Below are positions 1-64,000 of a stretch of DNA of 64,000 bases, one piece after another. The notes below the pieces were generated by a model. It ran no database searches and had not been told where the DNA came from. It saw nothing but the letters and a program-made list of their open reading frames with translations. The position numbers were made by a program, and so were the translations under genes. Source of the DNA: Candidatus Woesearchaeota archaeon (GTDB taxonomy: Archaea; Nanobdellota; Nanobdellia; Pacearchaeales; GW2011-AR1); the NCBI GenBank assembly GCA_964594115.1, contig CAZQLD010000002.1, positions 10,450 to 74,449 of the forward strand, in the 5' to 3' direction. How positions within the stretch are numbered: the stretch's first letter is position 1; the number at the start of each line of letters is the position of its first letter.

Positions 1-52
1 ATATTGGTTCTTTATTATTTAATATAGTGGGTATGTTTTAAAACATTTTAAA

Positions 53-1042
53 ATGAAAAGGAAAATCATCAAGCAAGGGCATAATACTCTGACTATAACT
101 CTTCCTTCTGATTGGGTGAAGAAATTTAACTTGAAAGCAGGCAGTGAGATAGATTTAGTTGAAAGGGAAAACGGGTTATTTATTACAACAGAGAAAAATG
201 GAGAGAGTAAGAGGGCAGAGTTTAATATTGCCGGAATGGATATTCCAACAATATGGAAGCATTTTATGGCTGTTTATAGAGAGGGTTATGACGAACTTCT
301 AGTTAAATTTCCTAAAGATATTAAGTTAGATAGTCCTTATAAATTTCTTACTGTCCATAGATTAGACCAGAGATATGGAAAAGCAAGAGAGAAAAAGACA
401 ATACTAGGAGTATTGCAGGGATTTGTAACAAGATTTATTGGTTATGAGATAGTTGACCATGGAAAAGATTTTATCATTGTTAGAGAAATGGGAGAACTGA
501 CTAGCAAGCAGTTTGACAATTCTCTGAGAAAAATATTTCTCCTTCTTCAGGAAATGTCAGAAGAAACTTTAGAGGCTATTGAAACCGGCAACCCTAAGTT
601 ATTAATACAGATTCATGATGTGGATGTAAATCTAGATAAGTTCCATGATTATTGTGTCAGAATATTAAATAAAACAGCAAATAAAGAACCCAGGAAGTCA
701 GAACTCTTATTTGCTACACTTTATATTTTGGAGATGTTAGGAGATGAATTTAAGCATATCTCCCATCATCTTGTTCAGGATTTTCCTAAATCTAAGTTAA
801 AGAATATAAAAGACCTGGCAAAATCTGTTAAAGAACAAATGGATGTTTTTTATGATCTCTTTTATAAGTTTGAGAAAAGTAAGATTAAGAAAATAGCAGA
901 AATTGACAGCAGGAGTTATTTCAGAATTCCAGAGATGTATAAAAAAGCAAATGAAGATGAAAAAGAAATCTATCATCATTTAAGAATGATAGGAAGGTAT
1001 ATTAATGCTCTTCTTGAATTAAGGATTGAGATGGAATTCTAA
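53..1042 (+). CDS. PhoU-like phosphate uptake regulator with N-terminal AbrB/SpoVT swapped-hairpin domain
   Basis: N-terminus 'KQGHNTLTITLPSDWVKKFNLKAGSEIDL' looks like an AbrB/MazE fold. The ~330-aa helical remainder matches archaeal PhoU-homolog architecture. Confidence 0.5.
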   Translation: MKRKIIKQGHNTLTITLPSDWVKKFNLKAGSEIDLVERENGLFITTEKNGESKRAEFNIAGMDIPTIWKHFMAVYREGYDELLVKFPKDIKLDSPYKFLTVHRLDQRYGKAREKKTILGVLQGFVTRFIGYEIVDHGKDFIIVREMGELTSKQFDNSLRKIFLLLQEMSEETLEAIETGNPKLLIQIHDVDVNLDKFHDYCVRILNKTANKEPRKSELLFATLYILEMLGDEFKHISHHLVQDFPKSKLKNIKDLAKSVKEQMDVFYDLFYKFEKSKIKKIAEIDSRSYFRIPEMYKKANEDEKEIYHHLRMIGRYINALLELRIEMEF

Positions 1043-1076
1043 AGATTTTTATATTGAGTTTGTTTATTTTTTATAT

Positions 1077-1149
1077 AGCCCTGTAGTGTAGTGGTCAAGC
1101 ATCTTTGGTTCTGGGCCAAAGGACCCAGGTTCGAATCCTGGCGGGGCTA
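1077..1149 (+). tRNA. tRNA-Gln (anticodon CTG)
   Basis: Cloverleaf read by eye: acceptor AGCCCTG/CGGGGCT (one G-U), anticodon stem TTTGG/CCAAA, loop TTCTGGG, T-arm CCAGG-TTCGAAT-CCTGG. A TATA-like 'tttatatt' lies ~25 nt upstream. Confidence 0.75.
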
Positions 1150-1215
1150 TTTTTAGGATTCGAAGCTGGAAGGGGTTATCAATAATTTTATATACTCTTT
1201 TTTCTTATATAATTC

Positions 1216-1464
1216 ATGGCAGAAAAGGAAATTGGAGTTGTTTCGAACTATTTTGACCATGTGCAAGCAGCTGCTATAAAACTTAAAGGAGCACTGAAAG
1301 TAGGGGACACTATACACATCAAAGGGGGAGATACAGATTTTGAGCAAGAAGTAGACAGTATGCAGATAAACAGAGAGGTCGTGAAAAAAGCAAAAAAAGG
1401 CGACGAAATAGGAATAAGGGTAAATGAAAAGGTTCGAAAAGGATATAAGGTTTATAAGAAATAA
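1216..1464 (+). CDS. small beta-barrel protein resembling EF-Tu domain II
   Basis: 82 aa with 'VGDTIHIKGGDTDFEQEVDSMQINREVVKKAKKGDEIGIRV', resembling elongation-factor domain-2-only proteins. Confidence 0.35.
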   Translation: MAEKEIGVVSNYFDHVQAAAIKLKGALKVGDTIHIKGGDTDFEQEVDSMQINREVVKKAKKGDEIGIRVNEKVRKGYKVYKK

Positions 1465-1548
1465 GGTTCTTAAAAAGGAGTTTTATTTCTATTTGAATTT
1501 TTCTTAATTTCATAAGTTTTAAAAATAGTGATGCTTTTACAGGAGTAT

Positions 1549-1721
1549 GCTCCTGTAGTGTAGTGGCCAAGCATACGGGCCTCTCGAACAGGGAGTTTAC
1601 TTGATGAAAGGATAACTCTGTCTGCTTGGACAACTGTAATCTCTGGCGAAAACCAGAAGGTGAGTGTTTTTGCACTCTAAGGAGAACGCCCGTGACCCGG
1701 GTTCAAATCCCGGCAGGAGCA
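1549..1721 (+). tRNA. tRNA-Glu (anticodon CTC) with ~100-nt intron in the anticodon loop
   Basis: 5' exon GCTCCTG-TA-GTGT..GCAT-A-CGGGC-CTCTCG (1549-1586). 3' exon GCCCG-TGAC-CCGGG-TTCAAAT-CCCGG-CAGGAGC-A (1688-1721). The acceptor pairs perfectly. The intervening ~101 nt are unpaired intron. Confidence 0.7.
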
Positions 1722-1858
1722 TTTATAATTTAATTTGTGCTCGTAGGCGGGCTTTATAAGCCAACCTAATAAGAATAGGGCATAGCACTAATTCCTCACC
1801 ACCCCCTCGCGGGGATTTGAATGATTGACTGTTTAAATAACATTTTACTAAAATAAAT

Positions 1859-2206
1859 ATGGAAAAACTTATGAATATTTGGGCAAAGATTAATTCAATA
1901 ATCATTATCCCGCTTTTGATAGTTTTAGTTATATTCATTCCAGCAGTTTTTACTGAAGGAATTACAAAAGGAATGAATGCTTTATTGATAGGCATTTTTA
2001 TTATTCTGTTTTATTTGCCTTTAATTTATTATGCTTGGGTTAAGAAACCAAATAATAAAAAGATGAAGGTATTTGCAAAAATTACAACAGGTTTAACAGC
2101 TATTTTATCTATAAGAATTATGATGGTTGATAAAGATTTACAACTATTAATAGAAGCACTTATATTCTATGCACCATTATTCTATTACGCCTGGAGAAAA
2201 AAATAA
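1859..2206 (+). CDS. small integral membrane protein (internally duplicated, 4 predicted TM helices)
   Basis: Hydrophobic stretches; the two halves end in a similar 'YYAWVKK' / 'YYAWRKK' motif. Confidence 0.4.
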   Translation: MEKLMNIWAKINSIIIIPLLIVLVIFIPAVFTEGITKGMNALLIGIFIILFYLPLIYYAWVKKPNNKKMKVFAKITTGLTAILSIRIMMVDKDLQLLIEALIFYAPLFYYAWRKK

Positions 2207-2305
2207 ATAAATTCTTACTCAGAATAGTTCTAGAAAATTTTCTCAAATAGAAATCTTTAAATACTGATAAATCAATAATATTATAGATAAATCAATAGAT
2301 GGAAA

Positions 2306-2968
2306 ATGGTAAAATTAGAAAGAAAACAAGAAGAAGGTTTTCGTGCAATTTTTGGAAACTTAGAAATTTCTCATTTAGAAGGAACTATAATTGCCTCTTT
2401 CTTTCCAGAAGCTAAAGAAATGACTATAAAAGAAATTCAAGAAAGGATAGATTATTCTTATGAAAGAGTCAATTCTGCATTAAAATCCCTAACTGAAAAG
2501 AAGATTGTTGTTGAAAAGCAAAAAGGAAAAACTCTCATTTATTCTCTTGACACAAATAGTCTATATTCATATAGTTTAGGTTTTAATAGATATATACTTC
2601 AAAGAGAGGTCAATTTCATAAGAAAACATAGACCAATCTATAAAGCAATTCAAGAAATAGAAAATTATCCTTTTTCATGGAGTGTAATTTTATTTGGAAG
2701 TTATTCAAAAGGAACTGAAACTAAAGAAAGTGATGTTGATTTGATGGTTACTTGTATTCCTTCTAAAGAAAAAGAGGTAAACAATTTTATCAAATCATTA
2801 GAGCATAAATACGGGATTAATTTTTCTCCAGTAGTTTTGCCAATATATGAATTCTCTAATATTAAAAAAGATAATCCTGAGCTATGGAACGATTTAAAAT
2901 TGTATGGAATAGTATTTAAGGGAGGAGATTCATTTTATTATTGGATGTATAAAGATGCGAGCAGTTAA
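2306..2968 (+). CDS. minimal nucleotidyltransferase (Pol-beta superfamily, MNT-like) with N-terminal wHTH
   Basis: 'LFGSYSKGTETKESDVDLMV' is the GS-x9-13-DhD nucleotidyltransferase signature. The N-terminal ~80 aa form a winged-helix-like domain. Confidence 0.6.
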   Translation: MVKLERKQEEGFRAIFGNLEISHLEGTIIASFFPEAKEMTIKEIQERIDYSYERVNSALKSLTEKKIVVEKQKGKTLIYSLDTNSLYSYSLGFNRYILQREVNFIRKHRPIYKAIQEIENYPFSWSVILFGSYSKGTETKESDVDLMVTCIPSKEKEVNNFIKSLEHKYGINFSPVVLPIYEFSNIKKDNPELWNDLKLYGIVFKGGDSFYYWMYKDASS

Positions 2969-3473
2969 TTGGTATATCAAGCAAGGGAAACTTTCAAAAG
3001 ATAATTCATATAAGAATCTAGCAAATAAATTCTTACAAAAAGCTAGACAGAACCTTATAACAATGAGCATTCTTTCTGAATTAAACGATAACGAAAAGGC
3101 AAGAGATTTACTTAAAACCCCAAAAGATTATGATTCAAATGAATGGGTTGTTATCACAGGATATTATGCAATGTATACTGCTGCAATCTCACTATTAGCT
3201 AAAATAGGTTACAGAAGTAAGAACCATACAGCAACTTTATGTGTTTTAGAAGAATTTTTTGTTAAAAAGAAAATTTTAGATGAAGATATCTTAATATTAC
3301 TCAAATCAGCGATGTTCCACAAAGAAGAAATTGAAAAGCTATCTGATGCGAAACATAAAAGAGAAATTGCTCAATATAGCATAACAAAACAAACAACAAA
3401 ATCTATTGCAGAAAAAATAAAAAAAAATGCTTATGACTTTATCAACAAGTGTGAAGAAATAATTAAGAAATAG
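2955..3473 (+). CDS. helical HEPN-like partner protein
   Basis: Overlaps the NTase gene by 14 nt, the typical MNT/HEPN operon arrangement. Predicted all-alpha. 'RSKNH' could be a degenerate Rx4-6H motif. Confidence 0.35.
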   Translation: MRAVNWYIKQGKLSKDNSYKNLANKFLQKARQNLITMSILSELNDNEKARDLLKTPKDYDSNEWVVITGYYAMYTAAISLLAKIGYRSKNHTATLCVLEEFFVKKKILDEDILILLKSAMFHKEEIEKLSDAKHKREIAQYSITKQTTKSIAEKIKKNAYDFINKCEEIIKK

Positions 3474-3536
3474 AAAATTAATTAAACTCCGACGACTTAT
3501 GTTAATTAATAATCATAAAAAAGAGGAAAAAGGAAA

Positions 3537-3836
3537 ATGAAAGAGAGGACAAGAAAACTTTTAGAGGAAATTATTAAAAACAGATCATATTTTGACGGAT
3601 GGTCTGTCGGGCATTTTATTTTTGGGGTGGTGGTTGGCTTGATATTAAAGAAAATAGGATTGCTGTTTATAACTTCTGTATTTGCTTCACTATCTGTTTT
3701 TATGTTGTGGGAGATTATAGAGCCAGGAGTTTTCAAGAAGGTTATTAAAAAAGAATTTCGTGAAAACAGAACAAATCAAATAATGGATATATTTTATGGT
3801 TTTGTAGGATTTTTAGTTTATTGGCATATTTTTTAG
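3537..3836 (+). CDS. small membrane protein
   Basis: Two hydrophobic helices; 99 aa. Confidence 0.3.
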   Translation: MKERTRKLLEEIIKNRSYFDGWSVGHFIFGVVVGLILKKIGLLFITSVFASLSVFMLWEIIEPGVFKKVIKKEFRENRTNQIMDIFYGFVGFLVYWHIF

Positions 3837-3960
3837 AAGTATATACTTTTTTCTTGTTACCCCTTGAAAAAGACTTTTCTGGGAAAAATTTATAAAGCTG
3901 TTTTTATGAAGACTAATATAAAAACTGGATTTTATGTCTGGGTTTGATTATTAGTAGAAA

Positions 3961-5316
3961 ATGGAAACAGATAAATTTTATTATATAAATGTAAGTACTT
4001 TTCCTCCAAGAAGATGTGGGATTGCCAGTTTTGCGAAAGACATGATGGAAAATCTTGATTCAAATAACTGGATAGCGTTACCAATAGTGAGGAAATTAGG
4101 ATGCACATCCTATGCTATAAATCATCGTTTGCATATAGGGCCAGAGATAAAGCAAGATTGTCCTATTTCATATGATGCTGGTGCCGGATTTATAGTTGAT
4201 TATGCTAAGGAGTTAAGGAGTCAAGGAGGAGATTTGGGGTGTTTTATGAATCATGAAAATGGAATTTTTGGAGAAGATGATAGACAAGATAATGCTACAA
4301 GATTTTTGGAAATATTAAATGAGGGGAAAGTTGCTGTTTTTGGTGTAGGACATACTGTTCTTTATGATAGCAAGAGAGAAGATTTTATTCACAAAAGGAA
4401 TGTTTTAAAGAATATTTTAGAAAAATGTGATAAATTTGCTTGTTTAACAAATTCAGTTTTAGATATATTGATGGATGAAAATTTGTATGGCCCCAAATTT
4501 GGTGTTTCTCGGGGAAAATTAATTCATATAGCCCATGGGATACCTAAAATCAATATTCTTAAAAAAAGAAGTGAACTAAAAAGAGAATATGATTTTGTTA
4601 CTGAAAAAGGAGAAGACAAAAAACTTTTTACTTCTATAGGGTATATATCTAGAGCAAAGGGTTTGGAATTTGTGATTGAAGGATTGGATATTGTTTTAGG
4701 AAAAATTAATGGAGATGCTTTAGTTGGTTTAATTGCTGGGGGAACTCATCAAGAGGTATTGGCTAGAGAAGGTGAAAAATATAGAGATGAATTAATTGCT
4801 TTGGCTAAAACCAAAAAGAATATTCGAGGAGCAATTATCACCAGGGATGATAGTAGAAAAGAGAAAATTACAGATCTTTATGGAAAAACGTTGGGGAATA
4901 TAAGAGGAGCAAATTTAGTATTTCTAAATGTTCACCTTTCGGATGATGAATTGTTAAGAGTTATGAAGATGAGTGATTGCGGGATTATTGCTAATTTGGG
5001 AAAAGATCAAATTTCTAGTGGTCCTGGAGCTTATTGGATTGGAAGTAGTAGGATAACAATTGCTACAGAATCTCCTTTTTTTAGAGATATGGAAAAACAA
5101 GGCATAGGGCTTTTAGTCCCTTTTAGTGATTCAAAAGCAATTGCAGATAGAGTTCAACATGTGATAAGTTTATCTGAAGATGATTTTAATGAACTAGAAT
5201 TTATTGCCTCGGATTTTGGGTGTACTAATACATGGTCGATAGTTGGTAAACAATATCGTAATTTAATGGATAAGTTGATAAGGCATAAAGCTGGTTTAAG
5301 AGATGATTTTGATTGA
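3961..5316 (+). CDS. family-4 (GT-B) glycosyltransferase
   Basis: N-terminus 'RRCGIASFAKDMMENL' resembles the GT4 'GGxxxxxxxLAxxL' motif. C-terminal 'ESPFFRDMEKQGIGLLV' fits the E-x7-E motif region. Confidence 0.45.
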   Translation: METDKFYYINVSTFPPRRCGIASFAKDMMENLDSNNWIALPIVRKLGCTSYAINHRLHIGPEIKQDCPISYDAGAGFIVDYAKELRSQGGDLGCFMNHENGIFGEDDRQDNATRFLEILNEGKVAVFGVGHTVLYDSKREDFIHKRNVLKNILEKCDKFACLTNSVLDILMDENLYGPKFGVSRGKLIHIAHGIPKINILKKRSELKREYDFVTEKGEDKKLFTSIGYISRAKGLEFVIEGLDIVLGKINGDALVGLIAGGTHQEVLAREGEKYRDELIALAKTKKNIRGAIITRDDSRKEKITDLYGKTLGNIRGANLVFLNVHLSDDELLRVMKMSDCGIIANLGKDQISSGPGAYWIGSSRITIATESPFFRDMEKQGIGLLVPFSDSKAIADRVQHVISLSEDDFNELEFIASDFGCTNTWSIVGKQYRNLMDKLIRHKAGLRDDFD

Positions 5317-6090
5317 TTAAACTCTTTTCTTGTATCTTCTTTCAATAGCTAAAAGGACAGCTGTTCCCACTACAACCAGTAAGAAAACATACACAAATTT
5401 TTGGTTTCTGATAGTTGAATAGAAAGACTCGTCTCCTTCTTTTGGGCGCAGTCCTCCTGTTACAGGGCTTCCTCCTGTAGTCAGTTTTTCATCTAAAATT
5501 CCTATAACATTTCCAGTTAGTGCAACACTGCTTCTTGTTATGGTTGTTTTGCCGTCAGTTACTTTGATATTGTAAGTTCCATCAGGGGCAATTAATCTAA
5601 AGCTTGTTTCTTCTCCTACTTCAAGGTCTATTTTTTTAGTTCCGAGAGTCTCGCCAATAATAATCTGGATAGTTTTTGTATATCTGGCATTTCCTATGTT
5701 TTTTACAATAAGTTTGTCTCCTTGTATTTCAAATCTCACTTCTTCATTCATTTCTATTGTAAAAAATTCTGTTACCTCTGCATCTTCATATCTGGCTGTT
5801 ATTGTCCAGTAGCCGTGTTTTGCTTTTTCTCCTAGATTTATATCAATTAGTTTATTTGACTGAATTGTCCTTTCTATTCTTGTTCTTTTTTCTGCATCTT
5901 CAATTATGACAACAACATTTGCATCAATTGGATTATTTTGAGCATCATAAAGTGAAACTTTGAATGTTAGACTTTCGCCTGCTGAAAAACTTTCTTTTGT
6001 TGTTGATATTTCTATTTTATTCTCTTGGGCCATAACAAGTGATAAAAGGGCTAGTAAAATTATGCAGACAGCTATCAGTCTTTTTTTCAT
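5317..6090 (-). CDS. secreted protein with C-terminal membrane anchor
   Basis: Signal peptide 'MKKRLIAVCIILLALLSLVMAQ', a beta-rich ectodomain, a Gly-rich segment, and a C-terminal TM plus 'RRYKKRV' tail. Confidence 0.45.
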   Translation of the reverse strand: MKKRLIAVCIILLALLSLVMAQENKIEISTTKESFSAGESLTFKVSLYDAQNNPIDANVVVIIEDAEKRTRIERTIQSNKLIDINLGEKAKHGYWTITARYEDAEVTEFFTIEMNEEVRFEIQGDKLIVKNIGNARYTKTIQIIIGETLGTKKIDLEVGEETSFRLIAPDGTYNIKVTDGKTTITRSSVALTGNVIGILDEKLTTGGSPVTGGLRPKEGDESFYSTIRNQKFVYVFLLVVVGTAVLLAIERRYKKRV

Positions 6091-6174
6091 TATAATTATT
6101 TCAATTATAAAGAATATTTAAACATATCGTTTAATAACAATAATTATTTAAATGATATTTTCGTTTCTTAAGTA

Positions 6175-9100
6175 ATGGAAAAAAGAGTTGCAATTAGGTA
6201 TTTAATATTTGGAATTATGGTTATTGGGTTGTTTTTAACTTTAATTATTCTCAGGTTAAAGGTAGATTTTATTGGCATTACTGGTTATGCTGTTTATACT
6301 ACTCAGGATATAGGGTATGTAGAAAGGGGTGTTTATTGGAATAAAATTGATAAGGGAGGGGGAAATTATAATCTGGAAATTTATAATGCTGTAATTAATT
6401 ATAATAATGGAACAGAGTATGAGCCAATTAGTTATGGTGTTTGCGGGAGTAATTGTTTTAGAAACTGGGATGGGCTTATTTACAAAACAAGCAGTGATTC
6501 TCAGAGAGCTTATATAGAATTATATGATGTGGATGGCAATATTATTACAAAATTTGGATTTGGAATTACAGGTAGTATTTTAGGAGCAAATCAAAAATAT
6601 AGTACTTTAAATTTTACCTGGACATGGACTCAGGAGCTGGATATGTCAACAAATGAGTATACTTTTAAGGCTTGGAATAACAGAGCAGATTTTAATTGGA
6701 CACAGGAATTTCATTTTTATCCTGATCAGCCAATGAAAATTAAGAATATTCTTGTGAATAATCTTGGGGAGGATATACTCAATGCAAAATTCTGGTACAT
6801 TCAGACTGTCGGAGCAGAAGAGGGTATATGGTTTAATGGAACAAAATATACAGAAGATGCTTTTAAAACAGGAGATTTTGATTCTTTAATGCCTTATGTT
6901 AAGTTTGAGGATGATTATATTTTTGATTATACTGATTTGTTGGCAAATGGTTTTAACATAACTGACTTTTATTTAGGAGATGGAGAGATTATAGGGGTAA
7001 GTGGGATAAGGATGTTGGCTATTGGAGTTACAAGAGGGTCTAGCACTTTTTCAGATGGGCTTATTGTGACAGTAGACCCAACAGTAAAAATTGGCGGGAG
7101 TGGAAATGGTGAGGATGTTTATGTTGATAAATCAACTCCAAATAGAAATCATGGAGATAAAGATTATCTTAAAGTTCAGAAACTAACCTGGCAGAGAGCT
7201 TATTTGAAATTTAATATATCTGAAATTCCTTCTGGCCAGGTAATTGACAATGCAAGCTTATGTTTATTTATGTATGATGATCAGGGAAGCAATATACTTC
7301 TTGCTAATCATGTTTATGATGATTCTTGGTGTGAAGGAGATGGTGGGACAGATGGAAGTCCTGCTTGTGAAGTAACCTGGAACAACCAGCCTTGCGGAAC
7401 TGAAAATGAGTATTTAAATGCAAGCAACTGCAATACAACAGCAGAGACAAATTTGTCTAATGATGGAAGTTTAGATGATACATGGCAGTGTTGGAATGTC
7501 ACTAATATGATTAAGACAGAGTATGCTTCTAGTAATGAGTTAGTTTCTATAATCTTATGGACTATAGACTCTGGAAATGCAGATTTTTTTCATACTAAAG
7601 AGTATTTTAATAATAGTGTATGGCCTTATCTTAATATAACTTATCATACTGCTAATACTGCACCATCTATGAGTCTTGTTTTACCCCAAGATGGAGCAAA
7701 TTACGGAAATAATGAGTCTATTGAATTGAATTTTTCTGTTTCTGATGCTGAAAGCAATATAGACAGTTGCTGGTATAGTATTAATAATGGAAATAATATT
7801 ACAATAAATAACTGTGTAAATACAACTTTTGATGTTCCTGGAGATGGCTCTTATATTCTGAATATTTATGTAAATGATAGTTACGGATTAGCGTCAGAGT
7901 CCAGTTCAAATTTTTCAGTTCAGGTAGGTGCTCCAACAATTGTTTTGCATTCTCCTATAAATGTTTATTTAAGGTATAATAATATTGAGTTTGATTACAC
8001 TCCAACAGATATTGATTTAGATAGTTGTGAATTGTGGGGGAATTTTACAGGCAGTTTTGGATTAAATCAGACAGATACAAATGTTATTAGTGGAATTGTG
8101 AATAGTTTTAATCTTGATTTAGAAGAAGGCACTCATCTTTGGAATATTAGATGTAATGATTCTTTAGGAAATTCTGTATTTAATGGAAATAAGACATTTT
8201 ATGTTGATACAACAAATCCTGATTTAAGCATAAGTGAACCTTTTGGGAGTAAATCAAGCAGAACAGGAATTCCATTGACCTTCAGTGTTTCTGATACTAA
8301 TTTAGAAAGTTGCTGGTATAATGTTGAGTGGGCTACTGGTGGAATTGTGATTGCAAATACTAGTATAGTAAACTGCACAAATATTGTTTTTGATGTTTCT
8401 TCAGATGGGAACTATGTTTTGAATCTTTTTGTAAATGATTCAGCTGGCAGTTCTAATTATACTAGTTCTAGTTTTTCTGTTACTACCTCAATTCCTAGTC
8501 CGCCTTCAGGCGGAGGAGGCGGTGGAGGAGGTTCTGTAGTTTTAAGTTTAGGAAAATTAGAGCTTAGCCAAATTTCAAACTTAATTGTAGACCCCGGTGA
8601 GAGTAAAAAATTAGTCTTAGGAGTTAAAAATATTGGGAAAATATTTTTAAATGATTGCAAGGCAAAAGGAAAAGGAGAAAATGAAGGGTGGATAATATCA
8701 GAAGGAATAAAGGGGCTAAGTGCAGGTGAAGAATATGATTTTATTTTCACTTTAAATATTCCTAAAGCATTAGGGGCAGGTTCATATAATTTAGAACTAG
8801 AGGTAGTATGCCAAGAATCTAATGAGTCAGTTAATTTTAGTGCAGAAATTATTGAAAAAAAGTTGAGTGTAGATTTAATTACTGTAGAAAAGGGAAGTAA
8901 AGAAGGAGTTAAGATTATTTATTCTTTAACAGAGCTTTCTGGGTTTGATCAGGAGGTAAGAGTAGAAATTGTTTTATTTGGAGAGAATAATGAGAGATTA
9001 GCAGAAAAATCAGAAAGCAGGAAAATACTGGCAGGCTCAAATAAAGAGTTCGAAACTATTCTTAATAACCCTGAAAATTTGGCTGGAAGCGTTAATCTTT

Positions 9101-9318
9101 TGATTAATGCGATTTCTGATACTTCTTCAGCTTTTGTGCAAGAAGACATTGTTTTAGGAGATTCAAAGATTGGAGGGTTGGCTATTTTAAGTGAATCAAC
9201 TAGGGATATTGTTTTTAGTGTCTTTTTTATTGCTGTATTTGTAGTATTAGCTTTCTTTATAATAAGAAGGATTTTTAAGTTGAGAAAACTGAAGAAAAAG
9301 GGAAGTATAGGATTGTAG
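6175..9318 (+). CDS. large N-glycosylated cell-surface protein (1,047 aa), paralog of the ectodomain of the giant ORF
   Basis: N-terminal TM with many N-x-S/T sequons. Two 'SCWY..N..NITINNC.NTTFDV..DG.Y.LN..VNDS' Ig-like repeats. A DNRLRE-like beta domain (aa ~300-400). A 'PSPPSGGGGGGGGS' linker, then a beta domain and a C-terminal TM anchor. Confidence 0.6.
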   Translation: MEKRVAIRYLIFGIMVIGLFLTLIILRLKVDFIGITGYAVYTTQDIGYVERGVYWNKIDKGGGNYNLEIYNAVINYNNGTEYEPISYGVCGSNCFRNWDGLIYKTSSDSQRAYIELYDVDGNIITKFGFGITGSILGANQKYSTLNFTWTWTQELDMSTNEYTFKAWNNRADFNWTQEFHFYPDQPMKIKNILVNNLGEDILNAKFWYIQTVGAEEGIWFNGTKYTEDAFKTGDFDSLMPYVKFEDDYIFDYTDLLANGFNITDFYLGDGEIIGVSGIRMLAIGVTRGSSTFSDGLIVTVDPTVKIGGSGNGEDVYVDKSTPNRNHGDKDYLKVQKLTWQRAYLKFNISEIPSGQVIDNASLCLFMYDDQGSNILLANHVYDDSWCEGDGGTDGSPACEVTWNNQPCGTENEYLNASNCNTTAETNLSNDGSLDDTWQCWNVTNMIKTEYASSNELVSIILWTIDSGNADFFHTKEYFNNSVWPYLNITYHTANTAPSMSLVLPQDGANYGNNESIELNFSVSDAESNIDSCWYSINNGNNITINNCVNTTFDVPGDGSYILNIYVNDSYGLASESSSNFSVQVGAPTIVLHSPINVYLRYNNIEFDYTPTDIDLDSCELWGNFTGSFGLNQTDTNVISGIVNSFNLDLEEGTHLWNIRCNDSLGNSVFNGNKTFYVDTTNPDLSISEPFGSKSSRTGIPLTFSVSDTNLESCWYNVEWATGGIVIANTSIVNCTNIVFDVSSDGNYVLNLFVNDSAGSSNYTSSSFSVTTSIPSPPSGGGGGGGGSVVLSLGKLELSQISNLIVDPGESKKLVLGVKNIGKIFLNDCKAKGKGENEGWIISEGIKGLSAGEEYDFIFTLNIPKALGAGSYNLELEVVCQESNESVNFSAEIIEKKLSVDLITVEKGSKEGVKIIYSLTELSGFDQEVRVEIVLFGENNERLAEKSESRKILAGSNKEFETILNNPENLAGSVNLLINAISDTSSAFVQEDIVLGDSKIGGLAILSESTRDIVFSVFFIAVFVVLAFFIIRRIFKLRKLKKKGSIGL

Positions 9319-9358
9319 TTATAGAAAGATTTTTAAATGTAAGTTATTTTTAGTCAAT

Positions 9359-10096
9359 ATGAGAAAAGAATGGTTGTTTGTTATTGTAGGAATTTTGTTA
9401 GTTGTAGGAGTTATTGCTGAATCTAATGGAACTAATAATGGAAATGTGACTAATGGAACTAATAATGGAAATGGTGCTGACTTAGGAGATAATGAAACAG
9501 AACAAAATCAAACAGGAAAAGGAGGTGCAATCATAAATAAGACTAAAACAAGAGTAAGCAAAGAAAATATAACTTTTGTTCCATGGCAAAAAAGAAATGA
9601 GAGTGAGTGCATGGAAGGATGTACTTGCAGAGGAGCAGTTGTTACATGTCCTACTGAAACAGGAAGAGTAATGACTATAACTGCTGGAAGATCTGGAAAT
9701 ATAATCACAATAACAATGGAGAAGGTAAGTGTAAATACAAGTCTGGAGTTAGAGCAGGAAATGGACCAAGAAAGAAATCAGACAAGGTTAAAAGCTAAAC
9801 TTAGTAATGGAATAAAAGCAGAGGTAAAGATTATGCCTGATACTGCTTCTGAAAGAGCATTAGAAAGATTAAGATTGAGAGTTTGTGGCGAAGAGAATAA
9901 TTGTTCAATTGAATTAAAAGAGATTAGTGAGAAAAACCAGTTAACTTATGAACTCCAGGCAGAGAGGCATTCAAGATTATTGTGGCTATTTAGAAAGAAG
10001 ATGAAGGTAAAAGCCCAGGTAGATGCTGAAACTGGTGAGATTATTCGGGTTAAGAAACCTTGGTGGGCTTTTTTAGCAAGTGAACCTGAAGAATAA
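9359..10096 (+). CDS. secreted N-glycosylated Cys-containing protein
   Basis: Signal/TM 'WLFVIVGILLVVGVIA', NGT-rich, 6 Cys. Confidence 0.4.
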   Translation: MRKEWLFVIVGILLVVGVIAESNGTNNGNVTNGTNNGNGADLGDNETEQNQTGKGGAIINKTKTRVSKENITFVPWQKRNESECMEGCTCRGAVVTCPTETGRVMTITAGRSGNIITITMEKVSVNTSLELEQEMDQERNQTRLKAKLSNGIKAEVKIMPDTASERALERLRLRVCGEENNCSIELKEISEKNQLTYELQAERHSRLLWLFRKKMKVKAQVDAETGEIIRVKKPWWAFLASEPEE

Positions 10097-10165
10097 ACTG
10101 AAGAATAAATAAAGCACAAGCTTTTTATAGGTATTCAACTTGATATTTCTACAAAAGAGGTTAAA

Positions 10166-10486
10166 ATGAATTGGGTAATAATAACTGTTTTGATTGCTCT
10201 GGCATTTTTTTTCCTTAGAGTCAGGCATATTAAACATAAGATTTTTTTAATAGTCATTATTGTTGTTTTGCTGTTCTTTTATACAACCAGTTCTCAGGTT
10301 TTATCTAAGCATAATATTGACTGGAAATCAGTTTCTGGAATAGAAAAGGGTTTAAAAGTATATTTTTCTTGGCTTGGAGGGGCTTTGGGTAATCTTAAGG
10401 TTCTTACTGCAAATGCAGTAAAAATGGATTGGAGTGTAGAAAACAGCACAAATGGAATAAAAGTAGTTGAAGGCAAAGAAAGATGA
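10166..10486 (+). CDS. small membrane protein
   Basis: Two N-terminal TM helices. Confidence 0.3.
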   Translation: MNWVIITVLIALAFFFLRVRHIKHKIFLIVIIVVLLFFYTTSSQVLSKHNIDWKSVSGIEKGLKVYFSWLGGALGNLKVLTANAVKMDWSVENSTNGIKVVEGKER

Positions 10487-10680
10487 AAATAATTATAGCT
10501 ATTATTATGTTTCTGTGTATAGGTGCTTTTTTTATAATTAGCCAGAATACTCTTGCTTTGATAGAAGAGAAGAATATGAGTGAGTTTGTTTCTCTTTATA
10601 AGGATTGGCTTAGTAGGACTTTTAATAATATAGGAAGCCTAACTGGGCATATAGTTAATATGGACTGGTTGCCTAAATAA
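10483..10680 (+). CDS. small membrane protein
   Basis: One TM; 4-nt overlap with the upstream ORF. Confidence 0.25.
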   Translation: MKIIIAIIMFLCIGAFFIISQNTLALIEEKNMSEFVSLYKDWLSRTFNNIGSLTGHIVNMDWLPK

Positions 10681-10683
10681 AAA

Positions 10684-11022
10684 TTATCTTTCAGTTTCTT
10701 TAAGAAGTTTTTTAATATCTACTTTATCTCTTTTTTTCATATTCTTTCTTAGCCAGGAAATTACTATTAAAGACCAGGCAAGAAACATTCCTATAACAAA
10801 AATTATTCCGTAAAGATTCTCCCTACTGGCTCCGATAGCTCCTCCACTTATCCCTCCTAAAGAAAACAAAGAAACAGCAAACCCGATACTAGAAATTATT
10901 CCTGAAATTAAAATAAAAACCTCTAATCTTTTCTCTTTTTTCTCTAATTTATTAACTTCTTTTTTAAACTTTTCTGCGATAGGGGGCTCTTTTTTTCTTG
11001 TTTTGTGATTAACCATATCCAA
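10684..11022 (-). CDS. small membrane protein
   Basis: Two TM helices with a Gly-rich loop 'GGISGGAIGAS'. Confidence 0.35.
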   Translation of the reverse strand: MDMVNHKTRKKEPPIAEKFKKEVNKLEKKEKRLEVFILISGIISSIGFAVSLFSLGGISGGAIGASRENLYGIIFVIGMFLAWSLIVISWLRKNMKKRDKVDIKKLLKETER

Positions 11023-11048
11023 AAAAGTCTTTAAAGTTTATAAATCTT

Positions 11049-11252
11049 TTAGTACATACAGTCGATATTTTTAAACTCTTTTTCTAGAATTCCGCAACAC
11101 TCCCCGCATTCCTCACAACAAAGTTTTACCTTTCCTTTGTTTGTTATTACTGATTTGTAGCTTGCTTTACAGCACCTGCTTATGAAAAAGTCTCTTATTC
11201 TTTGTATCCTCATTTTTACACTGTTTTTTACACTTCTTTTTTGGGCACCCAA
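11049..11252 (-). CDS. small Cys-rich (9 Cys) protein, possible metal-binding
   Basis: 'CCKASY...KLCCEECGECCGILEKEFKNIDC'. Confidence 0.3.
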   Translation of the reverse strand: MGAQKRSVKNSVKMRIQRIRDFFISRCCKASYKSVITNKGKVKLCCEECGECCGILEKEFKNIDCMY

Positions 11253-11374
11253 CCTAAAAGGTTATGAGAAAGTAACAATTAAACTGGAAATCAGTATTTA
11301 AAAACTCTTTTGTGTACTTTTGAGTGAGAAAACTGACAGCAGGTTTAAATAATATAAATTTTTAAAGTTTTAGT

Positions 11375-11478
11375 GCCTCAGTAGCTCAGTTGGTTAGAGC
11401 GTTACCTTGGTACTGTAGGGAAACTTGGATATCTTGCTGAAAAGGTAGAGGTCCTGAGTTCGAATCTCAGCTGAGGCT
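11375..11478 (+). tRNA. tRNA-Thr (anticodon GGT) with ~30-nt intron after position 37
   Basis: GCCTCAG-TA-GCTC-AGTTGGTTA-GAGC-G-TTACC-TTGGTA then intron [CTGTAGGGAAACTTGGATATCTTGCTGAAA] then A-GGTAG-AGGTC-CTGAG-TTCGAAT-CTCAG-CTGAGGC-T. Confidence 0.7.
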
Positions 11479-11837
11479 TGTTTAAGATGGCAAAAAAGGG
11501 TTACATGGGACTTTCAGCACAAGCTGCTGGAGTGGATATAAATAAGCGTCATAGATGGGAGTCTAGAAGGCCGTGTTTAAGTAATTTAGTTTCTGGTCCA
11601 CAAACTACCTATACTTCTGATGAGAAAGTTTCTAAAGTAGCTGATCAAAGGATAAGAGCTTCTTTTACTAAAGAAACTGTTTTTAATACAACCCCAATTA
11701 CTAAGAATGATGAATTATATGGTAGGAATAAAATAAGGCATGGGCGGGATTATAAGGTTGAAACGTCTAGTGGAATTTATTTTGTAAGAACAAACAATTC
11801 TGGAAGAAAAATTCTTAGAAAAAGGAAACTTAATTAA
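11478..11837 (+). CDS. basic hypothetical protein (possibly ribosomal-protein-like)
   Basis: 119 aa, pI very basic, 'FVRTNNSGRKILRKRK' tail. The start codon abuts the tRNA-Thr 3' end, so the true start may lie further downstream. Confidence 0.3.
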   Translation: MFKMAKKGYMGLSAQAAGVDINKRHRWESRRPCLSNLVSGPQTTYTSDEKVSKVADQRIRASFTKETVFNTTPITKNDELYGRNKIRHGRDYKVETSSGIYFVRTNNSGRKILRKRKLN

Positions 11838-11868
11838 GTTTATAAACCACCTTTTTCTATTCCTCTTT

Positions 11869-12354
11869 ATGCCAGAAGAATCTCCTTTAGAAGATTTGAA
11901 AAAAGATTATGAAGTTCTAAAAAAGAAGTATAATCTTCCTGAGTTTCAAAAGCTGAATGAAGAGTTTGATACAGAAAAAGTAGCAGAGCATGAAACTGAC
12001 TGTCTGCTTAGGGAAATAAGAAAAGCAGTCATGGACAAGGTTATAGCTTATTTGAGATTTGTTGAGATGCTTCTTAACCCTTCAAATGTCCCAATATTTT
12101 TCTTTGCTTTAGTTAAAGGGCTGACTCCTAGCGACAAGAGGATATTAGAGAGAATATATAGCAGACTAGGGAACTTTGAAATAGATGTCATTGAACTAGA
12201 CTGCAGGTATAGTGAGAAAGATGAAGCAGAGTTCATAAAGAAGATAGTAAGAGAGTGGAAGGATATAAAAGAAGAAATGTTAAAATTAGTAGAAGTTTTA
12301 AGAAGAAACTGGGACCAAAAGTCAAGAAAATCTGAAAAAGGTTATTGTGGATGA
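11869..12354 (+). CDS. hypothetical protein (helical)
   Basis: ORF only. Confidence 0.35.
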   Translation: MPEESPLEDLKKDYEVLKKKYNLPEFQKLNEEFDTEKVAEHETDCLLREIRKAVMDKVIAYLRFVEMLLNPSNVPIFFFALVKGLTPSDKRILERIYSRLGNFEIDVIELDCRYSEKDEAEFIKKIVREWKDIKEEMLKLVEVLRRNWDQKSRKSEKGYCG

Positions 12355-12399
12355 AGATATATTTTCTATAATATAAGTTTTTATAAATACGTTTGTTAT

Positions 12400-12783
12400 T
12401 TGTTTTTTATGAAACTCCCTTCAAGAATCAAAACAAGAGTTGAAAAATATTTTCCTTTTAAAGATGAAGAATCAGAGTCTATTAGTAGAGTGAGGGATTT
12501 TGGTGTAATTTATGCAGTGGAAGAGACTAGGCCAGATGATGGTGGAGGATTATTAGAAACAGTTACTGCAGGTTGTTGGATAGCATCGAGAGAGAGTGAT
12601 GATGGAGGCAAGCATCAATTGGAACTAAAATTCCAAGTTAGAGGTAGGGATTATAATAATATTGAAGATGATTCAACTTGCTCTGGTCAGATGGATGATT
12701 TCAATCAAATAAAACAACAGGCAATAGATTTAATGAAAAAAACACTTCCAAATTATGTTACTAGGGTTTTACCTAGTCATTAA
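12400..12783 (+). CDS. hypothetical protein
   Basis: ORF only. Confidence 0.35.
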   Translation: MFFMKLPSRIKTRVEKYFPFKDEESESISRVRDFGVIYAVEETRPDDGGGLLETVTAGCWIASRESDDGGKHQLELKFQVRGRDYNNIEDDSTCSGQMDDFNQIKQQAIDLMKKTLPNYVTRVLPSH

Positions 12784-14381
12784 AGTTCTTCTATGTTGAT
12801 TTCCATGCTTGAGACAGGCATTTTAAGATGCCAGTTTTTTATTACAAAGGGCGAGATTTCTCCGAGGAATCCTATGTTTTTTTCATTTACTATAATCTTA
12901 CCACACCTGCCTTTAATAAAAGAAAGGCTTTCAGCAGGTTCTATTTTATATTCAACATCCAGCATTCTCATTAAGTAATCAAGGATTTGTTTAATTTCTG
13001 TGAAATCTGTTTCTCCTGATAGTGAGATGCAAAGTTTTTCTTGCTCTTCTAAATTTTCATTAAAGACCCTTCCAAGTTCAAATGTCTTTTGAGGGTATTT
13101 TGCGTCTGTGTTCTCACTTAAAACTTTTAAGGAATTTACAAGCAAACTTGAACGCAAGATATTGTAGTCTGTTTTTGACTCTAAGACTTCTGTTGCCTTG
13201 CTTCTGAGTCCTGTTTTTTTAATGTCTTTTTTTGTAGTAAGATGATAGGTTGAAACTTCTAATAATCTTAACCCAACAAGAATTTCAGCTATTTTTCTTT
13301 TTTTAATTTCAAAAGAATTTTCTTTTCCGATAGTAGAGATTTGGGGGATTTCAGGGATAAATTTATCATAACCATAGGCAATTGCAATATCTTCATAAAC
13401 ATCTACTGGGTGGAGGATGTCTGTTCTGTATGCAGGACTTTCTGCAACACCTTTGCTATACAAATATCCCATTTTAGAAAGAAGAGCTTTAATTTCCTGC
13501 TCTTTTAACTGCAAGCCAAGAAGCTTATTTGCCTCTTCTATGTTAATTTTAGTTTTTTCTGGAGTTAAGTCTGGTGTAATAAGCTTTTTATTTCCATACT
13601 CAAGTCTCATCCCATATATTTCTCCGCCCATATCTGATAGTGCTGTTACAAGTATATTGAGGGTTTTTTTCTGAGCCTCTATGTCATGTCCAGAACACTC
13701 AATAAAAACATCTTTTGTTTCATTGGAAATCTTTCCTGTCATTTCTGAATTTATTATTGGAGGCATGCTTAGCACCCTCCCAGCAGCATCTCTGAAAACA
13801 GGATATTTTTTCTTGTTAGATAATAAGTAAGCATAGCCTCTTCCTTTTGGATGGCGAGAAAGGATTTGCTTGCCAGTCATCTCTTTAGTCATCTCTAAGG
13901 GAATGAATTTGATTTTATCTGGGTCTTCTGCTCTATAAATGATTGGTAGCTGGATTTTTTCTAATGGATAAATACCAATTGCAATTTTTTTTCTGTTTCT
14001 CCCAAAAGTTGAGTGCAATTTTTCCTGTATATCCACTATTTCCCTGATTTTTTCATCATCAAACTTCAGATTTCTTACAATAGCACATGTTGTATAAGGG
14101 CGAACAGGCTTTACACTTGAATCTATTTTGACAGAATAATCTTTTTGAGGGGGGTTTACTTTATATTCTGAAGTTTTCTTTTTTCCTAAAAATGTTAGAA
14201 ATCCCCTTAGATAGCCTTGCAATGACAATAAGTCAGGACGGTCTGGAAAAATTTCTATTTCAATTTCATTATCTGTTAAAGATTCTAAAGGTGTTCCAAA
14301 GAGCGCTATTTTTTCTTTTATTTCTTCTGTTATTTTAATATGTTTTTCAAACTCTTTTCTTAAAAATTTTACATTAGCCAT
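12780..14381 (-). CDS. pheT: phenylalanine--tRNA ligase beta subunit (archaeal type)
   Basis: 533 aa. 'FPDRPDLLSLQGYLRGF' and B3/4-like and B5-like segments are typical of archaeal PheT. Lies downstream of pheS. Confidence 0.85.
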   Translation of the reverse strand: MANVKFLRKEFEKHIKITEEIKEKIALFGTPLESLTDNEIEIEIFPDRPDLLSLQGYLRGFLTFLGKKKTSEYKVNPPQKDYSVKIDSSVKPVRPYTTCAIVRNLKFDDEKIREIVDIQEKLHSTFGRNRKKIAIGIYPLEKIQLPIIYRAEDPDKIKFIPLEMTKEMTGKQILSRHPKGRGYAYLLSNKKKYPVFRDAAGRVLSMPPIINSEMTGKISNETKDVFIECSGHDIEAQKKTLNILVTALSDMGGEIYGMRLEYGNKKLITPDLTPEKTKINIEEANKLLGLQLKEQEIKALLSKMGYLYSKGVAESPAYRTDILHPVDVYEDIAIAYGYDKFIPEIPQISTIGKENSFEIKKRKIAEILVGLRLLEVSTYHLTTKKDIKKTGLRSKATEVLESKTDYNILRSSLLVNSLKVLSENTDAKYPQKTFELGRVFNENLEEQEKLCISLSGETDFTEIKQILDYLMRMLDVEYKIEPAESLSFIKGRCGKIIVNEKNIGFLGEISPFVIKNWHLKMPVSSMEINIEEL

Positions 14382-14383
14382 CT

Positions 14384-14710
14384 TTATTCACTATAATCTC
14401 TTTTTTTCATTTCTTCCATCTTGATTTTAATTGCTTCTTCAATGTCTACACCAAATCTTTTTGCTATAGTCAAAACTATAAATATCACATCCGCAAATTC
14501 TTTTTTTAAATCTTTTTCATTAAGATTATCAAGTTTGCTTTTTCTTTGATAGCCCTTATGTTTTAATAGTTCTTCAAATAGTTCTCCAAGTTCTTCAACT
14601 ACTTTAAAACCCATAGCCATTGTTAATTCTTTATCGTCTTTATCATTATAATGCTTTTCTAGTTTTTTTATTTCTTTTTCTATAAATTGGTTTATCTCTC
14701 TTATTTCCAT
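14384..14710 (-). CDS. MazG-like nucleoside triphosphate pyrophosphohydrolase
   Basis: 'EELGELFEELLKH ... EFADVIFIVLTIAKRFGVDIEEAIKIKMEEMKKR' carries the EExxE/D MazG helix motifs. Confidence 0.65.
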   Translation of the reverse strand: MEIREINQFIEKEIKKLEKHYNDKDDKELTMAMGFKVVEELGELFEELLKHKGYQRKSKLDNLNEKDLKKEFADVIFIVLTIAKRFGVDIEEAIKIKMEEMKKRDYSE

Positions 14711-14711
14711 T

Positions 14712-14972
14712 TTATTCTAACTCTATAACCCAGTGCCCATGCTCCTTTATTTGTTCTAAGGTGTAGAAATCACTTAATTTTATTTTATTTAAATTTTTTA
14801 CCTTCTTTTTTAAGGTTCTCCCAGTATAGCTTTTTGTTTCTGGATTATATTCTTCTAATACTAAGATATCCCCTTCTTTTATTTCAAAATCAGCTAATCT
14901 TAAGTCTGTTGTTTTTTTACCTTCTAATATTTTCTGAAACAATTCAGGCCAGGTTTTCTTTTTAATCTCCAT
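14712..14972 (-). CDS. DUF3850 / ASCH-like PUA-fold protein
   Basis: 'KTWPELFQKILEGKKTTDLRLADFEIKEGDILVLEEY' matches the DUF3850 N-terminal consensus (H.lKi.PeyF..v..G.KtfEiR.nDr.f.vGD.L.L.E). Confidence 0.5.
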   Translation of the reverse strand: MEIKKKTWPELFQKILEGKKTTDLRLADFEIKEGDILVLEEYNPETKSYTGRTLKKKVKNLNKIKLSDFYTLEQIKEHGHWVIELE

Positions 14973-15333
14973 CTTTATTGTCTATGCCTCCTGCTAGTTT
15001 ATTTGCGTGCTTAACTTTTTTCATTTTTTCAGCAGGCATTCTTTTTTCATATTCTTCTAATACATCTTTGAAGCCAGTTTCAGCATCAACGCCTGTTTGA
15101 TTTGCAATTTTTAGTATCAGGAAGAGAGTATCACCAACAAAATTTTCAACTTCATCTTTCTTTTTTTCTACAATCTCTTTTTGTTTTTCATCATCAATCC
15201 ATTTTATTAAATTCCACAGTTCCCCGACTTCTTCTGTTATATTAAGAGATAAATCTTTTAAGTCCCAGCAATCTTTCCAGCCTCTTTCTTCGTCAAATTT
15301 TTTAACTTTTTCTTGTGCTTTTTTTATTTCCAT
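14962..15333 (-). CDS. MazG-like nucleoside triphosphate pyrophosphohydrolase (second copy)
   Basis: 'EEVGELWNLIKW ... VGDTLFLILKIANQTGVDAETGFKDVLEEYEKR'. Confidence 0.6.
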   Translation of the reverse strand: MEIKKAQEKVKKFDEERGWKDCWDLKDLSLNITEEVGELWNLIKWIDDEKQKEIVEKKKDEVENFVGDTLFLILKIANQTGVDAETGFKDVLEEYEKRMPAEKMKKVKHANKLAGGIDNKDGD

Positions 15334-16903
15334 TTTTCCTCCAGATTTTCATTTCTCTTAATTTAGTTAAGTTATTTTCATACATCTCTCTTAAATCTTT
15401 TATATTATAATAATCCATTATTGCCCTATCAAATCCAGGACCCCATGCTAGAACAGGAATATGTTCTCCTAATAGGGGAATTGTTAGTTCTGGACGGAAG
15501 ATTCCAGCTCCGCCTAATTCCAGCCATACTTTTTTCTCAGGATGCCACCAGTTTATTTCTACACTTGGTTCAGTATATGGGAAATATGCTGGAGTAAAGC
15601 GTATTTTTTCAAAACCCATTTTATTGAAAAATTCTGTCAAATATCCTAATAAGTGCCTAAAATTAGCATCTTTATCTATTACAATTCCTTCTGTTTGATT
15701 GAACTCAAAACCATGGCTCCAGTCAACTGTCTCATTTCTAAAACACTTTCCAATCGCAAAGAATTTTCCTTTTTTCTTGTTTAGTTTTGCAAGAGTTTGA
15801 GCTGATAAACAGGTTGTATGTGTTCTTAAGAGGGTTTTTTTTGCATCTTCTTCTTGCCATTTATACTGCCAGCCTTTGCTTCCAGAAGTTCCAGTTTCAT
15901 GTGCTTTTTTGACAGCCTGAACAATCTTTTTATCAGGAAGACTGCTTGTTTTATCTATAAAAAAAGTATCCTGCATTTCTCTTACAGGATGATCTTGTGC
16001 TGTGAATAAAGCATCAAAATTCCAAAATCCGCTCATTACTAGGTTTCCAGACATTTCTTCAAAGCCAAGTTCTGTCCATATTTTTCTTGCATAGTCTATT
16101 GCTTGATTAACAAAATGCCTCTTACCACCAGAAATTTTTGGAAGAGGAGAGGTAATGTCATATCTTCTGAATTTTTTCCCTTTCCATGAGCTGTTTTTAA
16201 TCATTTCAGGAGTGAGTTTTTCAATCATCTTGTCTTTTTCTATTTCTCTGAAATCACTTGACAGCAGTTTTTCTCCTAATTCTGTTATTCCAATAAGAAT
16301 CTGTTTTTCCTCATCTACAATTATTATTTTTTTTCTGTTTTTCAGATTTTGAAAAGCAAGTTTTTGTTCAGGAGCAAGTTTTTCTGGAGCCAGAGGCAGA
16401 GTTTCAAGGAATTGTTCTTCTAAAGTTTTTTTAGTAATTTCCTCTGGTTTAGCTTGCAGCATAAGCTTTCCATGGACTAGGTTTATCAGGGCTTTTTTCT
16501 TTAAAGCTCCTAATGCTGCTTTAAATTCATTCTCATTTAATTTAGACTGCTTTTTAGCTTCTTCTAATTGCAAGGACTTTTTTTCTGATAATAGGTTAAG
16601 TAGTCTTCTTTCTGGAAGCCCTTTCTTTTTATAGAGCAATCCATTAATGTCTAAATTAATTGTTTTTTTTGTTTTTTGCGTTAAGACAAGAATTTTCTTA
16701 TTGCTTAAGAATTCTAAAGCTCTTAAAATAGAGATTTTATCTAAGCCAGATTTCTCTTCTATAACTTCTATTTTCTCTTTCAAATAAGGAAGGATTCTTC
16801 TTTCATTAGGTGAAAGGCTTTCAAGAACCTCTTTAATTTCCATTAAAAAAGGGAGTTTATGATATTTTATAAACCTTATGTAACTATTTAATAGTTTATA
16901 CAA
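15302..16903 (-). CDS. pheS: phenylalanine--tRNA ligase alpha subunit (archaeal type, N-terminal wHTH repeats)
   Basis: Class II motifs: 'FRPELTIPLLG...VLAWGPGFDRA' (motif 3) and 'FEFNQTEG' (motif 2 region). The true start is probably the internal 'MEIKEVL' near 16843. Confidence 0.85.
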   Translation of the reverse strand: MYKLLNSYIRFIKYHKLPFLMEIKEVLESLSPNERRILPYLKEKIEVIEEKSGLDKISILRALEFLSNKKILVLTQKTKKTINLDINGLLYKKKGLPERRLLNLLSEKKSLQLEEAKKQSKLNENEFKAALGALKKKALINLVHGKLMLQAKPEEITKKTLEEQFLETLPLAPEKLAPEQKLAFQNLKNRKKIIIVDEEKQILIGITELGEKLLSSDFREIEKDKMIEKLTPEMIKNSSWKGKKFRRYDITSPLPKISGGKRHFVNQAIDYARKIWTELGFEEMSGNLVMSGFWNFDALFTAQDHPVREMQDTFFIDKTSSLPDKKIVQAVKKAHETGTSGSKGWQYKWQEEDAKKTLLRTHTTCLSAQTLAKLNKKKGKFFAIGKCFRNETVDWSHGFEFNQTEGIVIDKDANFRHLLGYLTEFFNKMGFEKIRFTPAYFPYTEPSVEINWWHPEKKVWLELGGAGIFRPELTIPLLGEHIPVLAWGPGFDRAIMDYYNIKDLREMYENNLTKLREMKIWRKNGNKKSTRKS

Positions 16904-16953
16904 TAATTAGTAAGGTGGGCAAAAATTAAAAACCTTTTCCACTAAATAATAAG

Positions 16954-17748
16954 ATGAGGAAAGCAATTGTGGCAGGACAGTTTTATCCAAGAGATAAAGT
17001 TGCATTAGGGGAGGAAATAAAGAACTATACGAAGAAAAAGCCAGATAGTAGTATAAAAGCAGCTATAGTACCTCATGCAGGTTATATGTTTTCTGGGAAA
17101 TGTGCTGGAGAGGTTTACTCCTTGCTTCCAGAAGCTGGAACTTATGTTATAATTGGAGTTAATCATAATGCTTTAGGAAAGGATATAGCTGTTTCTTTAG
17201 AAGATTTTGAAACTCCTTTAGGAATAGTAGAGAATGATAAGGAATTAGGAAAAGGAATGCTGAATAAATTAGCTGTAGAGAATGATGATAAGTCTCATGA
17301 ATTTGAACATTCAATAGAAGTGCAATTGCCGTTTTTACAAGTAACACAAAAAAATTTTAAGATTCTGCCGATAATTTTAAAAAATTATGATTTACAAATA
17401 TGCAAGCAGATAGCTAAAGCAATTGTTGATTTAGCTAGAAAATTAAAAAGGAAGATTATAGTTATAGCTAGTTCTGATTTTACTCATGCTGGTCCTGGTT
17501 ATGGGTTTTTTGGGAGTATTGATATTGACAAAGAAGCAATTGATAAGATATTGAAATTTGATACCAAGGGTTTTATGGAAATAGCAGAAAAAACAACAAT
17601 TTGCGGAGCAGGCGCTATTGCTGTAACAATTGAAGCTTCTAAATTATTAGGAGCGAAAAAAGCCAAATTATTGAATTATTATACTTCTGTAGAGATAATG
17701 CCAAGTGAGAATAAAGTAGGTTATGCGGGTATTGTGTTTTTTGCCTGA
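16954..17748 (+). CDS. MEMO1-family protein (AmmeMemoRadiSam system protein B)
   Basis: 'AIVAGQFYPRDK' and 'AAIVPHAGYMFSGKCAGEVY' are hallmark Memo motifs. Confidence 0.7.
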   Translation: MRKAIVAGQFYPRDKVALGEEIKNYTKKKPDSSIKAAIVPHAGYMFSGKCAGEVYSLLPEAGTYVIIGVNHNALGKDIAVSLEDFETPLGIVENDKELGKGMLNKLAVENDDKSHEFEHSIEVQLPFLQVTQKNFKILPIILKNYDLQICKQIAKAIVDLARKLKRKIIVIASSDFTHAGPGYGFFGSIDIDKEAIDKILKFDTKGFMEIAEKTTICGAGAIAVTIEASKLLGAKKAKLLNYYTSVEIMPSENKVGYAGIVFFA

Positions 17749-18167
17749 GATGTTGAGGCCCCTAAAGTCAGGAGAAAGGAGAAAGCATTTTTTTTATCAT
17801 ACTTTCCGATTAATATCAAATCAGTTTTAGCTTTTTTGCATAACATTATGTTTTGCTTAATTCTGGCTAGAAGAATCGCTCTTTCCTTGCCTTTTGTTTT
17901 TTTTATTTTTTCTAAATCAATTCCTATTTTTATGTTGTTGTTTTTTGCTATCTTGCATAAGATTTCATTTAATCCAGAGTCTCTTTGTTTTAATTTATCT
18001 TTTCTGTTATGGAGTTCTGGAGATAAAAGAATATCAACATCTTTGTTTTCAAGGATTTTTCTGTTGAATTCTTGGCCTTGAGCTAAGACTATAACCTGTT
18101 TTTTTTCTTTTTTAAATGTTTGAATCTGTTTTCTTGCTTCATTTATGTTATTGGTAGAGATTATCAT
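17721..18167 (-). CDS. hypothetical protein, possibly a truncated RNase P p30 (Rnp3)-like TIM-barrel fragment
   Basis: Weak resemblance ('VIVLAQG', 'VDILLSPE', 'IKIGIDLEKI'). Its 3' end overlaps the Memo gene by 28 nt. Confidence 0.25.
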   Translation of the reverse strand: MIISTNNINEARKQIQTFKKEKKQVIVLAQGQEFNRKILENKDVDILLSPELHNRKDKLKQRDSGLNEILCKIAKNNNIKIGIDLEKIKKTKGKERAILLARIKQNIMLCKKAKTDLILIGKYDKKNAFSFLLTLGASTSQAKNTIPA

Positions 18168-18210
18168 GCATTTATTAAGAATATTCTACTTTAAAATTTA
18201 ACTCTTTTTT

Positions 18211-18618
18211 GTGTTTAAGAGATGGTTAACCGCTGTTGATTGCAAGGGCGCCAAAAATTTTTTAAAGAATTACACATTTAATAATACTATGAAAGTTGAA
18301 TTTTCGACTGCAAATCAAGAGCAGGAATTATATGTTGGATTAAGTACAGAAGAATTAAGGGGATTATTAAAAGGAGAACAAATTAAATCTGAAAGAGTAG
18401 AAATCGAAAAGAAAGATTTAGCTTATTTTATTAAATGTGATTTCTCTGGTGAATATCCAGATACGCATTTCTCTATTGGAATGGGGGGGAAGATTATTCA
18501 GAAAATATTAACACTCCCTTCTGTAGAAGAGCTTTGTATTTCAGAATATGTAAGTGAACGCTTGGGTCCATATAGAGGTTTTTTTTATCATTTAAAGGCG
18601 CTCGAGCGATTGAGTTGA
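18211..18618 (+). CDS. hypothetical protein
   Basis: ORF only. Confidence 0.35.
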   Translation: MFKRWLTAVDCKGAKNFLKNYTFNNTMKVEFSTANQEQELYVGLSTEELRGLLKGEQIKSERVEIEKKDLAYFIKCDFSGEYPDTHFSIGMGGKIIQKILTLPSVEELCISEYVSERLGPYRGFFYHLKALERLS

Positions 18619-19329
18619 ACATGATTTTAGAGTTTTATCTGAACTTATTAATGTCCCCATAAAATGTTTATTGTTTAGAAGATAGTCTAGATTTTTTAAT
18701 TCAGGGCCTAGAATGTATGTTATAATTTTATGTTTTTTGATTATCTTTGCTGCAATTTGGTCTAGGACAAAATGCTGTCCAGGCTTAAATTCAATCTGTT
18801 TTGCCATTTTTAGAAAATCTTCATGAGAAATTTCTGGGATAAATTTAGCTGTTTTATGTTTTTTTGGATTTTTATCATATAACCCAGAAACATTTGTTAG
18901 GTTAATAAAATCTGTTTTAAAGTAATTAGCTATTTTTGCTGCTGTTCCGTCACTTGTTTCTTTTTTTGCATATCTTAGTGCTCCGCAAAAAACAACACTA
19001 TTAAATCTCAAGAGTCCTTTAATTTGTTTCATGTTATGTGGGATTCCTTGATTAGCGTCTTTACCAAAAAAATAAGTCATAAATCTTGCGTTTAATCTTG
19101 TTGTCGAAATTCCTAACAAGCTTTGAAAATAAAGTTTTTTCTTTTCAACATTTTCGAGACCCTTAATATAAGCTCTGGCAGTACTTCCTCCACCGCAAAC
19201 AACAACAAACTTATACTTTTTCTTGTTCTTTAAAAGGATTTTTTTAAAGCCTTCTAAGAATTTTGTGTTAAGTTTTCCTGGAACAATCAAGCTTCCACCT
19301 AAACTTATTACAACTACTTTTTTCCCCAT
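18592..19329 (-). CDS. pyrH: uridylate kinase (archaeal UMP kinase, amino-acid-kinase fold)
   Basis: 'VVVISLGGS', 'VVVCGGGSTARAYI', 'TSDGTAAKIANYFKTDFINLTNVSGLYDKNPKKHKTAKFI', 'VLDQIAAKIIKKHKI'. Collinear with archaeal PyrH. Confidence 0.75.
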   Translation of the reverse strand: MGKKVVVISLGGSLIVPGKLNTKFLEGFKKILLKNKKKYKFVVVCGGGSTARAYIKGLENVEKKKLYFQSLLGISTTRLNARFMTYFFGKDANQGIPHNMKQIKGLLRFNSVVFCGALRYAKKETSDGTAAKIANYFKTDFINLTNVSGLYDKNPKKHKTAKFIPEISHEDFLKMAKQIEFKPGQHFVLDQIAAKIIKKHKIITYILGPELKNLDYLLNNKHFMGTLISSDKTLKSCSTQSLERL

Positions 19330-19406
19330 TTCAGAAAAAAGATTGTTTTATTTTTAAATGTTTTTAATATATATGTTGGAGAATAGAAATTGTTTTTAAA
19401 TAGAAA

Positions 19407-19955
19407 TTGGTTGTTTTATGTAATATGAAGATTAGGGAAAGGCAGTATCAAGATGCAGATTTGGCTAGTGAATTAGAGCATTATATGACAACTGAGTTGA
19501 ATTTTCCTAGTGGGTCTATTTCTCGAGGAACATCTAAGGGAGAGAGATCTACTCTATATTTGAAATATAATGGAAAAGAATATGTTATTGCATTTTCTTC
19601 AGAAAGAAATGCGAGATTTTTAGTTATTCATTTAGAAAAACCTACAACAGATCTTGTTGATAAATTAAAAAAAGATTTAATTGGTGATTCTATTTTTAAA
19701 AGACTCAAATACCTAAGAAAAGGAAATTTGGCTAGATGTAAACAATTTTTTAAAAGAGAGTTTGTTTCGACGAGTGAACTATCTTCTTTTGGTCGTGAAA
19801 AACCAGTTCCTACTGTTTTTTTATTGACAGAGATTAGAGAACTTCCATTAAGTAAAAAAGGACATTTATCAGGGAAATTCACTAAATATGTTTATGATTA
19901 CAATATTCGTCCATTTATTGCAGGAGTAGAGAATCCTAATCCAAACGATGACTAA
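19407..19955 (+). CDS. hypothetical protein
   Basis: ORF only. Confidence 0.35.
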   Translation: MVVLCNMKIRERQYQDADLASELEHYMTTELNFPSGSISRGTSKGERSTLYLKYNGKEYVIAFSSERNARFLVIHLEKPTTDLVDKLKKDLIGDSIFKRLKYLRKGNLARCKQFFKREFVSTSELSSFGREKPVPTVFLLTEIRELPLSKKGHLSGKFTKYVYDYNIRPFIAGVENPNPNDD

Positions 19956-19964
19956 AAAGGTAAA

Positions 19965-20255
19965 TCAAACAGTAAATAACTTATTGTCCTTAACATTAAA
20001 TATTTTTAATCTTGCTCCACAGTCAAGCCAGCCATGGGCATAATTTAATGCCCCATAAGCATTAATAAGATGGCCTTTTTTCTCAAAATGTTCTGAATCT
20101 GATAAGTAGCATTCAATCATTTCAATAATCTCTTCAGCTTCTTTTTCTCTTCCTTTAGCTACCGATGTTTTAGCTATATTGAGGGCTTTTTCTGTTATTT
20201 TTCTGTATTTCCCAATTCTTGTCTTACAGACAAGATTTATTTTTTTATTTTCCAT
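19965..20255 (-). CDS. DUF357-family small archaeal protein
   Basis: 96 aa; 'AKGREKEAEEIIEMIECYLSDSEHFEKKGHLINAYGALNYAHGWLDCG' fits DUF357. Confidence 0.45.
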   Translation of the reverse strand: MENKKINLVCKTRIGKYRKITEKALNIAKTSVAKGREKEAEEIIEMIECYLSDSEHFEKKGHLINAYGALNYAHGWLDCGARLKIFNVKDNKLFTV

Positions 20256-20287
20256 AAATTTAAATATCTTTTTCCATTTAAAAGTTT

Positions 20288-20704
20288 ATGGAATTTACAA
20301 TTAAAAGCAGGAAAAGAGAAGAGATTATTGATATTACTAATGAGGTTAGTGAAGCTGTTTCTAAGTTATGTGACGAGAATAAGAAAAGAATATGCAATAA
20401 AGATATTGGGGCATGTTTAGTATATGTGCCGCATGCAACCTGCGCGATAATTGTGAATGAAAATTACGATTCAGCTGTTTGTAGAGACATTCTGCAATAT
20501 CTGAAAAAGCAAATTCCAGAAGGGATTTGGGAGCATGATAAAATAGATAGTAATGCAGATTCTCATATTAAATCCACTTTATTAGGGCCTGGGCAAATAG
20601 TTCCGATTGATGCAGGAAAACTGCAGTTAGGGAGATGGCAGGGAATTGCTCTAGCAGAGTTTGACGGCCCAAGAAAAAGAAGAATTATTGTTAAAATCCT
20701 CTAG
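20288..20704 (+). CDS. YjbQ/UPF0047 family protein (secondary thiamine-phosphate synthase-like)
   Basis: 'EIIDITNEV', 'LVYVPHATCAIIVNENYD', 'HIKSTLLGP', 'LQLGRWQGIALAEFDGPRKRRIIVKI'. Confidence 0.7.
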   Translation: MEFTIKSRKREEIIDITNEVSEAVSKLCDENKKRICNKDIGACLVYVPHATCAIIVNENYDSAVCRDILQYLKKQIPEGIWEHDKIDSNADSHIKSTLLGPGQIVPIDAGKLQLGRWQGIALAEFDGPRKRRIIVKIL

Positions 20705-20969
20705 TTATCTATTTTTTATTGCTTATTTTCTTAAATCTATATGCCAAAGGTGATTTAACAAAATAAGCTTAGTAAAATAGTCTTGCTAACATAAAACTTT
20801 TTGATATATAGTTTGCAGTACAGAAATGATTTAAAAATACAAAGTTTTTTAGTAATCATAAAAGAGGATAAAAGGGAAGGAAAAAACATGCATGACCTTC
20901 CTTTCTCTTTTTATGTTTTTAGTGAAAAAATTTATATATCCAGATTGTTCTCTTTATTAGGAATATAAA

Positions 20970-21578
20970 ATGGATAAAAGAGGCGCAAGCGAGATTGTAA
21001 CAATAGTTCTTCTAGTCTTTTTAGCATTGGTAGCGGTTCTTCTTATTTTGGATATTATTAATTCTGTAGTTGAGAAAGAAACTGAAAAAATTGAGCTGGA
21101 AGATTTTACAGAAAGTATGGATTCAGAAGCAGCTGGAGTATCTGCTGGAGATTTAGAAACTGCGCAAGCAGACTGTTTGTCTGATTGGGAGTGTGAAGAA
21201 TGGTCGAAATGTCAGGTTATTTATAATTTAGATGCAATTATTTCAGATGATATTTTTTTAGAAGGAGAGATGCAGAGAAAATGCAAGGACTTGAATAAAT
21301 GTAATTATAATAAAATTGAACAAAAAGAGTGTGAAACAAAAGCCAATGTTAGTGTTGAAAGAGTTAACAGATGTTCTAAAGAGTATATCGAGGTAAGGGA
21401 TAAAGATGAAGTTTTAATTTCAAGATTAGAGCTAACTAATGGAACTTCTCAGGAATTAAACATACAGTTATTTCTTGGAGATGTGAAGTATTGCTCTTAT
21501 TGTTATAATGATATAAAGGATTATGATGAAGATGAGGTTGATTGTGTTTATCAAGGAGATAGTTGTCCTATCTGTTAG
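20970..21578 (+). CDS. secreted acidic Cys-rich protein (N-terminal TM/signal)
   Basis: 'IVTIVLLVFLALVAVLLIL' anchor; 16 Cys including a C-terminal 'CSYCY...CVYQGDSCPIC'. Confidence 0.4.
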   Translation: MDKRGASEIVTIVLLVFLALVAVLLILDIINSVVEKETEKIELEDFTESMDSEAAGVSAGDLETAQADCLSDWECEEWSKCQVIYNLDAIISDDIFLEGEMQRKCKDLNKCNYNKIEQKECETKANVSVERVNRCSKEYIEVRDKDEVLISRLELTNGTSQELNIQLFLGDVKYCSYCYNDIKDYDEDEVDCVYQGDSCPIC

Positions 21579-21692
21579 AGGTCATTCTATATGAAAATAT
21601 TTAAATACTTACCCTACATGATTTTTCTATAAAAGAGTTGTTTTATATAGTTAAAAATGCATTACCTTACAAAATTTTAGTAAAAGGGGTAA

Positions 21693-24600
21693 ATGGTATA
21701 TAAAAAATACATAAAAAGAGGAAATAAGAGATTTGGGCCTTATTACTATGAAAGTTATAGGGATAAGGATGGAAAAGTTAGGACAAGATATATTGGAGAA
21801 ACAATATACTGTAAATCCTCTAAAAAGGGTTTAGATAAGGTAAAAACAAAGCATTTGATAGGCATTCTTTTATTATTGATTATCGGAATTCTTCTTGTTC
21901 GGGTTTTGCCTTTGTTGGAGGATAGTGAAAGGACTATTGGTATTAAAGGTGGTTTAAGAGATCTCGAAAAGACAGGTTTTTCAGAAGAAGCAAGGGCTCC
22001 TATTGTTGGCTTGGCAGTTTCTGGGGAAACTCCTGTAGAAATGTCTACAAAAAAGATTGAAGTTAAAACAAAAAGATATAGTGTAGTTATTAACAGGCCT
22101 GTTAAATGGGTTAAGACAGTTAAGGTTGATGATAAAACAGATATAGAAAATTTGACTCTGGAAATTCCTAAGGAAGCAGAGTTTATTAATATTAAAACAG
22201 CTGAAGAAGTTCAAGAGGTTTTAGAAAATATAACAGATTACAATAAAGAAATTAAGCAGCTTGATAAAAGGGATTTAAAACAGGGAGAGGTAAGTTTAGC
22301 TGCTTTGAAGACTAGGACATCATTAGTGCTTAAGATTGTGAATTGGGTGAAAGATTCTAGAGCTAAGATTGTAGGATATGTTTTAGAAGAATGGGAAATA
22401 GAGGAAGGAATCAAAAAAACAAAAGATGAAACTGTTATTGAATTAGGGAGGGTTGTTGAATTAGAAAAGCAGGTAGAGGATATTTTAGAAAAACAAGCAG
22501 AAGCAGAGATTGCTGTAGAGTACCTAACAGAAGGACCGCAGTCAGTTGAAGAAGAACTTCCTAATGGAAAGAGGATTAGGATAACAGCAGCAGATGAATT
22601 TGAGTATAAAGATATTTTAGCATATACTGAATTAGATAATTCTATTAGTATGCAAGATGTTGAAAAAGCTAAGTTATATTGGTATATAAGTGAAGAAGAT
22701 TTAAAATTGATTGAGGAGATACCAAAAACTCTAGAAGAAGTAAGTAATTTTGAGGAGACTGAAGAAATTGATGTTGAGTTTGTTAAAGAAAGAGAAGAAA
22801 TAATAGGAGAAACAAAAGAAATTGAAGAAGTTGTTACAATTTCTGAGGAAAACATAACAGAAGAAATTGTAGAACAACCAACTTCTTTAGAAAATACAAG
22901 TGAAGAAACCGAAATTCCAACTTTAGGTCCTTTAAATAAATTAGTTGAGTGGACTAAATGGATTTATGGTCCTGAGATAGTTGGTAGTGCAACTGCCCAA
23001 GAAACAGAATTAGAAAAGAAATTAATAAAAGTTCCTGTAGAATTTGAAGCTTATGATTTAGATGAAGATGGAAATGTGGATTATATAGAATGGATTGTTC
23101 CTTATTTGTCAGAGCAAGTTTATGAATTTGTTATTGAAATAGCAAAAGCAGAACATTTAGATGAAAATAAAAATTTTATAGCAGATATTTATTCTGTTGT
23201 TTCTGAAAAAGATAATGTCTGGGGAACTGTAGGTAATAATGAGTATTTGAGAATTATATTTGAGCAGCCACTAAAGAGTAAAGATGACATAACAGTTTAT
23301 ATGAAAGCTGGGCAACCTGCTGAAATAGAGGTTTATGAGGGAAATACTGAGGAATTGATAGCAGTTTTTGAGAGTATTCAAGAAGAAAATTTGTATAAGG
23401 TTTATTTGACAAATCTTAGAGAAGAAAGCTATTATATTTTTGATTTAAAAATTAAAGGAGAGGTTGAGTTTGATTCTGTTTATGGAACTGTATGGAAAGA
23501 GGTTTGTGATGAAAAAGAGATTTGTGTGTATGAAAGTGAGAAAGAAGGCATTAAAGCAGAAATTGGGAACAAAGACAGAGAAGATAAAGAATATGAGCCT
23601 CATCTTAAGCTGAGCAAATGGAATAATGAGGTTTTATTTAAAATAAAGCCTGATTCTGAGAACTCAATTTCAAAAATAACAGGTTCTGTCGTATCTGAGA
23701 AAATTAAAGAGATTAGATGGGACAAACCTAAGATAAAAGGAGAAGATAGTGTTGATATGAGTTCTGAGTTAAAAGAAGTTGAATGGCATTATGAAGAAAT
23801 AGGTGATTTTCCTGTTTTAAAAATGGATGAAATAATAAAACAAAAGCCAGATACAAATATATTCAGTTATAAAATTGAGTCAGAGAATCTTGATTATTAT
23901 TACCAGCTTCCTTTATATTTGGAATATGGATTAACTGAGCCAAATTCAACTTGCAATGCTACAAATTGCCAAGGTGCTTACCGCCCTGTTAATGTTGTTG
24001 GAAGTTATGCTGTTTATCATAAGACTAAGGCAAATAATGAGTATAAAACAGGAAAAGCGTTTCATATTTACAGGCCAAAGATTTATGAAAAAAATAATGA
24101 AAATAACTGGATTTGGGGAGATTTAAATATTGATGAGGAACAAGGAATTTTAACAATTACAATTGAGCAAAACTGGCTGGATAATGCTGATTATCCTATT
24201 GTGATTGACCCTGTTTTTGGTTATCAGACAGTTGGGGGAAGCATGGCAAAGCTTTCTACGTACCAAGGTGAAGAGTATGGTAATACACCTAGGGGTTCAC
24301 TATTTACTATGCCTGAGATTGGGTGGGTGGATTCAATCTCAGCTTATATCCACATGTATTCTAATGATTTGGGGCATGCAGGGGCAATATATAAACATTT
24401 TGACTCAAGTAAAGTTGGACAAACAGAAACGGTTTTGCTTCTGGGAGATAGTACTGTCTCTTGGAGAACTTTCAACTTTAATCCGCCAGCGTCTGTTTCT
24501 AATATTGATTATGTTCTTGTGGTTCATCAGTGGACTGGTGGCTATTATACTAATCTGTATTATGACTCTGGCACTACAAACCAAGGGCATTATCGTGACG

Positions 24601-27600
24601 CAGAACATGCGGAAAGTTTACCTAGTCCACTATCTTTTATTCATGACAATAAAAAATGCTCCATTTACGCTACTTATACTATCCCAGATATAATTCCTCC
24701 TATTATTAGTATAGTGTCTATTGGTGGTGATTCATCTTCTCCGTATTCTACTTCAGATAATACTCCTTTAGCAGTTATAACTACAAATGAAAATGCTGAT
24801 TGCAGGGCTTCTAGAGATGGTGATGAAAGTTATGATAGTATGAGTGATGATGTTGATTGTAGTGGAGATGGAGGGAAATCACACAATTGCCAGTTTGGGT
24901 TACTCAGTGATGGCTCCCCAACAGTGTATTTTGCTTGTAGGGACACTATCGGTAATAAAAATACAGCATCAAATAATAAGCAAACAGCAGTTCAAATAGA
25001 CACAAATCCACCAACCCAGTCAAATCATAATCCAGCAAAAGGTTCTACAATAAACACAAAATCTCCAACAATAACCTTTACTACAAATGAGCTTGGAGAT
25101 TGCAGAGCTTCACTATTAGATGAAAGTTATGATAGTATGTCAAATGATGTAGATTGCACATCAGGAACAAGCACATCACACTCTTGCTCTATGTCTGGGT
25201 TATCAGAGGGCTCTGAGGTTGTATATATAGCATGTAAAGATGATACATCTGTAAGTCCTAATAAAGATACTGTTGCAAGCAATGAACATGTTAATTATAT
25301 TGTTGATGCAGTTGCCCCTATTGTAACTATTAATTCAATAGGAGGAGATACTAGCCCTCCATTTAATATATCAGATATATCTCCAAGTGTATCTGCAACA
25401 ACTAATGAAAATGCTGATTGCAGGGCTTCAAATGATGGAGATGAAAGTTATGATAGTATGAGTGATGATGTTGATTGTAGTGGAGATGGAGGAACAAGCC
25501 ATACATGTAATTTTGGCATAATAGGAGCAGGAACCCATATAATTTCTGTGTCATGTAGGGATTCTGTTGGAAATAAAAATACTGCTGGAGATAATGATAA
25601 TGAACAAGTTGAAATTGATAATTCTGCACCAATTGTAACTATTAATTCAATAGGAGGAGATACTAGCCCTCCATTTAATATATCAGATATATCTCCAAGT
25701 GTATCTGCAACAACTAATGAAAATGCTGATTGCAGGGCTTCAAATGATGGAGATGAAAGTTATGATAGTATGAGTGATGATGTTGATTGTAGTGGAGATG
25801 GAGGAACAAGCCATACATGTAATTTTGGCATAATAGGAGCAGGAACCCATATAATTTCTGTGTCATGTAGGGATTCTGTTGGAAATAAAAATACTGCTGG
25901 AAATAATGATAATGAACAAGTTGAGATTGATAATTCTGTACCAACCCAGTTAAATCATAATCCAGCAAAAGGCTCTACAATAAGCACAAAATCTCCAACA
26001 ATAACCTTTAACACAAATGAAATTGGAGATTGCAGAGCTTCATTGTCAGATGAAAGTTATGACAACATGTCAAATGATGTGGATTGCACATCAGGAGCAA
26101 GCACATCACACTCCTGCTCTATGTCAGGATTATCAGAAGGTTCTGAGGTTGTGTATATCGCATGTGAAGATGATACTTCTGTAAGTCCTAATAAGGATAC
26201 TGCTGCAAGTAATGAACATGTTAATTATATTATTGATACATCTGCTCCTGCTGTGCAATTTGTTTTTCCAACTACACAATCTGGTAGTTATTCACAAAAT
26301 TATATAAAAGCAAATGTTACAGCAAATGATCCAAGTCTTGCTGATATTACAGTCTATCTTTACTTTCAATTTGGTCTTCTTCAATCAAGTTCAATAAATT
26401 CTCCATTGTTTGTTGAGTTTACTCCTTTAAGTGAAGGAACTTATTATTTAAATGCCACAGCAATTGATACACTAGGAAACAGGGGGTCTTCAGAAACAAG
26501 AACAATAATTCTTGATAGGTCTGACCCAACAATAACGCTTATTTCTCCTGTTAATGGGGATGTAAGAACAACCCCTTTATTTAATTTCGCGGCTGATTTT
26601 AATGATAGAGCTTTAAAAAATGCAACTCTTTATGTTTGGGATTCCTCTAGAAATATAGTAAATATTACAACAACAGCTCTTTCAGGAACTTCTGATTCTG
26701 CAAGCATTCCAGTGACTTTGCCTTATGAAGATACTTTTTACTGGAATTATTATGCTTGTGATGACTTAGGGAACTGCAGGTTTAGTAATGTTAACTGGAG
26801 TGTTACTTATGTAACTATTAAAATTGGTTTAGATGTTATTTGGCCTCCTGGAAATGTAGATGTAAGCCAGAACCAATTGTTTAATGTAACATTAAAAGTT
26901 TCTTGTAGTGGTGCTGATTGTGGTGATGTTGATGTTAGTTTAGACCCAGATGTTAAACTGCAAATTGAAAACTTAGAAGATGTGTTTTTTGGTTCATCAT
27001 TAGGGGACCAATATTCTGCAGTTAAATTTGATATAGGTTCTGTTCCGCAGAACATGGTTATTGAAAATGCTTTTTTAGCTCTTTATGTTTCTGAAACTGG
27101 TTCAGGTCTTGATTCAGATGTTAAATATTACAGGATAAACAATCAGGGCTGGACTGAAGGTAATACAGCAGGGGCTATGTGGAATTTAAGAAATTCAAGA
27201 GATACTGGAAAAACTGATAATTCTGCTTTTTCTTCAACTGGATGGACCTATTTAGATGTTACAGAAGCTGTAAGAAAAGAATATGAGTCTGGAAATAAAA
27301 ATGTTTCTTTTTGGTTAGAAGATCCAGATAATGCAGCAGATGTTCCAACTAATAGTTATGGTGGTGAAGATTATCTCCGGATTGGAAAAGGGGTTAGTAA
27401 TTTTTTTCATAGATTTTATTCAAAAGAGCATACTGGAGTATCAAATAGGCCATATCTTAATATAATTTATAGAAAAGGATTAATTCCGACAACCCCTTCT
27501 GTTCCTTTTTATACAATTTATAATAATCCAATAAGAATAAGTTTATTTGCTGGGGATACTAAGCTTGTTATATTTTGGGTAAATGCAACTGGTTCTGGAA

Positions 27601-30600
27601 CTTGGAATTTTTTTGCTTATGTAAATAAGACAAATGCTATGTCTATAAGCAATATAACTTCTTTTTGGAATGTTACAATTATAGATGTAACTAATCCAAC
27701 AATAAAACTTACTTCTCCTATAAATGGGGAGCAAATTCAAAGTTCTCCGGTAAATTTTAAAGCTAATTTTTATGATGCTGGTTTAAAAAATGCAACACTA
27801 TATATTTGGGATTCAAATGGGATTAATTATACTCAAACAATAGCCCTTTCAGGAACTTCTGATTCTGCAAGCATTCCGGTAATTTTAGGAGATGGAAATT
27901 ATAAATGGAATTATCAGGCTTGTGATGTAGGAGATAATTGCATTTCTAATAATATAAACTGGACATTTAGTTTAGATGCCACTCCTCCTGAGGTTAATTT
28001 ATTAAGCCCTCCAGACAATTTGACTATTACTTCCCAACAAACATTTAGTTTTGAAGCTAATTTTACTGATATTAATTTGAAAAATGCCACTCTTTTTATT
28101 TGGGATTCAACTAATAGCATTGTTCACAAACAAACAGATACTTTTTTGGGAAATTATGGCTATTCAAATATTTCAGTGACCTTACCTGATTCAGGCACTT
28201 TTTATTGGAATTATTATGCTTGTGATGGCTTAGGGAATTGCAGGTTTAGTAATGTTAACTGGAGTTTAATATTAGGAAGCGTTCCAATTACAAATACTCC
28301 TGTTTTAACAAATGTTAATCCCCAACTTGGACCTTCATCTGACTTAAATTGTTCATTTGTTATTACAGATTCTAATCCTTCTGACCCTCTTGCAGCTAAT
28401 GTAAGATGGTATAGAAATGGTGTTGAAGAGTCTGCTGTTAATGTTAATGTTCAGAATGGTGTTATGCACTCAGTTATTCTTGATTCAAACTATATTAATG
28501 CTTGGGAAAACTGGACGTGTAGTGTTATACCTTATGATGGCAGTGCATTTGGCATACTAAAAAATTCAAACCATGTGTTTATTAAAGCTCTTTTAGATAT
28601 TCAGTACTCTTCTAGCAAGCAGGATTTAGGAACAATAATAAATTATTCTATTTCTGCTAATCTAATTAATAAGCATACAGCACAACTTGAGACAGGGGAT
28701 ATATTAATTGAAGTTTCAAATTCTTCTGGAGTCCAGGCTGCTGGAATTTGTGTTAGCTCAAGTTCTTGTTTTAGGTCATGGTTTGTTCCAATTAGTTTAG
28801 GCTATGGTATTTATTTAGTGAATATTACTGGAAGCAATAAAACCCATTATTTAAGCAAGTCAGTTAGCTTTTCTGATAGTATTAGCTTATGGTCATGGAA
28901 TGTAAATCCTTCATCGCTTGATAAAATAAAAGCTATAGGTTCGCAAGGAATTTTAGAGATAATAGATGTAAATAATATGGGCAGTGAGATTATGGACTTT
29001 AATATATTAAGCAATAATCCTTCTATAATCTGGCCAGATGTTAGTTTTTTACAAGTTCCTCCTGATCAAAAAAACAGCTTTACGCTTAATTATAGTGCTC
29101 CTGCTAAAGGCACATATAGTATCAATGTAAGTGTTAGAAATCAAGAGGTTACTGCAGTTCCAAGGGAATTAAATGTTATTATAAATTTTACATCTGCTGA
29201 CTTAAAAGTCAATTTAATTTCCCCAACAAATCAAATACCTTTGACAAATGTTTCTATAGCACAAAAAGTAGAAATAATAACAAATGCAAGCTATGAAGGG
29301 GCGCCTATAATTAATGATTCTACTTGGATTATCAAAATTGGAGGGCGTGATTGTGGAGACATCACTTATTTTTATGATTTTATTAATGCTTACTGGAATA
29401 TTAGTTGTTCTGCTCCAGATGTGCCTGATGATAGGCCGCACCCTCTTGAAGCTGTGATGCTTAGTAATGAATATGGAGAAGTATCTTATAGTGAGGATGA
29501 TGTTGTGTATTATAGAGATACAAGCCCTCCTGTATTTGAAAATATATTCAGAAATAATATTAATATAAATGGACTGATAAATCTTATTGCAAATGTTTCT
29601 GATAATCTAGGAGTTAAATATGTTGTTGCTAATATAACTGATCCTAATTCAAGCAGTTTCGAATGCAATATGACTAATATTGGAGGATTATGGTTTTGTA
29701 ATTCTATAATCTTAAATCTAGCGGGAGAGTATATTGTTGATTATATCGCAAGCGATGTTTCTGGGAATACTGGTTATGCACAAGACTGGTTTGAGGTTTA
29801 TGACAGGTATTTTTGGGCTGTTAGTTTAGTTGATTATAATTCAACCCCTGTTAGTAATGTCAGTATAAGTTTATCCAGACCTTATACAGGGCCTGTTTTA
29901 GTGAGCAATATAACAAATGCTTTTGGAAAAGCAAATTTTTATGTCAATAAAAGAAAGTATGACATTCGTGGAGGAATTTCAGGCGACGAATTTATTGTAA
30001 GAGAGATTGACTTTGTAAACTCTTCTAACCCAATTTATTTGAATTTTTACAGATACAAAGGAGAGTTAGGGGAAGTTATACCATTACATAGGTTTGATGA
30101 AATTTCTTCTTTTGGAATAGTATCTAATTCAACTAATATGGATAGTAATTTGGTGACTTTGATATTTAATTATAGCTCACTTATTAATAATGTTAATTCA
30201 CTTACAAATCTAGAGATTATGCAGTGTTCAGTCTGGGATTACGCAGCTAGAAGTTGTTTGGGTGTTTGGCAAGCCTTAAGTTCTTCAAGGGATATTGATG
30301 TAAAGACAATTACTGGAAATTCAACTGGGTTTAGTGCATATTTTCTTACTGAAAATACCTGTGGAACTGGTGGCTGTGAGCCAGCTTTTGGAGAAGCAGT
30401 TGGCAATTGCGGTGACTGTATAGCTGGCGGAGGAGGTCCAAGCGGAGGCGGCGGTGGAGGCGGAGGCGGAGGTAGTATCAGCCGCTCTCAAGTAACTCAG
30501 ATTACAGAAAGTTTAATAAAAGTTGGAGGAGTCAGGATTGACACTTCTTCAATTTATGAAGAACTATTTCCAGGAGAAACAACAACAATTAATATAAAGC

Positions 30601-32708
30601 TGACTAACACTCTGAATAACTTCACAACTCTTGATTTAAGTACAGAAGGAAACATAATGCAGTTTATCTCATATGAAAGTGATAAGATTGATATAAAAGG
30701 AAAAGAGAGTAGAGATGTTCTAATAACAATTAGCATTCCTGAACTAACAGACCAAGGGACTTATGAGGGAAGTTTGGTTTTGAGTTCTGGAAATAAAACT
30801 GGAAAAATACCTACAACAATCAAGGTTCTTTCACTTGAGGGAAAATTATTAGATGTGAAAATACAGCCTTTGAATACACGGGTTTCACCTGGTTCAATAT
30901 TAAAATTACAGAGAGATTTGGTTAATGTTGGAAAAACAATCAGGGTTAGTGGGTTATTTGATTTGCAACTTTTAGAGGTGAATACAGGAGAGATTATGGC
31001 AAGAAACGAAGAAAGATTTATGGTAGAAACAAGTGTGAGTGATATTAAGGAATTAGAGATTCCTAAGAAAATAAAAGAAGGAGAGTATATGGTTAAGGCT
31101 GTTGCTCATTATTCTACTATGGATAAAGATATGCAGGCAACTTCTATTGCCCATATTAGTGTAGCTTATCCTTTTTTAAGCAGGAGATTTTTGTGGCTTC
31201 CTTTGTGGTTTTACTTATTGTTGATTTTAATGATTGTCTTTTTGATTGGAACATATTCTTATGCTAAATGGCGTGAATTTAGAAAAAAGAGATTTAAGGT
31301 TAAGGTAGCCCTCAACAAGCTTCCCCAAGCAGGACCAAATTCAGGATTTATTGGAAAGATTGCAGAAATAGGGGCTAGAGCGTTTGTTAATTTGAATAAT
31401 TTACAAATGCATACATTAATTGCAGGAGGTACTGGCTCTGGTAAAACTATTGCTGCCCAAGGAATTGCAGAAGAAGCTCTGCTCCATAAAAAGAGTGTTA
31501 TTGTTTTTGATCCTACTGCCCAGTGGACTGGGCTTTTAAGAGCTTGTAAAGACAAAGGAATGTTAAGAAGGTATAGTTATTTCAATATGAAGACAAAAAA
31601 AGCAAGAGGATTCAATGGAACAATCAAAACAATACATGACCCTTATGAATTAATAGATATAGGGAAATATATGAATAAACCCGGAGAAATAACAGTATTT
31701 AATCTAATTCATTTAGCTCCAAAAGAAATTGATATTGTTATTTCAAGTACAATTGAGCAAATTTTTAAGTTAGAACCAGAAGAAAGCAAAAGTTTGAAGA
31801 ATCTAATTATATATGATGAAGTTCACAGACTTCTTCCTAAATTCGGAGGAAGTGGAGAAGGTTTCCTACAGCTGGAAAGAGGGGCAAGAGAATTTAGAAA
31901 ATGGGGGGTTGGTTTAGTTTTAATAAGCCAGGTATTAAGTGATTTTATTGGAGAGATTAAAGCTAATATTGGAACAGAGATTCAGTTGAGGACAAGATAT
32001 GAAGGAGATTTAGAAAGAGTTAATATGAAATATGGAGATGATATATTAAAATCTGTTGTTAAAGCGCCTATTGGAACTGGAATGGTTGTTAATGCAGAAT
32101 ATAATAATGGAAGCCCTTATTTTATTGCGTTTAGGCCTGTATTGCATAGCACTAAGAGATTGACAAAACCAGAATTGGAAAAATATGAAAAGCATTTTGA
32201 AGAAGCAGAAGACATAGAATATCAAATTAATCAATTGAGGACACTTGGGGCTGATGTGTTGGATTTAGAATTAGAACTAAAACTTGCAAGAGGAAAGATA
32301 AAGACAGGGCAGTTTCCAATGGCTGATATGTACCTTCAGATATTAAGACCTAAATTAGAAGAAAGTTGGATGAGTGTTGGAAAAAAGCCAAGACATTTGG
32401 TTAAGAAAAAGATAAGCAGAGAGGAAATTGTAGGAGGAATTGCTAAAGCGAAGGAAGAAAGGGTAAAATATATAAAGGAAAATCCCGAAGAAATAATAGA
32501 TATAGGACGAGAAATTTCAAAATTAAAGAAGAAATTAGCAGAAAAAAAGAGGAAAGGCGGAGATAAGAGACTTATTTCAAACATTGATTCCTGGATACAT
32601 GCTCTAAAAGAGAGAATAAAGCCATTTAAAGGAAAGATAAACACAGAAGACTCTGAAGTAATTATGAAGGCATTGGAGTCTGTAGGAAAAGAAATAGATA
32701 AATTGTAA
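21693..32708 (+). CDS. giant (3,671 aa) membrane protein: N-glycosylated Ig-like-repeat ectodomain fused via TM helix to a C-terminal cytoplasmic FtsK/HerA/VirB4-class P-loop ATPase
   Basis: The ORF is uninterrupted for 11 kb in an AT-rich background. TM1 is 'HLIGILLLLIIGILLV' (aa ~55-75). Ectodomain repeats include CRAS...DVDC repeats (x5) and NATL[YF][IV]WDS repeats (x3). A poly-Gly linker spans ~30426-30473. TM2 is 'WLPLWFYLLLILMIVFLIGTY' (~31188-31255). Walker A 'MHTLIAGGTGSGKT' (~31419-31451). Walker B 'LIIYDEVHRLLP' (~31802-31837). 'LISQVLSDFIGEIKANIGTEIQLRTR' follows. Confidence 0.7.
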   Translation: MVYKKYIKRGNKRFGPYYYESYRDKDGKVRTRYIGETIYCKSSKKGLDKVKTKHLIGILLLLIIGILLVRVLPLLEDSERTIGIKGGLRDLEKTGFSEEARAPIVGLAVSGETPVEMSTKKIEVKTKRYSVVINRPVKWVKTVKVDDKTDIENLTLEIPKEAEFINIKTAEEVQEVLENITDYNKEIKQLDKRDLKQGEVSLAALKTRTSLVLKIVNWVKDSRAKIVGYVLEEWEIEEGIKKTKDETVIELGRVVELEKQVEDILEKQAEAEIAVEYLTEGPQSVEEELPNGKRIRITAADEFEYKDILAYTELDNSISMQDVEKAKLYWYISEEDLKLIEEIPKTLEEVSNFEETEEIDVEFVKEREEIIGETKEIEEVVTISEENITEEIVEQPTSLENTSEETEIPTLGPLNKLVEWTKWIYGPEIVGSATAQETELEKKLIKVPVEFEAYDLDEDGNVDYIEWIVPYLSEQVYEFVIEIAKAEHLDENKNFIADIYSVVSEKDNVWGTVGNNEYLRIIFEQPLKSKDDITVYMKAGQPAEIEVYEGNTEELIAVFESIQEENLYKVYLTNLREESYYIFDLKIKGEVEFDSVYGTVWKEVCDEKEICVYESEKEGIKAEIGNKDREDKEYEPHLKLSKWNNEVLFKIKPDSENSISKITGSVVSEKIKEIRWDKPKIKGEDSVDMSSELKEVEWHYEEIGDFPVLKMDEIIKQKPDTNIFSYKIESENLDYYYQLPLYLEYGLTEPNSTCNATNCQGAYRPVNVVGSYAVYHKTKANNEYKTGKAFHIYRPKIYEKNNENNWIWGDLNIDEEQGILTITIEQNWLDNADYPIVIDPVFGYQTVGGSMAKLSTYQGEEYGNTPRGSLFTMPEIGWVDSISAYIHMYSNDLGHAGAIYKHFDSSKVGQTETVLLLGDSTVSWRTFNFNPPASVSNIDYVLVVHQWTGGYYTNLYYDSGTTNQGHYRDAEHAESLPSPLSFIHDNKKCSIYATYTIPDIIPPIISIVSIGGDSSSPYSTSDNTPLAVITTNENADCRASRDGDESYDSMSDDVDCSGDGGKSHNCQFGLLSDGSPTVYFACRDTIGNKNTASNNKQTAVQIDTNPPTQSNHNPAKGSTINTKSPTITFTTNELGDCRASLLDESYDSMSNDVDCTSGTSTSHSCSMSGLSEGSEVVYIACKDDTSVSPNKDTVASNEHVNYIVDAVAPIVTINSIGGDTSPPFNISDISPSVSATTNENADCRASNDGDESYDSMSDDVDCSGDGGTSHTCNFGIIGAGTHIISVSCRDSVGNKNTAGDNDNEQVEIDNSAPIVTINSIGGDTSPPFNISDISPSVSATTNENADCRASNDGDESYDSMSDDVDCSGDGGTSHTCNFGIIGAGTHIISVSCRDSVGNKNTAGNNDNEQVEIDNSVPTQLNHNPAKGSTISTKSPTITFNTNEIGDCRASLSDESYDNMSNDVDCTSGASTSHSCSMSGLSEGSEVVYIACEDDTSVSPNKDTAASNEHVNYIIDTSAPAVQFVFPTTQSGSYSQNYIKANVTANDPSLADITVYLYFQFGLLQSSSINSPLFVEFTPLSEGTYYLNATAIDTLGNRGSSETRTIILDRSDPTITLISPVNGDVRTTPLFNFAADFNDRALKNATLYVWDSSRNIVNITTTALSGTSDSASIPVTLPYEDTFYWNYYACDDLGNCRFSNVNWSVTYVTIKIGLDVIWPPGNVDVSQNQLFNVTLKVSCSGADCGDVDVSLDPDVKLQIENLEDVFFGSSLGDQYSAVKFDIGSVPQNMVIENAFLALYVSETGSGLDSDVKYYRINNQGWTEGNTAGAMWNLRNSRDTGKTDNSAFSSTGWTYLDVTEAVRKEYESGNKNVSFWLEDPDNAADVPTNSYGGEDYLRIGKGVSNFFHRFYSKEHTGVSNRPYLNIIYRKGLIPTTPSVPFYTIYNNPIRISLFAGDTKLVIFWVNATGSGTWNFFAYVNKTNAMSISNITSFWNVTIIDVTNPTIKLTSPINGEQIQSSPVNFKANFYDAGLKNATLYIWDSNGINYTQTIALSGTSDSASIPVILGDGNYKWNYQACDVGDNCISNNINWTFSLDATPPEVNLLSPPDNLTITSQQTFSFEANFTDINLKNATLFIWDSTNSIVHKQTDTFLGNYGYSNISVTLPDSGTFYWNYYACDGLGNCRFSNVNWSLILGSVPITNTPVLTNVNPQLGPSSDLNCSFVITDSNPSDPLAANVRWYRNGVEESAVNVNVQNGVMHSVILDSNYINAWENWTCSVIPYDGSAFGILKNSNHVFIKALLDIQYSSSKQDLGTIINYSISANLINKHTAQLETGDILIEVSNSSGVQAAGICVSSSSCFRSWFVPISLGYGIYLVNITGSNKTHYLSKSVSFSDSISLWSWNVNPSSLDKIKAIGSQGILEIIDVNNMGSEIMDFNILSNNPSIIWPDVSFLQVPPDQKNSFTLNYSAPAKGTYSINVSVRNQEVTAVPRELNVIINFTSADLKVNLISPTNQIPLTNVSIAQKVEIITNASYEGAPIINDSTWIIKIGGRDCGDITYFYDFINAYWNISCSAPDVPDDRPHPLEAVMLSNEYGEVSYSEDDVVYYRDTSPPVFENIFRNNININGLINLIANVSDNLGVKYVVANITDPNSSSFECNMTNIGGLWFCNSIILNLAGEYIVDYIASDVSGNTGYAQDWFEVYDRYFWAVSLVDYNSTPVSNVSISLSRPYTGPVLVSNITNAFGKANFYVNKRKYDIRGGISGDEFIVREIDFVNSSNPIYLNFYRYKGELGEVIPLHRFDEISSFGIVSNSTNMDSNLVTLIFNYSSLINNVNSLTNLEIMQCSVWDYAARSCLGVWQALSSSRDIDVKTITGNSTGFSAYFLTENTCGTGGCEPAFGEAVGNCGDCIAGGGGPSGGGGGGGGGGSISRSQVTQITESLIKVGGVRIDTSSIYEELFPGETTTINIKLTNTLNNFTTLDLSTEGNIMQFISYESDKIDIKGKESRDVLITISIPELTDQGTYEGSLVLSSGNKTGKIPTTIKVLSLEGKLLDVKIQPLNTRVSPGSILKLQRDLVNVGKTIRVSGLFDLQLLEVNTGEIMARNEERFMVETSVSDIKELEIPKKIKEGEYMVKAVAHYSTMDKDMQATSIAHISVAYPFLSRRFLWLPLWFYLLLILMIVFLIGTYSYAKWREFRKKRFKVKVALNKLPQAGPNSGFIGKIAEIGARAFVNLNNLQMHTLIAGGTGSGKTIAAQGIAEEALLHKKSVIVFDPTAQWTGLLRACKDKGMLRRYSYFNMKTKKARGFNGTIKTIHDPYELIDIGKYMNKPGEITVFNLIHLAPKEIDIVISSTIEQIFKLEPEESKSLKNLIIYDEVHRLLPKFGGSGEGFLQLERGAREFRKWGVGLVLISQVLSDFIGEIKANIGTEIQLRTRYEGDLERVNMKYGDDILKSVVKAPIGTGMVVNAEYNNGSPYFIAFRPVLHSTKRLTKPELEKYEKHFEEAEDIEYQINQLRTLGADVLDLELELKLARGKIKTGQFPMADMYLQILRPKLEESWMSVGKKPRHLVKKKISREEIVGGIAKAKEERVKYIKENPEEIIDIGREISKLKKKLAEKKRKGGDKRLISNIDSWIHALKERIKPFKGKINTEDSEVIMKALESVGKEIDKL
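25319..25942 (+). repeat. two tandem ~312-bp copies (~99% identical) inside the giant ORF
   Basis: 25319-25630 and 25631-25942 differ at only a few bases near their 3' ends. Antisense ORFs 25402..25632 and 25714..25968 give identical peptides, which confirms the duplication. Confidence 0.85.
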
Positions 32709-32740
32709 ATTTTCACGATATTTGAGTAAAAGAGGTTAAA

Positions 32741-34018
32741 ATGTTTTTTAAGAAAAAAGAAAAAGGAGTTCCTGATGTAGGTCAGGAAGATACTTATGAT
32801 AGGGAGATGAACAGAAATGGTGTTGAGCTCAGAGACGAATCGGGAGAACCTTCTATGATGCCAGAATCCTCAAACCCTAATTTTTCTTCAACTCCCAATA
32901 TCCCGAGCATTGCTTCTCCTAATGCTCCCCCTCCTTCTCCAAGTATGCCTGCTCCTGAGCCTCCGAATCTTCCTCCTTCAAATATGCCAGCCCCTACTTT
33001 AAATATGTCTGCTTCTAATATGATTGCATTGGAGTTTGAAAAAATTAATGCAAAGATTGAGGCAATGGTTGTATGGATAAAGCAATTTTATGAAAGATTC
33101 TATCATGCTTGTGAAAATATAGGAGAGGTTAGAAATATGGCACTTACAAATGAGAAAAGTATTGCTAAAGCAGTTAGAGACTCAACTAGGGCTATTGACC
33201 TTGTTAAAGAAGTGAAGCCAGAAAAATTAAGAATTGATAACAGGAGATTAGATATGAAAATAAATGCTCTTTCTGAGAAAATAGAATTAAGCAAACAATT
33301 TTCAGAGAGTATTATGAAAGAACTTAAGGTTTTGAAAAGAAGAGCAGATGTTTTTATTGGGACAGAGGAGTTGTTGAAGTTAAATGATGAGGTTAAGAAA
33401 GATTTGATTGAAATCCAAAAATTTGGTTCAAGGGTAAGATTAGATTCAGATAAATCAGAACAGATTTTTATTGAATTGAAAAAATCCTTATCAGAGGTTC
33501 AGAGAATAGATGCCAAATTCACTAATTTCAGTAATATTTCTTCTGAGTTGAGGGAGGAAGTAGAAAAATTAAAAATTAAAGCACGTCATTTAGATGATAT
33601 TAGAAAATCCAGTGATTTAACAGAAGATTTAATTGAAAAAACACTTTTGCTTGCGAAAAAGAACAAGCAAGCCATAGGAGGATTTACAGTTACAGATTAT
33701 GAAAAGAGGTTAAATGCTATTTTGAAAGTGGTGGATAATCTCGTCGGACAGATTTCTGATATTAAAAGAAAACTAGCAGGGTCAGAAGATGTTGATCTGG
33801 CTCCAAAAACAGTTAATGTTAAAAAGATAATTAAGGACCTGCCTTCAATTAAAAAAACAAGAAACCCAAAACCTGAAAAACTAAAATCTAGAAACCCTAA
33901 AAAATCCAAGAGATATGTTAAGTCTGAAGAGCCTCCTGAACTTCCTGTGCCTCCTATACCTTCACCTCCTCCTGAAGAAAATAAAGAAAGAAAGAAAAGA
34001 AACAGGAAAAAACAATGA
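32741..34018 (+). CDS. Pro-rich N-terminus + long coiled-coil protein with basic C-terminal tail
   Basis: 'PNAPPPSPSMPAPEPPNLPPSNMPAP', then ~250 aa of heptad-like K/E-rich helix. C-terminus 'PPELPVPPIPSPPPEENKERKKRNRKKQ'. Confidence 0.45.
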   Translation: MFFKKKEKGVPDVGQEDTYDREMNRNGVELRDESGEPSMMPESSNPNFSSTPNIPSIASPNAPPPSPSMPAPEPPNLPPSNMPAPTLNMSASNMIALEFEKINAKIEAMVVWIKQFYERFYHACENIGEVRNMALTNEKSIAKAVRDSTRAIDLVKEVKPEKLRIDNRRLDMKINALSEKIELSKQFSESIMKELKVLKRRADVFIGTEELLKLNDEVKKDLIEIQKFGSRVRLDSDKSEQIFIELKKSLSEVQRIDAKFTNFSNISSELREEVEKLKIKARHLDDIRKSSDLTEDLIEKTLLLAKKNKQAIGGFTVTDYEKRLNAILKVVDNLVGQISDIKRKLAGSEDVDLAPKTVNVKKIIKDLPSIKKTRNPKPEKLKSRNPKKSKRYVKSEEPPELPVPPIPSPPPEENKERKKRNRKKQ

Positions 34019-34716
34019 GTGAAAAACCCCCTTTAAAGAAAGAATCTAAAAAAGAGAAAGTTAAGGGGAAAAAGAAAGCAATTGGAAAGCGCCCTTTATC
34101 TAGGAGATTTACAAGGGCTACAGGAGGTCCTGCGGTTTTGACTCCTTCTCAGTTTGAAATAGAACCCCTGTTTATCCCGCAACTTACTCCAGATTATCCT
34201 GAAGAAAAGTTAAGAGGGATTATTAAGAAAACTGAGGTTAAGCCAAAAACCAGTATTAAGGATTTAGCTAGAAAGCTTGATGCTCTTAAGCATGCGTATT
34301 TGTCTAAAAAACAAAAACCAGTTGTTATGGAAAACCCTCCCATTAAGAAGCCCCCTGTTAAAAAACCAGAATTTCCAAGCAATAAGATAATTTTGATTAA
34401 AAAACCTTTAGTTAAAAAACCAATACTAATCTTCACGAAAAAATCAGTTACAAAGAAACCTGATAAAAAACTAGAGTCCTTAACTAAAAAGGCAATCTTA
34501 ATCAAGAAAACCCCTGAATCCAAAGGATTCCCAAAACCCCTAATTAAAAAATTAAAGCCAGTTGTTGTCAAAAAACCCATGAAAAAAGAACCTGCTAAAT
34601 CTACAGGAGAGTTCCTTAAATTACCTAAGATGCCATCTTTAACCTTTTCACTGAAAAAATCCTCGAAACAAGAAAAAACAAAGAAAAAGTCTATAGCCAA
34701 AGAAGATAATAAATGA
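34015..34716 (+). CDS. Lys/Pro-rich repetitive basic protein
   Basis: Repeats of 'KKP(x)VKKP', 'IKKPLVKKPILI', 'LIKKLKPVVVKKPMKK'. 4-nt overlap with the upstream ORF. Confidence 0.4.
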   Translation: MSEKPPLKKESKKEKVKGKKKAIGKRPLSRRFTRATGGPAVLTPSQFEIEPLFIPQLTPDYPEEKLRGIIKKTEVKPKTSIKDLARKLDALKHAYLSKKQKPVVMENPPIKKPPVKKPEFPSNKIILIKKPLVKKPILIFTKKSVTKKPDKKLESLTKKAILIKKTPESKGFPKPLIKKLKPVVVKKPMKKEPAKSTGEFLKLPKMPSLTFSLKKSSKQEKTKKKSIAKEDNK

Positions 34717-34719
34717 AAT

Positions 34720-34914
34720 TCAACCGAGCTTTTTTTCTATATCTTTAATTCTTTGCTCAAAATTTTGTTTTCTAAGTTCCTGTGTTTCTGGATCTTGTTC
34801 TTTTTTTAGAAAATTCATTAGTTTCAATTTTCTGTAAATAAGAAGTAAGAGTATAATTAGGACTACTACTATTGCAACTAATGCTCCTAAGATTATCATG
34901 ACCCAGTATTCCAT
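34720..34914 (-). CDS. small single-pass membrane protein
   Basis: N-terminal TM 'VMIILGALVAIVVVLIILLLLIY'. Confidence 0.3.
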   Translation of the reverse strand: MEYWVMIILGALVAIVVVLIILLLLIYRKLKLMNFLKKEQDPETQELRKQNFEQRIKDIEKKLG

Positions 34915-34968
34915 TTTAGACTCCTCTTTTTGTTTTTAATTAGAAGGATTTATAGTTTTTAAGTTTAT

Positions 34969-35727
34969 CTAAGGTTTATTTTCTATTAATGAATAGGGCG
35001 TTGTCCTATAGAGTATAAATCTGCTTCCAACAAACTCAGAAATAACTGCACTGATTCTTAAATCTCCAGTAATTGCCTTAAAAACCCCTCCTGTTATAGG
35101 AATCCTTGCGCTTTTTGAGAAGTTCTCAATTATTTTTTTAATGTCATCTTCTGATAATTTTATTTTTGTGAAATTTACTCTGTTTGCTTTTTTAACAAGT
35201 ATGAGTTTCTCAGGTCCAAGACACTCTATAATTGTAATTGCTTTGTCTTTTAAAAGTATATTCAACTTTCCTAAATCTGGTTCTGCTCTGGTTTCTGTAA
35301 CTGGAGGAGCTGACATTTCTGATGGAGGGGCGGAAATAGGTCTGGTAAATCTTCTTGTAAGGCGAGTTGGTCGAATTGTTAGGTTTGATGGCCTTTGTAT
35401 TTTTGGCAGGGGCTTAATTGGATGTATTGGCTGGATTCGTTGTATTGGCCGGGGAAAAATTTGTGTGGGCTGCGCCACTTCTGGAACAATACGCGGCAAG
35501 AAATTTTCAGCAGGTTTTTCTATTCTTTTTTTAGATTCTTGCTCCTTTAATTTAGTCATTTCTTGTAATATTTGGGAGTGGGGCAGTATAGGAGGAAGCA
35601 CATGGATTTCTTTAGCTGGCTGTTCAGCAGGTTTTTCTATTGCAGGCTTTTTAGAGTTAATAATAAGCTCTTGAGTAAAAAGTTTCAAAAAAAGAATTTT
35701 ATCTTTATTAGTCATTTGTTTTAACAT
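34969..35727 (-). CDS. Pro-rich linker protein with folded C-terminal domain
   Basis: Central 'PxxPxQ' repeats ('PRIVPEVAQPTQIFPRPIQRIQPIHPIKPLPKIQRP'). The C-terminal ~110 aa are globular. Preferred over the antisense ORF 35141..35674. Confidence 0.4.
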   Translation of the reverse strand: MLKQMTNKDKILFLKLFTQELIINSKKPAIEKPAEQPAKEIHVLPPILPHSQILQEMTKLKEQESKKRIEKPAENFLPRIVPEVAQPTQIFPRPIQRIQPIHPIKPLPKIQRPSNLTIRPTRLTRRFTRPISAPPSEMSAPPVTETRAEPDLGKLNILLKDKAITIIECLGPEKLILVKKANRVNFTKIKLSEDDIKKIIENFSKSARIPITGGVFKAITGDLRISAVISEFVGSRFILYRTTPYSLIENKP

Positions 35728-35764
35728 TTTAAAAACAAAAAATAATTTACTGAGATAACTTTAA

Positions 35765-36145
35765 TTATAAGTGGGGATATCTCGGCCTTCCTGGATTTAA
35801 ATTACGTACAGGGGGTCTTTCTCTTAACCTTTCTTCTATTAAAGTTAGGCCTCTGGCTATTGTTTTGTTTTGTTCAAGCAGAATATCTAGTTTCTCTAAG
35901 AGTTCTTGATTTTTCTCTTCTGTTTTCGTAATTGATTTTTTTTCTATGTCTGGGATTTGTTTTTCTACAAAACTTTTTGCAGATATTTCAAAAAGCTGGA
36001 GTAATTTAGACATTTTTTCAGAAAGTGAGTCAAATTTAATAGATAAATTTGTAAGAACTTTTTGCAAATTGACAAAATTTTCTATAAGCATTTTGTCAAG
36101 TTCTGGTTTTGCTGGATTTTTTATTTTTGCCACTTTATTTTTCAC
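35765..36145 (-). CDS. coiled-coil protein
   Basis: 126 aa, heptad-rich. Confidence 0.35.
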   Translation of the reverse strand: MKNKVAKIKNPAKPELDKMLIENFVNLQKVLTNLSIKFDSLSEKMSKLLQLFEISAKSFVEKQIPDIEKKSITKTEEKNQELLEKLDILLEQNKTIARGLTLIEERLRERPPVRNLNPGRPRYPHL

Positions 36146-36223
36146 ATCTTTTTTTCATAATTAAGTTAGGAATATGTAATTTATAAAGATTGCGATAATA
36201 GTATAGAATAATTAATTTTTACA

Positions 36224-37084
36224 TTAATTTTCTCCTCTCTTTAATCTTTCTAACTCCTCTTTATCCCTTCTTAATTTTTCTTCAGCTTCTTTTATCTTGT
36301 TTTTTTTATTTTTAATGTTAGCTATTTCTTCTTGAAGCGCCCTTGCTCTTTTTTCTAATTCTAAGAGTTTTTTTTCTTCTTCAGTTAAATCTTTTTCACT
36401 TACTGCTCTTTCTTTTATTTCATCTTTGATTTCACTATATTTGCGAATCTTGATATTTTTAGATGATGGTTTTCTTATTAGTAAGGGTTTTTTTAGTATT
36501 GTCTTTCTAAAAATAAGAAACAGTATTGCTGCAACAATGAGAATCCCTATAGTAATAAAATAAACAATATTTGGAAGAAATCCATCACCTTCAGGAGCAC
36601 TTGAGCCAACTGTTGCATTTAAATTTTCTGTTCCTTCTGATGAGGATGTTGTAGTAGTTGTATTTGTTGTAGTAGTTGTATTTGTTGTAGTAGTTGTATT
36701 TGTTGTAGTTGTAGTAGTTGTATTTGTTGTAGTTGTAGTAGTTGTATTTGTTGTTCCCATGTGTTCTTCTTTGAGTAACCTAAGGCTAATTGTACCTCCT
36801 GTGGTATATCCTTCAAATTTCTTAAATACAACCAGTTTTCCATTTTTTCTTACTATTATGGAAAAATCTATCTTGCTTAGGTCGCAATTGAATTCAAATA
36901 TTGCTTTTCCTTTTGAGCCTGAATCTTTATTTAAAATTTGAATAGGATCTTCTACAGCTGGATTGAATATATTAGCAGTTACATTGTGATAGGCATAAGT
37001 TTCTACTTCTATTTGAGTAGTTACAGCTGAGACACTAGCTATTGCAAATAAGACTATAAGAATACAAATTATTTTTTTCACCAT
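36224..37084 (-). CDS. membrane protein with mucin-like Thr/Asn repeat stalk and cytoplasmic coiled-coil tail
   Basis: Signal peptide and beta ectodomain. 'TNTTTTTTTNTTTTTTTNTTTTTNTTTTTNTTTTT' is encoded by a 21-nt periodic repeat. TM is 'IVYFITIGILIVAAILFLIF'. K/E-rich coiled coil follows. Confidence 0.5.
   Translation of the reverse strand: MVKKIICILIVLFAIASVSAVTTQIEVETYAYHNVTANIFNPAVEDPIQILNKDSGSKGKAIFEFNCDLSKIDFSIIVRKNGKLVVFKKFEGYTTGGTISLRLLKEEHMGTTNTTTTTTTNTTTTTTTNTTTTTNTTTTTNTTTTTSSSEGTENLNATVGSSAPEGDGFLPNIVYFITIGILIVAAILFLIFRKTILKKPLLIRKPSSKNIKIRKYSEIKDEIKERAVSEKDLTEEEKKLLELEKRARALQEEIANIKNKKNKIKEAEEKLRRDKEELERLKRGEN
36648..36754 (-). repeat. 21-nt periodic coding microsatellite (gttgtagtagttgtatttgtt)n encoding a Thr/Asn stalk
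   Basis: Five direct units read from sequence. Confidence 0.8.
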
Positions 37085-37146
37085 TTTTATTTTATGAGGG
37101 AAGTATTATTTATAAATATTTCTAAGGAGAAAACTAGCTGATAAAA

Positions 37147-37218
37147 TGGGCGCGGGGGGAGTTTAACCCCCTTCTGGTGGTCTGGAGCCACCTATTCTAG
37201 ACGTTGAACTACGCACCC
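37147..37218 (-). tRNA. tRNA-Trp (anticodon CCA), intron-less
   Basis: Reverse complement folds as GGGTGCG-TA-GTTC..GAAT-A-GGTGG-CTCCAGA-CCACC-AGAAG-GGGGG-TTAAACT-CCCCC-CGCGCCC-A. Confidence 0.75.
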
Positions 37219-37301
37219 TTAAAATGAATAAAAATTTGTAGTTTAAAAAGATATAGTTTTATAAGATAAATATTTATAAATAGAATTCAACAAAGATTAA
37301 C

Positions 37302-37706
37302 ATGAGTGGAGAAGCAAAATCAAGAGTTTTTGGCAGTTTTGAATTAAGTGGGGGATGGGCAATGGATTGCAGATTAGATATCTTAGCATGCAGGATTTCT
37401 AATGAAAAACTTGATGTTGTGGAAATTAAAAAACAAGCTGATAGATATGTTGTCAGTTCTCTAGACAAGAACCAGATTCCAGAGGGACTTGTAACTGCCT
37501 GTACTAATGCATTAATTGATCACGTAGATTTATATGCTGCTGCAAGCTCACTAGATTCAGAAAAATATGAGAAAGTTATATTTGAAAAAAATGAAAATGG
37601 CAGGTCTTATAGACTGCTAGTAAATCATCCTTTTGAAAAGTTATTAAAATTTCTAACAGATAAAGAAACTCTTCTTAGGAGTAGGATTTTTACTCCAGCT
37701 GTGTAA
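37302..37706 (+). CDS. hypothetical protein
   Basis: ORF only. Confidence 0.3.
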   Translation: MSGEAKSRVFGSFELSGGWAMDCRLDILACRISNEKLDVVEIKKQADRYVVSSLDKNQIPEGLVTACTNALIDHVDLYAAASSLDSEKYEKVIFEKNENGRSYRLLVNHPFEKLLKFLTDKETLLRSRIFTPAV

Positions 37707-38381
37707 TTAAAGCCTTTTTATCTCTTCTATTTCGTTTCTAGATACAGAGCAGCCTTTGTATTTTACTGCATATAGAAGGGCATCTAGGACAAGGCCATTT
37801 TTTAGTTCTACAAGTTTATTTTTATAAGCAATATAAACCAATTCAGTTGAACGAATAACCTTAAATTTTTCAAATTCCCAAAAATTTTCTTTTTTAACTT
37901 TAACTTTGGTATGGAGCTTGGTTTCTAAAAGTTTTTGGAGATTTTCTGGATTTTCACATAACATCCTTGTTGTTCTCTCGTCTATAGCAAGAATATTTTT
38001 TATTCCTTTTCTGGTGAGAATCTCAGATAAAGCAAGACAAGAGGATTCTCCTCTGTCAATTAAATGGAGATAGCTGTTTTTTGCAATAAAAGTGCGATTT
38101 GATGTTCTTAGTAGTTCTCTGCTTCTTTCTTCTATTTGTGAATTTTTGATTCCAACAGAATCAGGCAGTTCTATGATTTTTTTATTTAAAAGAGACTGAA
38201 TCCTTAATGCTCCTAATTCAAATTTCTTTATATTTAAAGGGCGTTTTATTGTTTCATATCTTACATCTTCTGTGATTAAGAATTTTCCATTGAAAATTGT
38301 CTTTAATTTTGCAAGTACATCAAGTAAGCCATTCATTGAAAAGTTAATTAAGGTGGAGGCATCGAAGATTAAGGCTTTCAT
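37707..38381 (-). CDS. hypothetical protein, possible PIN-like nuclease fold
   Basis: N-terminus 'MKALIFDASTLINFSMNGLLDVL' resembles a PIN first strand with Asp. Start overlaps the upstream gene's stop (ATGA). Confidence 0.3.
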   Translation of the reverse strand: MKALIFDASTLINFSMNGLLDVLAKLKTIFNGKFLITEDVRYETIKRPLNIKKFELGALRIQSLLNKKIIELPDSVGIKNSQIEERSRELLRTSNRTFIAKNSYLHLIDRGESSCLALSEILTRKGIKNILAIDERTTRMLCENPENLQKLLETKLHTKVKVKKENFWEFEKFKVIRSTELVYIAYKNKLVELKNGLVLDALLYAVKYKGCSVSRNEIEEIKRL

Positions 38382-38950
38382 GTTTTAAACATATCCTCTG
38401 CTTGTTTTATTCTTTGTTTTATAGGCAGGGTTACAGTCAGATTTACATCTGATATTCCTGTCTGCCCAGCATATTCTGCAAGCTCCCAGATTGTAATCCC
38501 TAGGAGTTTGGCTGTTTGCTCTATAGAGATTCCGTGTTCGTAAATTCTGCTTGCTTTATTGATTTCTGCTTTTCTGAAAACATCCTGGATATATTTTTTA
38601 AATTTGCCAGAAAGCTTTCCTATTTCACTCCTTATTTCATTAATATTGTTTCTAAAACCTTTAATATCGCTCTTTTCTAGGTTTTCAACTGCCTTGTTTA
38701 TGTTTTCAACATATTTCTTGTGAAAATTTGGCCATTCTTTATAGTAAGTATATTTTTTTCTTTCTATTATCTTGCTTAAAGCATAGATCATCACTGCTAG
38801 AGCTATTCCATCAGGGTCTTGTTTAATAGAAGCTGCATGAATTGTTTTATTGCTTAAATTTTTTAGCTTTATGGTATCTTCTTTTCTAACAGCTGCTTTT
38901 GTTTCCTTTAGAACAGATAAGATGTGCTCTTTTTCCTCTAGTTTTTCCAT
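38378..38950 (-). CDS. HTH-containing regulator-like protein
   Basis: C-terminal 'ISIEQTAKLLGITIWELAEYAGQTG' helix-turn-helix. Translationally coupled to the downstream ORF. Confidence 0.35.
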   Translation of the reverse strand: MEKLEEKEHILSVLKETKAAVRKEDTIKLKNLSNKTIHAASIKQDPDGIALAVMIYALSKIIERKKYTYYKEWPNFHKKYVENINKAVENLEKSDIKGFRNNINEIRSEIGKLSGKFKKYIQDVFRKAEINKASRIYEHGISIEQTAKLLGITIWELAEYAGQTGISDVNLTVTLPIKQRIKQAEDMFKT

Positions 38951-38969
38951 AAAAGAAAAAAATAAGAGA

Positions 38970-39455
38970 TTATTTAAATCTATCTCGGGATTTTATTTCT
39001 TCAAGGCTTTGTTTTTTAAGTTTTATTTTTTGGTAATGAGAAGCTAGTATTAAGATCAACAAGTAACCTATTACTGCAACTATTGTTGCTAAAATCACAC
39101 TGCCTAGTAAAAAACTTTTTGAGCTGGTGAAAAGTTTTTCTAAAATACTTATTCCATGGCTTTGTGCAGATGAATCTGAAAGAATTGTATTTCCTATTAT
39201 ATAGCTTACAGGATAAACAGAAGCAAGGATTAAGGGATTCCATACAACAAAAGCTAGCATCATAGAAATTTTACTTATTTTTTTAAAAAAAAGTAACACT
39301 AAAATTCCAATAAATACTCCAAGTCCGAATGTTGGAAGCAAGGCAACAAAAGTTCCTATTGCAAATCCTCCTGCAATTGAGTGAGGAGATTTTTTTAAGC
39401 TTGTAACATCTTTGAAGTGCTCTTTTACCCTTTCAACAAACCCCTTTTTTCCCAT
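38970..39455 (-). CDS. DUF2062-family membrane protein
   Basis: 'SPHSIAGGFAIGTFVALLPTFGLGVFIGILVLLFF' plus 3 further TM helices. Confidence 0.45.
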   Translation of the reverse strand: MGKKGFVERVKEHFKDVTSLKKSPHSIAGGFAIGTFVALLPTFGLGVFIGILVLLFFKKISKISMMLAFVVWNPLILASVYPVSYIIGNTILSDSSAQSHGISILEKLFTSSKSFLLGSVILATIVAVIGYLLILILASHYQKIKLKKQSLEEIKSRDRFK

Positions 39456-39474
39456 AATAGGAAAGGGAAAGATA

Positions 39475-39511
39475 ATTATTTAAATATTATGGGAAAAACA
39501 TGATAATATTT
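39475..39511 (-). promoter_or_regulatory. 37-bp promoter-like element, copy A (contains TTTAAATA ~25 nt upstream of the DUF2062 gene start)
   Basis: 'attatttaaatattatgggaaaaacatgataatattt' is identical to copy B at 42830-42866. Confidence 0.4.
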
Positions 39512-39819
39512 ACTATTTTTCATCATCATCAAAAAACTCATAAAATGAAAGTATAGCTAATGTTAATAGGATAAACCAATTAATAGGTTAAGTTTAAAGC
39601 CTAATGAGCACAAAGTAATGGAATATTGGAAAGTTTCTTATAATGGTTTAATTAGAACAGAACATTCTAGAGGAGAAATACAAAGATACCGAGAGGTTAT
39701 AGGGGGTATTGGTTCTACTAGACAAGATGAACCAAAAAAGATTGTAACCTCTTTTTAGACTAATTAAAAATAGGGGTTTATTAAAAAAATTCATAATAGA
39801 CTCCTAGGGTTTATAATCA

Positions 39820-42093
39820 TCATTCAAGAAGAGCATAACATTTCTCTTTCATTTGAGAACCAGTGATTTTTTCACAGAATTTAGTGCTTCCTGATTCAAG
39901 CGCAGAATTTCTGTAACATTCATCTCTTATTTCAGAATCCACCAGATTTCCACACTTTTCTTCAGCTGTTATGCAATAAGTATATCTCCAGCATCCTTTT
40001 TCGTAATCTTTCTCCATTTGTGCATCTCCTCCACTTCTTTCACATCCATCTGCCTTTTTTTCACCTTCAGAAGTGCAGAACACTAATTCGGTCTGGGTTG
40101 ATACTGTTTCAGATACTGCTTCAACTTCTACATATGGAATGTCTGTTTGTGTTAAGTCAAAATCACTAGGATATTTCTTGATATAAACATCAACTATCTC
40201 TTCCACAAATCTGCCTGTATCTGAATCTCCACCTGAAGCGATTAGATATGCCTTGCTTGTCCATGCTAATATTCCTCCATGATTGATATCAATAAATGTT
40301 TTTTCTCCTTTATACTCTTCTATACTATATGCGCCAGCCTCTCCTCTTGCTAATATCCATTTAATAGAATTTTTTGCATCTTCTTTATTTTCAAATGAAC
40401 AAACCATAGTAGCGCCTGTTGAATAATGAGCTACACAGCATTTTATTGTTTCTATATTCTCTCCATTTTCTGAATATACAGGAACCTGCTCATTCTTGTT
40501 TTCACCATATCCAGATTCTTCATATTCATTATCTCCAATATCTCTCTCAACAAGTAGTTTAGAGCATCCTTTTTCTACTGATGGTTTAGGTTCTATTCCT
40601 ATAATCTTCTTTAGAAATTCAATCACTTTTTCTATAAATCCTTCAGTCATGCACTCTCCATTAATACAAACATTGCTTTTACATTCAAAGTTATTGTCAC
40701 ACTCCCCTTTTTCTTTTTGGAGTATGAACTTATTGTCAATGCAGCAATACTCTCCCTCTTTTCTGTAACCAATAGGATAACATTTTTCTTCTACTTCACA
40801 ACCAGTGCAACTGTAAAAAACCTTGTTGATTGGGACTTCTACTGGTTCTATTTCCTCTATTGGTATACAATTCCCCATTGCACATTTAACTAAATCTGTT
40901 TCTTTTCTTCTGACTTCAACCAATGCAGTTGTTTCAACATAAGGGCAGTTGTCATGAGCTTCAATATATATTTTATGTTTTGTCTTACCATATGTCATTT
41001 TGCCTTCTTCTATTGTTCCCTCAAAAACAAAATAACCTCTCTCATCTGTTTTGTCTAACGAAACAGTATGCCACATTCCTTCAGGTTCATAAGTATAGGT
41101 TTGAGAATAAAAATGATGATAAGGTATGGGATTTCCATTTGAATCAAGAACCTCAATTATGACTTTGAAATCATCTCCTAAATAATAAACATCCTGATTG
41201 AATATTAGTTTTATTTCTGCTGCGCATTTTGTTTCTTCTCTAGGTTCTGTTTCAGGAGGCTCTTCTTGTGCTAAAACATAACATTTTTGTTGTCTTGAAA
41301 CATCAGTTATCTTCTCACAAAGGCTAGGATCTCTTGTCCTTTCTGCAATTCTGATATAACAGTCCTCTTTTTGATAAATATTATCTAGCTCTTCACATAC
41401 AGAATAAACAGGTGTTTCTTTTAACTGATTTCTGCATTCCTCCTCTGAAGTATGATAATTGTACCTTGAAGAATCATACTCACAACCAGAATCAGAGACA
41501 CATAAATTATCTTTTATTCTCCATCCTATTATTGTTGGACATTCTTCTGATATGCATACCCCGTCTTTACAACCACTAGGACAGACATATGTTTCACCCA
41601 TACTTTGGGTACCTTCACAATAACACTCATTTAGTGTGTTTTCATCTACGCAATAATCACAGACAACAGGGTAATTGCATCCTCCCTCAGAATCACATGC
41701 TGACCAGCTTCCTCTTTTGTAATAATTTTTTCCTCCGTCACTATCATAACACTCTAAAACATGAGTCTCTGGAGGAATTTCTAATAAACTTTCACATTCA
41801 TCTTTGCCATAATATTTATATTTTGAATCATCATAATCACAACCAGAATCTTCAATACATCTATTATCCTCTATTCTCCAACCTGATATTGCTCTACAGG
41901 GTTCAGTCTCTGGCTCAGTTTCTGTTTCTTCTATCTCCTCTTCTTCACCTGTCTCATTATCAGTAATTTTTCCTGTGATTTTTCCTAAAACATTATCAAA
42001 CCAACTAGCACTTACTAAGCTAACAGAACTAAAGATGCTAATCAATAATATAGATATCGCTAATAATCCCAAAATCGCACTACTTTTTTTCAT
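39820..42093 (-). CDS. secreted acidic Cys-rich protein (757 aa) with internal duplicated modules
   Basis: Signal peptide present. Duplicated modules 'CRAISGWRIEDNRCIEDSGCDYDDSKYKYY' / 'CPTIIGWRIKDNLCVSDSGCEYDSSRYNYH' and 'DPSLCEKITDVSRQQKCYVL' / 'RDECYRNSALESGSTKFCEKITGSQMKEKCYAL'. Confidence 0.5.
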   Translation of the reverse strand: MKKSSAILGLLAISILLISIFSSVSLVSASWFDNVLGKITGKITDNETGEEEEIEETETEPETEPCRAISGWRIEDNRCIEDSGCDYDDSKYKYYGKDECESLLEIPPETHVLECYDSDGGKNYYKRGSWSACDSEGGCNYPVVCDYCVDENTLNECYCEGTQSMGETYVCPSGCKDGVCISEECPTIIGWRIKDNLCVSDSGCEYDSSRYNYHTSEEECRNQLKETPVYSVCEELDNIYQKEDCYIRIAERTRDPSLCEKITDVSRQQKCYVLAQEEPPETEPREETKCAAEIKLIFNQDVYYLGDDFKVIIEVLDSNGNPIPYHHFYSQTYTYEPEGMWHTVSLDKTDERGYFVFEGTIEEGKMTYGKTKHKIYIEAHDNCPYVETTALVEVRRKETDLVKCAMGNCIPIEEIEPVEVPINKVFYSCTGCEVEEKCYPIGYRKEGEYCCIDNKFILQKEKGECDNNFECKSNVCINGECMTEGFIEKVIEFLKKIIGIEPKPSVEKGCSKLLVERDIGDNEYEESGYGENKNEQVPVYSENGENIETIKCCVAHYSTGATMVCSFENKEDAKNSIKWILARGEAGAYSIEEYKGEKTFIDINHGGILAWTSKAYLIASGGDSDTGRFVEEIVDVYIKKYPSDFDLTQTDIPYVEVEAVSETVSTQTELVFCTSEGEKKADGCERSGGDAQMEKDYEKGCWRYTYCITAEEKCGNLVDSEIRDECYRNSALESGSTKFCEKITGSQMKEKCYALLE

Positions 42094-42167
42094 ATATTTT
42101 TAAGGAAAAGATATTATAAAAATCTATTTGTTTTGATAAAAGCGAATAATTATCACACTTTTATGAT

Positions 42168-42199
42168 AGTTATTTAAATATTTTGGGAAAACTCACTGC
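42168..42199 (-). promoter_or_regulatory. partial third copy of the same element, upstream of the 757-aa Cys-rich protein gene
   Basis: 'ttatttaaatattttgggaaaact' (22/23 matches to the core). Confidence 0.3.
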
Positions 42200-42810
42200 A
42201 ATTTTTTTAAAATATCCTCTGTGATTTTTTCTATTGTCTGTTCACCGTTTATTATAATTGCTCTATTTTTGAATTTTTTTAATATAGGTTTTGTATCTTT
42301 ATGATAAATTTTCAGCCTTTTATTTATGGCAGTTTTATCTATATCATCTTTTCTTTGGTAAAGAGGGATTTTGCAAATATCACAAATATGGTTGTTTTTG
42401 GGTTTTGGTTGTGTAATAAGATTATAAGCAATTCCGCATTTCTTGCAGTTCCATCTTCCTAGCAATCTTTTTATTGCTTCTTTATCTGAAATATGGATTT
42501 CAAAAATCTTATCAATGCCTGTTATTTTCTCTAAGTCTTCTGTTTGGCTTAAATTACGCGGATAGCCATCAAGAATTATCCCGTTTTTGCAATCTGGTTG
42601 TTTTATTCTTTTTTTCAGCAACTTTAAAATAAATTTGTCTGGAATCAATTTGCCTTTATTAATGTAAGAATCAATTTTTTCTTTTAATTTTCCGGTTGCA
42701 GATCTTAATAAATCTCCAGTAGATATATGGACAATATTAAGTTTTTTAGAAATTATCTTAGCCTGGGTTCCTTTTCCACTGCCCTGAGGGCCGATAAATA
42801 AGATTATCAT
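42193..42810 (-). CDS. adk: adenylate kinase, long form with Zn-ribbon lid
   Basis: 'ILFIGPQGSGKGTQAKIISKKLNIVHISTGDLLR' P-loop. The lid carries 'CKKCGIAYN...CDIC' (Cys4). Confidence 0.85.
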   Translation of the reverse strand: MIILFIGPQGSGKGTQAKIISKKLNIVHISTGDLLRSATGKLKEKIDSYINKGKLIPDKFILKLLKKRIKQPDCKNGIILDGYPRNLSQTEDLEKITGIDKIFEIHISDKEAIKRLLGRWNCKKCGIAYNLITQPKPKNNHICDICKIPLYQRKDDIDKTAINKRLKIYHKDTKPILKKFKNRAIIINGEQTIEKITEDILKKLQ

Positions 42811-42829
42811 ATAAGAAGAGAAAAAGAAG

Positions 42830-42866
42830 ATTATTTAAATATTATGGGAAAAACATGATAATATTT
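42830..42866 (-). promoter_or_regulatory. 37-bp promoter-like element, copy B (upstream of adk)
   Basis: Identical 37-mer. TATA-like 'tttaaata' lies ~25 nt upstream of the adk ATG (42810). Confidence 0.4.
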
Positions 42867-42905
42867 TTGGGAAAATGTGATATTAAACGCCCACGCCGAT
42901 AACCT

Positions 42906-42916
42906 AACCTTAGGTT
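42906..42916. repeat. 11-bp direct repeat 'aaccttaggtt', left copy, flanking the NTase gene 42921..43685
   Basis: Exact 11-mer recurs at 43754-43764. Extended similarity: aaccttaggtt[c/a]agg. Confidence 0.6.
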
Positions 42917-42920
42917 CAGG

Positions 42921-43685
42921 TTAGGTATGAAATTGATGATTTCTAGCAAGATGCCAGTAATAATCTTCTTTTTCCATTAAAGAATCCAAAAAAGACAAAG
43001 ACATCCTATTTCTTCTTAGTAAAAGATTTTCAATGAAAGGGTCATCATCTGGCCCCCCATATTCATTTCTGCATCTTTCTGCAATAATGCTCCAAAAAGT
43101 GTGAATGTGTTTGTTAACATATTCTTTATCTCCTTCAAATACTTGGGGATTACTTAGTAGATTTTCTACAGGAACACCTGCATAATAGTATAAATCATGT
43201 TTAATTTGATGCACAGGATATTTTGTAAGGTACCCTCCATTTGTTTTTGTAGATTTTCTGGTAAATATAACTCTCTGTCCATGAAGCCCACATAATTGGA
43301 TTTTCTTTCCTGAAAGATTTTCTTTACTAAATCTTACCCCAAATTCAAAATTAATATCATTGCATACTCTCTCAAAGAAAGGAGAAGTCCAAAAAATTAA
43401 ATTTACTGGAAATTCATAACCAGAAAGATTTGTTTTGTATAAATCCGCATTTCCTGAAGATAAATGTCTTGCAGCAGTCTTTTCTATAAATAGATTCCTT
43501 AAAGCATCTTGATTTTCAATAATACAAATTAATTCTAAATCAGATTTTGGAGTAACACTATAATCTGGAGCATAAGCAACAGATCCTGCAAGTAAAACAG
43601 CTTTTGAGGGAATAATAACCTTTGCTAATTTTTCAGCTGTTTTTAATCTTTTATATGTTTCCTGAAGAATTACTTTACGTTTCAT
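42921..43685 (-). CDS. Pol-beta superfamily nucleotidyltransferase-domain protein
   Basis: 'LLAGSVAYAPDYSVTPKSDLELICI' (G[SG]-x-D-x-D-like). Confidence 0.4.
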   Translation of the reverse strand: MKRKVILQETYKRLKTAEKLAKVIIPSKAVLLAGSVAYAPDYSVTPKSDLELICIIENQDALRNLFIEKTAARHLSSGNADLYKTNLSGYEFPVNLIFWTSPFFERVCNDINFEFGVRFSKENLSGKKIQLCGLHGQRVIFTRKSTKTNGGYLTKYPVHQIKHDLYYYAGVPVENLLSNPQVFEGDKEYVNKHIHTFWSIIAERCRNEYGGPDDDPFIENLLLRRNRMSLSFLDSLMEKEDYYWHLARNHQFHT

Positions 43686-43753
43686 ATAAATTTACATTAA
43701 ATAGTTTTTTTAATTATTTCTATAATATAAAAATATGCTCTGTTAGAGAGTTG

Positions 43754-43764
43754 AACCTTAGGTT
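43754..43764. repeat. 11-bp direct repeat 'aaccttaggtt', right copy
   Basis: See left copy. Confidence 0.6.
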
Positions 43765-43842
43765 AAGGATTGTGTTAATAATTCTTAAATATTTTCATGA
43801 TTTAAACATAAATATTTAAATATTGCTTTCTGTTTTTAAATC

Positions 43843-44229
43843 ATGAAAATTATATTAGACACAAACTTTCTGATTTACTGTGCGAAAAATAAATTAGATT
43901 ATGTTGAAGGGATTAGTAATTTGTTAAATGAAAATTACGAGTTAGTTGTTCCTATACAGGTTGTTGAAGAGTTAAAAAAAATAAAGGATGATAAGTTGAA
44001 AAAAGTTTCTGGAAAAGATAAACAAGCATCTAATTTAGCTTTACAGCTTCTTGATGCGAATAAAATTAAAAAAATTAAGGTTAAAGGAAAAACAGTTGAT
44101 GTGGGGATTATTAATCTGGCTTCTGAAAACAAGAAAAATATTGTAGCTACCTTAGATAAAGAAATGAGGCAGATTTTAGGGAGAGTTATTCTAATTAATC
44201 GAAGAAAAAGGTTAAGTTTGAGTAAATGA
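43843..44229 (+). CDS. PIN-domain protein
   Basis: 'MKIILDTNFLIY' first strand/Asp. 'VVPIQVVEELKKI' has the conserved Glu. Confidence 0.5.
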   Translation: MKIILDTNFLIYCAKNKLDYVEGISNLLNENYELVVPIQVVEELKKIKDDKLKKVSGKDKQASNLALQLLDANKIKKIKVKGKTVDVGIINLASENKKNIVATLDKEMRQILGRVILINRRKRLSLSK

Positions 44230-44619
44230 GCAATTGTCTACATTTTTTCTGAAAATTCTCGGAGCTATTTTATAGACATAGATATCTCCTTTAGTTGTGA
44301 TAAGTTCACACATAAAATTTCCAAATGGTTCATAAGAAAAAAAATCCTGATCTGAAACTTCGGCAAATGCTCTTAGTTTTTGTATTACATAGGGCACAAT
44401 AAGCCTCTTAATGGGGATGTCTACTTTAAGTTCTAAACCTCTATTTGAACTCTCTTTAATTTCTAAACCTTTTCTTAGCCCTCCTATTTCCTCATTAAAT
44501 ATAGGAGAAAATCCCTCGTTTGAGTAAGTTAGTGCTTTCACAACTTTAAATATCCTTGATTCTGTTTCATATATAAAAAAAGGGGCTCCATGTAGTGTAA
44601 TTGTTTCTTGCTCCACCAT
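44212..44619 (-). CDS. hypothetical protein
   Basis: ORF only. Confidence 0.3.
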   Translation of the reverse strand: MVEQETITLHGAPFFIYETESRIFKVVKALTYSNEGFSPIFNEEIGGLRKGLEIKESSNRGLELKVDIPIKRLIVPYVIQKLRAFAEVSDQDFFSYEPFGNFMCELITTKGDIYVYKIAPRIFRKNVDNCSFTQT

Positions 44620-44746
44620 GATATTTTGTTACATTGTTTGTTTATAAATTTAATTATATCAGTGCATATTTAATAAAAATAGGAATAATAAGCTTTATAA
44701 ATTCATTTTCTGTCCTTTATTTATCTTTTATTTTAGGAGAATCAAA

Positions 44747-45352
44747 ATGTTCTATATTGTAGAAGTTGAGGATTATATAAGAGTAGAACCAAAGTTATTT
44801 GGGTTAGCAACTGGCGTAGCTGTTGAGAAACAGCTCCAAGAAAGCTATGAAGAGTATCATGATAAAGAGATTGGAGAGGTTATTGGGGTTATGGAAGTAT
44901 TGAATGTTGGGGAGGGAATAATAATCCCAGGGGATGGTGCAGCTTATTATAATAGCCAGTTTAAGCTTCTTGTTTGGAAACCTGAAATGCAGGAATTAGT
45001 TTATGGAATTGTTAATGAGATTACTAATTTTGGGGCTTTTATGAATTTGGGAGTTATGCAGGGAATGATTCATATAAGTCAGACAATGGAAGATTATGTT
45101 AGTTTTTCTAAGAGTAATGTTCTCATAGGAAAATCCAGTAAGAAAAGCCTGAAAAGAGGAGATCCTTGTTTAGCTAGAGTTGTCGCAATAAGTTATAAAG
45201 GAGAAGATCCAAAACTTGGATTAACAATGAGGCAGCCAGGATTAGGAAAATTAGACTGGATAAAAGATGAAAAAAGAAAAGCTAAAATGGCTGCTAAAAA
45301 ATCAGCAAAAGCTGAAACTGCTGGAAAAGCTGGTAAGGGAAAGAAAAAATGA
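44747..45352 (+). CDS. rpoE: DNA-directed RNA polymerase subunit E' (Rpb7 homolog, S1 domain)
   Basis: 'MFYIVEVEDYIRVEPKLFG' plus an S1-like 'GDPCLARVVAISYKGEDPKLGLTMRQ'. Confidence 0.8.
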   Translation: MFYIVEVEDYIRVEPKLFGLATGVAVEKQLQESYEEYHDKEIGEVIGVMEVLNVGEGIIIPGDGAAYYNSQFKLLVWKPEMQELVYGIVNEITNFGAFMNLGVMQGMIHISQTMEDYVSFSKSNVLIGKSSKKSLKRGDPCLARVVAISYKGEDPKLGLTMRQPGLGKLDWIKDEKRKAKMAAKKSAKAETAGKAGKGKKK

Positions 45353-45699
45353 TTGAAGAAGTAAAAAAATTAACACAAAAAGCTTCAAATTTTCTTGCAG
45401 GAACAAAAGTTTTAGAATGCCAATTTGGTTTTGGAGTTATTGGCGATTCATTTGAAAAAAGTTTTTTTGCATTGCCTGTGGGCTATATGTGTATTAAAGT
45501 GCAATCTTGGGACAGAATAAGAAGCAAGGTACAGAATGACCATGTTTATGGAACTGGTCAATCAAGGATGTTTAATAGGATTAGGGATTTAGTAAATCTT
45601 AGACATCAAGGAGTTGTGAGTGTTACTGTTAGACCTTATAAAGGTAAGAAATTGCAAAAATATTATGATGCAACTTGGGATGGTCCTAAATGTTGGTAA
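45349..45699 (+). CDS. hypothetical protein between rpoE' and spt4
   Basis: 116 aa ORF; 4-nt overlap with rpoE'. Confidence 0.35.
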   Translation: MIEEVKKLTQKASNFLAGTKVLECQFGFGVIGDSFEKSFFALPVGYMCIKVQSWDRIRSKVQNDHVYGTGQSRMFNRIRDLVNLRHQGVVSVTVRPYKGKKLQKYYDATWDGPKCW

Positions 45700-45705
45700 A
45701 TAAAA

Positions 45706-45894
45706 ATGGCAAAAGAAAAAGCATGCAAAGAGTGCAAGAATATATATGAGGGAGATAAATGCCCTAAATGTGGTTCTACAGAATCTACAGAATCTTGGAA
45801 AGGCAGAGTTATAATTGTTAATCCAGAGCAGTCAGAAATTGCTAAAAAATTAAAGGTAAAGGAAAAAGGAAAATACGCAATTAAAACAAAATAG
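45706..45894 (+). CDS. spt4: transcription elongation factor Spt4 / RNAP subunit E''
   Basis: 'CKECKNIYEGDKCPKCGS...WKGRVIIVNPEQSEIAKKL' is the Zn-ribbon Spt4 consensus. Confidence 0.8.
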   Translation: MAKEKACKECKNIYEGDKCPKCGSTESTESWKGRVIIVNPEQSEIAKKLKVKEKGKYAIKTK

Positions 45895-45913
45895 AGTTTT
45901 TTAAAAGAAACTG

Positions 45914-46270
45914 ATGTTGAAAATGAAACTAATACAAGATAAACAAAATCCTCTTTTGAAGAGAAAGGAAGTTAAGATAATTATAGAAGCAGAAAAAAAC
46001 CCTACAATGCAGGAAGCTTCTAAATCAGTTGCAGAGAAATTTAAAATTGCAGAAGAGGTAGTTGCAGTTAAGCAGATAAAAGGGAAATTTGGGAGAAAAA
46101 CATTTCTTATTTCAGCTCATATCTATGATAATAAAGAAGACAAAGAGAAAATCGAGCCTAAATCAAAAAAGAAGAAGGGAAAAGAGGAAAAGCCAGCAGA
46201 ACAACCTGCTGAAGAAAATAAAGAAGAGCCAAAAGAAGAAGCAAAGCCTGAAGAGAATAAGGAACAATAA
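45914..46270 (+). CDS. rps24e: 30S ribosomal protein S24e with K/E-rich C-terminal extension
   Basis: '[20 protein letters not shown]...[16 protein letters not shown]'. Confidence 0.7.
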
Positions 46271-46272
46271 AA

Positions 46273-46533
46273 ATGCCATATGACGAGAAAAAACCAGCAG
46301 CAGAAAAAAAGAAAGTTGTTCATCAGGGTAAAAAACCCCATAAAAATAAATCATCATCTCAAAAATGGAAATTCTACAAAATTGAGGGAGATAAAGTAGT
46401 TAGGGAGCAGACATGTCCGAGATGCGGGCTAGGAGTTTTTCTGGCTAAATCAAGAGATAGATTATATTGTGGAAGATGTCATTATACTGAATTCTTAGAG
46501 AAAAAGGTGGAAACAGAAGAGAAAAAAGAGTGA
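46273..46533 (+). CDS. rps27ae: 30S ribosomal protein S27ae
   Basis: '[25 protein letters not shown]' C4 zinc ribbon. Confidence 0.75.
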
Positions 46534-46539
46534 TTTTTA

Positions 46540-46968
46540 TTAAAATAAATCTACAATAGGCTGTCTGTAGAAGACAAAAGGAACAGAATTTTTTCTTTTT
46601 GCTATTTTAGTTAATTTTTCTGAATCAGGTGCTTCATTCATTTTATATGTGTTATAAAACTTCCCATCTATAAATACTACTGATCCAATACCTGCACTTT
46701 CTTTTCTATTAAAATATCCGTTATCTCCATATAACCATTTTTCTAATGTAACATCAGGAGCAACATCAGGAGCAACTTTAGATTCTAGAACTCTGTTGCT
46801 TAAGCCATCATACATAGCATACGCAAGTTGGATATTGGTAACATTAACTTGAGCCCTGGCTTTAGAATATTTTTCCCAGGTAATGTCATCAGCTCTAGGA
46901 TCATAAACCCTAATATCTTTTAGTTTTATTGTTTGTATATCTGTTGTCACTTTAATTATTCTTCTCAA
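46540..46968 (-). CDS. hypothetical protein
   Basis: ORF only; forms a pair with the upstream ORF. Confidence 0.3.
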   Translation of the reverse strand: MRRIIKVTTDIQTIKLKDIRVYDPRADDITWEKYSKARAQVNVTNIQLAYAMYDGLSNRVLESKVAPDVAPDVTLEKWLYGDNGYFNRKESAGIGSVVFIDGKFYNTYKMNEAPDSEKLTKIAKRKNSVPFVFYRQPIVDLF

Positions 46969-47377
46969 AATAGTTTATTTCTACAATATCGCCAAATTTT
47001 TTTTGATATAATGCTTTGTATTTTTCTCCATGTTTTTTAAATTCTTTGTAGACTCTTAGTTCGGTTCCTAATTGGTTATCAAAGACTCCCATACTAATTC
47101 CGTCTCTATCTCTCCATCCAAATAATCCCCTGTTGATTATAACAGATAATCGTCTATTTGGCGTTCTTTCATATATACTATCTTCAGGTTCCCATGGAGC
47201 GGTTTGTGGTATGAAATCTCCTTCTGTCCACCGACCAAATGCTTTTTTAACAAGTTTATCTATTATAGGTCTTCTCTTTCTTTCTTCAGGTTCTAATCTT
47301 GAAAAAGCTAACCTCAACCATTCTTTTCTCCAATTTCTTAACCTTTCTGTTTCTTTGCTTAGACAATTAGTTAACAT
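46952..47377 (-). CDS. hypothetical protein
   Basis: ORF only; 17-nt overlap with the downstream ORF. Confidence 0.3.
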   Translation of the reverse strand: MLTNCLSKETERLRNWRKEWLRLAFSRLEPEERKRRPIIDKLVKKAFGRWTEGDFIPQTAPWEPEDSIYERTPNRRLSVIINRGLFGWRDRDGISMGVFDNQLGTELRVYKEFKKHGEKYKALYQKKFGDIVEINYFEKNN

Positions 47378-47822
47378 TTTTTCTTTTAATTTTAATATTT
47401 TGTTTATGAAAAATAACTATATAAATCTTTTTATTCCTTAACCACTTTAAAGTGACTCTAAGAACATAATAGGAAAAAAGTGAATTATGATTAAAAAAGG
47501 TCAAATTAACTTAGTAGTGCCTGGTTTTAGACAGGTTTGCTTTTTTATTAATTTATCCCTTTTTATACATGTAAATATAATACAAATTAATTTTAAAACC
47601 CTCGAAGAGGCTTCTTAGCGTAAAAATAGAGTGCCAATCAGCCTCTTCTGGGGAAAAAGAGGTGATAATAAATATAAGTGTCAATAGTATTTAAATCTTT
47701 CGGTTTTGTTGTAACTAGTGAATGACATAATAATTTCTTATTTTTTCCCTTTCTTTGTCTTTTTTAGAGACAAGGACTATTTATAAGCTTTATTGTTCTT
47801 AAATATATAGTTAAAATACTGG

Positions 47823-48830
47823 TTGAGAGGAAGATTTTATAAATTATGTGATAGTAGGAAATATATGGAATTACACGATTTTCTGCCAAAAAAAGAGACA
47901 GAAGAAATAAAAGAAGTTAAAGAGAGCAAGAAGATAGAGAAAATCAGCCAGAACCAGCTTTATGATATGCTGACAAGCAAGGAAGCGAGCTGGCAGGCAA
48001 TTATTTATGAGCTTATTCAAACAGAGCAGCTAGATCCCTGGGATATAGATCTTGCTTTGTTAGCTAAGAAATATTTAGAGAAAATTAAAAAACTAGAAGA
48101 AGCAAACTTTTTTATTTCCAGTAAGGTATTATTAGCTGCATCTCTTCTTTTGAGAATAAAATCAGAAATTCTTCTTAATAGCTACATAAGGAGTTTAGAT
48201 GAGATTTTGTTTGGTAAAAAAGAGGAGAAAAAAACAAGTATGGAGAGAATAGAAATAGATGTGGATGAGCTGCCAGAACTCTTGCCAAGAACCCCCATGC
48301 CCAGATTTAGACAGGTGAGTTTGCAGGAATTAATGTCAGCTTTAAACAAAGCAATAAATACAGAGCACAGAAGAATCAAAAGAGAAATATCTGTGAGACA
48401 GGCAGGAAGACTAGCGCAAGTGGATATTTTAAAGACAAGGGTGAATATACGTGACAGAATAAGAAAAATTTATGCCAAGGTTAGAGTTTATCTGAAAAAG
48501 AAACCTAAAAGCAAAATTAGTTTTACAGAATTAGTTGGCGAGGGAAGAGAAGAAAGACTTGTTTCTTTTCTGCCTTTATTGCATTTAGATAATCAACAAA
48601 AAGTCTGGCTAGAGCAGGAGGAACATTTTGAGGAGATATGGATCTGGCTTTATGAGATATTCAAAAAACAAAGGGCTTTAGATTTTGTTGAAGAAGAGAT
48701 TGAACAGATAGAACAAGAGCTTGATGATGAACAGAGAAAAAGAATTGAGAAAATCAACAAAGATTTTGAAAATCCTCTGGCTAATTTCTTTGATACTGCT
48801 TCTGAATTAATGAAAGGAAAGGTTAAATGA
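47823..48830 (+). CDS. scpA: segregation and condensation protein A (kleisin)
   Basis: 'WQAIIYELIQTEQLDPWDIDLALLAKKYLEKI' is typical ScpA. Likely true start 'MELHDF' at 47866. Confidence 0.7.
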   Translation: MRGRFYKLCDSRKYMELHDFLPKKETEEIKEVKESKKIEKISQNQLYDMLTSKEASWQAIIYELIQTEQLDPWDIDLALLAKKYLEKIKKLEEANFFISSKVLLAASLLLRIKSEILLNSYIRSLDEILFGKKEEKKTSMERIEIDVDELPELLPRTPMPRFRQVSLQELMSALNKAINTEHRRIKREISVRQAGRLAQVDILKTRVNIRDRIRKIYAKVRVYLKKKPKSKISFTELVGEGREERLVSFLPLLHLDNQQKVWLEQEEHFEEIWIWLYEIFKKQRALDFVEEEIEQIEQELDDEQRKRIEKINKDFENPLANFFDTASELMKGKVK

Positions 48831-48878
48831 ATACTTGAAAACAAAAATTATTATAAAGCTGGTTTCTTATTTTTTTAG

Positions 48879-49250
48879 ATGGAGGAAGAAATAAGGAAGT
48901 ATTTTTCAGGAGGGGCGACAATTTACACTAAGATAGTGCAAACAGACCGTAAGGGAGCTTTTTTATCTGTTATATCATGCACAAGAAAAAAGAAAGATTT
49001 TTTAGAGGAGGAGGTTAGAAATTTTGTTTATGTTAGTGCAGAAAGAGCAAGACAGTTATGGGCGGATTATTTGGAATCTTATGAAACTTGCATTTTTAAA
49101 GATAAAGCACTTCGTTTTTGGCAGAAAAATATTGAAGTTGCAGATAAAGATGATTATAAAGGAAAGGGAGGTAGGATTTTTTGTTTAAAAGCAGAAGAAA
49201 AGGGTATGGCTATTAGTAGTAGAATAATTAAAAGAGAGCCTGTTTTTTGA
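48879..49250 (+). CDS. hypothetical protein
   Basis: ORF only. Confidence 0.3.
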   Translation: MEEEIRKYFSGGATIYTKIVQTDRKGAFLSVISCTRKKKDFLEEEVRNFVYVSAERARQLWADYLESYETCIFKDKALRFWQKNIEVADKDDYKGKGGRIFCLKAEEKGMAISSRIIKREPVF

Positions 49251-49258
49251 AGAGAAGA

Positions 49259-49960
49259 TTATTCTTTTTTGGCTATTTGGAAGAAATATTCTACTTCTAC
49301 TTTTTTTGTTAATGGGATAACTTTCTTTTCATAGAACTCAGAAATAAAATCTGGATTAACATGATATCTTGCTCCTTTTGATTTTACTCTTTCTAAAACT
49401 TCTGCTTCTACTTTTTGATTTGTGAGTTTTTCCATTATTCCTGCAGTGTTTCCAGCTCTAATTAATTTATCATATCCTGTGGGATCTTGTTGATATTTTG
49501 CTTCTGCAACCTGCTCTCCTATATGAACTCTTTTTGATAGATTCTGTAGGCAGTTAATATCTGCGATAGCTGCACCTCCATATGTATTGTCATCATCTCC
49601 TATTTTACAGATTGTAGGCAAAGCTTTCATGTATATTTTTAGTAATTCATCATTAAAATTTGTCTTTTTTCTTATTCCAACATCTGTTACTGTTCTTTTT
49701 ACTACAGAGCTAGGAAGGTTTTTATAAAAAGGATGTTCTTCTGGATCCTGATATCTTCCTGCTTGTGCATGAAGTTTTTCTGTTCCTCTAAAAAGAAATT
49801 CAAAAAAACTTCCATCAAAATTAGGTATTTCTACTTCCCCTGAAACATAAATTTTGTTGTTTAATTTAAATCTTGCCCTCCTAAATAAAGAAATAATTAT
49901 ATTATCTTCTAATTCCCTTAGTGTATTTCTTACTCTGTTTAAGTCAACTTTTTGGTTCAT
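49259..49960 (-). CDS. chorismate mutase, eukaryotic AroQ (yeast ARO7-like) type
   Basis: Collinear, as I recall the S. cerevisiae Aro7 sequence. 'LNRVRNTLRELEDNIIISLFRRARF' vs 'LQNIRDELVRMEDSIIFKFIERSHF'. 'GDDDNTYGGAAIADINCLQNLSKRVHIGEQVAEAKYQQD' vs '[39 protein letters not shown]'. 'GIMEKLT...VLERV' and 'VIPLTKKVEVEYF'. Confidence 0.7.
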   Translation of the reverse strand: MNQKVDLNRVRNTLRELEDNIIISLFRRARFKLNNKIYVSGEVEIPNFDGSFFEFLFRGTEKLHAQAGRYQDPEEHPFYKNLPSSVVKRTVTDVGIRKKTNFNDELLKIYMKALPTICKIGDDDNTYGGAAIADINCLQNLSKRVHIGEQVAEAKYQQDPTGYDKLIRAGNTAGIMEKLTNQKVEAEVLERVKSKGARYHVNPDFISEFYEKKVIPLTKKVEVEYFFQIAKKE

Positions 49961-51114
49961 TCTAGTATAGATTTAATAGGTTTATTTAATATAAACTTTT
50001 CTATATTTTTTCTAGCTTCAGGTAATCTTTTTTGATGGTCTGAAAGCCAGTCTGTTACTTCCTCTATCCCGTATTTTTTACACTCTCCACAAAGCATTGC
50101 TCCTGAAGCGCATTGTTCAGCAACATGATTATCTTGTTCAAAATGATACCTTCTTATAGACTCTATTGGGCATATTTCTGGGACTCCTCCATGTTCTTTT
50201 TGGAAGCGGGCTATTGGACTCCCCCCTGTATAGGCACGTTTAAGAATTCTTTCTGCCTTTTCTGGAGGGTCGGTTAGAAAAATAGCAGAGTCTTGCCTGC
50301 TTGAAGCCATTTTTCCTTTTCCATCAAATCCCCATAAAAATTTTGTTATGAGTTCTGCAGGAGGAATAAATCCTTTTCTTTCTGCTACATCTCTTGCTAA
50401 TAGGATATAAGGATGCTGGTCTATTCCTACTGGAACAAGGGTTGGTTTTTTTCCTCCGAATTCCGCATATTGTGGAAGAAGAATTTGAGCTAATTGAACT
50501 GCTGCTCTGTAAAACAGGGTTCCTGGATTTTCAGTATCAGTTCTTTCATTAAACCCGAAGACTTTAAGTGCTTTATTTAGTGTGAGTTTATCTGATAAGT
50601 CCATAGCAACATTATAAATTGAGGGATAATCAGAATCCACAAAAATATTAGTTTTTTCAGGGTCAAAACCCATTGCAATAATGCTTGGTATAACTTGTTC
50701 ATAAGCAATTTTTCTAGATTCTGCAAGACTTTTTGTTTTTCCTACAACAAAGCTTTCATCATTTGTTAAAGGAATAAAGAGGTCTGCTCCTTGTTTTTGC
50801 ATCCATAAAAGCTCATCAAATATAGCTTTATGGCCAAAATGTAAGGGTCCTGAAGGATTTAATCCAGATATAACTGCCCAGGTTTGTTTATTTGCTATTG
50901 CTTCTGCAATCATCTCTAGGTCTCTGTGTGCAAAAGTTATGTTCATTTTCATATACTTGCTTGGATTAGGGCAATACTTAACAAATCTGATAATTGTTTT
51001 TAGTCCAGACTCTGCTATTTTCTGAGGATAATAAGCTTCTTCTTTTTCTTTAAGCTTAAGCTTTGCCTTATGGTCTTTTTTAGCTATTTTTTCTAAATCT
51101 ATTTTATCTGTCAT
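49957..51114 (-). CDS. trpS: tryptophan--tRNA ligase (archaeal/eukaryotic type) with C-terminal Cys4 motif
   Basis: HIGH is 'GLNPSGPLHFGH'. 'VPVGIDQHPYILLARDVA' is TrpRS-like. KMSKS is 'GKMASS'. C-terminal C-x19-C-x6-C-x2-C. Confidence 0.7.
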   Translation of the reverse strand: MTDKIDLEKIAKKDHKAKLKLKEKEEAYYPQKIAESGLKTIIRFVKYCPNPSKYMKMNITFAHRDLEMIAEAIANKQTWAVISGLNPSGPLHFGHKAIFDELLWMQKQGADLFIPLTNDESFVVGKTKSLAESRKIAYEQVIPSIIAMGFDPEKTNIFVDSDYPSIYNVAMDLSDKLTLNKALKVFGFNERTDTENPGTLFYRAAVQLAQILLPQYAEFGGKKPTLVPVGIDQHPYILLARDVAERKGFIPPAELITKFLWGFDGKGKMASSRQDSAIFLTDPPEKAERILKRAYTGGSPIARFQKEHGGVPEICPIESIRRYHFEQDNHVAEQCASGAMLCGECKKYGIEEVTDWLSDHQKRLPEARKNIEKFILNKPIKSILE

Positions 51115-51913
51115 TTTCTATATTTTGTAATAATCCCAAAATAAATTTTATATTTTGGTTTATTAGGTTTATGTTTACATTTGAAATATCATCTTTTGTT
51201 GTCTGCATTTTGTGCCAAGACCCTTCATCATATCTTGTTAATACACTAGCTTCCAAGCCTAATTTTAAGAATGAAATGTTGTCTGCATTTGGGCTATTAG
51301 GAAGTAATGGGATAGTTATGTTTTTTGATTTAGCATGGTTTATGATTAATTTATTAAGTTTTTGACTATTCTCATATTTTTTCCCAGTTTTCTCAAAAAC
51401 TTGAAAATTACCCTTGCCAACTGCTTGGACTATTATTGTTCCATTGTAAGAATCTATAAATTCGATTTCTTTGTTAAGAATATGTTCTAAAAATAATTCA
51501 GAACCTGGTTTAAATTCAGGATTTCTTCTGTTTTTGGCTATAAGATCAGTGTCAAGACCTGCATCAAAATAAATTAGCCTTATATTTACTGGAAATTGCG
51601 AACCAATCAGTTTTTCAGATAATCCTAAGAGAGTAATAACTCCACTAGAATTATTATTTGCTGAAGGCATTCTTTCAAAAGTGTCATAATTTGCTGTTAA
51701 CCATAATTCTTTCTTATGGTTGTAATTGAATGCAACAGAAAGATGAACATCTACTCCTCTTGGAGAATCTAGAGAATAGATAGTGGGTTTTAGTCCTAGT
51801 GAAGCAAGTTCCTCTTTAATAACCCCAAGTCTTTCAGAAGTATTTTTTTCAATAAGTTTTTTTAGTGTTTGATAGTGATTATTTTGTGCCATTTTAAAAT
51901 TTTGATAACACAT
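51104..51913 (-). CDS. M28 Zn-aminopeptidase-like protein with substituted metal ligands
   Basis: 'LTANYDTF...ANNNSSGVITLLGL' aligns to M28 'AHxDS...GAxDDxSGVAxLLE', with His->Asn and Asp->Asn. Confidence 0.3.
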   Translation of the reverse strand: MCYQNFKMAQNNHYQTLKKLIEKNTSERLGVIKEELASLGLKPTIYSLDSPRGVDVHLSVAFNYNHKKELWLTANYDTFERMPSANNNSSGVITLLGLSEKLIGSQFPVNIRLIYFDAGLDTDLIAKNRRNPEFKPGSELFLEHILNKEIEFIDSYNGTIIVQAVGKGNFQVFEKTGKKYENSQKLNKLIINHAKSKNITIPLLPNSPNADNISFLKLGLEASVLTRYDEGSWHKMQTTKDDISNVNINLINQNIKFILGLLQNIENDR

Positions 51914-52898
51914 TAGTTTCTAGGGACTGTGAAACTTTTTCTTTTAATTGATTAGGATTTATGTTTCCAGAATAAAATTCTTGTGCCAAAGTAACTGGTG
52001 AATCATTTTTTTCTAATCTTTTTCTTGCCATTTCACAAATTAATCCTATATCTAATACAGGATTTGGAAGTTCTGGATTAGTTGATATAAATGAGCTATT
52101 AATTAGTTCTTTTGCATAGTCTAATTGGGTTCTTCCCACCAATATTCTGTGATTTTGGAGTCTTTTACTTCCTCCTTTATAAGCTGTTATTCCGTGATGT
52201 TCTATTCCTTTATTAGAGAAAAAATAATCCCATTTTTTTCCTAATGGAAAAGTCGGAGTTAAAAACAAGGATATTAATCCTCTTGAATTTTCTATTTTTG
52301 CTATTTGTCTTGCAATAGTATCATATAAATCTTCTCTTGGAGGGCCTACTTTTATATCAAGCCCCATAATAGTTGTTATTTCATCAAAAGAGTACATAAA
52401 CCCTTTTGCTCTTTCTAGTTCTAGTTTAGATTTAGGTACACTTTTTTCAATTTTTGCCATTAAGCCAGAATTTGCTTTACAAATCTCCATTACTTTTTTT
52501 AATTCTGTTTGAAATGCTTTTGTGTTAATATAATCACTCATTTTCAATACTTTTAGATTTGTTTTGTATATTTTATTTACAGCAAGAACAAAAGCTGCTC
52601 TTCCTTCTCCTAATCTTTTGTATTTATGTTCAAGTTCTGGAGAAACATTTCTGCATGCTGCACTATCTGCAACCAGAATTGTAGGTTCTGCTTTAAATCC
52701 TTCTTGTGTTAAAGACTGAGCCAGATTTGCAACAAAAAAATAGTATTTCATACTATCAATAGTATGGCCTGTATGATCATAAGTTTCTCCATAAAATAGT
52801 TTAATTGGAGATACTTCTTTTGCTCTTGTTAGAATCTTTTTTATACTGGGAGTTTTTAGGACAATTCCTTTTTGAGATAATAAAGATTGTGGTTTCAT
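51894..52898 (-). CDS. TyrRS-like class-I aaRS paralog 1 (degenerate)
   Basis: 'FYGETYDHTGH' (HxGH-like) and 'ILVADSAAC' (TyrRS 'ILLADLHAY'). No clear KMSKS. Paralogous to 52951..53958. Confidence 0.35.
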   Translation of the reverse strand: MKPQSLLSQKGIVLKTPSIKKILTRAKEVSPIKLFYGETYDHTGHTIDSMKYYFFVANLAQSLTQEGFKAEPTILVADSAACRNVSPELEHKYKRLGEGRAAFVLAVNKIYKTNLKVLKMSDYINTKAFQTELKKVMEICKANSGLMAKIEKSVPKSKLELERAKGFMYSFDEITTIMGLDIKVGPPREDLYDTIARQIAKIENSRGLISLFLTPTFPLGKKWDYFFSNKGIEHHGITAYKGGSKRLQNHRILVGRTQLDYAKELINSSFISTNPELPNPVLDIGLICEMARKRLEKNDSPVTLAQEFYSGNINPNQLKEKVSQSLETNVLSKF

Positions 52899-52950
52899 TT
52901 TATTAACTATAAAGTAATTACATATTTAAAAATATATTGGTTTTAGAATA

Positions 52951-53958
52951 TTACTCAAGTCTGTATGGCATCCTGCTTGTCTTTGTTAAGAACTGGTGAT
53001 ATCCTTCTACAGCCTGTTCTCTTAGTGCTTGCTGGTCTAATTTTGGAAGTGTACTAAAATCTGTTTGAGATATTTCTTTTCTTAAGCGATGGCCTGCAAG
53101 ATCTGCTGTGACTATTAAATTTACTAAAGCTCTTTTGTCTGTAGTTGTTCTTATAAGTTCTATAACCTCTTTGGGGTCATCATTTAAAGGGTCTATTCTA
53201 TAATCTCCTAGGCCTTTGCTATTTTTCTTATAAGGCAAAACCCCAAATTTATTTACCCAAGCTCTTTCTCCTTCAGGAATCTCAGGATTTCCAAAAGGCA
53301 GGCAGTTTGTTAGGTGGATTGCAATATATTTTTCAAATCCTATTTGTTCAAAAAACTCTCTTGCAACAAAATCATAAAATATTTCAGATTTTGGCCCAAC
53401 TTTAATATTAGTTTTTAGGGTTTGTATTGTTGCAAGTTCTTCTAAAGGATAATTTATAGCTTCTGGATTTTCTCTTCTATCTTCAGGAATAGCTAGTAGA
53501 ACTTTCTCTTTAAACTCAGGATTTAATTTGATTTCTTCTTTTAATCTTTTTGTGTTTCTTTGATAATCTCCGCCTTTACTTAATTTAGAGGTACGCAAAA
53601 GACAGATATTTCCATGATATATTGTGTTTAAATTTTGCAAGAAGTTTATTCTTTCAAGCCCTTGGGATTTTGCTTGTTCCTGAGCTAGGTCTTTATTTAA
53701 GTCAGTCATAAAATGGTCTGCAATAATCCATTGTGCTTCTGCATTCACACCTTTTTTTGTCAAAAGATCATGCAAGTCCATTAAAAATAGTCCGTACTTC
53801 ATCATATCTAGTGTCTGCCCAGCATCAAATGTCACTCCCATTATTATTTTGGCTTTATCTCCTTTTGAAAATTGTAATATTTCTTTCACATCTAGAATTC
53901 TTGCTACTAGTTCTTTTCTTGATAGATAATTTTCAATTGTTTTATCCATTTTACGCAA
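52951..53958 (-). CDS. TyrRS-like class-I aaRS paralog 2 (degenerate, HIGH lost)
   Basis: 'IIMGVTFDAGQT' replaces HIGH. 'WIIADHFMTDL'. 'NIKVGPKSEIFYDFVARE' matches paralog 1 'DIKVGPPREDLYDTIARQ'. Remnant 'KKNSKG'. Confidence 0.35.
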   Translation of the reverse strand: MRKMDKTIENYLSRKELVARILDVKEILQFSKGDKAKIIMGVTFDAGQTLDMMKYGLFLMDLHDLLTKKGVNAEAQWIIADHFMTDLNKDLAQEQAKSQGLERINFLQNLNTIYHGNICLLRTSKLSKGGDYQRNTKRLKEEIKLNPEFKEKVLLAIPEDRRENPEAINYPLEELATIQTLKTNIKVGPKSEIFYDFVAREFFEQIGFEKYIAIHLTNCLPFGNPEIPEGERAWVNKFGVLPYKKNSKGLGDYRIDPLNDDPKEVIELIRTTTDKRALVNLIVTADLAGHRLRKEISQTDFSTLPKLDQQALREQAVEGYHQFLTKTSRMPYRLE

Positions 53959-55318
53959 TAAGTTTATCTCTCATAGACTCCACCATATTAAACCATTGTG
54001 TTTGGGTTCTTTTTGATGCATCAACAACAGCTTTTTTAGGAGTATTCCAAAATTCTGGCCTAGGAATTGCACCATCAATCTCCCATCCTCCTCCCTGTCC
54101 AATGCTTCTTGTTCTTGATAAAGCATAATCTAAAACTATTTGTCTTTTTTTCTGATGTTCTTTTAGTGCTTCAGGAAGGCTTTCTCTTACTAGTGCAACA
54201 TTATCTTGTCCTGCTTTTTTACAATAATTAATTAAATATTTGTCTATTAACTCAGATTTCTTCTCTGCATCTTGTTCCCTTTTTATATTATTAGGAAGAG
54301 CCTTCAATGCTTCTGGAAAATTAACTTGACTTTTTGCATTAAAAAACTGGATATATCTTACCATATCTAACGCACAATTTTTTACTTCTTTTTTCAATTC
54401 TGGATCTTTAAGTGCATTATCTATTTTTATGATAGAGGACTTTATTCTTGTTTCAATATCTTCTTTATTAGGTCCTGGACCAAGGTATAAAGTGGACTCA
54501 GGCTTACTTGAGCTCATTTTTGGCCCTAATCCTCTCATATGTGGGATGTAAAATCCAGAGGATACTGTTTGAATTCCAGGTAGCTTTAACTTACTTTCAA
54601 ATGCCTTTTTCATTAATTCTATTGCCATTTTCATGTGTCCGTCTTGGTCTTGCCCACTAACCATAAAAGAGTGTTGATTGCTAAAATCTGAATGTTGTGG
54701 GAGTGCTATGTCTCCTACTTGTGCTACTCCTGCAAATAAGAAAGCAAATTTTTTAGATAGTTTATCAAGTCCATAAGTATCAAGTGCAAGGTCAAAACTT
54801 AAACCTCTAGCGAACAAGTATGCTAAATTACCTACTCTAAATTCTTCAGATTGTAAGTAAATATGTGCTGCATCTAGGTCGACTCTGTTTGCTCCCCAGT
54901 CAAGCAGATTATCTGCTGCCCAAAATTTATACTGCTTTTCTGTTAGTTCCGAATCTAACATGCACTCAAGGTCTGCTACTGGCATAAATATTTGGGCTCC
55001 GTTTTTTTGAAAAAACGCAACACCAGAAGAGGTTTGGGTGTGCCCAAAATGAAATGCTCCACTTGGTTTAAATCCAGAGGCAATTCCAAGTGATTTTTCT
55101 TGTTCTAATGCCTTTATTAATTCAGAACCATTTCTCTGTCTAATGGCTCTATTTTCTACAGGAAGCGATATTTCATCAAGTTTAGCTAAAAGAGTGTATA
55201 ATTTTTTACTAGCAGGCTTTCCTTCAGAAGTTAGATAGGCAGCTTCATAACCTCCTGCACCTCCAGCTTGTTTTTCTTCAAATTCTATCATATACCTTTT
55301 AGTTTCTATTTTAGGCAT
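53951..55318 (-). CDS. tyrS: tyrosine--tRNA ligase (archaeal type, extended)
   Basis: HIGH is 'GFKPSGAFHFGH'. 'MPVADLECML' (TyrRS ADLHA). 'VSGQDQDGHMKMAIEL'. KMSKS is 'PKMSSSKP'. Confidence 0.7.
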   Translation of the reverse strand: MPKIETKRYMIEFEEKQAGGAGGYEAAYLTSEGKPASKKLYTLLAKLDEISLPVENRAIRQRNGSELIKALEQEKSLGIASGFKPSGAFHFGHTQTSSGVAFFQKNGAQIFMPVADLECMLDSELTEKQYKFWAADNLLDWGANRVDLDAAHIYLQSEEFRVGNLAYLFARGLSFDLALDTYGLDKLSKKFAFLFAGVAQVGDIALPQHSDFSNQHSFMVSGQDQDGHMKMAIELMKKAFESKLKLPGIQTVSSGFYIPHMRGLGPKMSSSKPESTLYLGPGPNKEDIETRIKSSIIKIDNALKDPELKKEVKNCALDMVRYIQFFNAKSQVNFPEALKALPNNIKREQDAEKKSELIDKYLINYCKKAGQDNVALVRESLPEALKEHQKKRQIVLDYALSRTRSIGQGGGWEIDGAIPRPEFWNTPKKAVVDASKRTQTQWFNMVESMRDKLIA

Positions 55319-55533
55319 AAATTCGCATGAAAAGGCACATATAAAAGGATTTCGCGTGTGCAGAGCATATAATAAAGTATATACTTTTAATAGAAAGATT
55401 TAAATATAAAAATAAAATTATTTATTCATGAATAGAAAAAGAATGAAGCAAAACACTGGCATACTTTGGTGGTGGAACTAGTTTTGTGTAGTCTTTTTTT
55501 TATTAATTCTAATAAAATTTCAAGTTAATAAAA

Positions 55534-56613
55534 ATGGATGTTAATAATCTTTTGAGGCAAGAAATACAGGAGTTTGAAGATAGGGAGTATGCTCCTAAAA
55601 AGAAAGATTTAGATAAAAAATGTGATTTATCTTTAAATATAAACCCCTTAGGAGCTTCTCCTAAAGCTGTTTCTAGGTTAAAGGAGTTTGATTCCAGAAA
55701 ATTAAGTCATTATTATCCTGAAAATATGGAGCTTTTAAGTGAAATTGCTTCTTATGTAAATCTAAATACTAATCAGATAATGCTTGGAGATGGGTGTGAT
55801 GGATGTTTACAAATGATTGCAAGCACATTTATTGATAAAGGAGATGAGGTTATTATTCCTACTCCTACTTTTCATAGATATGAATTTCACGCAAAAATAA
55901 TGGGTGGAGAGCCTATTTTTGTTCCTATGGAAAATTTTGAATTAAATCCAGAACATATATTTAATAAGGTTACTGAAAAGACTAAAATTTTATTCTTGTG
56001 TAACCCAAATAATCCTACAGGAATAGGAATAAGTAAGGGGGTAAAAGAAGAGGTAATAAAGAATTTTAAGGGGATTGTTGTTGTTGATGAAGCTCTTGCA
56101 GATGCAACTGGGATAAATGGGGCTTCATTATTAGAAAAATATGATAATCTTATCGTTGCGAGATCTTTTTCTAAGACTTTTGGATTAGCATCTCTTAGAA
56201 TAGGATATATTTTATCAAATCCTAAGATTATTGAGCAAATTAAAAAAACCTCTTCTCCGTTTAGAGTTAATGGTGTTGCCCAAGAGTTATCTATAGAATC
56301 TTTGAGAGATAAAGAACATATTAACAAATCAAAGGAGTATATTGATAAAAACAGAGAGTTTTTAATTTCAAATCTTAATAAAATGGGGTTGAAATGTACT
56401 AAGTCTATTACAGCTAATTTTTTAGTAGATATATCTAAAATTTCTAATGATTCTACAGAGTTTGTAAAGCAGTTTAAAGAAAAAGGAGTATTAGTAACAG
56501 ATGCTAAAGTATTTAGGCTTTCTAAAAATACTTTTGTTAGGGTTTCTGTAGCTAGTGAGGAAGAAAACAAGAAATTTATAGAGATTTTATCAGAAAAATT
56601 AAATAATCTTTAA
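55534..56613 (+). CDS. class I/II PLP aminotransferase (HisC / aromatic aminotransferase-like)
   Basis: 'FLCNPNNPTG', 'VVVDEA', 'ARSFSKTFGLASLRIGYILSNPKII' (Lys in SFSK). Confidence 0.6.
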   Translation: MDVNNLLRQEIQEFEDREYAPKKKDLDKKCDLSLNINPLGASPKAVSRLKEFDSRKLSHYYPENMELLSEIASYVNLNTNQIMLGDGCDGCLQMIASTFIDKGDEVIIPTPTFHRYEFHAKIMGGEPIFVPMENFELNPEHIFNKVTEKTKILFLCNPNNPTGIGISKGVKEEVIKNFKGIVVVDEALADATGINGASLLEKYDNLIVARSFSKTFGLASLRIGYILSNPKIIEQIKKTSSPFRVNGVAQELSIESLRDKEHINKSKEYIDKNREFLISNLNKMGLKCTKSITANFLVDISKISNDSTEFVKQFKEKGVLVTDAKVFRLSKNTFVRVSVASEEENKKFIEILSEKLNNL

Positions 56614-57816
56614 TTCTTTCTCACTAACCATCTTTTCTTTACCTGTTTTCATATTCCTTAATTTTATTTTTCCTTTTTTAACTTCTTGTTCTCCAAGAAA
56701 AATCACATAAGGGATTTTTAAGGAATTTGCATATTCAAGTGCTTTTCCTGGTTTTCCATAATAAATCTGACAAGGAATAGAGAGATTTCTTATTTTCTCT
56801 GCTAATGAGATAGCTTTTTTATCCTGGTTTAAAGAGATAATTAGGATTTGTTTTTTTGTAGGATCAATTTTAGTTAATAATGCTAATCTGTCTAAACCAA
56901 AAGAGATTCCTGTTGATTGAACGCCATTAACCATATATGAGCCTCCAGCAGCAGAAATTCCAATTCTTTTTAATTTTTCTACATAGGCTTTAATTTCAAA
57001 GACTGTTCCGTTATAGTATGAAAGGCCTCTTGCAACAAAAGGTGAAAAATTGAATTTAACATTATAGATATTACAATATTCCCTTAGTTTTTTGATTTCA
57101 GAGTAGGCTTTGTATTTTTTAAAATATTTTTCAGGTTTTTTGAAAATTGAAAGAATCTTATCTGCATTGTATTTTTTTAAGCCAGTAGAATATTTTTTTA
57201 AATTCTTTTTTATTTCAGATTCTGGAAGTTTATCAAGTTTATCAATTTCTTTTATAATTTTTATCTTATCTTTTTCTTTAATTCTTAGTTCTTCTAGAAT
57301 TTCATTTAAAAGTTTTCTATTATTAACATTGATTGTGAATGTAATTCTTAGTTTGTTAAATATTTTAGATACTATTTTCAAAATTTCAGCTTCATCTTTT
57401 ATTGTTGAGCCCACTATATCTGCATCACATTGTATAAATTGCCTGAATCTTCCGCTTTTTACAGGCTCGTCTCTGAAAACAGGGCCTATTTGATATCTTC
57501 TGTATGGGAGTTTTTTGTTTTTTGCAAGACGTTTGAGTTGGAATGTAAATTCGTATCTTAAAGCAAGTTTTCTTTTTCCCTTATCTTGAAGTTTAAATAT
57601 GTCACCTACTGCCTCATCATTTTCATTGTTTGATTTAACAAATTTTTCATACTCTATTATGGGTGTTTCAACTGGCTGGAAATTGTAAAGCTGAAAGGTA
57701 TTTTCAATTATATTCCTTATAGCAATTCTTTTGCTTGCTTCAATATCTCTAAATCCTTTTACTGTGCCTAAGACACCGGTGGTTTCTTTAGGCTTCAACT
57801 TCCTTTTATTCACCAT
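56599..57816 (-). CDS. hisS: histidine--tRNA ligase
   Basis: Class II. 'GPVFRDEPVKSGRFRQFIQCDADIVG' is the HisRS motif 2 region. 'AAGGSYMV' is the His-binding region. Confidence 0.75.
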   Translation of the reverse strand: MVNKRKLKPKETTGVLGTVKGFRDIEASKRIAIRNIIENTFQLYNFQPVETPIIEYEKFVKSNNENDEAVGDIFKLQDKGKRKLALRYEFTFQLKRLAKNKKLPYRRYQIGPVFRDEPVKSGRFRQFIQCDADIVGSTIKDEAEILKIVSKIFNKLRITFTINVNNRKLLNEILEELRIKEKDKIKIIKEIDKLDKLPESEIKKNLKKYSTGLKKYNADKILSIFKKPEKYFKKYKAYSEIKKLREYCNIYNVKFNFSPFVARGLSYYNGTVFEIKAYVEKLKRIGISAAGGSYMVNGVQSTGISFGLDRLALLTKIDPTKKQILIISLNQDKKAISLAEKIRNLSIPCQIYYGKPGKALEYANSLKIPYVIFLGEQEVKKGKIKLRNMKTGKEKMVSEKELKII

Positions 57817-57838
57817 ATTAATTTGCCTCCTTTTGAAA

Positions 57839-57922
57839 AGCGGAAGGAGAGAATCGAACTCTCGTCTTCAGGATTTTGCGGGATTCCACAACCTGACATT
57901 CTGCCACTAAACTACATCCGCC
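57839..57922 (-). tRNA. tRNA-His (anticodon GTG) with encoded G-1 and ~12-nt anticodon-loop insertion
   Basis: Reverse complement: G(-1)-GCGGATG-TA-GTTT..GAAT-G-TCAGG-TTGTGG then [AATCCCGCAAAA] then T-CCTGA-AGAC-GAGAG-TTCGATT-CTCTC-CTTCCGC-T. One U-U at 6:67. Sits directly 5' of hisS. Confidence 0.6.
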
Positions 57923-58073
57923 ATATTTATCTCTAAACAAAGAGAGTATAAAAATGTTTTTTATGTTAGAATTTGGAAAGCTTAAGCTAAGAAAATCTGT
58001 TCCGCCCTCAATGGGGAAACCTCCGATATAATTTGCTTTCCATAATCCAGTTTATATTTTAAGCTTTTTAAAT

Positions 58074-58511
58074 TTATCCCTTGCTATATAAACCTACTAA
58101 TTCTGCTTTTTCTATGGTATGCCCTTGCATCGCAGCTTCTAGCTGTTTTTTTGTAGAACCTTCTTTTAAGTCCAGTTCTGTGTCTAAAGCATAAATTTTA
58201 AAGAAATATCTGTGAGTCCCACTTGGAGGACAAGGGCCCCCATAACCCAAAGTTCCAAAATCACTTGTTCCTTCAAGACCTATTTTTACATTTTCCTTTA
58301 TGCTTTCCATTGTTCCTGAAAAAGGAATATTCCACACAACCCAGTGAACCCAGGTTCCTGAGGGAGCATCAGGGTCATCTGCAATTAATGCCAAACTCTT
58401 TGCATTTACAGGAATTCCGCTTATTTCTAAAGGCGGAGAAACATTTTCACCATCACAAGTATATTTACTTGGAATAGCTTCATTGTTTAAAAATACTGAT
58501 TTGATTTGCAT
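58074..58511 (-). CDS. PEBP/YbhB-YbcL family protein
   Basis: 'DDPDAPSGTWVHWVVWNIP', 'GYGGPCPPSGTHRYFFKIYALD'. Confidence 0.75.
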   Translation of the reverse strand: MQIKSVFLNNEAIPSKYTCDGENVSPPLEISGIPVNAKSLALIADDPDAPSGTWVHWVVWNIPFSGTMESIKENVKIGLEGTSDFGTLGYGGPCPPSGTHRYFFKIYALDTELDLKEGSTKKQLEAAMQGHTIEKAELVGLYSKG

Positions 58512-58552
58512 TTTTTATGTTTTTATTGAGATTTTAGGATATTAAAATTTTT

Positions 58553-58777
58553 CTAATTAATTATTCTTTTTAGTAAGAAATCATATACATCTGCTTCTAA
58601 TTTTGCTGATTGAACTGACATAGAATATATTTGGATACTCTTTTGACTAGCTCTTTTACATTGTTCATACCTCTTCTTCATTGCTTGCAACAAGCACATT
58701 CTATTCTCTGCACTAGCTCTTTTTTCTACAAGCTCTGATTCACTTAATTCACCTAATGTTCTAATCATTATATTCAA
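58553..58777 (-). CDS. small hypothetical protein
   Basis: ORF only. Confidence 0.25.
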   Translation of the reverse strand: MNIMIRTLGELSESELVEKRASAENRMCLLQAMKKRYEQCKRASQKSIQIYSMSVQSAKLEADVYDFLLKRIIN

Positions 58778-58818
58778 TTAGCGAATATATTTATAAATAT
58801 TTATGTTTTAGAGAAGTT

Positions 58819-59433
58819 ATGGCAAGATTTAAGTTTTATGCTTTATGGTTATGTCTTATTTGTATAGGTGTTTTTATTTTGCAAATTAGTTTTACGGGAT
58901 TTACAGAGTTGTTTATCTTAAATCAAAATAGTTTTAGTGAGTTTTGGAGATTTTTAACAGCTATTTTTCTGCATGCAGATGTTGTTCATTTATTGTATAA
59001 TTTATTTGCTTTAGCTTTATTTGGAAGTATTTTAGAGAAGTTTATTGGAGGAAAGAAGTTTTTATTGATTTTCTTTTTATCGGGAATCTTTGCAAGTCTT
59101 ATAGCAGTTAATTTTTATCCTTCGTCACTTGGTGCATCAGGAGCGGTTTATGGTATTTTAGGATGTTTAGCTATAATTAGGCCAAAAATGATGGTTTGGG
59201 CATTTGGTTTTCCAATGCCCATGTTTATTGCAGCAATTTTATGGACTCTAGGAAGTGTTTTAGGAGTTTTTATGCCAAGTAATATAGGGCATATTGCCCA
59301 TTTGTCTGGAATTTTAGTAGGATTTTTATTTGGTATTTTTCTTAGACAAAAAAGAAAAATAAGAAGGGAGAAAATCAGAATTCCTGAAACTTATATGAGA
59401 GAGTGGGAAAGGAGATATATGAGGACTAGATAA
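58819..59433 (+). CDS. rhomboid family intramembrane serine protease
   Basis: 'GASGAVYGILG' (catalytic Ser in GxSG) and 'AHLSGILVGFLFG' (His). 6 TM helices. Confidence 0.8.
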   Translation: MARFKFYALWLCLICIGVFILQISFTGFTELFILNQNSFSEFWRFLTAIFLHADVVHLLYNLFALALFGSILEKFIGGKKFLLIFFLSGIFASLIAVNFYPSSLGASGAVYGILGCLAIIRPKMMVWAFGFPMPMFIAAILWTLGSVLGVFMPSNIGHIAHLSGILVGFLFGIFLRQKRKIRREKIRIPETYMREWERRYMRTR

Positions 59434-59773
59434 AGTCATATGTATCTTTAATTCCTGTTGACATTTCTCTAGCAAGATATATTTTGGGATCTAGTTTATA
59501 ATTATGAGAGGTAATGGGGTAATAATCTTTGTAAGGACCAGTAGTTTGTTGGTGAGTAAGGTTTAATTCACTAGTCAATCTTCCTATAGCTGGGCTGTAT
59601 GCTCCTTCTGTTAAAGAACCTACACTAATTTCATCATCATGAAGTCTTCTATAGTATTGCTTTTTTTCTCCTCTGTTTTGAGAATATTTAGGATATTTTC
59701 TTAGAGGCGTAACTCTTCTCTTTCTCCTGTGTCTTTTAGGCCTCCTCTTTTTTTTAATAATTCCCTTGGTCAT
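59426..59773 (-). CDS. highly basic hypothetical protein
   Basis: 'KKKRRPKRHRRKRR' N-terminus. Confidence 0.3.
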   Translation of the reverse strand: MTKGIIKKKRRPKRHRRKRRVTPLRKYPKYSQNRGEKKQYYRRLHDDEISVGSLTEGAYSPAIGRLTSELNLTHQQTTGPYKDYYPITSHNYKLDPKIYLAREMSTGIKDTYDFI

Positions 59774-59854
59774 GTTTTTATATAGAAAAATGGTTTTTAA
59801 TCTTTGTTATTCTGCATTATAAACTTTTAAAAACTAGTTTTTCCTTTTTTTACT

Positions 59855-61042
59855 ATGGTTATTTTCACTAGAAAAAAAGAGGATTTGATATTAACCAGGA
59901 TTGGAAAGTTATGTTTTGTTAGTTTTATATCAGCCATAGCTTTTTCTTTTGTGACAACAATTTTTGCTGTTTACTTAGACAGTTTTTTTAATAATGCTGT
60001 TATTGTTGGTTTAGTTTCAACTTTTTTTACAGTTATTGCAATGGTTTCATATTTTTTATTTATACCGCTAATAGAAAGATTTGATAAAGAAAAAATATAT
60101 GTCTTGTCTCTTCTGGTTTTTGCTATAACTTATGCTTTGTTTGCAATAAATACAAGTATTATGGGTTTGGTTATTATTGGCATTTTTTTGTTTGTTGCAG
60201 GAGCTTTTAGAGTTACGAGTTTTGGTATAATTATTAAGAATAAGTCACCAAGGAGAAAGTTATCAAGAAACGAGGGCCTTGTCTATACTTTTGCTAATAC
60301 ATCTTGGATTATTGGGCCTCTAATTGCAGGGATAGTGGCTGCAAAATATGGGATAAGAAGTATGTTTGTTATTTCTGCTATTATTATTTTAATAGTAATT
60401 TTTATTTTTAGCTCATCAGGAATAAAGGACCATAAAATAAAAAAGAGAGTGGATAAAAGTGTCTATAAGAATTTTGTTGATTTTTTTAAAAATAAGGATA
60501 GGGTGATGGCTTATGTTTTAAGGGGGGGAGTGAGTTTCTGGTGGATACTTATTTATTTATATGCCCCACTATATATAATAAGACAGGGTTTAGGGATAGA
60601 ATGGGTTGGGTACTTTCTATTCGCAGTCCCGATTCCTTTGATTCTTCTTGAGTATAAATTTTCAAAGATAGCTGAGAAAACTGGCTTTAAGAAAATGTTT
60701 AAAATCGGTTATTTAATAACCTTTATTTTCTGTTTATTGTGTTTTTTTGTCTCAAATATTTTTGCAATTTTTGCTTTTGTAATACTTGCCTCTATAGGGA
60801 TGGCTATGCTTGAGCCAACAACAGAAGCTTATTTCTTTGATATTTGCAAAGGAAAACAAGATTTAAGGTTCTATGGCCCATTTAATACGGCCTTGGATTC
60901 TGGAAAATTATTGGGAAAGATACTTCCAGCATTAGTCCTTTTGGTTTTGCCATTTAACTATACTTTCTTGTTATTTGGTATAATTATGTTCTTTTTATTC
61001 TTGTTATCTTTTAGATTAAGAGATGTAATTGAAAGAAAGTGA
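59855..61042 (+). CDS. MFS-type transporter
   Basis: ~12 TM helices; 'GRVTSFGIIIKNKSPRRKLSRNEGL' loop between TM2 and TM3. Confidence 0.5.
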   Translation: MVIFTRKKEDLILTRIGKLCFVSFISAIAFSFVTTIFAVYLDSFFNNAVIVGLVSTFFTVIAMVSYFLFIPLIERFDKEKIYVLSLLVFAITYALFAINTSIMGLVIIGIFLFVAGAFRVTSFGIIIKNKSPRRKLSRNEGLVYTFANTSWIIGPLIAGIVAAKYGIRSMFVISAIIILIVIFIFSSSGIKDHKIKKRVDKSVYKNFVDFFKNKDRVMAYVLRGGVSFWWILIYLYAPLYIIRQGLGIEWVGYFLFAVPIPLILLEYKFSKIAEKTGFKKMFKIGYLITFIFCLLCFFVSNIFAIFAFVILASIGMAMLEPTTEAYFFDICKGKQDLRFYGPFNTALDSGKLLGKILPALVLLVLPFNYTFLLFGIIMFFLFLLSFRLRDVIERK

Positions 61043-61144
61043 GGAAAGAGGAGAAAGGCTGAGTGAAACTGGTTTCAAACAAATCTTTAAAAAGGGTTTC
61101 TTTTTGAATTTTTTATGAAAGTGAAAAACCTTTTATAAAATTTT

Positions 61145-61546
61145 TTATCGAATTACCCAGGTTTGGACTATAATCACTATAATAGCTATAATGCTTATAA
61201 TTCCTTTAATAGCAAGAAAAGCTGGATTATTTATTCTTATGAAGGGGAAACTGAATATTCCTGCAACAATAGCGATGATTCCTATAATTACTGTTGTGAG
61301 GTGAGTGAAGTTATTTGAGTTCATGCCTTTTTCAATTGATTTTAGTCTTCTTACTTTTGATTCTAAAATCAATCCCACACCTATTATTAACATTAATAGA
61401 GATTCTATGTACTGGCTTAAGTCGTATTCAAATATAGTCTGGCTTACAATTCCTAGAAATCCAAGGATACTTACAATAGATAATGCACTAACAAACTTCT
61501 GAGAAATTTTTACTTTTCCACTCTTTTCATTCACTTCTTTTTCCAT
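61145..61546 (-). CDS. small membrane protein (4 TM helices)
   Basis: Hydrophobic profile. Confidence 0.35.
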   Translation of the reverse strand: MEKEVNEKSGKVKISQKFVSALSIVSILGFLGIVSQTIFEYDLSQYIESLLMLIIGVGLILESKVRRLKSIEKGMNSNNFTHLTTVIIGIIAIVAGIFSFPFIRINNPAFLAIKGIISIIAIIVIIVQTWVIR

Positions 61547-61648
61547 ATATTCCTATAAACTTATTCTTTATAAACTTATTCTATTAAGATTCAACAAAGA
61601 TTATTTAAGAAGAATTTATAAATAAGTTTTTCTTAATTTTTATATAAA

Positions 61649-62113
61649 ATGGGTGATATAATAGATTTTAAGTATTTAAAAAAGTTTTGTGATAGGAAAT
61701 TAATTAGAAGATTTAAGGATATGAGAGATTCTTATAAAAATCCAGAAAGGATAAAAGGCAATCCCTTGATTTATATTGTTTATATAAAGGACCTGGGCAA
61801 CTTTGAAAGTGGATTAACTGTTATTGAGCCAGGGGCAATAAATAAAGAGTTCTTTATGACAAAAGGGCACAGGCATAAAAAACCGACAAAAGAGCTGTAT
61901 TTTTTAATAAAAGGAAAAGGAAAACTATTAATTGAAGATAAAAAAATTAAGATTTTTAATTTGAAAAAAAATAAGTTATATGTGGTTTCTGGAACTTCAG
62001 GACATAGGCTAATTAATTCAGGAAATAAAAAATTAGAGGTTTTAACTATTTATAGTAAAGATGCTGGGCATGATTATAATTTTAGGTTTAAAAAAAGAGT
62101 GTTTAAAAAATAA
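61649..62113 (+). CDS. cupin-fold protein, cupin-type phosphoglucose isomerase-like
   Basis: 'TKGHRHKKPTKELYFLIKGKG' fits the cPGI TxGHxH-x7-9-E-x-Y metal motif. Confidence 0.4.
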   Translation: MGDIIDFKYLKKFCDRKLIRRFKDMRDSYKNPERIKGNPLIYIVYIKDLGNFESGLTVIEPGAINKEFFMTKGHRHKKPTKELYFLIKGKGKLLIEDKKIKIFNLKKNKLYVVSGTSGHRLINSGNKKLEVLTIYSKDAGHDYNFRFKKRVFKK

Positions 62114-63251
62114 AATGGATTTAATTAAGAAGAGCATTCAAGTGTTGAAAAAACTGCAATTGAAAAACGGAGGAATTTTGTCTACCCCCTTGAACGGAGC
62201 TTATCCTTATGTTTATACAAGAGATGGTGTTATAATGACCCTTGCTTTAAATTCTGTTGGGTTATGTAAAAACTCAGAGAAATTTTATTATTTTATTAGG
62301 AAATTCAGTAAAATAGAAGATTATAAAGAAATATTTCAAAGGTACAATGTAAATGGCTGGCCGTGCGTCACAAGGAAAGATGAAAATGATAATGAGGGTT
62401 TATTATTGCATGGTCTGTATGATACATATTTACATAATAAGAAAGAAACTTTTATTGCAAATATGTGGTCTATGGTAGAAGGGGTTGTTGGATTAATTTA
62501 TTCTTATTCAAAGACAGGGCTTATAAAAACAGAAAGGAGCATACATGAGTTTTATAGATTAGAAAATGGATATGATATTTGGGCAAATTGTGCATGTTTA
62601 AGAGGGTTAAAAGATGCCATAGAAATAGCAAAAGTATTAAACCATACTGAAGAGAGCAGGAAATGGAACAAAAAAGCAAAATTATTAGAAAAAAACATTA
62701 AGAATAAACTGTTTAATAAAAAACTTGGGATTTTTATGAAAAATACTAGGTTTCCTAAAATTCCTGATATGTCTCAGCTTGCACCTTTTTATTTTAATCT
62801 TGTAAACTCCAAAAGAATACTTAGGAAGACTATGGACCATCTTAGGAAGCATATTTTTGATGAAGAGACAGGGGGTTTCAGAAGGTTTAGGAAGTTTGAA
62901 ATTTGTAAGGATTGGCATTGGTATACTGGTGGTTCTGGTTCTTGGGTTGCATTAACGTGCTGGGCTGCGAAGTTCTATAAGCAGTTAGGGAATAGAGAAA
63001 AGTATAGGGAATCTGTTAAATGGTTAAATGAAATAGCTTCTAAATCAAAGGGTATGCTTCCAGAGCATATAGCTACGAAAGCAGAATATGAGGATTGGAA
63101 AGCCCATGAAATAGAATTTAATTCAAGGATAATTAACGAGACAAAAAAAGCAGAGAAAACAATTAAGAGTTTTAAGGACAAAAAGATTATTTATTGGGCA
63201 ACTCCTCTTGGTTGGAGCCATGCTGAATATATTTTATTGCACGAAAGTTAA
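62061..63251 (+). CDS. GH15-like (alpha/alpha)6-barrel protein (glucoamylase/trehalase-related), catalytic acid motif non-canonical
   Basis: 'WHWYTGGSGSWVALTCW' and 'LPEHI' are GH15-like. The 'YDIWAN' site stands where YDLWEE is expected. Start likely 'MDLIKKS' ~62110. Confidence 0.4.
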   Translation: MLGMIIILGLKKECLKNKMDLIKKSIQVLKKLQLKNGGILSTPLNGAYPYVYTRDGVIMTLALNSVGLCKNSEKFYYFIRKFSKIEDYKEIFQRYNVNGWPCVTRKDENDNEGLLLHGLYDTYLHNKKETFIANMWSMVEGVVGLIYSYSKTGLIKTERSIHEFYRLENGYDIWANCACLRGLKDAIEIAKVLNHTEESRKWNKKAKLLEKNIKNKLFNKKLGIFMKNTRFPKIPDMSQLAPFYFNLVNSKRILRKTMDHLRKHIFDEETGGFRRFRKFEICKDWHWYTGGSGSWVALTCWAAKFYKQLGNREKYRESVKWLNEIASKSKGMLPEHIATKAEYEDWKAHEIEFNSRIINETKKAEKTIKSFKDKKIIYWATPLGWSHAEYILLHES

Positions 63252-63622
63252 GTAATAGGATAAGAGCTATTCTTCAATTTTTCCAATCCTTTTGATGTTA
63301 GATAACCTGAAAAAGCATTTTTCTGACGACTACTCCAAGTTAGTTCAAATTCTTCATCTAAATCCTTAATAATTTGCGTCTTTATAATTTCATTTAAAGT
63401 GTCATTTTCTGTATTTATCCATATTCCGATATCAATTGTTTTATCCTCTACAGTCAAAGCCTTTAGTACAGAAGATTCTACTGTTACGTTACCATAATTT
63501 GTGAACTCTCTTCCTGCGATAACAAATGTCTCATTATTTTCTTGAGCAATAGTTAAGTTAATATTTATAATCATAATTAAAACTAAAATTCCAAATATCA
63601 TCATTTTCTCTTTATTTTTCAT
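63248..63622 (-). CDS. small secreted protein
   Basis: Signal peptide 'MIFGILVLIMIININLTIAQ'. Confidence 0.35.
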   Translation of the reverse strand: MKNKEKMMIFGILVLIMIININLTIAQENNETFVIAGREFTNYGNVTVESSVLKALTVEDKTIDIGIWINTENDTLNEIIKTQIIKDLDEEFELTWSSRQKNAFSGYLTSKGLEKLKNSSYPIT

Positions 63623-64000
63623 TTTACGCTTAAAGCCACTAAAGCTATAGAAAATATTATTTTTCTATATTCTCTTTAACAAACCTATTTATTTAAATTT
63701 ATTCATTTTATTTATAATAAAGAATCTAGATATTCTTAACCCTCCTTAAACAACCACAACATCATTGGCATAACTTCTTCATTCTTCAGCTTTTTAATTT
63801 CTTTCATTAGGTCTTCAAAGCTTCTAAAGAATGCTAACCTATAAGAAAAGTTTTCCCGCTTTTCTTTAAGCTGGGAATCTTAAAACAAAACATTTAAATA
63901 GTAATATCAATTGATATTATTACTATGGAAACGAAAATCATTCGCAAAAAAAGTTATATGGAAAACAACGAGATAGCTAGAAGCCCTACTCTTCAGACTG

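Follow-up and report, generated by a model that had tools for sequence, protein, structure and literature searches.

Two probably separate gene units, one with a giant ATPase-fused surface protein and one with a predicted orphan secretion-ATPase N-terminal domain, meet in an archaeal locus

Coiled-coil connectors or stators are parts of several membrane ATPase machines, as in the case of FliH in flagellar/T3SS export, the E/G peripheral stalks and FlaX in the archaellum. VirD4/TraD of the T4SS, EccC/EssC of the T7SS and the archaeal Ced/Ted DNA-import ATPase (PMC9905601) are membrane-anchored ATPases of the FtsK/HerA superfamily. FlaI, archaeal GspE, CpaF/TadA, VirB11 and PilB have an NTD/N2 domain of beta3-alpha-beta3 fold (4ii7, 2oap, 8rkd/9e24, 2gza). 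At the cell surface, the SPEARE proteins of Nanohaloarchaeota (PMC6642349) and halomucin-like huge proteins (PMC11573180) are very large, extracellular and repeat-rich, and there are archaeal S-layer and surface glycoproteins that combine a Thr-rich stalk with a TM anchor at the C-terminus.

The window, i.e. the whole stretch of 64,000 nucleotides analysed here, contains tRNAs with introns, and homologs of its genes come from Pacearchaeota, Woesearchaeota and Nanoarchaeota MAGs; on these sequence features we assign the genome to a DPANN (Pacearchaeota/Woesearchaeota-like) archaeon. The initial annotation described positions 32741-37084 as five genes downstream of a giant gene, suggested that their products are structural partners of the giant protein, and proposed conserved synteny as a check. 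The low-complexity, coiled-coil and membrane ORFs are all present with the features described, but they number six (A to F), and only A and B share the + strand and direction of the giant gene; C, D, E and F lie on the - strand, convergent to them. Public annotators call the same ORFs in independent assemblies. None of the six has a significant match in Pfam, NCBIfam, PADLOC or PHROG. That they might be ORFans, as the initial annotation also envisaged, was not borne out for any of them, though B, C and F are narrow in distribution. We suggest that this interval is probably the junction of two evolutionarily separate units, giant-A-B-C (unit 1) and F-E-D (unit 2). The features of unit 1 and its upstream neighbour are:

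20970..21578, + strand: g202, a membrane or secreted protein of 202 aa, directly upstream of the giant gene
21693..32708, + strand: giant gene, 3671 aa
31266..32708, + strand: giant protein, C-terminal cytoplasmic region that includes the DUF87/HerA ATPase (Pfam DUF87, PADLOC HerA and PDB HerA matches)
32741..34018, + strand: gene A, cytoplasmic coiled-coil protein of 425 aa (synteny with the giant gene, 61 homologs)
32741..32794, + strand: conserved N-terminal peptide of A, (M)F(L/F)KKKxxxPPDVGQEE (alignment of 33 sequences)
33011..33781, + strand: helical core of A, aa 91-347 (AF2 helices, heptad score)
34015..34716, + strand: gene B, Lys/Pro-rich, 233 aa, its start overlapping the stop of A (ATGA)
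34720..34914, - strand: gene C, 64 aa, one TM segment (end-to-end alignment, tail HMM)

The giant protein consists of a short cytoplasmic N-terminus, TM1 (aa 50-78), an ectodomain of ~3100 aa with CBM96 and Ig-like domains, TM2 (aa 3165-3191), a cytoplasmic HerA/FtsK-type ATPase and a helical tail. The ATPase has an intact Walker A (GGTGSGKT, from nt 31425) and Walker B motif (LIIYDE, from nt 31803), matches Pfam DUF87 (32 bits, cut-off 23.2), PADLOC HerA (E 1.4e-15) and PDB HerA (E 1.5e-5), and is 53-65% identical in 13 other loci. With a TM helix that leads into a cytoplasmic DUF87/HerA-type P-loop domain, the C-terminus is similar to the VirD4, EccC and Ced ATPases; matches to TraD, CedD, TraC and HerA models are weak and all far below family cut-offs. 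Unlike in those systems, the ATPase is fused to an extracellular adhesin-like region of ~3100 aa, has no VirB6/CedA-like channel, pilin or relaxase genes beside it, and is dispensable in sister lineages: in the two sub-clade loci L108 and L111 the giant protein is without any ATPase domain, and A and B are still adjacent. As a very large, extracellular, repeat-rich protein with carbohydrate-binding/Ig-like content in a small-genome archaeon, the giant protein resembles the SPEARE and halomucin-like proteins; its domain content is different, and neither a C-terminal HerA-type ATPase nor an A-like partner is described in PMC6642349 and PMC11573180. Upstream of the giant gene, g202 is found in L108 and L111 as well; its N-terminus appears pilin-like by eye.

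Gene A starts 32 nt past the giant stop codon. Of 21 independent A loci, 15 have a giant homolog as the immediate upstream neighbour in the same orientation, in most loci 0-160 nt away, and in 13 of these the giant homolog includes the DUF87/HerA ATPase. Among the six A loci without a giant homolog upstream, three contigs are too short to judge, and in L016, L017, L024 and L027, which are without it, a tail-bearing membrane protein still adjoins A. The 61 homologs of A (best E 1e-85) are 318-685 aa long and have no common Pfam family. Columns P11, D12, G14 and E16 of the N-terminal peptide are near-invariant among the 33 aligned sequences, and we infer from this conservation that the peptide may be a docking motif. 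A Pro-rich stretch (15 Pro per 40 aa, residues ~41-90) follows, and AF2 predicts helices at 91-158, 160-204, 209-313 and 317-347 (pLDDT 70-93), with heptad periodicity above that of shuffles and a conserved F-x-G-T break at aa 205-208 in which F205 and G207 are invariant. The model is extended with a low pTM (0.23), and a structural search with it gave no match. Terminal peptide, flexible linker, long coiled coil and an ATPase-adjacent gene make A similar to FliH, the E/G stalks and FlaX in architecture only: sequence and structural searches with A gave no match, and A is also found without the ATPase. The only FlaX match in the analysis is that of the F tail (E 0.0047, far below cut-off).

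These features also bear on whether the FtsK/HerA-type ATPase handles A as a substrate or cargo, by analogy to the helical-hairpin substrates of EccC/EssC in type VII secretion, which we regard as very unlikely. A is all-helical, with the conserved break between long helices and the conserved terminal peptide, and the giant protein's ATPase belongs to the superfamily of EccC and VirD4; however, A differs from WXG100-type substrates in its length range and long disordered regions, it lacks a WxG motif, there are no genes for channel components in its vicinity, and both A and B are kept where the giant protein is without ATPase. The latter argues that A and B are partners of the giant surface protein and not of the ATPase itself.

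Lys makes up 26.6% and Pro 12% of B, which contains six [IVLP]xKKP motifs and is probably disordered. Its homologs in L108 and L111/L112 (129-131 aa) occupy the same position after A and have the motif LSR(R/Q)FTR...PSxF in common with B; outside the sub-clade the only likeness found is compositional, to the tails that longer A homologs have. B is specific to the sub-clade and overlaps the A stop codon in every case. Three nt separate the stop codons of B and C, and C aligns end to end with part of a surface protein of ~1150 aa, namely its TM anchor and cytoplasmic tail; in relatives this protein is encoded convergent to A. A tail HMM built without C matches C over its full length (E 2.9e-15, a score to which TM hydrophobicity contributes) and matches no other window ORF, and tblastn of C against L017 gives E 9e-8. 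Proteins of ~1084-1180 aa with this tail module adjoin A in 13 of 21 loci (14 with a 286-aa tail-bearing protein in L024), mostly convergent to A with abutting stop codons, as B and C are in the window. By these alignments, C appears to be a stand-alone anchor/tail copy, the surface protein being reduced to its anchor in this genome; C could be a non-functional remnant.

Unit 2 and the genes upstream of it comprise:

34969..35727, - strand: gene D, 252 aa, starting with an amphipathic helix (aa 7-25) that is followed by a Pro-rich linker and the C-domain
34993..35280, - strand: D C-domain (aa ~150-245), secretion-ATPase N-terminal domain fold (profile and Foldseek)
35765..36145, - strand: gene E, 126 aa, helical; two heptad segments are conserved, and the C-terminus has the peptide RP(L)P(R/K)(Y/F)
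36224..37084, - strand: gene F, 286 aa: signal peptide, ectodomain of ~100 aa, Thr/Asn stalk, TM segment and cytoplasmic coiled-coil tail
36647..36755, no strand: tandem DNA repeat encoding the Thr/Asn stalk of F, periods 18 and 24, three perfect 24-nt copies
37147..37218, - strand: tRNA-Trp(CCA), which separates F from the backbone genes further upstream
37707..38950, - strand: backbone genes, PIN-like (224 aa, 37707-38381) and HTH/UPF0175-like (190 aa, 38378-38950)

Based on the family profile match, the predicted structure and the Foldseek matches, D is predicted to carry an orphan N-terminal domain of FlaI/GspE/CpaF/VirB11-type secretion ATPases without the ATPase part. Its Pro-rich spacer (residues ~61-150) precedes a folded C-domain (residues ~150-245, pLDDT >95). 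The family profile match to FlaI 4ii7 is weak (E 0.009, over FlaI residues 65-187); Foldseek matches the C-domain to 2oap, 8rkd, 9e24, 2gza and 4ii7 (E 1e-5 to 1e-4, probability 1.0), with rmsd 1.7-1.9 A over 96-99 columns in the best superpositions. In contrast to these ATPases, D has neither a RecA-like ATPase domain nor Walker motifs (a search for Walker A found none); the N-terminal helix and the Pro-rich linker are its own, and it represents a stand-alone family. Pfam T2SSE matches none of 38 family members, and the family comprises 1694 clusters at 50% identity, the best 150 of which are all 187-382 aa long. E, with heptad segments at 17-61 and 80-109, found no match in PDB and Pfam searches and is the immediate upstream neighbour of D in 47 of the 48 loci that leave room for it. 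Of the 25 D loci that extend 4 kb or more upstream, 20 have the PIN-like and HTH genes just before E-D in the same direction (45-78% identity). In the 28 loci that extend 4 kb or more past D, small housekeeping genes follow, with no ORF of at least 900 aa among the first three. E-D is a near-invariant core gene pair of these archaea in a housekeeping backbone of the order HTH-PIN-(F)-E-D-...-amino-acid kinase-RNase P p30-PheRS.

The fold of the D C-domain, which matches the N-domains of FlaI, GspE, CpaF and PilB, raises the question of whether E-D is a type IV pilus-like accessory in which D supplies or mimics the N-domain of an assembly ATPase, as a regulator or in trans. In 10 of 50 loci, g202, with its putative pilin-like N-terminus, is convergent to D within 1.5 kb. 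Against this, no pilus ATPase, platform or peptidase gene lies beside E-D in the loci listed or is found among the window ORFs scanned, and information-processing genes make up the neighbourhood; we consider a pilus-accessory function possible and on balance unlikely.

F is a fast-evolving, glycoprotein-like membrane protein: a hydrophobic N-terminal signal, a Thr/Asn stalk by the membrane with seven N-X-S/T sequons, a TM segment at ~170-195 and a charged helical cytoplasmic tail of ~90 aa. The stalk and the single TM anchor resemble those of archaeal S-layer and surface glycoproteins; matches to NCBIfam halobacterial S-layer glycoproteins are weak and compositional, and F differs from them in its small size and its cytoplasmic coiled-coil tail and is below every family threshold. 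F-like genes lie upstream of E-D in L032, L033, L038, L108 and L111.

Alternatively, B, C and F could be decaying or fast-evolving remnants without functions of their own; B would then be the tail of A after a frameshift, C what truncation has left of a 1150-aa gene, and F a variable filler. B is of low complexity, A and B together have 658 aa, which is inside the length range of A homologs, and the A/B junction lies in A-rich slippery DNA; C retains just 64 of ~1150 aa, and F found only two matches in a set of 5.8 billion proteins. Yet B-like genes with the common motif and the ATGA-type overlap are kept in L108 and L111, the A proteins of which are 64% identical to each other and ~30% identical to that of the window. 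Moreover, C is a whole anchor/tail module with its start Met at the same alignment position in six of eight long tail-bearing proteins, five lineages, at 29-49% identity, have retained the F architecture and its juxtamembrane KxRKYSE(I/M)K motif, and B, C and F are each identical in several independent assemblies. We find it quite unlikely that all three are remnants.

How far the two units belong together is best judged by synteny. None of 80 D-bearing metagenome loci (611 kb) contains the giant ATPase or A, and none of 19 A loci outside the window's sub-clade contains D, E or F. In close relatives without the giant block, D is followed directly by g202, in convergent orientation, and UPF0047, so that the giant-A-B-C block is an insertion/deletion difference between g202 and D.

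The proposal of a single secretion- or conjugation-like machine, in which the giant protein's ATPase is the motor and all six proteins form accessory rings or stalks, is largely refuted by this synteny and in our view highly improbable. The genes are adjacent in the window, L108 and L111, all six products are membrane, coiled-coil or low-complexity proteins, and the D domain is otherwise known only from secretion ATPases. However, housekeeping genes surround E-D, the giant proteins beside D-E-F in L108 and L111 have no ATPase, and no VirB4, VirB6, relaxase, pilin-platform, T2SSE ATPase or other secretion/conjugation component was found among the window ORFs scanned. Of the partnership suggested by the initial annotation, synteny supports the part concerning A (with B and C) but not that concerning D, E and F.

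From the gene structures, domain assignments, homology and synteny shown above, we suggest the following contacts and roles, beginning with unit 1: (i) the giant protein would cross the membrane twice, displaying ~3100 aa outside and holding the HerA/FtsK-type ATPase inside; (ii) A, a cytoplasmic coiled coil made from the giant's transcript, would present its conserved peptide on a flexible Pro-rich tether and act as a scaffold or connector; (iii) disordered, Lys/Pro-rich B would be translationally coupled to A; and (iv) C would provide the anchor and cytoplasmic tail of the third usual member, the ~1150-aa surface protein. By binding to both the giant protein and the tail-bearing protein (here C) through their cytoplasmic parts, A may organise a surface complex, which the ATPase, where present, may power or regulate. 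Giant surface proteins of DPANN and other archaea plausibly function in cell-cell contact. In unit 2, D would be tethered to the membrane, probably by its N-terminal amphipathic helix, and hold out the secretion-ATPase N-domain on its Pro-rich linker, with E as a helical partner bearing a conserved C-terminal peptide and F as a lineage-specific glycosylated membrane protein.

It is only in the window's sub-clade that the two units adjoin; there L108 and L111 have the same convergent layout of giant-A-B and D-E-F at just 33-56% protein identity, and this retention makes a functional link between them possible within that sub-clade. Overall, F-E-D is probably a separate, widely conserved gene set that lies beside the giant gene by chance and is no partner of the giant ATPase.

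The interval next to the giant gene (21693-32708, + strand, 3671 aa) holds six genes in the ORF listing and is followed, after F, by a tRNA-Trp gene on the - strand.

Genes in the interval 32741-37084
32741-34018, + strand, gene A, 425 aa
34015-34716, + strand, gene B, 233 aa
34720-34914, - strand, gene C, 64 aa
34969-35727, - strand, gene D, 252 aa
35765-36145, - strand, gene E, 126 aa
36224-37084, - strand, gene F, 286 aa

The initial annotation had counted five genes, a miscount since its own list also comes to six; the genes it described are all present, but it left unmentioned that four of the six lie on the opposite strand. A starts 32 nt after the stop codon of the giant gene, A and B overlap in an ATGA located within A-rich DNA, the stop codons of the convergent genes B and C are 3 nt apart, and 37 nt separate the end of E from the start of D. 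Several independent JGI and Logan assemblies give identical gene calls with proteins that are 100% identical. The compositional features described earlier, i.e. TM segments, proline-rich spacers, KKP motifs, heptad segments and a sequon-rich Thr/Asn stalk, were all recovered. Compared to the 95th percentile of composition-matched shuffles, heptad periodicity is higher in A (0.82 vs 0.60) and E (0.80 vs 0.55) and borderline in the tail of F (0.70 vs 0.72). None of the six proteins matches a family above noise in Pfam, NCBIfam, PADLOC or PHROG, and sub-threshold coiled-coil, TM and compositional matches were dismissed as noise. A scan for sigma-70 promoters and terminators returned the same counts as shuffled sequences and is uninformative for an archaeon. 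F and E each have a TATA-like box upstream.

Homologs of the window proteins come from MAGs named Pacearchaeota, Woesearchaeota or Nanoarchaeota, which, together with two tRNA matches long enough to contain introns, assigns the window to a DPANN archaeon. Comparison with related metagenome loci divides the region into two units: (i) the giant gene with A, B and C, and (ii) F, E and D. The suggestion that the small genes encode structural partners of the giant protein holds for A, along with B and C, and fails for D, E and F.

Two TM helices of the giant protein, at aa 50-78 and 3165-3191, enclose an ectodomain that contains CBM96 and Ig-like modules. After the second TM helix (TM2), the cytoplasmic region (aa 3192-3671) carries a DUF87/HerA-type P-loop domain with intact Walker A (GGTGSGKT) and Walker B (LIIYDE) motifs, and its match to Pfam PF01935 (32.0 bits, cut-off 23.2) places it in the FtsK/HerA superfamily; it also matches PADLOC HerA (E 1.4e-15) and HerA chains in the PDB (E 1.5e-5). 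The matches to HerA, TraD, CedD and TraC models are weak, with those to the NCBIfam TraD, CedD and TraC models reaching 24-29 bits against cut-offs of 366-600. Pfam scans of 57 ORFs in the window identified no VirB4/VirD4 with a VirB6/CedA-like channel, pilins or relaxase, and the giant gene is not assigned to type IV secretion, conjugation or Ced-type DNA transfer. In L011-L013 and L108-L111, the module is flanked by genes for housekeeping or surface proteins. Within the ectodomain, a ~104-aa module (APIVTINSIGGDTSPPFNISD...KNTAG; 25314-25937, + strand) occurs as identical tandem copies at aa 1208 and 1312, which suggests a very recent internal duplication, and related copies are found further upstream. 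A poly-glycine linker (GGGGPSGGGGGGGGGG; 30426-30473, + strand) precedes the last extracellular domains, and an even longer Gly run is present at the equivalent place in the ATPase-less giant of L108.

A has 61 homologs (E down to 1e-85, 28-50% identity). They share an N-terminal F(L/F)KKKxxxPPDVGQEE peptide and a ~250-aa helical core whose F-x-G-T break is invariant; the Pro/Ser-rich linker that joins these two and the charged tail are variable. The AF2 model of A has four long helices and no compact fold; Foldseek found no match to this model, a profile of A recovered only coiled-coil noise from the PDB, and Pfam searches with every member identified no family in common. The likeness of A to coiled-coil connectors of ATPase machines is one of architecture only. 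Alternatively, A could be an exported substrate. WXG100-like type VII substrates are ~100-aa helical hairpins with a WxG turn and a C-terminal export signal; A, with 425 aa, four long helices and the F-x-G-T break, has no WxG motif, and Pfam detected WXG100 in none of 33 members, which argues against this possibility.

Conserved gene order supports A as a partner of the giant protein. We compared 21 independent loci with an A homolog (L011-L027 and L108-L111; L112 duplicates L111). As in the window, a homologous giant gene lies directly upstream of A on the same strand in 15 of them; therefore, the conserved synteny with the giant gene on which the initial annotation had made the partnership depend is found for A. 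In 13 of the 21 loci, the C-terminal ~530 aa of the upstream giant are 53-65% identical to the ATPase region in the window. In L108 and L111, which belong to the same sub-clade as the window, the upstream giant is homologous throughout the ectodomain and TM2 and ends in a ~110-aa Lys-rich tail without ATPase. The constant neighbour of A is the giant membrane protein and not the ATPase domain. No giant gene was seen in the remaining six loci, three of which are on contigs with less than 2.4 kb upstream. Genes are inserted between the giant gene and A in two loci, two in L018 and one in L026. The insertion in L018 (7670-9726) comprises a 255-aa gene and a gene for a ~420-430-aa Walker-A protein (ending in ...WKWLLEE or ...LWKFLLRE); the same kind of Walker-A gene precedes A in L015 (732-1994), and the insertion could represent a mobile or selfish element.

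A second large surface protein accompanies A. A protein of ~1084-1180 aa with CBM96 or disaggregatase repeats (referred to as the ~1150-aa protein) adjoins A in 13/21 loci, mostly in convergent orientation with abutting stop codons, and its C-terminus combines a TM helix with a cytoplasmic tail of ~35 aa that terminates in [FI]xx[KR]IxxIxxKL. With the 286-aa protein that lies just upstream of A in L024 and has the same tail ending, a tail-bearing protein is adjacent to A in 14/21 loci. The window contains only the 64-aa anchor/tail of the convergent protein, i.e. C, and the ectodomain is absent. C aligns over its full length with the anchor/tail of the ~1150-aa proteins, and its start codon coincides with a Met that is also present in six of eight aligned tail-bearing proteins. 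An HMM built from the tails without C matches C (E 2.9e-15) and no other ORF in the 64-kb window, and it also picks up tails outside its building set (L021-L023, L025, L026, L110). Therefore, by HMM match, alignment and layout, C corresponds in position, strand and sequence to the 3' end of the third gene of the module, and on its sequence it would be either a minimised version or a remnant of the ~1150-aa protein gene. Four loci with visible context have no giant next to A (L016, L017, L024, L027), yet all four retain a neighbouring tail-bearing protein, and mainly for this reason we propose that A contacts the tail. A candidate C-terminal motif common to the giant and the ~1150-aa protein was dropped as the tail HMM matches no giant ORF.

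In L013, L016, L018 and L024, a Met just before the TM anchor (KME-Y, KMTEY, KMEF) aligns with the start Met of C (34912-34914), and it is conceivable that internal initiation yields a C-like mini-protein in genomes with ~1150-aa proteins. The window also encodes a 1047-aa CBM96/Ig-like surface protein (6175-9318, + strand), a paralog of the ~1150-aa proteins that ends in a TM anchor and a short basic tail without the conserved tail module.

For B, no homolog was found in most loci with A. B was considered as a split tail of A, an idea that rests on position: BLAST without composition correction gave compositional matches to the Lys-rich tails of longer A homologs, and with correction nothing was significant (best, a 24-aa match to P0067, E 0.18). 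Alternatively, B, C and F may be remnants. In L108 and L111/L112, a gene of 129-131 aa overlaps the stop codon of A as B does and shares with B the LSR(R/Q)FTR...PSxF...IP and GEGFLK...FS motifs; thus, B is a real companion of A that is restricted to the sub-clade.

The second unit is built around D, for which a word-indexed search gave 65 homologs and an exhaustive profile search 1694 representative clusters at 50% identity, the best 150 of these representatives all having 187-382 aa. Throughout the family, a variable Pro-rich linker connects an N-terminal helix (RxxFLKxFTxELIxNS) to a C-domain of ~100 aa. D from the window has no match in Pfam or NCBIfam, Pfam searches with every member identified no common family, and PF00437 (T2SSE) was detected in 0/38 members at E<=0.01. 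The D sequence alone matches nothing in the PDB, and the family profile has FlaI (E 0.009) and archaeal GspE (E 0.19) as best matches. The C-domain, modelled by AF2 with pLDDT >95, matches 2oap, 8rkd, 9e24, 2gza and 4ii7 in Foldseek (E 1e-5 to 1e-4) and superposes on the N-terminal domains of GspE, CpaF, VirB11, FlaI and PilB (E 1e-5 to 1e-2). Thus, D contains the N-terminal alpha/beta fold of T2SSE/VirB11-family secretion ATPases, whose N-domains are its closest known counterparts, but lacks the RecA-like ATPase domain with its Walker A and B motifs and Asp and His boxes; the protein ends ~7 aa after the N-domain. Alternatively, E-D could be a pilus-ATPase accessory.

E, which is more conserved than D (44-63% identity), has a C-terminal RP(L)P(R/K)(Y/F) peptide in addition to two heptad helices; searches of the PDB with E profiles recovered no significant match, i.e. 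no detectable relatives of known structure. In 80 metagenome loci carrying D (611 kb), E is the next gene upstream of D, in the same orientation, in 47 of the 48 with room for it, and the usual order downstream of D is a small gene, amino-acid kinase, RNase P p30 and PheRS, genes that in the window lie upstream of the giant gene (12780-19329). Neither the giant ATPase nor A was found in any of the 80 loci, which speaks against D, E and F as partners of the giant ATPase, and in the 28 loci whose flank beyond D is 4 kb or longer, the first three downstream ORFs are all shorter than 900 aa. In the closest relatives, g202 (a 202-aa gene, 20970-21578, + strand) and UPF0047 (20288-20704) directly follow D in convergent orientation; therefore, the giant-A-B-C block is an insertion/deletion difference between g202 and D.

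Upstream of E-D, the window contains UPF0175/HTH-like (190-aa) and DUF3368/PIN-like (224-aa) genes (37707-38950, - strand) that resemble a toxin-antitoxin pair; they are conserved at 45-78% identity and co-directional with E-D in 20/25 relatives and so behave like core genes. Homologs of g202 lie convergent right after D in 10/50 relatives. Archaeal class III signals consist of [KR]G followed by [ASQ] and a hydrophobic stretch and are cleaved by PibD/FlaK; by eye, the start of g202 (MDKRGASEIVTIVLLVFLALVAV) resembles such a type IV pilin-like signal peptide. The protein ends in a Cys-rich domain and has no Pfam match, and in L006 a g202-like domain forms the end of a 1085-aa surface protein adjoining D.

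A search of 5.8 billion proteins gave only two matches for F. F-like genes upstream of E-D in L032, L033, L038, L108 and L111 have the same architecture, i.e. signal peptide, ~100-aa domain, acidic or Thr-rich stalk, TM segment, KxRKYSE(I/M)K motif and coiled-coil tail. In L032, L033 and L038, neither the giant ATPase nor an A homolog was detected in the locus, and therefore F goes with E-D and not with the giant. The DNA for the Thr/Asn stalk of F (36647-36755) is a tandem repeat with three perfect 24-nt copies, and stalk length likely differs between strains; the acidic or Thr-rich stalks of the relatives also differ in length.

Elsewhere in the window, Rfam identified five tRNAs, two of which (173 nt, 1549-1721, + strand; 104 nt, 11375-11478, + strand) were missed by ARAGORN in bacterial mode and, with lengths expected of intron-containing tRNAs, are probably such archaeal tRNAs. 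A nucleotidyltransferase gene (TrmB-like HTH) overlaps a HEPN-domain gene (2306-3473, + strand), as is typical of MNT-HEPN toxin-antitoxin-like pairs. At 49957-51114 and 53951-55318 (both - strand), two genes for class Ib (Trp/Tyr-type) tRNA synthetases are separated by 3 kb, which hold three genes that are unannotated or encode peptidases.

L108 and L111 repeat the layout of the window: UPF0047, g202, giant, A and B followed by convergent D, E and F. The A proteins of these two loci share 64% identity with one another and ~30-33% with A in the window, and since the layout is kept despite this divergence, the adjacency is old within the sub-clade. Most simply, this reflects inherited gene order. 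Alternatively, the reproduced layout could reflect a local functional link between the units within the sub-clade. The absence of the ATPase from the giants of L108 and L111 argues against D-E-F as ATPase accessories.

Combining the gene structures, domains, homologies and synteny established for both units, we suggest that the giant gene, A and B are co-transcribed and translationally coupled, and that the N-terminal peptide and coiled coil of A would link the giant to the tail-bearing surface protein (C in the window) through the cytoplasmic parts of both. Where present, the HerA-type domain would energise or regulate this assembly. Similarly, D would be held at the membrane by its N-terminal helix and present the secretion-ATPase-type N-domain as an interaction surface, and E would bind or recruit D through its C-terminal peptide.

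Among known systems, the giant motor comes closest to the FtsK/HerA-type ATPases that are anchored in the membrane in conjugation, type VII secretion and Ced systems; in contrast to these systems, channel, pilin and relaxase genes are absent around the giant gene. In the searchable literature we found no description of either unit, and for DPANN the open-access literature gave no account of an orphan FlaI N-domain or of a giant protein fused to HerA.

For half of the cluster, the first reading was led astray by genes that lie side by side in one genome, and with the comparison a vague group of low-complexity ORFs resolves into two defined units that can be tested. The first is a conserved surface module with three parts, namely a giant adhesin-like protein (in many cases carrying a HerA/FtsK motor), the coiled-coil protein A and the ~1150-aa tail-bearing protein, and it yields clear interaction hypotheses. 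The second is the very widespread gene pair E-D, in which D re-uses a secretion-ATPase N-domain but lacks the motor. Both could become new Pfam-type families and could be studied experimentally in the small number of DPANN systems in culture.

The genomes of DPANN archaea are tiny, and for most of these archaea a life attached to hosts is assumed; little is known about their means of attachment and exchange of material, and their surface genes mostly lack annotation. Of the two unannotated DPANN-specific systems that adjoin here, giant/A/tail-protein and E-D, either could, as a long shot, represent new cell biology. On this reading, E-D could form a core module at the membrane that is based on an orphan secretion-ATPase N-domain, from a family with ~1700 clusters at 50% identity; it might act as a regulator of pilus-type ATPases or as a new factor for division or membrane remodelling that the PLPRY peptide of E recruits. 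The giant/A/tail-protein module could be a new kind of envelope-spanning apparatus in which a giant adhesin is joined via one TM helix to a HerA/FtsK-type motor and tied by A to a second large surface protein. If true, episymbiotic archaea could use this module to link contact with a host cell to an ATP-driven translocation of DNA or protein.

What the first reader, a model, noticed from the sequence alone, without database searches (positions are those of the whole stretch)
49259..49960. Eukaryote-type (ARO7-like) chorismate mutase in an archaeal genome, next to trpS/tyrS and an aromatic/HisC-like aminotransferase
The 233-aa protein is collinear with yeast Aro7 as I recall its sequence, over the whole length including the regulatory-domain region. 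Archaea normally carry ~90-aa AroQ-alpha or AroH enzymes, so the 250-aa allosteric AroQ-gamma type is considered eukaryotic. No other shikimate-pathway gene is visible in the window, and this lineage appears biosynthetically minimal. The gene sits with TrpRS, TyrRS and a class I/II aminotransferase at 55534..56613. That suggests a salvage route (chorismate or prephenate from the host converted to Phe/Tyr) or an old lateral transfer relevant to eukaryogenesis debates.
Basis: partly seen in the sequence, partly recalled or inferred. Interest (0 to 1): 0.6.

Follow-up and report, generated by a model that had tools for sequence, protein, structure and literature searches.

The report
Yeast-type chorismate mutase in DPANN archaeon
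A tiny symbiotic-type archaeon really does carry the large "yeast/plant-style" chorismate mutase, but this enzyme family also occurs in many bacteria, so it is an unusual placement of a known enzyme and not a clue to the origin of eukaryotes.

Summary
ORF 49259..49960 (-) encodes a 233-aa protein that matches the plant/yeast chorismate mutase family over its whole length (TIGR01802 209.5 bits, cutoff 170.9; yeast Aro7 E = 1.6e-42). Its AF2 model (pLDDT 95) superposes on Aro7 at TM 0.92-0.94. The yeast catalytic residues are all present.

The contig is archaeal (S27e, S24e, Spt4, Rpb7, intron-containing tRNAs). Relatives occur in Nanoarchaeota, Woesearchaeota and Micrarchaeota MAGs.

The interpretation needs correcting:
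- This subclass is AroQ-beta, not gamma.
- It is not eukaryote-specific. Bacterial clades exist, one of them in a CM-tyrA-aroA operon, and NCBI already annotates such proteins as chorismate mutase.
- In an NJ tree the DPANN sequences are neither nested in eukaryotes nor their sister. PVC-type bacteria are the group most similar to eukaryotes. The backbone is unresolved.

What stands out is the context. The CM overlaps the stop codon of a TrpRS gene (ATGA). In 11 of 14 DPANN-type loci it sits directly beside class-Ic aaRS-type genes, often with a HisC-like aminotransferase. Most of that aaRS cluster matches the TrpRS-A / TrpRS-A-like / ORF1 cluster described in 2017, whose function is unknown. 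No prephenate dehydratase, prephenate dehydrogenase or shikimate gene was found nearby.

The physiological role remains inferred.

The parts
49259..49960 (-). Chorismate mutase, AroQ-beta (yeast/plant) type, 233 aa. It is the short form lacking the yeast '220s' loop.
   Evidence: TIGR01802 209.5 bits vs cutoff 170.9. PDB Aro7 1.6e-42. AF2 pLDDT 95.1. TM 0.92-0.94 to Aro7. Catalytic residues R11, R144, K155, N181, E185, T218, E222 correspond to yeast R16, R157, K168, N194, E198, T242, E246.
49957..51114 (-). Tryptophanyl-tRNA synthetase, 385 aa (HFGH and KMASS motifs). Its stop codon overlaps the CM start codon (ATGA). Probably the 'TrpRS-A2' of Mukai et al. 2017.
   Evidence: TIGR00233 228.6 bits vs 176.75, but below the cutoffs of all archaeal PRK12285 equivalogs. 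The junction sequence was read directly. It is adjacent to the CM in L011, L012, L026 and L033. The TrpRS-A2 assignment is an inference from the description in PMC5370408.
51104..51913 (-). M28-peptidase-like protein, 269 aa, inserted into the cluster in this genome only.
   Evidence: Pfam Peptidase_M28, E = 7.4e-06. No counterpart in the related loci screened by BLASTP.
51894..52898 (-). 'unkA': a very divergent protein with a TyrRS fold, 334 aa. The HIGH position is not conserved; a KMSKS-like 'YKxGSKxL' motif is conserved. Probably an 'ORF1' of Mukai et al. 2017.
   Evidence: No Pfam, NCBIfam or PDB sequence hit. Profile search hits only A. pernix TyrRS, E = 0.019. AF2 pLDDT 92.8. Top 50 Foldseek hits are all TyrRS, TM 0.6-0.69. 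More than 200 homologs at 54-85% identity, all 'hypothetical protein' in Nanoarchaeota/Woesearchaeota MAGs. Fused to TrpRS in L020.
52951..53958 (-). 'unkB': paralog of unkA, 335 aa. In related loci it lies next to the 455-aa TrpRS-like gene.
   Evidence: 29% identity to unkA, E = 9e-26. Orthologs in L006, L011, L026 and L031.
53951..55318 (-). TrpRS-like paralog, 455 aa (HFGH and KMSSSKPES motifs retained). Probably the 'TrpRS-A-like' of Mukai et al. 2017.
   Evidence: Pfam tRNA-synt_1b 65.9 bits. Scores far below the cutoffs of the TrpRS NCBIfam models. P. horikoshii TrpRS 3jxe, E = 1.6e-16. 48-58% identical orthologs in L006, L011, L026, L030 and L031.
55534..56613 (+). HisC-family class I/II aminotransferase, 359 aa. 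A candidate aromatic or prephenate aminotransferase.
   Evidence: Pfam Aminotran_1_2, E = 1.7e-57. TIGR01141 hisC 274.2 bits vs cutoff 276.55. Orthologs at the edge of the same cluster in L011, L030 and L031.
56599..57816 (-). Histidyl-tRNA synthetase, a neighbour. In L006 its ortholog lies directly upstream of the CM.
   Evidence: Pfam tRNA-synt_His and HGTP_anticodon. L006 HisRS is 60% identical and sits 50 nt upstream of the CM.

Best explanation
The gene encodes a genuine, catalytically competent chorismate mutase of the AroQ-beta (yeast/plant, TIGR01802) family. It belongs to an old DPANN-archaeal branch of a family that also has bacterial and eukaryotic branches. [quoted passage not shown] It is cytosolic. 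It retains the residues that bind aromatic-amino-acid effectors in the fungal and plant enzymes, but it has lost the yeast 220s loop, so allosteric control is possible but unproven. In this lineage the gene is the last cistron of an operon of aromatic-amino-acid aaRS-type genes: TyrRS-fold ORF1-like protein -> TrpRS -> CM, together with a TrpRS-like paralog, a second ORF1-like paralog and a HisC-family aminotransferase. It is translationally coupled to TrpRS. Most likely physiological role (inferred, not shown): together with the HisC-like aminotransferase it forms a shortened route from externally or host-supplied chorismate/prephenate toward Phe/Tyr, co-regulated with the enzymes that charge aromatic amino acids. 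Shown here: family membership, fold, catalytic residues, archaeal host, operon linkage, and absence of other pathway genes in the vicinity. Inferred: enzyme activity, effector binding, substrate source, and pathway partners.
For: Family and fold. Catalytic set across the 54 DPANN-type sequences: positions equivalent to R16 53/54, R157 54/54, K168 54/54, E198 54/54, T242 54/54, E/Q246 54/54, N/D194 50/54. Effector-site residues: ScR76 = R69 in 52/54; ScG141 = AtCM1 Gly213 = G128 in 51/54; AtCM1 Gly149 = G68 in 52/54. Gly213 is reported as essential for allostery in PMC11171525. Cytosolic: no hydrophobic segment, maximum 19-residue Kyte-Doolittle score 0.48. Native gene: GC 0.30 and GC3 0.15, like its neighbours; the identical protein with the same neighbours occurs in several samples. 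DPANN hosts: Nanoarchaeota, Woesearchaeota and Micrarchaeota MAG contigs. Operon: ATGA overlap with TrpRS; gaps of -29 to +52 nt in the window, L011, L026 and L031; a class-Ic aaRS-type gene directly adjacent to the CM in 11 of 14 DPANN-type loci; HisC-like in or at the cluster in the window, L011, L030 and L031. Bacterial family members sit in a canonical aromatic operon (CM-tyrA-aroA) or next to trpA/trpB, which supports true CM function for the family. Most Woesearchaeota MAGs lack the shikimate pathway (PMC10936187).
Against: No activity data exist. No prephenate dehydratase, prephenate dehydrogenase or arogenate enzyme was found in the 40 window ORFs scanned or in any of the DPANN-type loci, so the proposed route lacks a step. 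A source or transporter for chorismate is unknown. Only 64 kb of the genome was visible, so the rest of the pathway could lie elsewhere. In the window protein ScS142 is Gly, ScT145 is Ile, and the 220s loop (which holds yeast Thr226) is deleted, so yeast-like allostery is uncertain. The HisC-like gene could simply be a histidine-pathway enzyme: it lies beside HisRS, and L006 has HisG and PRA-PH fragments.
Confidence: 0.55

Rival explanations
1. It is an ordinary biosynthetic CM. The organism has a complete (or host-complemented) aromatic pathway encoded elsewhere in the genome, and the position next to TrpRS is only operon shuffling in a compact genome.
For: Bacterial members of the family sit in canonical aromatic operons. 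Only 64 kb of the genome is visible. Some DPANN genomes do carry CM with pheA/tyrA (nanohaloarchaeon, PMC10266531). 'Most', not all, Woesearchaeota MAGs lack the pathway.
Against: The linkage to class-Ic aaRS-type genes recurs in 11 of 14 loci, across sequences as divergent as 43-45% identity and across Nanoarchaeota, Woesearchaeota and Micrarchaeota-like contigs. That is too persistent for chance shuffling. No aro, pheA or tyrA gene occurs in any DPANN-type locus.
Confidence: 0.25
2. The protein has been repurposed. It acts mainly as an aromatic-amino-acid-binding or regulatory partner of the TrpRS-A / ORF1 aaRS-like system (for example as a Trp/Tyr sensor or complex subunit), or it acts on a chorismate-related substrate, and prephenate synthesis is secondary.
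For: It is translationally coupled to TrpRS. The conserved core is ORF1-like -> TrpRS -> CM, with ORF1-like and TrpRS fused in L020. The effector-site residues are conserved. The pathway context is missing. The function of the aaRS cluster itself is unknown (PMC5370408).
Against: The full catalytic residue set is under strict conservation in all 54 DPANN-type sequences, which is hard to explain without catalysis. There is no evidence of a physical interaction. The CM is absent from many genomes that carry the ORF1-like family (more than 200 unkA homologs, versus about 54 DPANN-type CMs).
Confidence: 0.12
3. It is a recent lateral transfer from a eukaryote (fungus, plant or protist) into this archaeon, or eukaryotic contamination of the assembly.
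For: The best-characterised homologs are eukaryotic, at 35-42% identity.
Against: The flanks are archaeal and the CM overlaps the TrpRS reading frame. Composition is fully host-like. There are 54 DPANN-type sequences with mean internal identity of only 39.7%, spread over at least three DPANN phyla. They are not nested within fungi, plants or any eukaryotic subgroup in the tree.
Confidence: 0.02
4. DPANN or other archaea are the source of the eukaryotic CM, making this an archaeal contribution at eukaryogenesis.
For: The DPANN enzymes share the 'eukaryotic' active-site configuration (Arg at the ScR16 position, Asn/Asp at the ScN194 position), unlike the 44-member bacterial group, which has Ala and Arg at those positions.
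Against: A PVC-type bacterial group has the same configuration and is much more similar to eukaryotes (46.5% versus 37.6% for DPANN). The NJ backbone is unresolved (bootstrap <= 10-19). No Asgard-named member appeared among the named hits listed.
Confidence: 0.04

Closest known systems
Saccharomyces cerevisiae Aro7 / Candida albicans Aro7p (AroQ-beta prototype; PDB 1csm, 2csm, 7rj1)
   Same: Collinear over the full length. 34-36% identity. TM 0.92-0.94, rmsd 1.5-1.6 A. All seven catalytic residues are present. The effector-site Arg (ScR76) and Gly (ScG141) are present.
   Different: About 23 residues shorter. The 220s loop, which carries yeast Thr226, is deleted. ScR75 is Gly (as in plants), ScS142 is Gly, ScT145 is Ile. 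The host is an archaeon and the gene sits in an aaRS operon, not in a regulated biosynthetic network.
Plant plastidial CMs (AtCM1 PDB 4ppu/4ppv; Physcomitrella 5w6y; maize 6hjw)
   Same: Best sequence hit in the PDB (5w6y, 7.5e-44). The 'AQAGRY' motif is identical. Both glycines reported as allosteric determinants (AtCM1 Gly149 and Gly213) are present as G68 and G128.
   Different: No transit peptide. Shorter loops. Regulation is untested.
Bacterial full-length AroQ-beta-like CMs (e.g. MGD9200018.1 Chitinispirillia; Smithella, Spirochaetales and Verrucomicrobiota MAG proteins; P0332 in a CM-tyrA-aroA operon)
   Same: Same family and length class (~245 aa). Prokaryotic. Annotated 'chorismate mutase' by NCBI.
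   Different: The 44-member bacterial group has Ala at the ScR16 position and Arg at the ScN194 position, and it sits in canonical aromatic-pathway contexts. The PVC-type group resembles eukaryotes more than DPANN does. Neither group is linked to aaRS genes in the loci examined.
TrpRS-A2 / TrpRS-A-like / ORF1 gene clusters of DPANN archaea and CPR bacteria (Mukai, Reynolds, Crnkovic & Soll 2017, PMC5370408)
   Same: The description matches the CM's neighbours: a non-canonical TrpRS, a TrpRS-like gene with indels, and co-evolving unknown ORFs with KMSKS-like motifs and no BLAST similarity. [quoted passage not shown]
   Different: That paper does not mention chorismate mutase or the aminotransferase. 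It reported 12 instances, and its homology model lacked a Rossmann fold. Here the ORF1-like protein models as a complete TyrRS-type fold, the family has more than 200 members, and CM plus the HisC-like gene are recurrent cluster members. The equivalence was judged from the description, not by sequence comparison.
Secreted effector CMs (Ustilago maydis Cmu1, PDB 6fpf; nematode and AroQ-gamma *MtCM-type exported CMs)
   Same: A CM carried by an organism that lives on a host. Cmu1 shares the general fold distantly (TM 0.59).
   Different: There is no signal peptide or hydrophobic segment. The protein is far closer to housekeeping Aro7 than to Cmu1. There is no evidence of export.

Membership tests
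AroQ-beta chorismate mutase (TIGR01802 CM_pl-yst; yeast/plant type) | Full-length match to the family model above its curated cutoff | tested here: met
   209.5 bits vs cutoff 170.9, residues 6-228 of 233 on profile positions 2-244 of 247.
AroQ-beta chorismate mutase (TIGR01802 CM_pl-yst; yeast/plant type) | Two-lobed, roughly 12-helix all-alpha fold of about 250 aa, superposable on ScCM | tested here: met
   AF2 pLDDT 95.1. Foldseek TMq 0.92-0.94, rmsd 1.5-1.6 A to 1csm and 7rj1 over about 240 columns.
AroQ-beta chorismate mutase (TIGR01802 CM_pl-yst; yeast/plant type) | Catalytic residues equivalent to ScCM Arg16, Arg157, Lys168, Asn194, Glu198, Thr242, Glu246 | tested here: met
   R11, R144, K155, N181, E185, T218 and E222, from the HMMER alignment to 2csm. 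Conserved in 50-54 of 54 DPANN-type sequences.
AroQ-beta chorismate mutase (TIGR01802 CM_pl-yst; yeast/plant type) | Allosteric effector site and switch (ScR75/R76, G141, S142, T145, 220s loop; AtCM1 Gly149/Gly213) | tested here: inconclusive
   R69 (=ScR76), G128 (=ScG141/AtG213) and G68 (=AtG149) are present. S142 is Gly, T145 is Ile, and the 220s loop is deleted. The yeast residue roles are from my own knowledge of Strater et al. 1996 (paper not held).
AroQ-beta chorismate mutase (TIGR01802 CM_pl-yst; yeast/plant type) | Chorismate-to-prephenate activity; homodimer | not testable with these tools
   Needs an enzyme assay, genetic complementation and an oligomeric-state measurement.
AroQ-alpha (short EcCM-type, ~90-aa domain) plus an unrelated fused domain | Similarity confined to one three-helix CM_2 domain, with the rest unrelated | tested here: not met
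   Pfam CM_2 covers 133-222 only, but the N-terminal half aligns to the Aro7 regulatory lobe in both sequence and structure. Short AroQ 3rmi scores E = 5.
AroQ-gamma (exported *MtCM-type) and secreted effector CMs | N-terminal signal peptide / export; *MtCM- or Cmu1-like fold | tested here: not met
   No hydrophobic N-terminus (first 30 aa mean Kyte-Doolittle score -0.68; maximum window 0.48). Cmu1 reaches only TM 0.59. Nomenclature from PMC7762937.
TrpRS-A / TrpRS-A-like / ORF1 cluster (Mukai et al. 2017), for the neighbouring genes | Non-canonical archaeal-type TrpRS plus a TrpRS-like paralog plus a co-evolving unknown ORF with KMSKS-like motif, in DPANN/CPR | tested here: inconclusive
   The gene content and properties match the published description. 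No sequence from that paper was available for direct comparison.

The most novel reading that the evidence does not exclude
[quoted passage not shown] It would let pathway-less DPANN archaea turn imported chorismate or prephenate into aromatic amino acids and load them on tRNA. The TyrRS-fold paralogs would stand in for the missing dehydratase/dehydrogenase step, or would act on a tRNA-bound or enzyme-bound precursor, analogous to the tRNA-dependent Asn, Gln and Cys routes.
Probability: 0.06. Interest if true: 0.8.

Novelty: new member of a known kind. Interest (0 to 1): 0.35.

Why it matters
Three points follow. (1) The textbook label 'eukaryotic-type' for the large allosteric chorismate mutase is misleading. 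The family has deep branches in bacteria and in DPANN archaea, so finding it in a prokaryote is not by itself evidence of transfer from eukaryotes or of eukaryogenesis. (2) A biosynthetic branch-point enzyme is retained, with an intact active site, in genome-reduced archaea that mostly lack the pathway feeding it. It is also welded to an enigmatic cluster of extra TrpRS- and TyrRS-like genes. That gives a concrete handle on what the cluster does, pointing to aromatic amino acid supply or sensing. (3) The short, loop-less DPANN enzyme is a natural minimal AroQ-beta scaffold for asking which parts of the yeast and plant enzymes are needed for allostery.

Tried and rejected
- Genome-collection scans with the broad alignments A1 and A2 failed because no conserved stretch was found. 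Only the narrow DPANN alignment A3 worked.
- The AFDB50 fold search, which would have given organism names, was not available.
- The Strater 1996 paper on the yeast allosteric site is not held, and a text search for Arg76/Gly141 found nothing. The yeast effector-residue roles therefore rest on my own knowledge, plus the plant Gly149/Gly213 statement in PMC11171525.
- The promoter/terminator scan was uninformative: counts equalled shuffled expectation, and it uses a bacterial consensus on an archaeon.
- Single-sequence PDB searches with unkA and unkB gave only noise. The profile search gave one marginal TyrRS hit. Only the AF2 model plus Foldseek settled the fold.
- Only NJ trees with Kimura-corrected distances could be built. 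Backbone bootstraps are <= 10-19, so I draw no rooted or directional conclusion from them.
- Contamination, a recent eukaryotic transfer, a secreted-effector role, and a 'short AroQ plus unrelated domain' architecture were all considered and rejected (see the rival explanations and membership tests).
- dN/dS was not attempted. The closest pair is 72% identical at the protein level, so synonymous sites would be saturated.
Full report

Yes. An ATG-initiated ORF of 233 aa occupies 49259..49960 on the minus strand. Pfam sees only a CM_2 domain in the C-terminal half (residues 133-222, 48.6 bits). The NCBIfam equivalog TIGR01802 'CM_pl-yst' matches residues 6-228 at 209.5 bits against a curated cutoff of 170.9. 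phmmer against all PDB sequences returns only plant and fungal chorismate mutases as significant hits. Physcomitrella 5w6y scores 7.5e-44. Yeast Aro7 (2csm/4csm) scores 1.6e-42 and aligns 5-228 to 10-252.

An AlphaFold2 model built on a 99-sequence alignment has pLDDT 95.1 and pTM 0.92. It superposes on Candida Aro7p at TMq 0.94 / rmsd 1.5 A, on yeast 1csm at 0.92 / 1.6 A, and on AtCM1 at 0.89. A short AroQ (3rmi) reaches only E = 5. The protein is therefore collinear with the yeast enzyme through both the 'regulatory' and the catalytic lobes.

**2. Whose gene is it?**

The window has about 31-32% GC throughout. It carries intron-containing tRNAs (173-nt and 104-nt Rfam tRNA matches), PheRS alpha and beta, and ribosomal proteins S27e and S24e, Spt4 and the Rpb7-like RNA polymerase subunit within about 5 kb of the CM. 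This is an archaeon.

The identical protein occurs with the same neighbours on contigs from several independent JGI and SRA samples. Its GC (0.30) and GC3 (0.15) are like those of the flanking genes. Its start codon overlaps the TrpRS stop codon (…GAATGAAC…). Contamination and recent import are excluded.

A scan of species-representative prokaryotic genomes with a DPANN-clade alignment found relatives of 43-56% identity in MAGs labelled Nanoarchaeota, Ca. Woesearchaeota (two) and Ca. Micrarchaeota.

**3. Is the type 'eukaryotic'?**

Two corrections are needed.

The first is nomenclature. In the accepted scheme the 12-helix yeast enzyme is the prototype of AroQ-beta. AroQ-gamma is the exported bacterial *MtCM type (PMC7762937).

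The second is distribution. An exhaustive profile search of 1.84 billion cluster representatives found 390 representatives at E <= 1e-30. A second profile search found 719 proteins at E <= 1e-20. These include NCBI-annotated 'chorismate mutase' proteins from Verrucomicrobiota (45% identical to the window protein), Smithella, Spirochaetales and Chitinispirillia MAGs.

I checked contexts:
- P0332 lies on a 197-kb bacterial contig in the operon CM - prephenate dehydrogenase (with ACT domain) - EPSP synthase.
- P0089 lies beside trpA/trpB.
- P0260 and P0270 lie on contigs with typical PVC and other bacterial genes (SBP_bac_10, LpxA-type acyltransferase, bacterial topoisomerase I).

The family therefore has bona fide bacterial branches working in the classical pathway.

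**4. Phylogenetic position**

I built NJ trees with 100 bootstraps, on 252 and then 337 domain-trimmed sequences. All 68 named eukaryotes fall in one cluster of 210 sequences. Next to it is a group of 29 short proteins that includes the two verified PVC-type bacterial members. A separate bacterial group of 44 has bootstrap 59. About 54 DPANN-type sequences form several groups outside all of these. Backbone support is poor (<= 10-19%), so no rooting or direction of transfer can be claimed.

Mean identities tell the same story:

| Comparison | Mean identity |
|---|---|
| PVC-type group vs eukaryotes | 46.5% |
| Eukaryotes vs eukaryotes | 46.2% |
| DPANN vs eukaryotes | 37.6% |
| DPANN vs DPANN | 39.7% |

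The DPANN sequences are thus an old or fast-evolving, internally deep set. They are not nested in any eukaryotic lineage and are not the closest prokaryotic relatives of eukaryotic CMs. No Asgard-labelled protein appeared among the named hits that were listed, but the searches were not designed to exclude Asgard members.

**5. Is it likely to be an active, regulated CM?**

Using the HMMER alignment to 2csm, the query residues R11, R144, K155, N181, E185, T218 and E222 correspond to yeast R16, R157, K168, N194, E198, T242 and E246. Across the 54 DPANN-type sequences these positions are R 53/54, R 54/54, K 54/54, N or D 50/54, E 54/54, T 54/54, and E or Q 54/54. Conservation this strict argues for catalysis.

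The 44-member bacterial group instead has Ala at the R16 position (38/44) and Arg at the N194 position (43/44). This is an apparent relocation of the arginine. The DPANN and PVC-type groups share the 'eukaryotic' arrangement.

At the effector site:
- ScR76 corresponds to R69 (52/54).
- ScG141 corresponds to G128 (51/54).
- The 64-residue spacing between the GRY and YGS motifs in plant sequences shows that AtCM1 Gly149 and Gly213 correspond to G68 and G128. Gly213 is reported as essential for allosteric regulation and Gly149 as setting effector specificity (PMC11171525 citing Westfall 2014).

Against yeast-like allostery, the window protein has Gly for ScS142 and Ile for ScT145, and the whole DPANN group lacks the 220s loop that carries yeast Thr226. 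Effector binding is therefore plausible, but switching is uncertain.

The protein has no hydrophobic segment, so it is not a secreted effector like Cmu1 or the nematode CMs.

**6. Genomic context, the distinctive part**

In the window the minus-strand block 49259-55318 reads, 5' to 3':
- TrpRS-like (455 aa)
- unkB (335 aa)
- unkA (334 aa)
- M28-like peptidase
- TrpRS (385 aa)
- CM

Gaps range from -20 to +52 nt. A HisC-like aminotransferase and HisRS lie beyond the block.

BLASTP synteny against 13 further DPANN-type loci gives:

| Locus | Gene order |
|---|---|
| L011 | HisC-like - TrpRS-like - unkB - unkA - TrpRS - CM, all collinear |
| L026 | unkA - TrpRS - TrpRS-like - unkB - unkA - TrpRS - CM |
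| L031 | HisC-like (divergent), then CM - TrpRS-like - unkB - unkA |
| L030 | HisC-like (divergent), then CM - TrpRS-like |
| L012, L033 | unkA - TrpRS - CM |
| L006 | HisRS - CM, facing unkB - TrpRS-like - TrpRS - unkA |
| L020 (Micrarchaeota-like) | TrpRS-like - [unkA::TrpRS fusion, 745 aa] - CM |
| L009, L032 | CM beside a more divergent TrpRS |
| L014 | TrpRS-like and a canonical synt_1b gene within 4 kb |
| L021, L029 | none (the upstream flank of L029 is cut off) |

A class-Ic aaRS-type gene is directly adjacent to the CM in 11 of 14 loci. No locus gave any hit to prephenate dehydrogenase, EPSP synthase, TrpA/B, or the PDT half of CM-PDT fusion proteins. None of the 40 window ORFs scanned carries a shikimate- or prephenate-pathway domain. 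Published surveys report that most Woesearchaeota MAGs lack the shikimate pathway (PMC10936187).

**7. What are the unknown neighbours?**

unkA and unkB are paralogs (29% identity, E = 9e-26) with no Pfam, NCBIfam or PDB sequence hit. A profile of both hits only A. pernix TyrRS, at E = 0.019.

unkA has more than 200 homologs of 54-85% identity. All are 'hypothetical protein' in Nanoarchaeota or Woesearchaeota MAGs. Its AF2 model (pLDDT 92.8) matches only tyrosyl-tRNA synthetases in the top 50 PDB hits. These include A. fulgidus, N. equitans, M. jannaschii and the Leishmania pseudo-dimer, at TM 0.6-0.69 and 13-16% identity. The HIGH position is not conserved, but a KMSKS-like YKxGSKxL motif is invariant.

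The 455-aa protein keeps HFGH and KMSSSKPES and resembles archaeal TrpRS (3jxe, E = 1.6e-16).

This matches a published description. Mukai et al. 2017 (PMC5370408) reported non-canonical TrpRS-A2, 'TrpRS-A-like' and a co-evolving unknown 'ORF1' in DPANN archaea and CPR bacteria. They stated that the functions are unclear, suggested involvement in 'tryptophan metabolism and encoding', and proposed a possible heterodimer with ORF1. That paper never mentions chorismate mutase, and its homology model lacked a Rossmann fold. The equivalence is my inference from the description.

New here:
- the complete TyrRS-type fold of the ORF1-like protein;
- the unkA::TrpRS fusion in L020, which supports their heterodimer idea;
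- the recurrent membership of CM and the HisC-like aminotransferase in the cluster.

**8. Most likely mechanism and role**

Shown: an AroQ-beta family CM with an intact active site, native to a DPANN archaeon, cytosolic, and the last cistron of an aromatic-aaRS-type operon.

Inferred: it converts chorismate to prephenate. With the HisC-family aminotransferase it would provide two steps of a shortened route to Phe/Tyr from externally or host-derived precursors, co-expressed with the Trp/Tyr charging machinery. (From my own knowledge, HisC doubles as the aromatic aminotransferase in Bacillus subtilis.) Its effector site may sense aromatic amino acids.

The weak points are the missing dehydratase/dehydrogenase step, the unknown source of chorismate, and the fact that only 64 kb of the genome is visible.

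Rivals:
- an ordinary pathway encoded elsewhere in the genome (0.25);
- repurposing as a ligand-binding partner of the aaRS-like system (0.12);
- an archaeal origin of the eukaryotic enzyme (0.04);
- recent eukaryotic transfer or contamination (0.02).

**9. Novelty and score**

The protein is a new, archaeal (DPANN) member of a known enzyme family that annotation pipelines already recognise. Literature searches found no report of this family in DPANN archaea or of its linkage to the TrpRS-A/ORF1 cluster. The eukaryogenesis implication is not supported. The conserved operon linkage, and the retention of a branch-point enzyme in pathway-poor genomes, are moderately interesting and experimentally tractable. 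Interest 0.35.

Noticed in passing
window 51894..52898 (-) and 52951..53958 (-): Two paralogous ~335-aa proteins with no family hit. unkA models confidently as a complete archaeal-type TyrRS fold but lacks a conserved HIGH motif. Its family has more than 200 highly conserved 'hypothetical' members in Nanoarchaeota/Woesearchaeota. They probably correspond to 'ORF1' of Mukai et al. 2017. No canonical TyrRS was seen in the 40 window ORFs scanned, so one of them could be this lineage's TyrRS, or a subunit of it.
   Followed up: yes
L020 2040..4277 (+) (GCA_009712145.1 VFSW01016437.1): A 745-aa protein fuses an unkA-like TyrRS-fold domain (residues 29-361) to a TrpRS domain (residues 424-731), directly upstream of the CM. 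This Rosetta-stone fusion suggests that the ORF1-like protein and TrpRS work together physically.
   Followed up: partly
L026 354..7773 (+) (SDBV01012033.1): Seven co-directional, nearly abutting genes: unkA - TrpRS - TrpRS-like - unkB - unkA - TrpRS - CM. The unkA-TrpRS pair is duplicated within one operon.
   Followed up: partly
44-member bacterial group of the CM family (e.g. P0098, P0332, P0089): The active site is rearranged. Ala replaces the N-terminal catalytic Arg (ScR16 position) in 38/44 sequences, and Arg replaces ScN194 in 43/44, as if the arginine had moved to another helix. Pfam CM_2 often fails to detect these proteins.
   Followed up: partly
window 53951..55318 (-): A 455-aa TrpRS-like paralog with intact HFGH and KMSSSKPES motifs. 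It scores far below every TrpRS and TyrRS equivalog cutoff. Its amino-acid specificity is unknown.
   Followed up: partly
window 51104..51913 (-): An M28-peptidase-like gene inserted between TrpRS and unkA, overlapping both. It is absent from the corresponding position in all related loci.
   Followed up: no
window 21693..32708 (+): A single giant ORF of 3671 aa. It was not analysed. A neighbouring 1047-aa ORF (6175..9318) has CBM96 and Ig-like domains, which suggests large surface proteins.
   Followed up: no
window 1549..1721 (+) and 11375..11478 (+): Rfam tRNA matches of 173 and 104 nt that ARAGORN did not call. They are presumably tRNA genes with long or non-canonical introns.
   Followed up: no
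L006 8226..9951 (+): A very short HisG-domain ORF (93 aa) and a PRA-PH ORF (99 aa) sit directly upstream of HisRS and the CM. Amino-acid-pathway fragments lying next to the cognate aaRS may be a wider pattern in these genomes.
   Followed up: no
P0120 (Chromera), P0154 (Vitrella), P0121 (Arcella), P0275, P0296, P0299: Eukaryotic protist members of the family are fused to a prephenate dehydratase domain (PF00800), giving 500-660-aa proteins. This is an AroQ-beta version of the bacterial P-protein.
   Followed up: no
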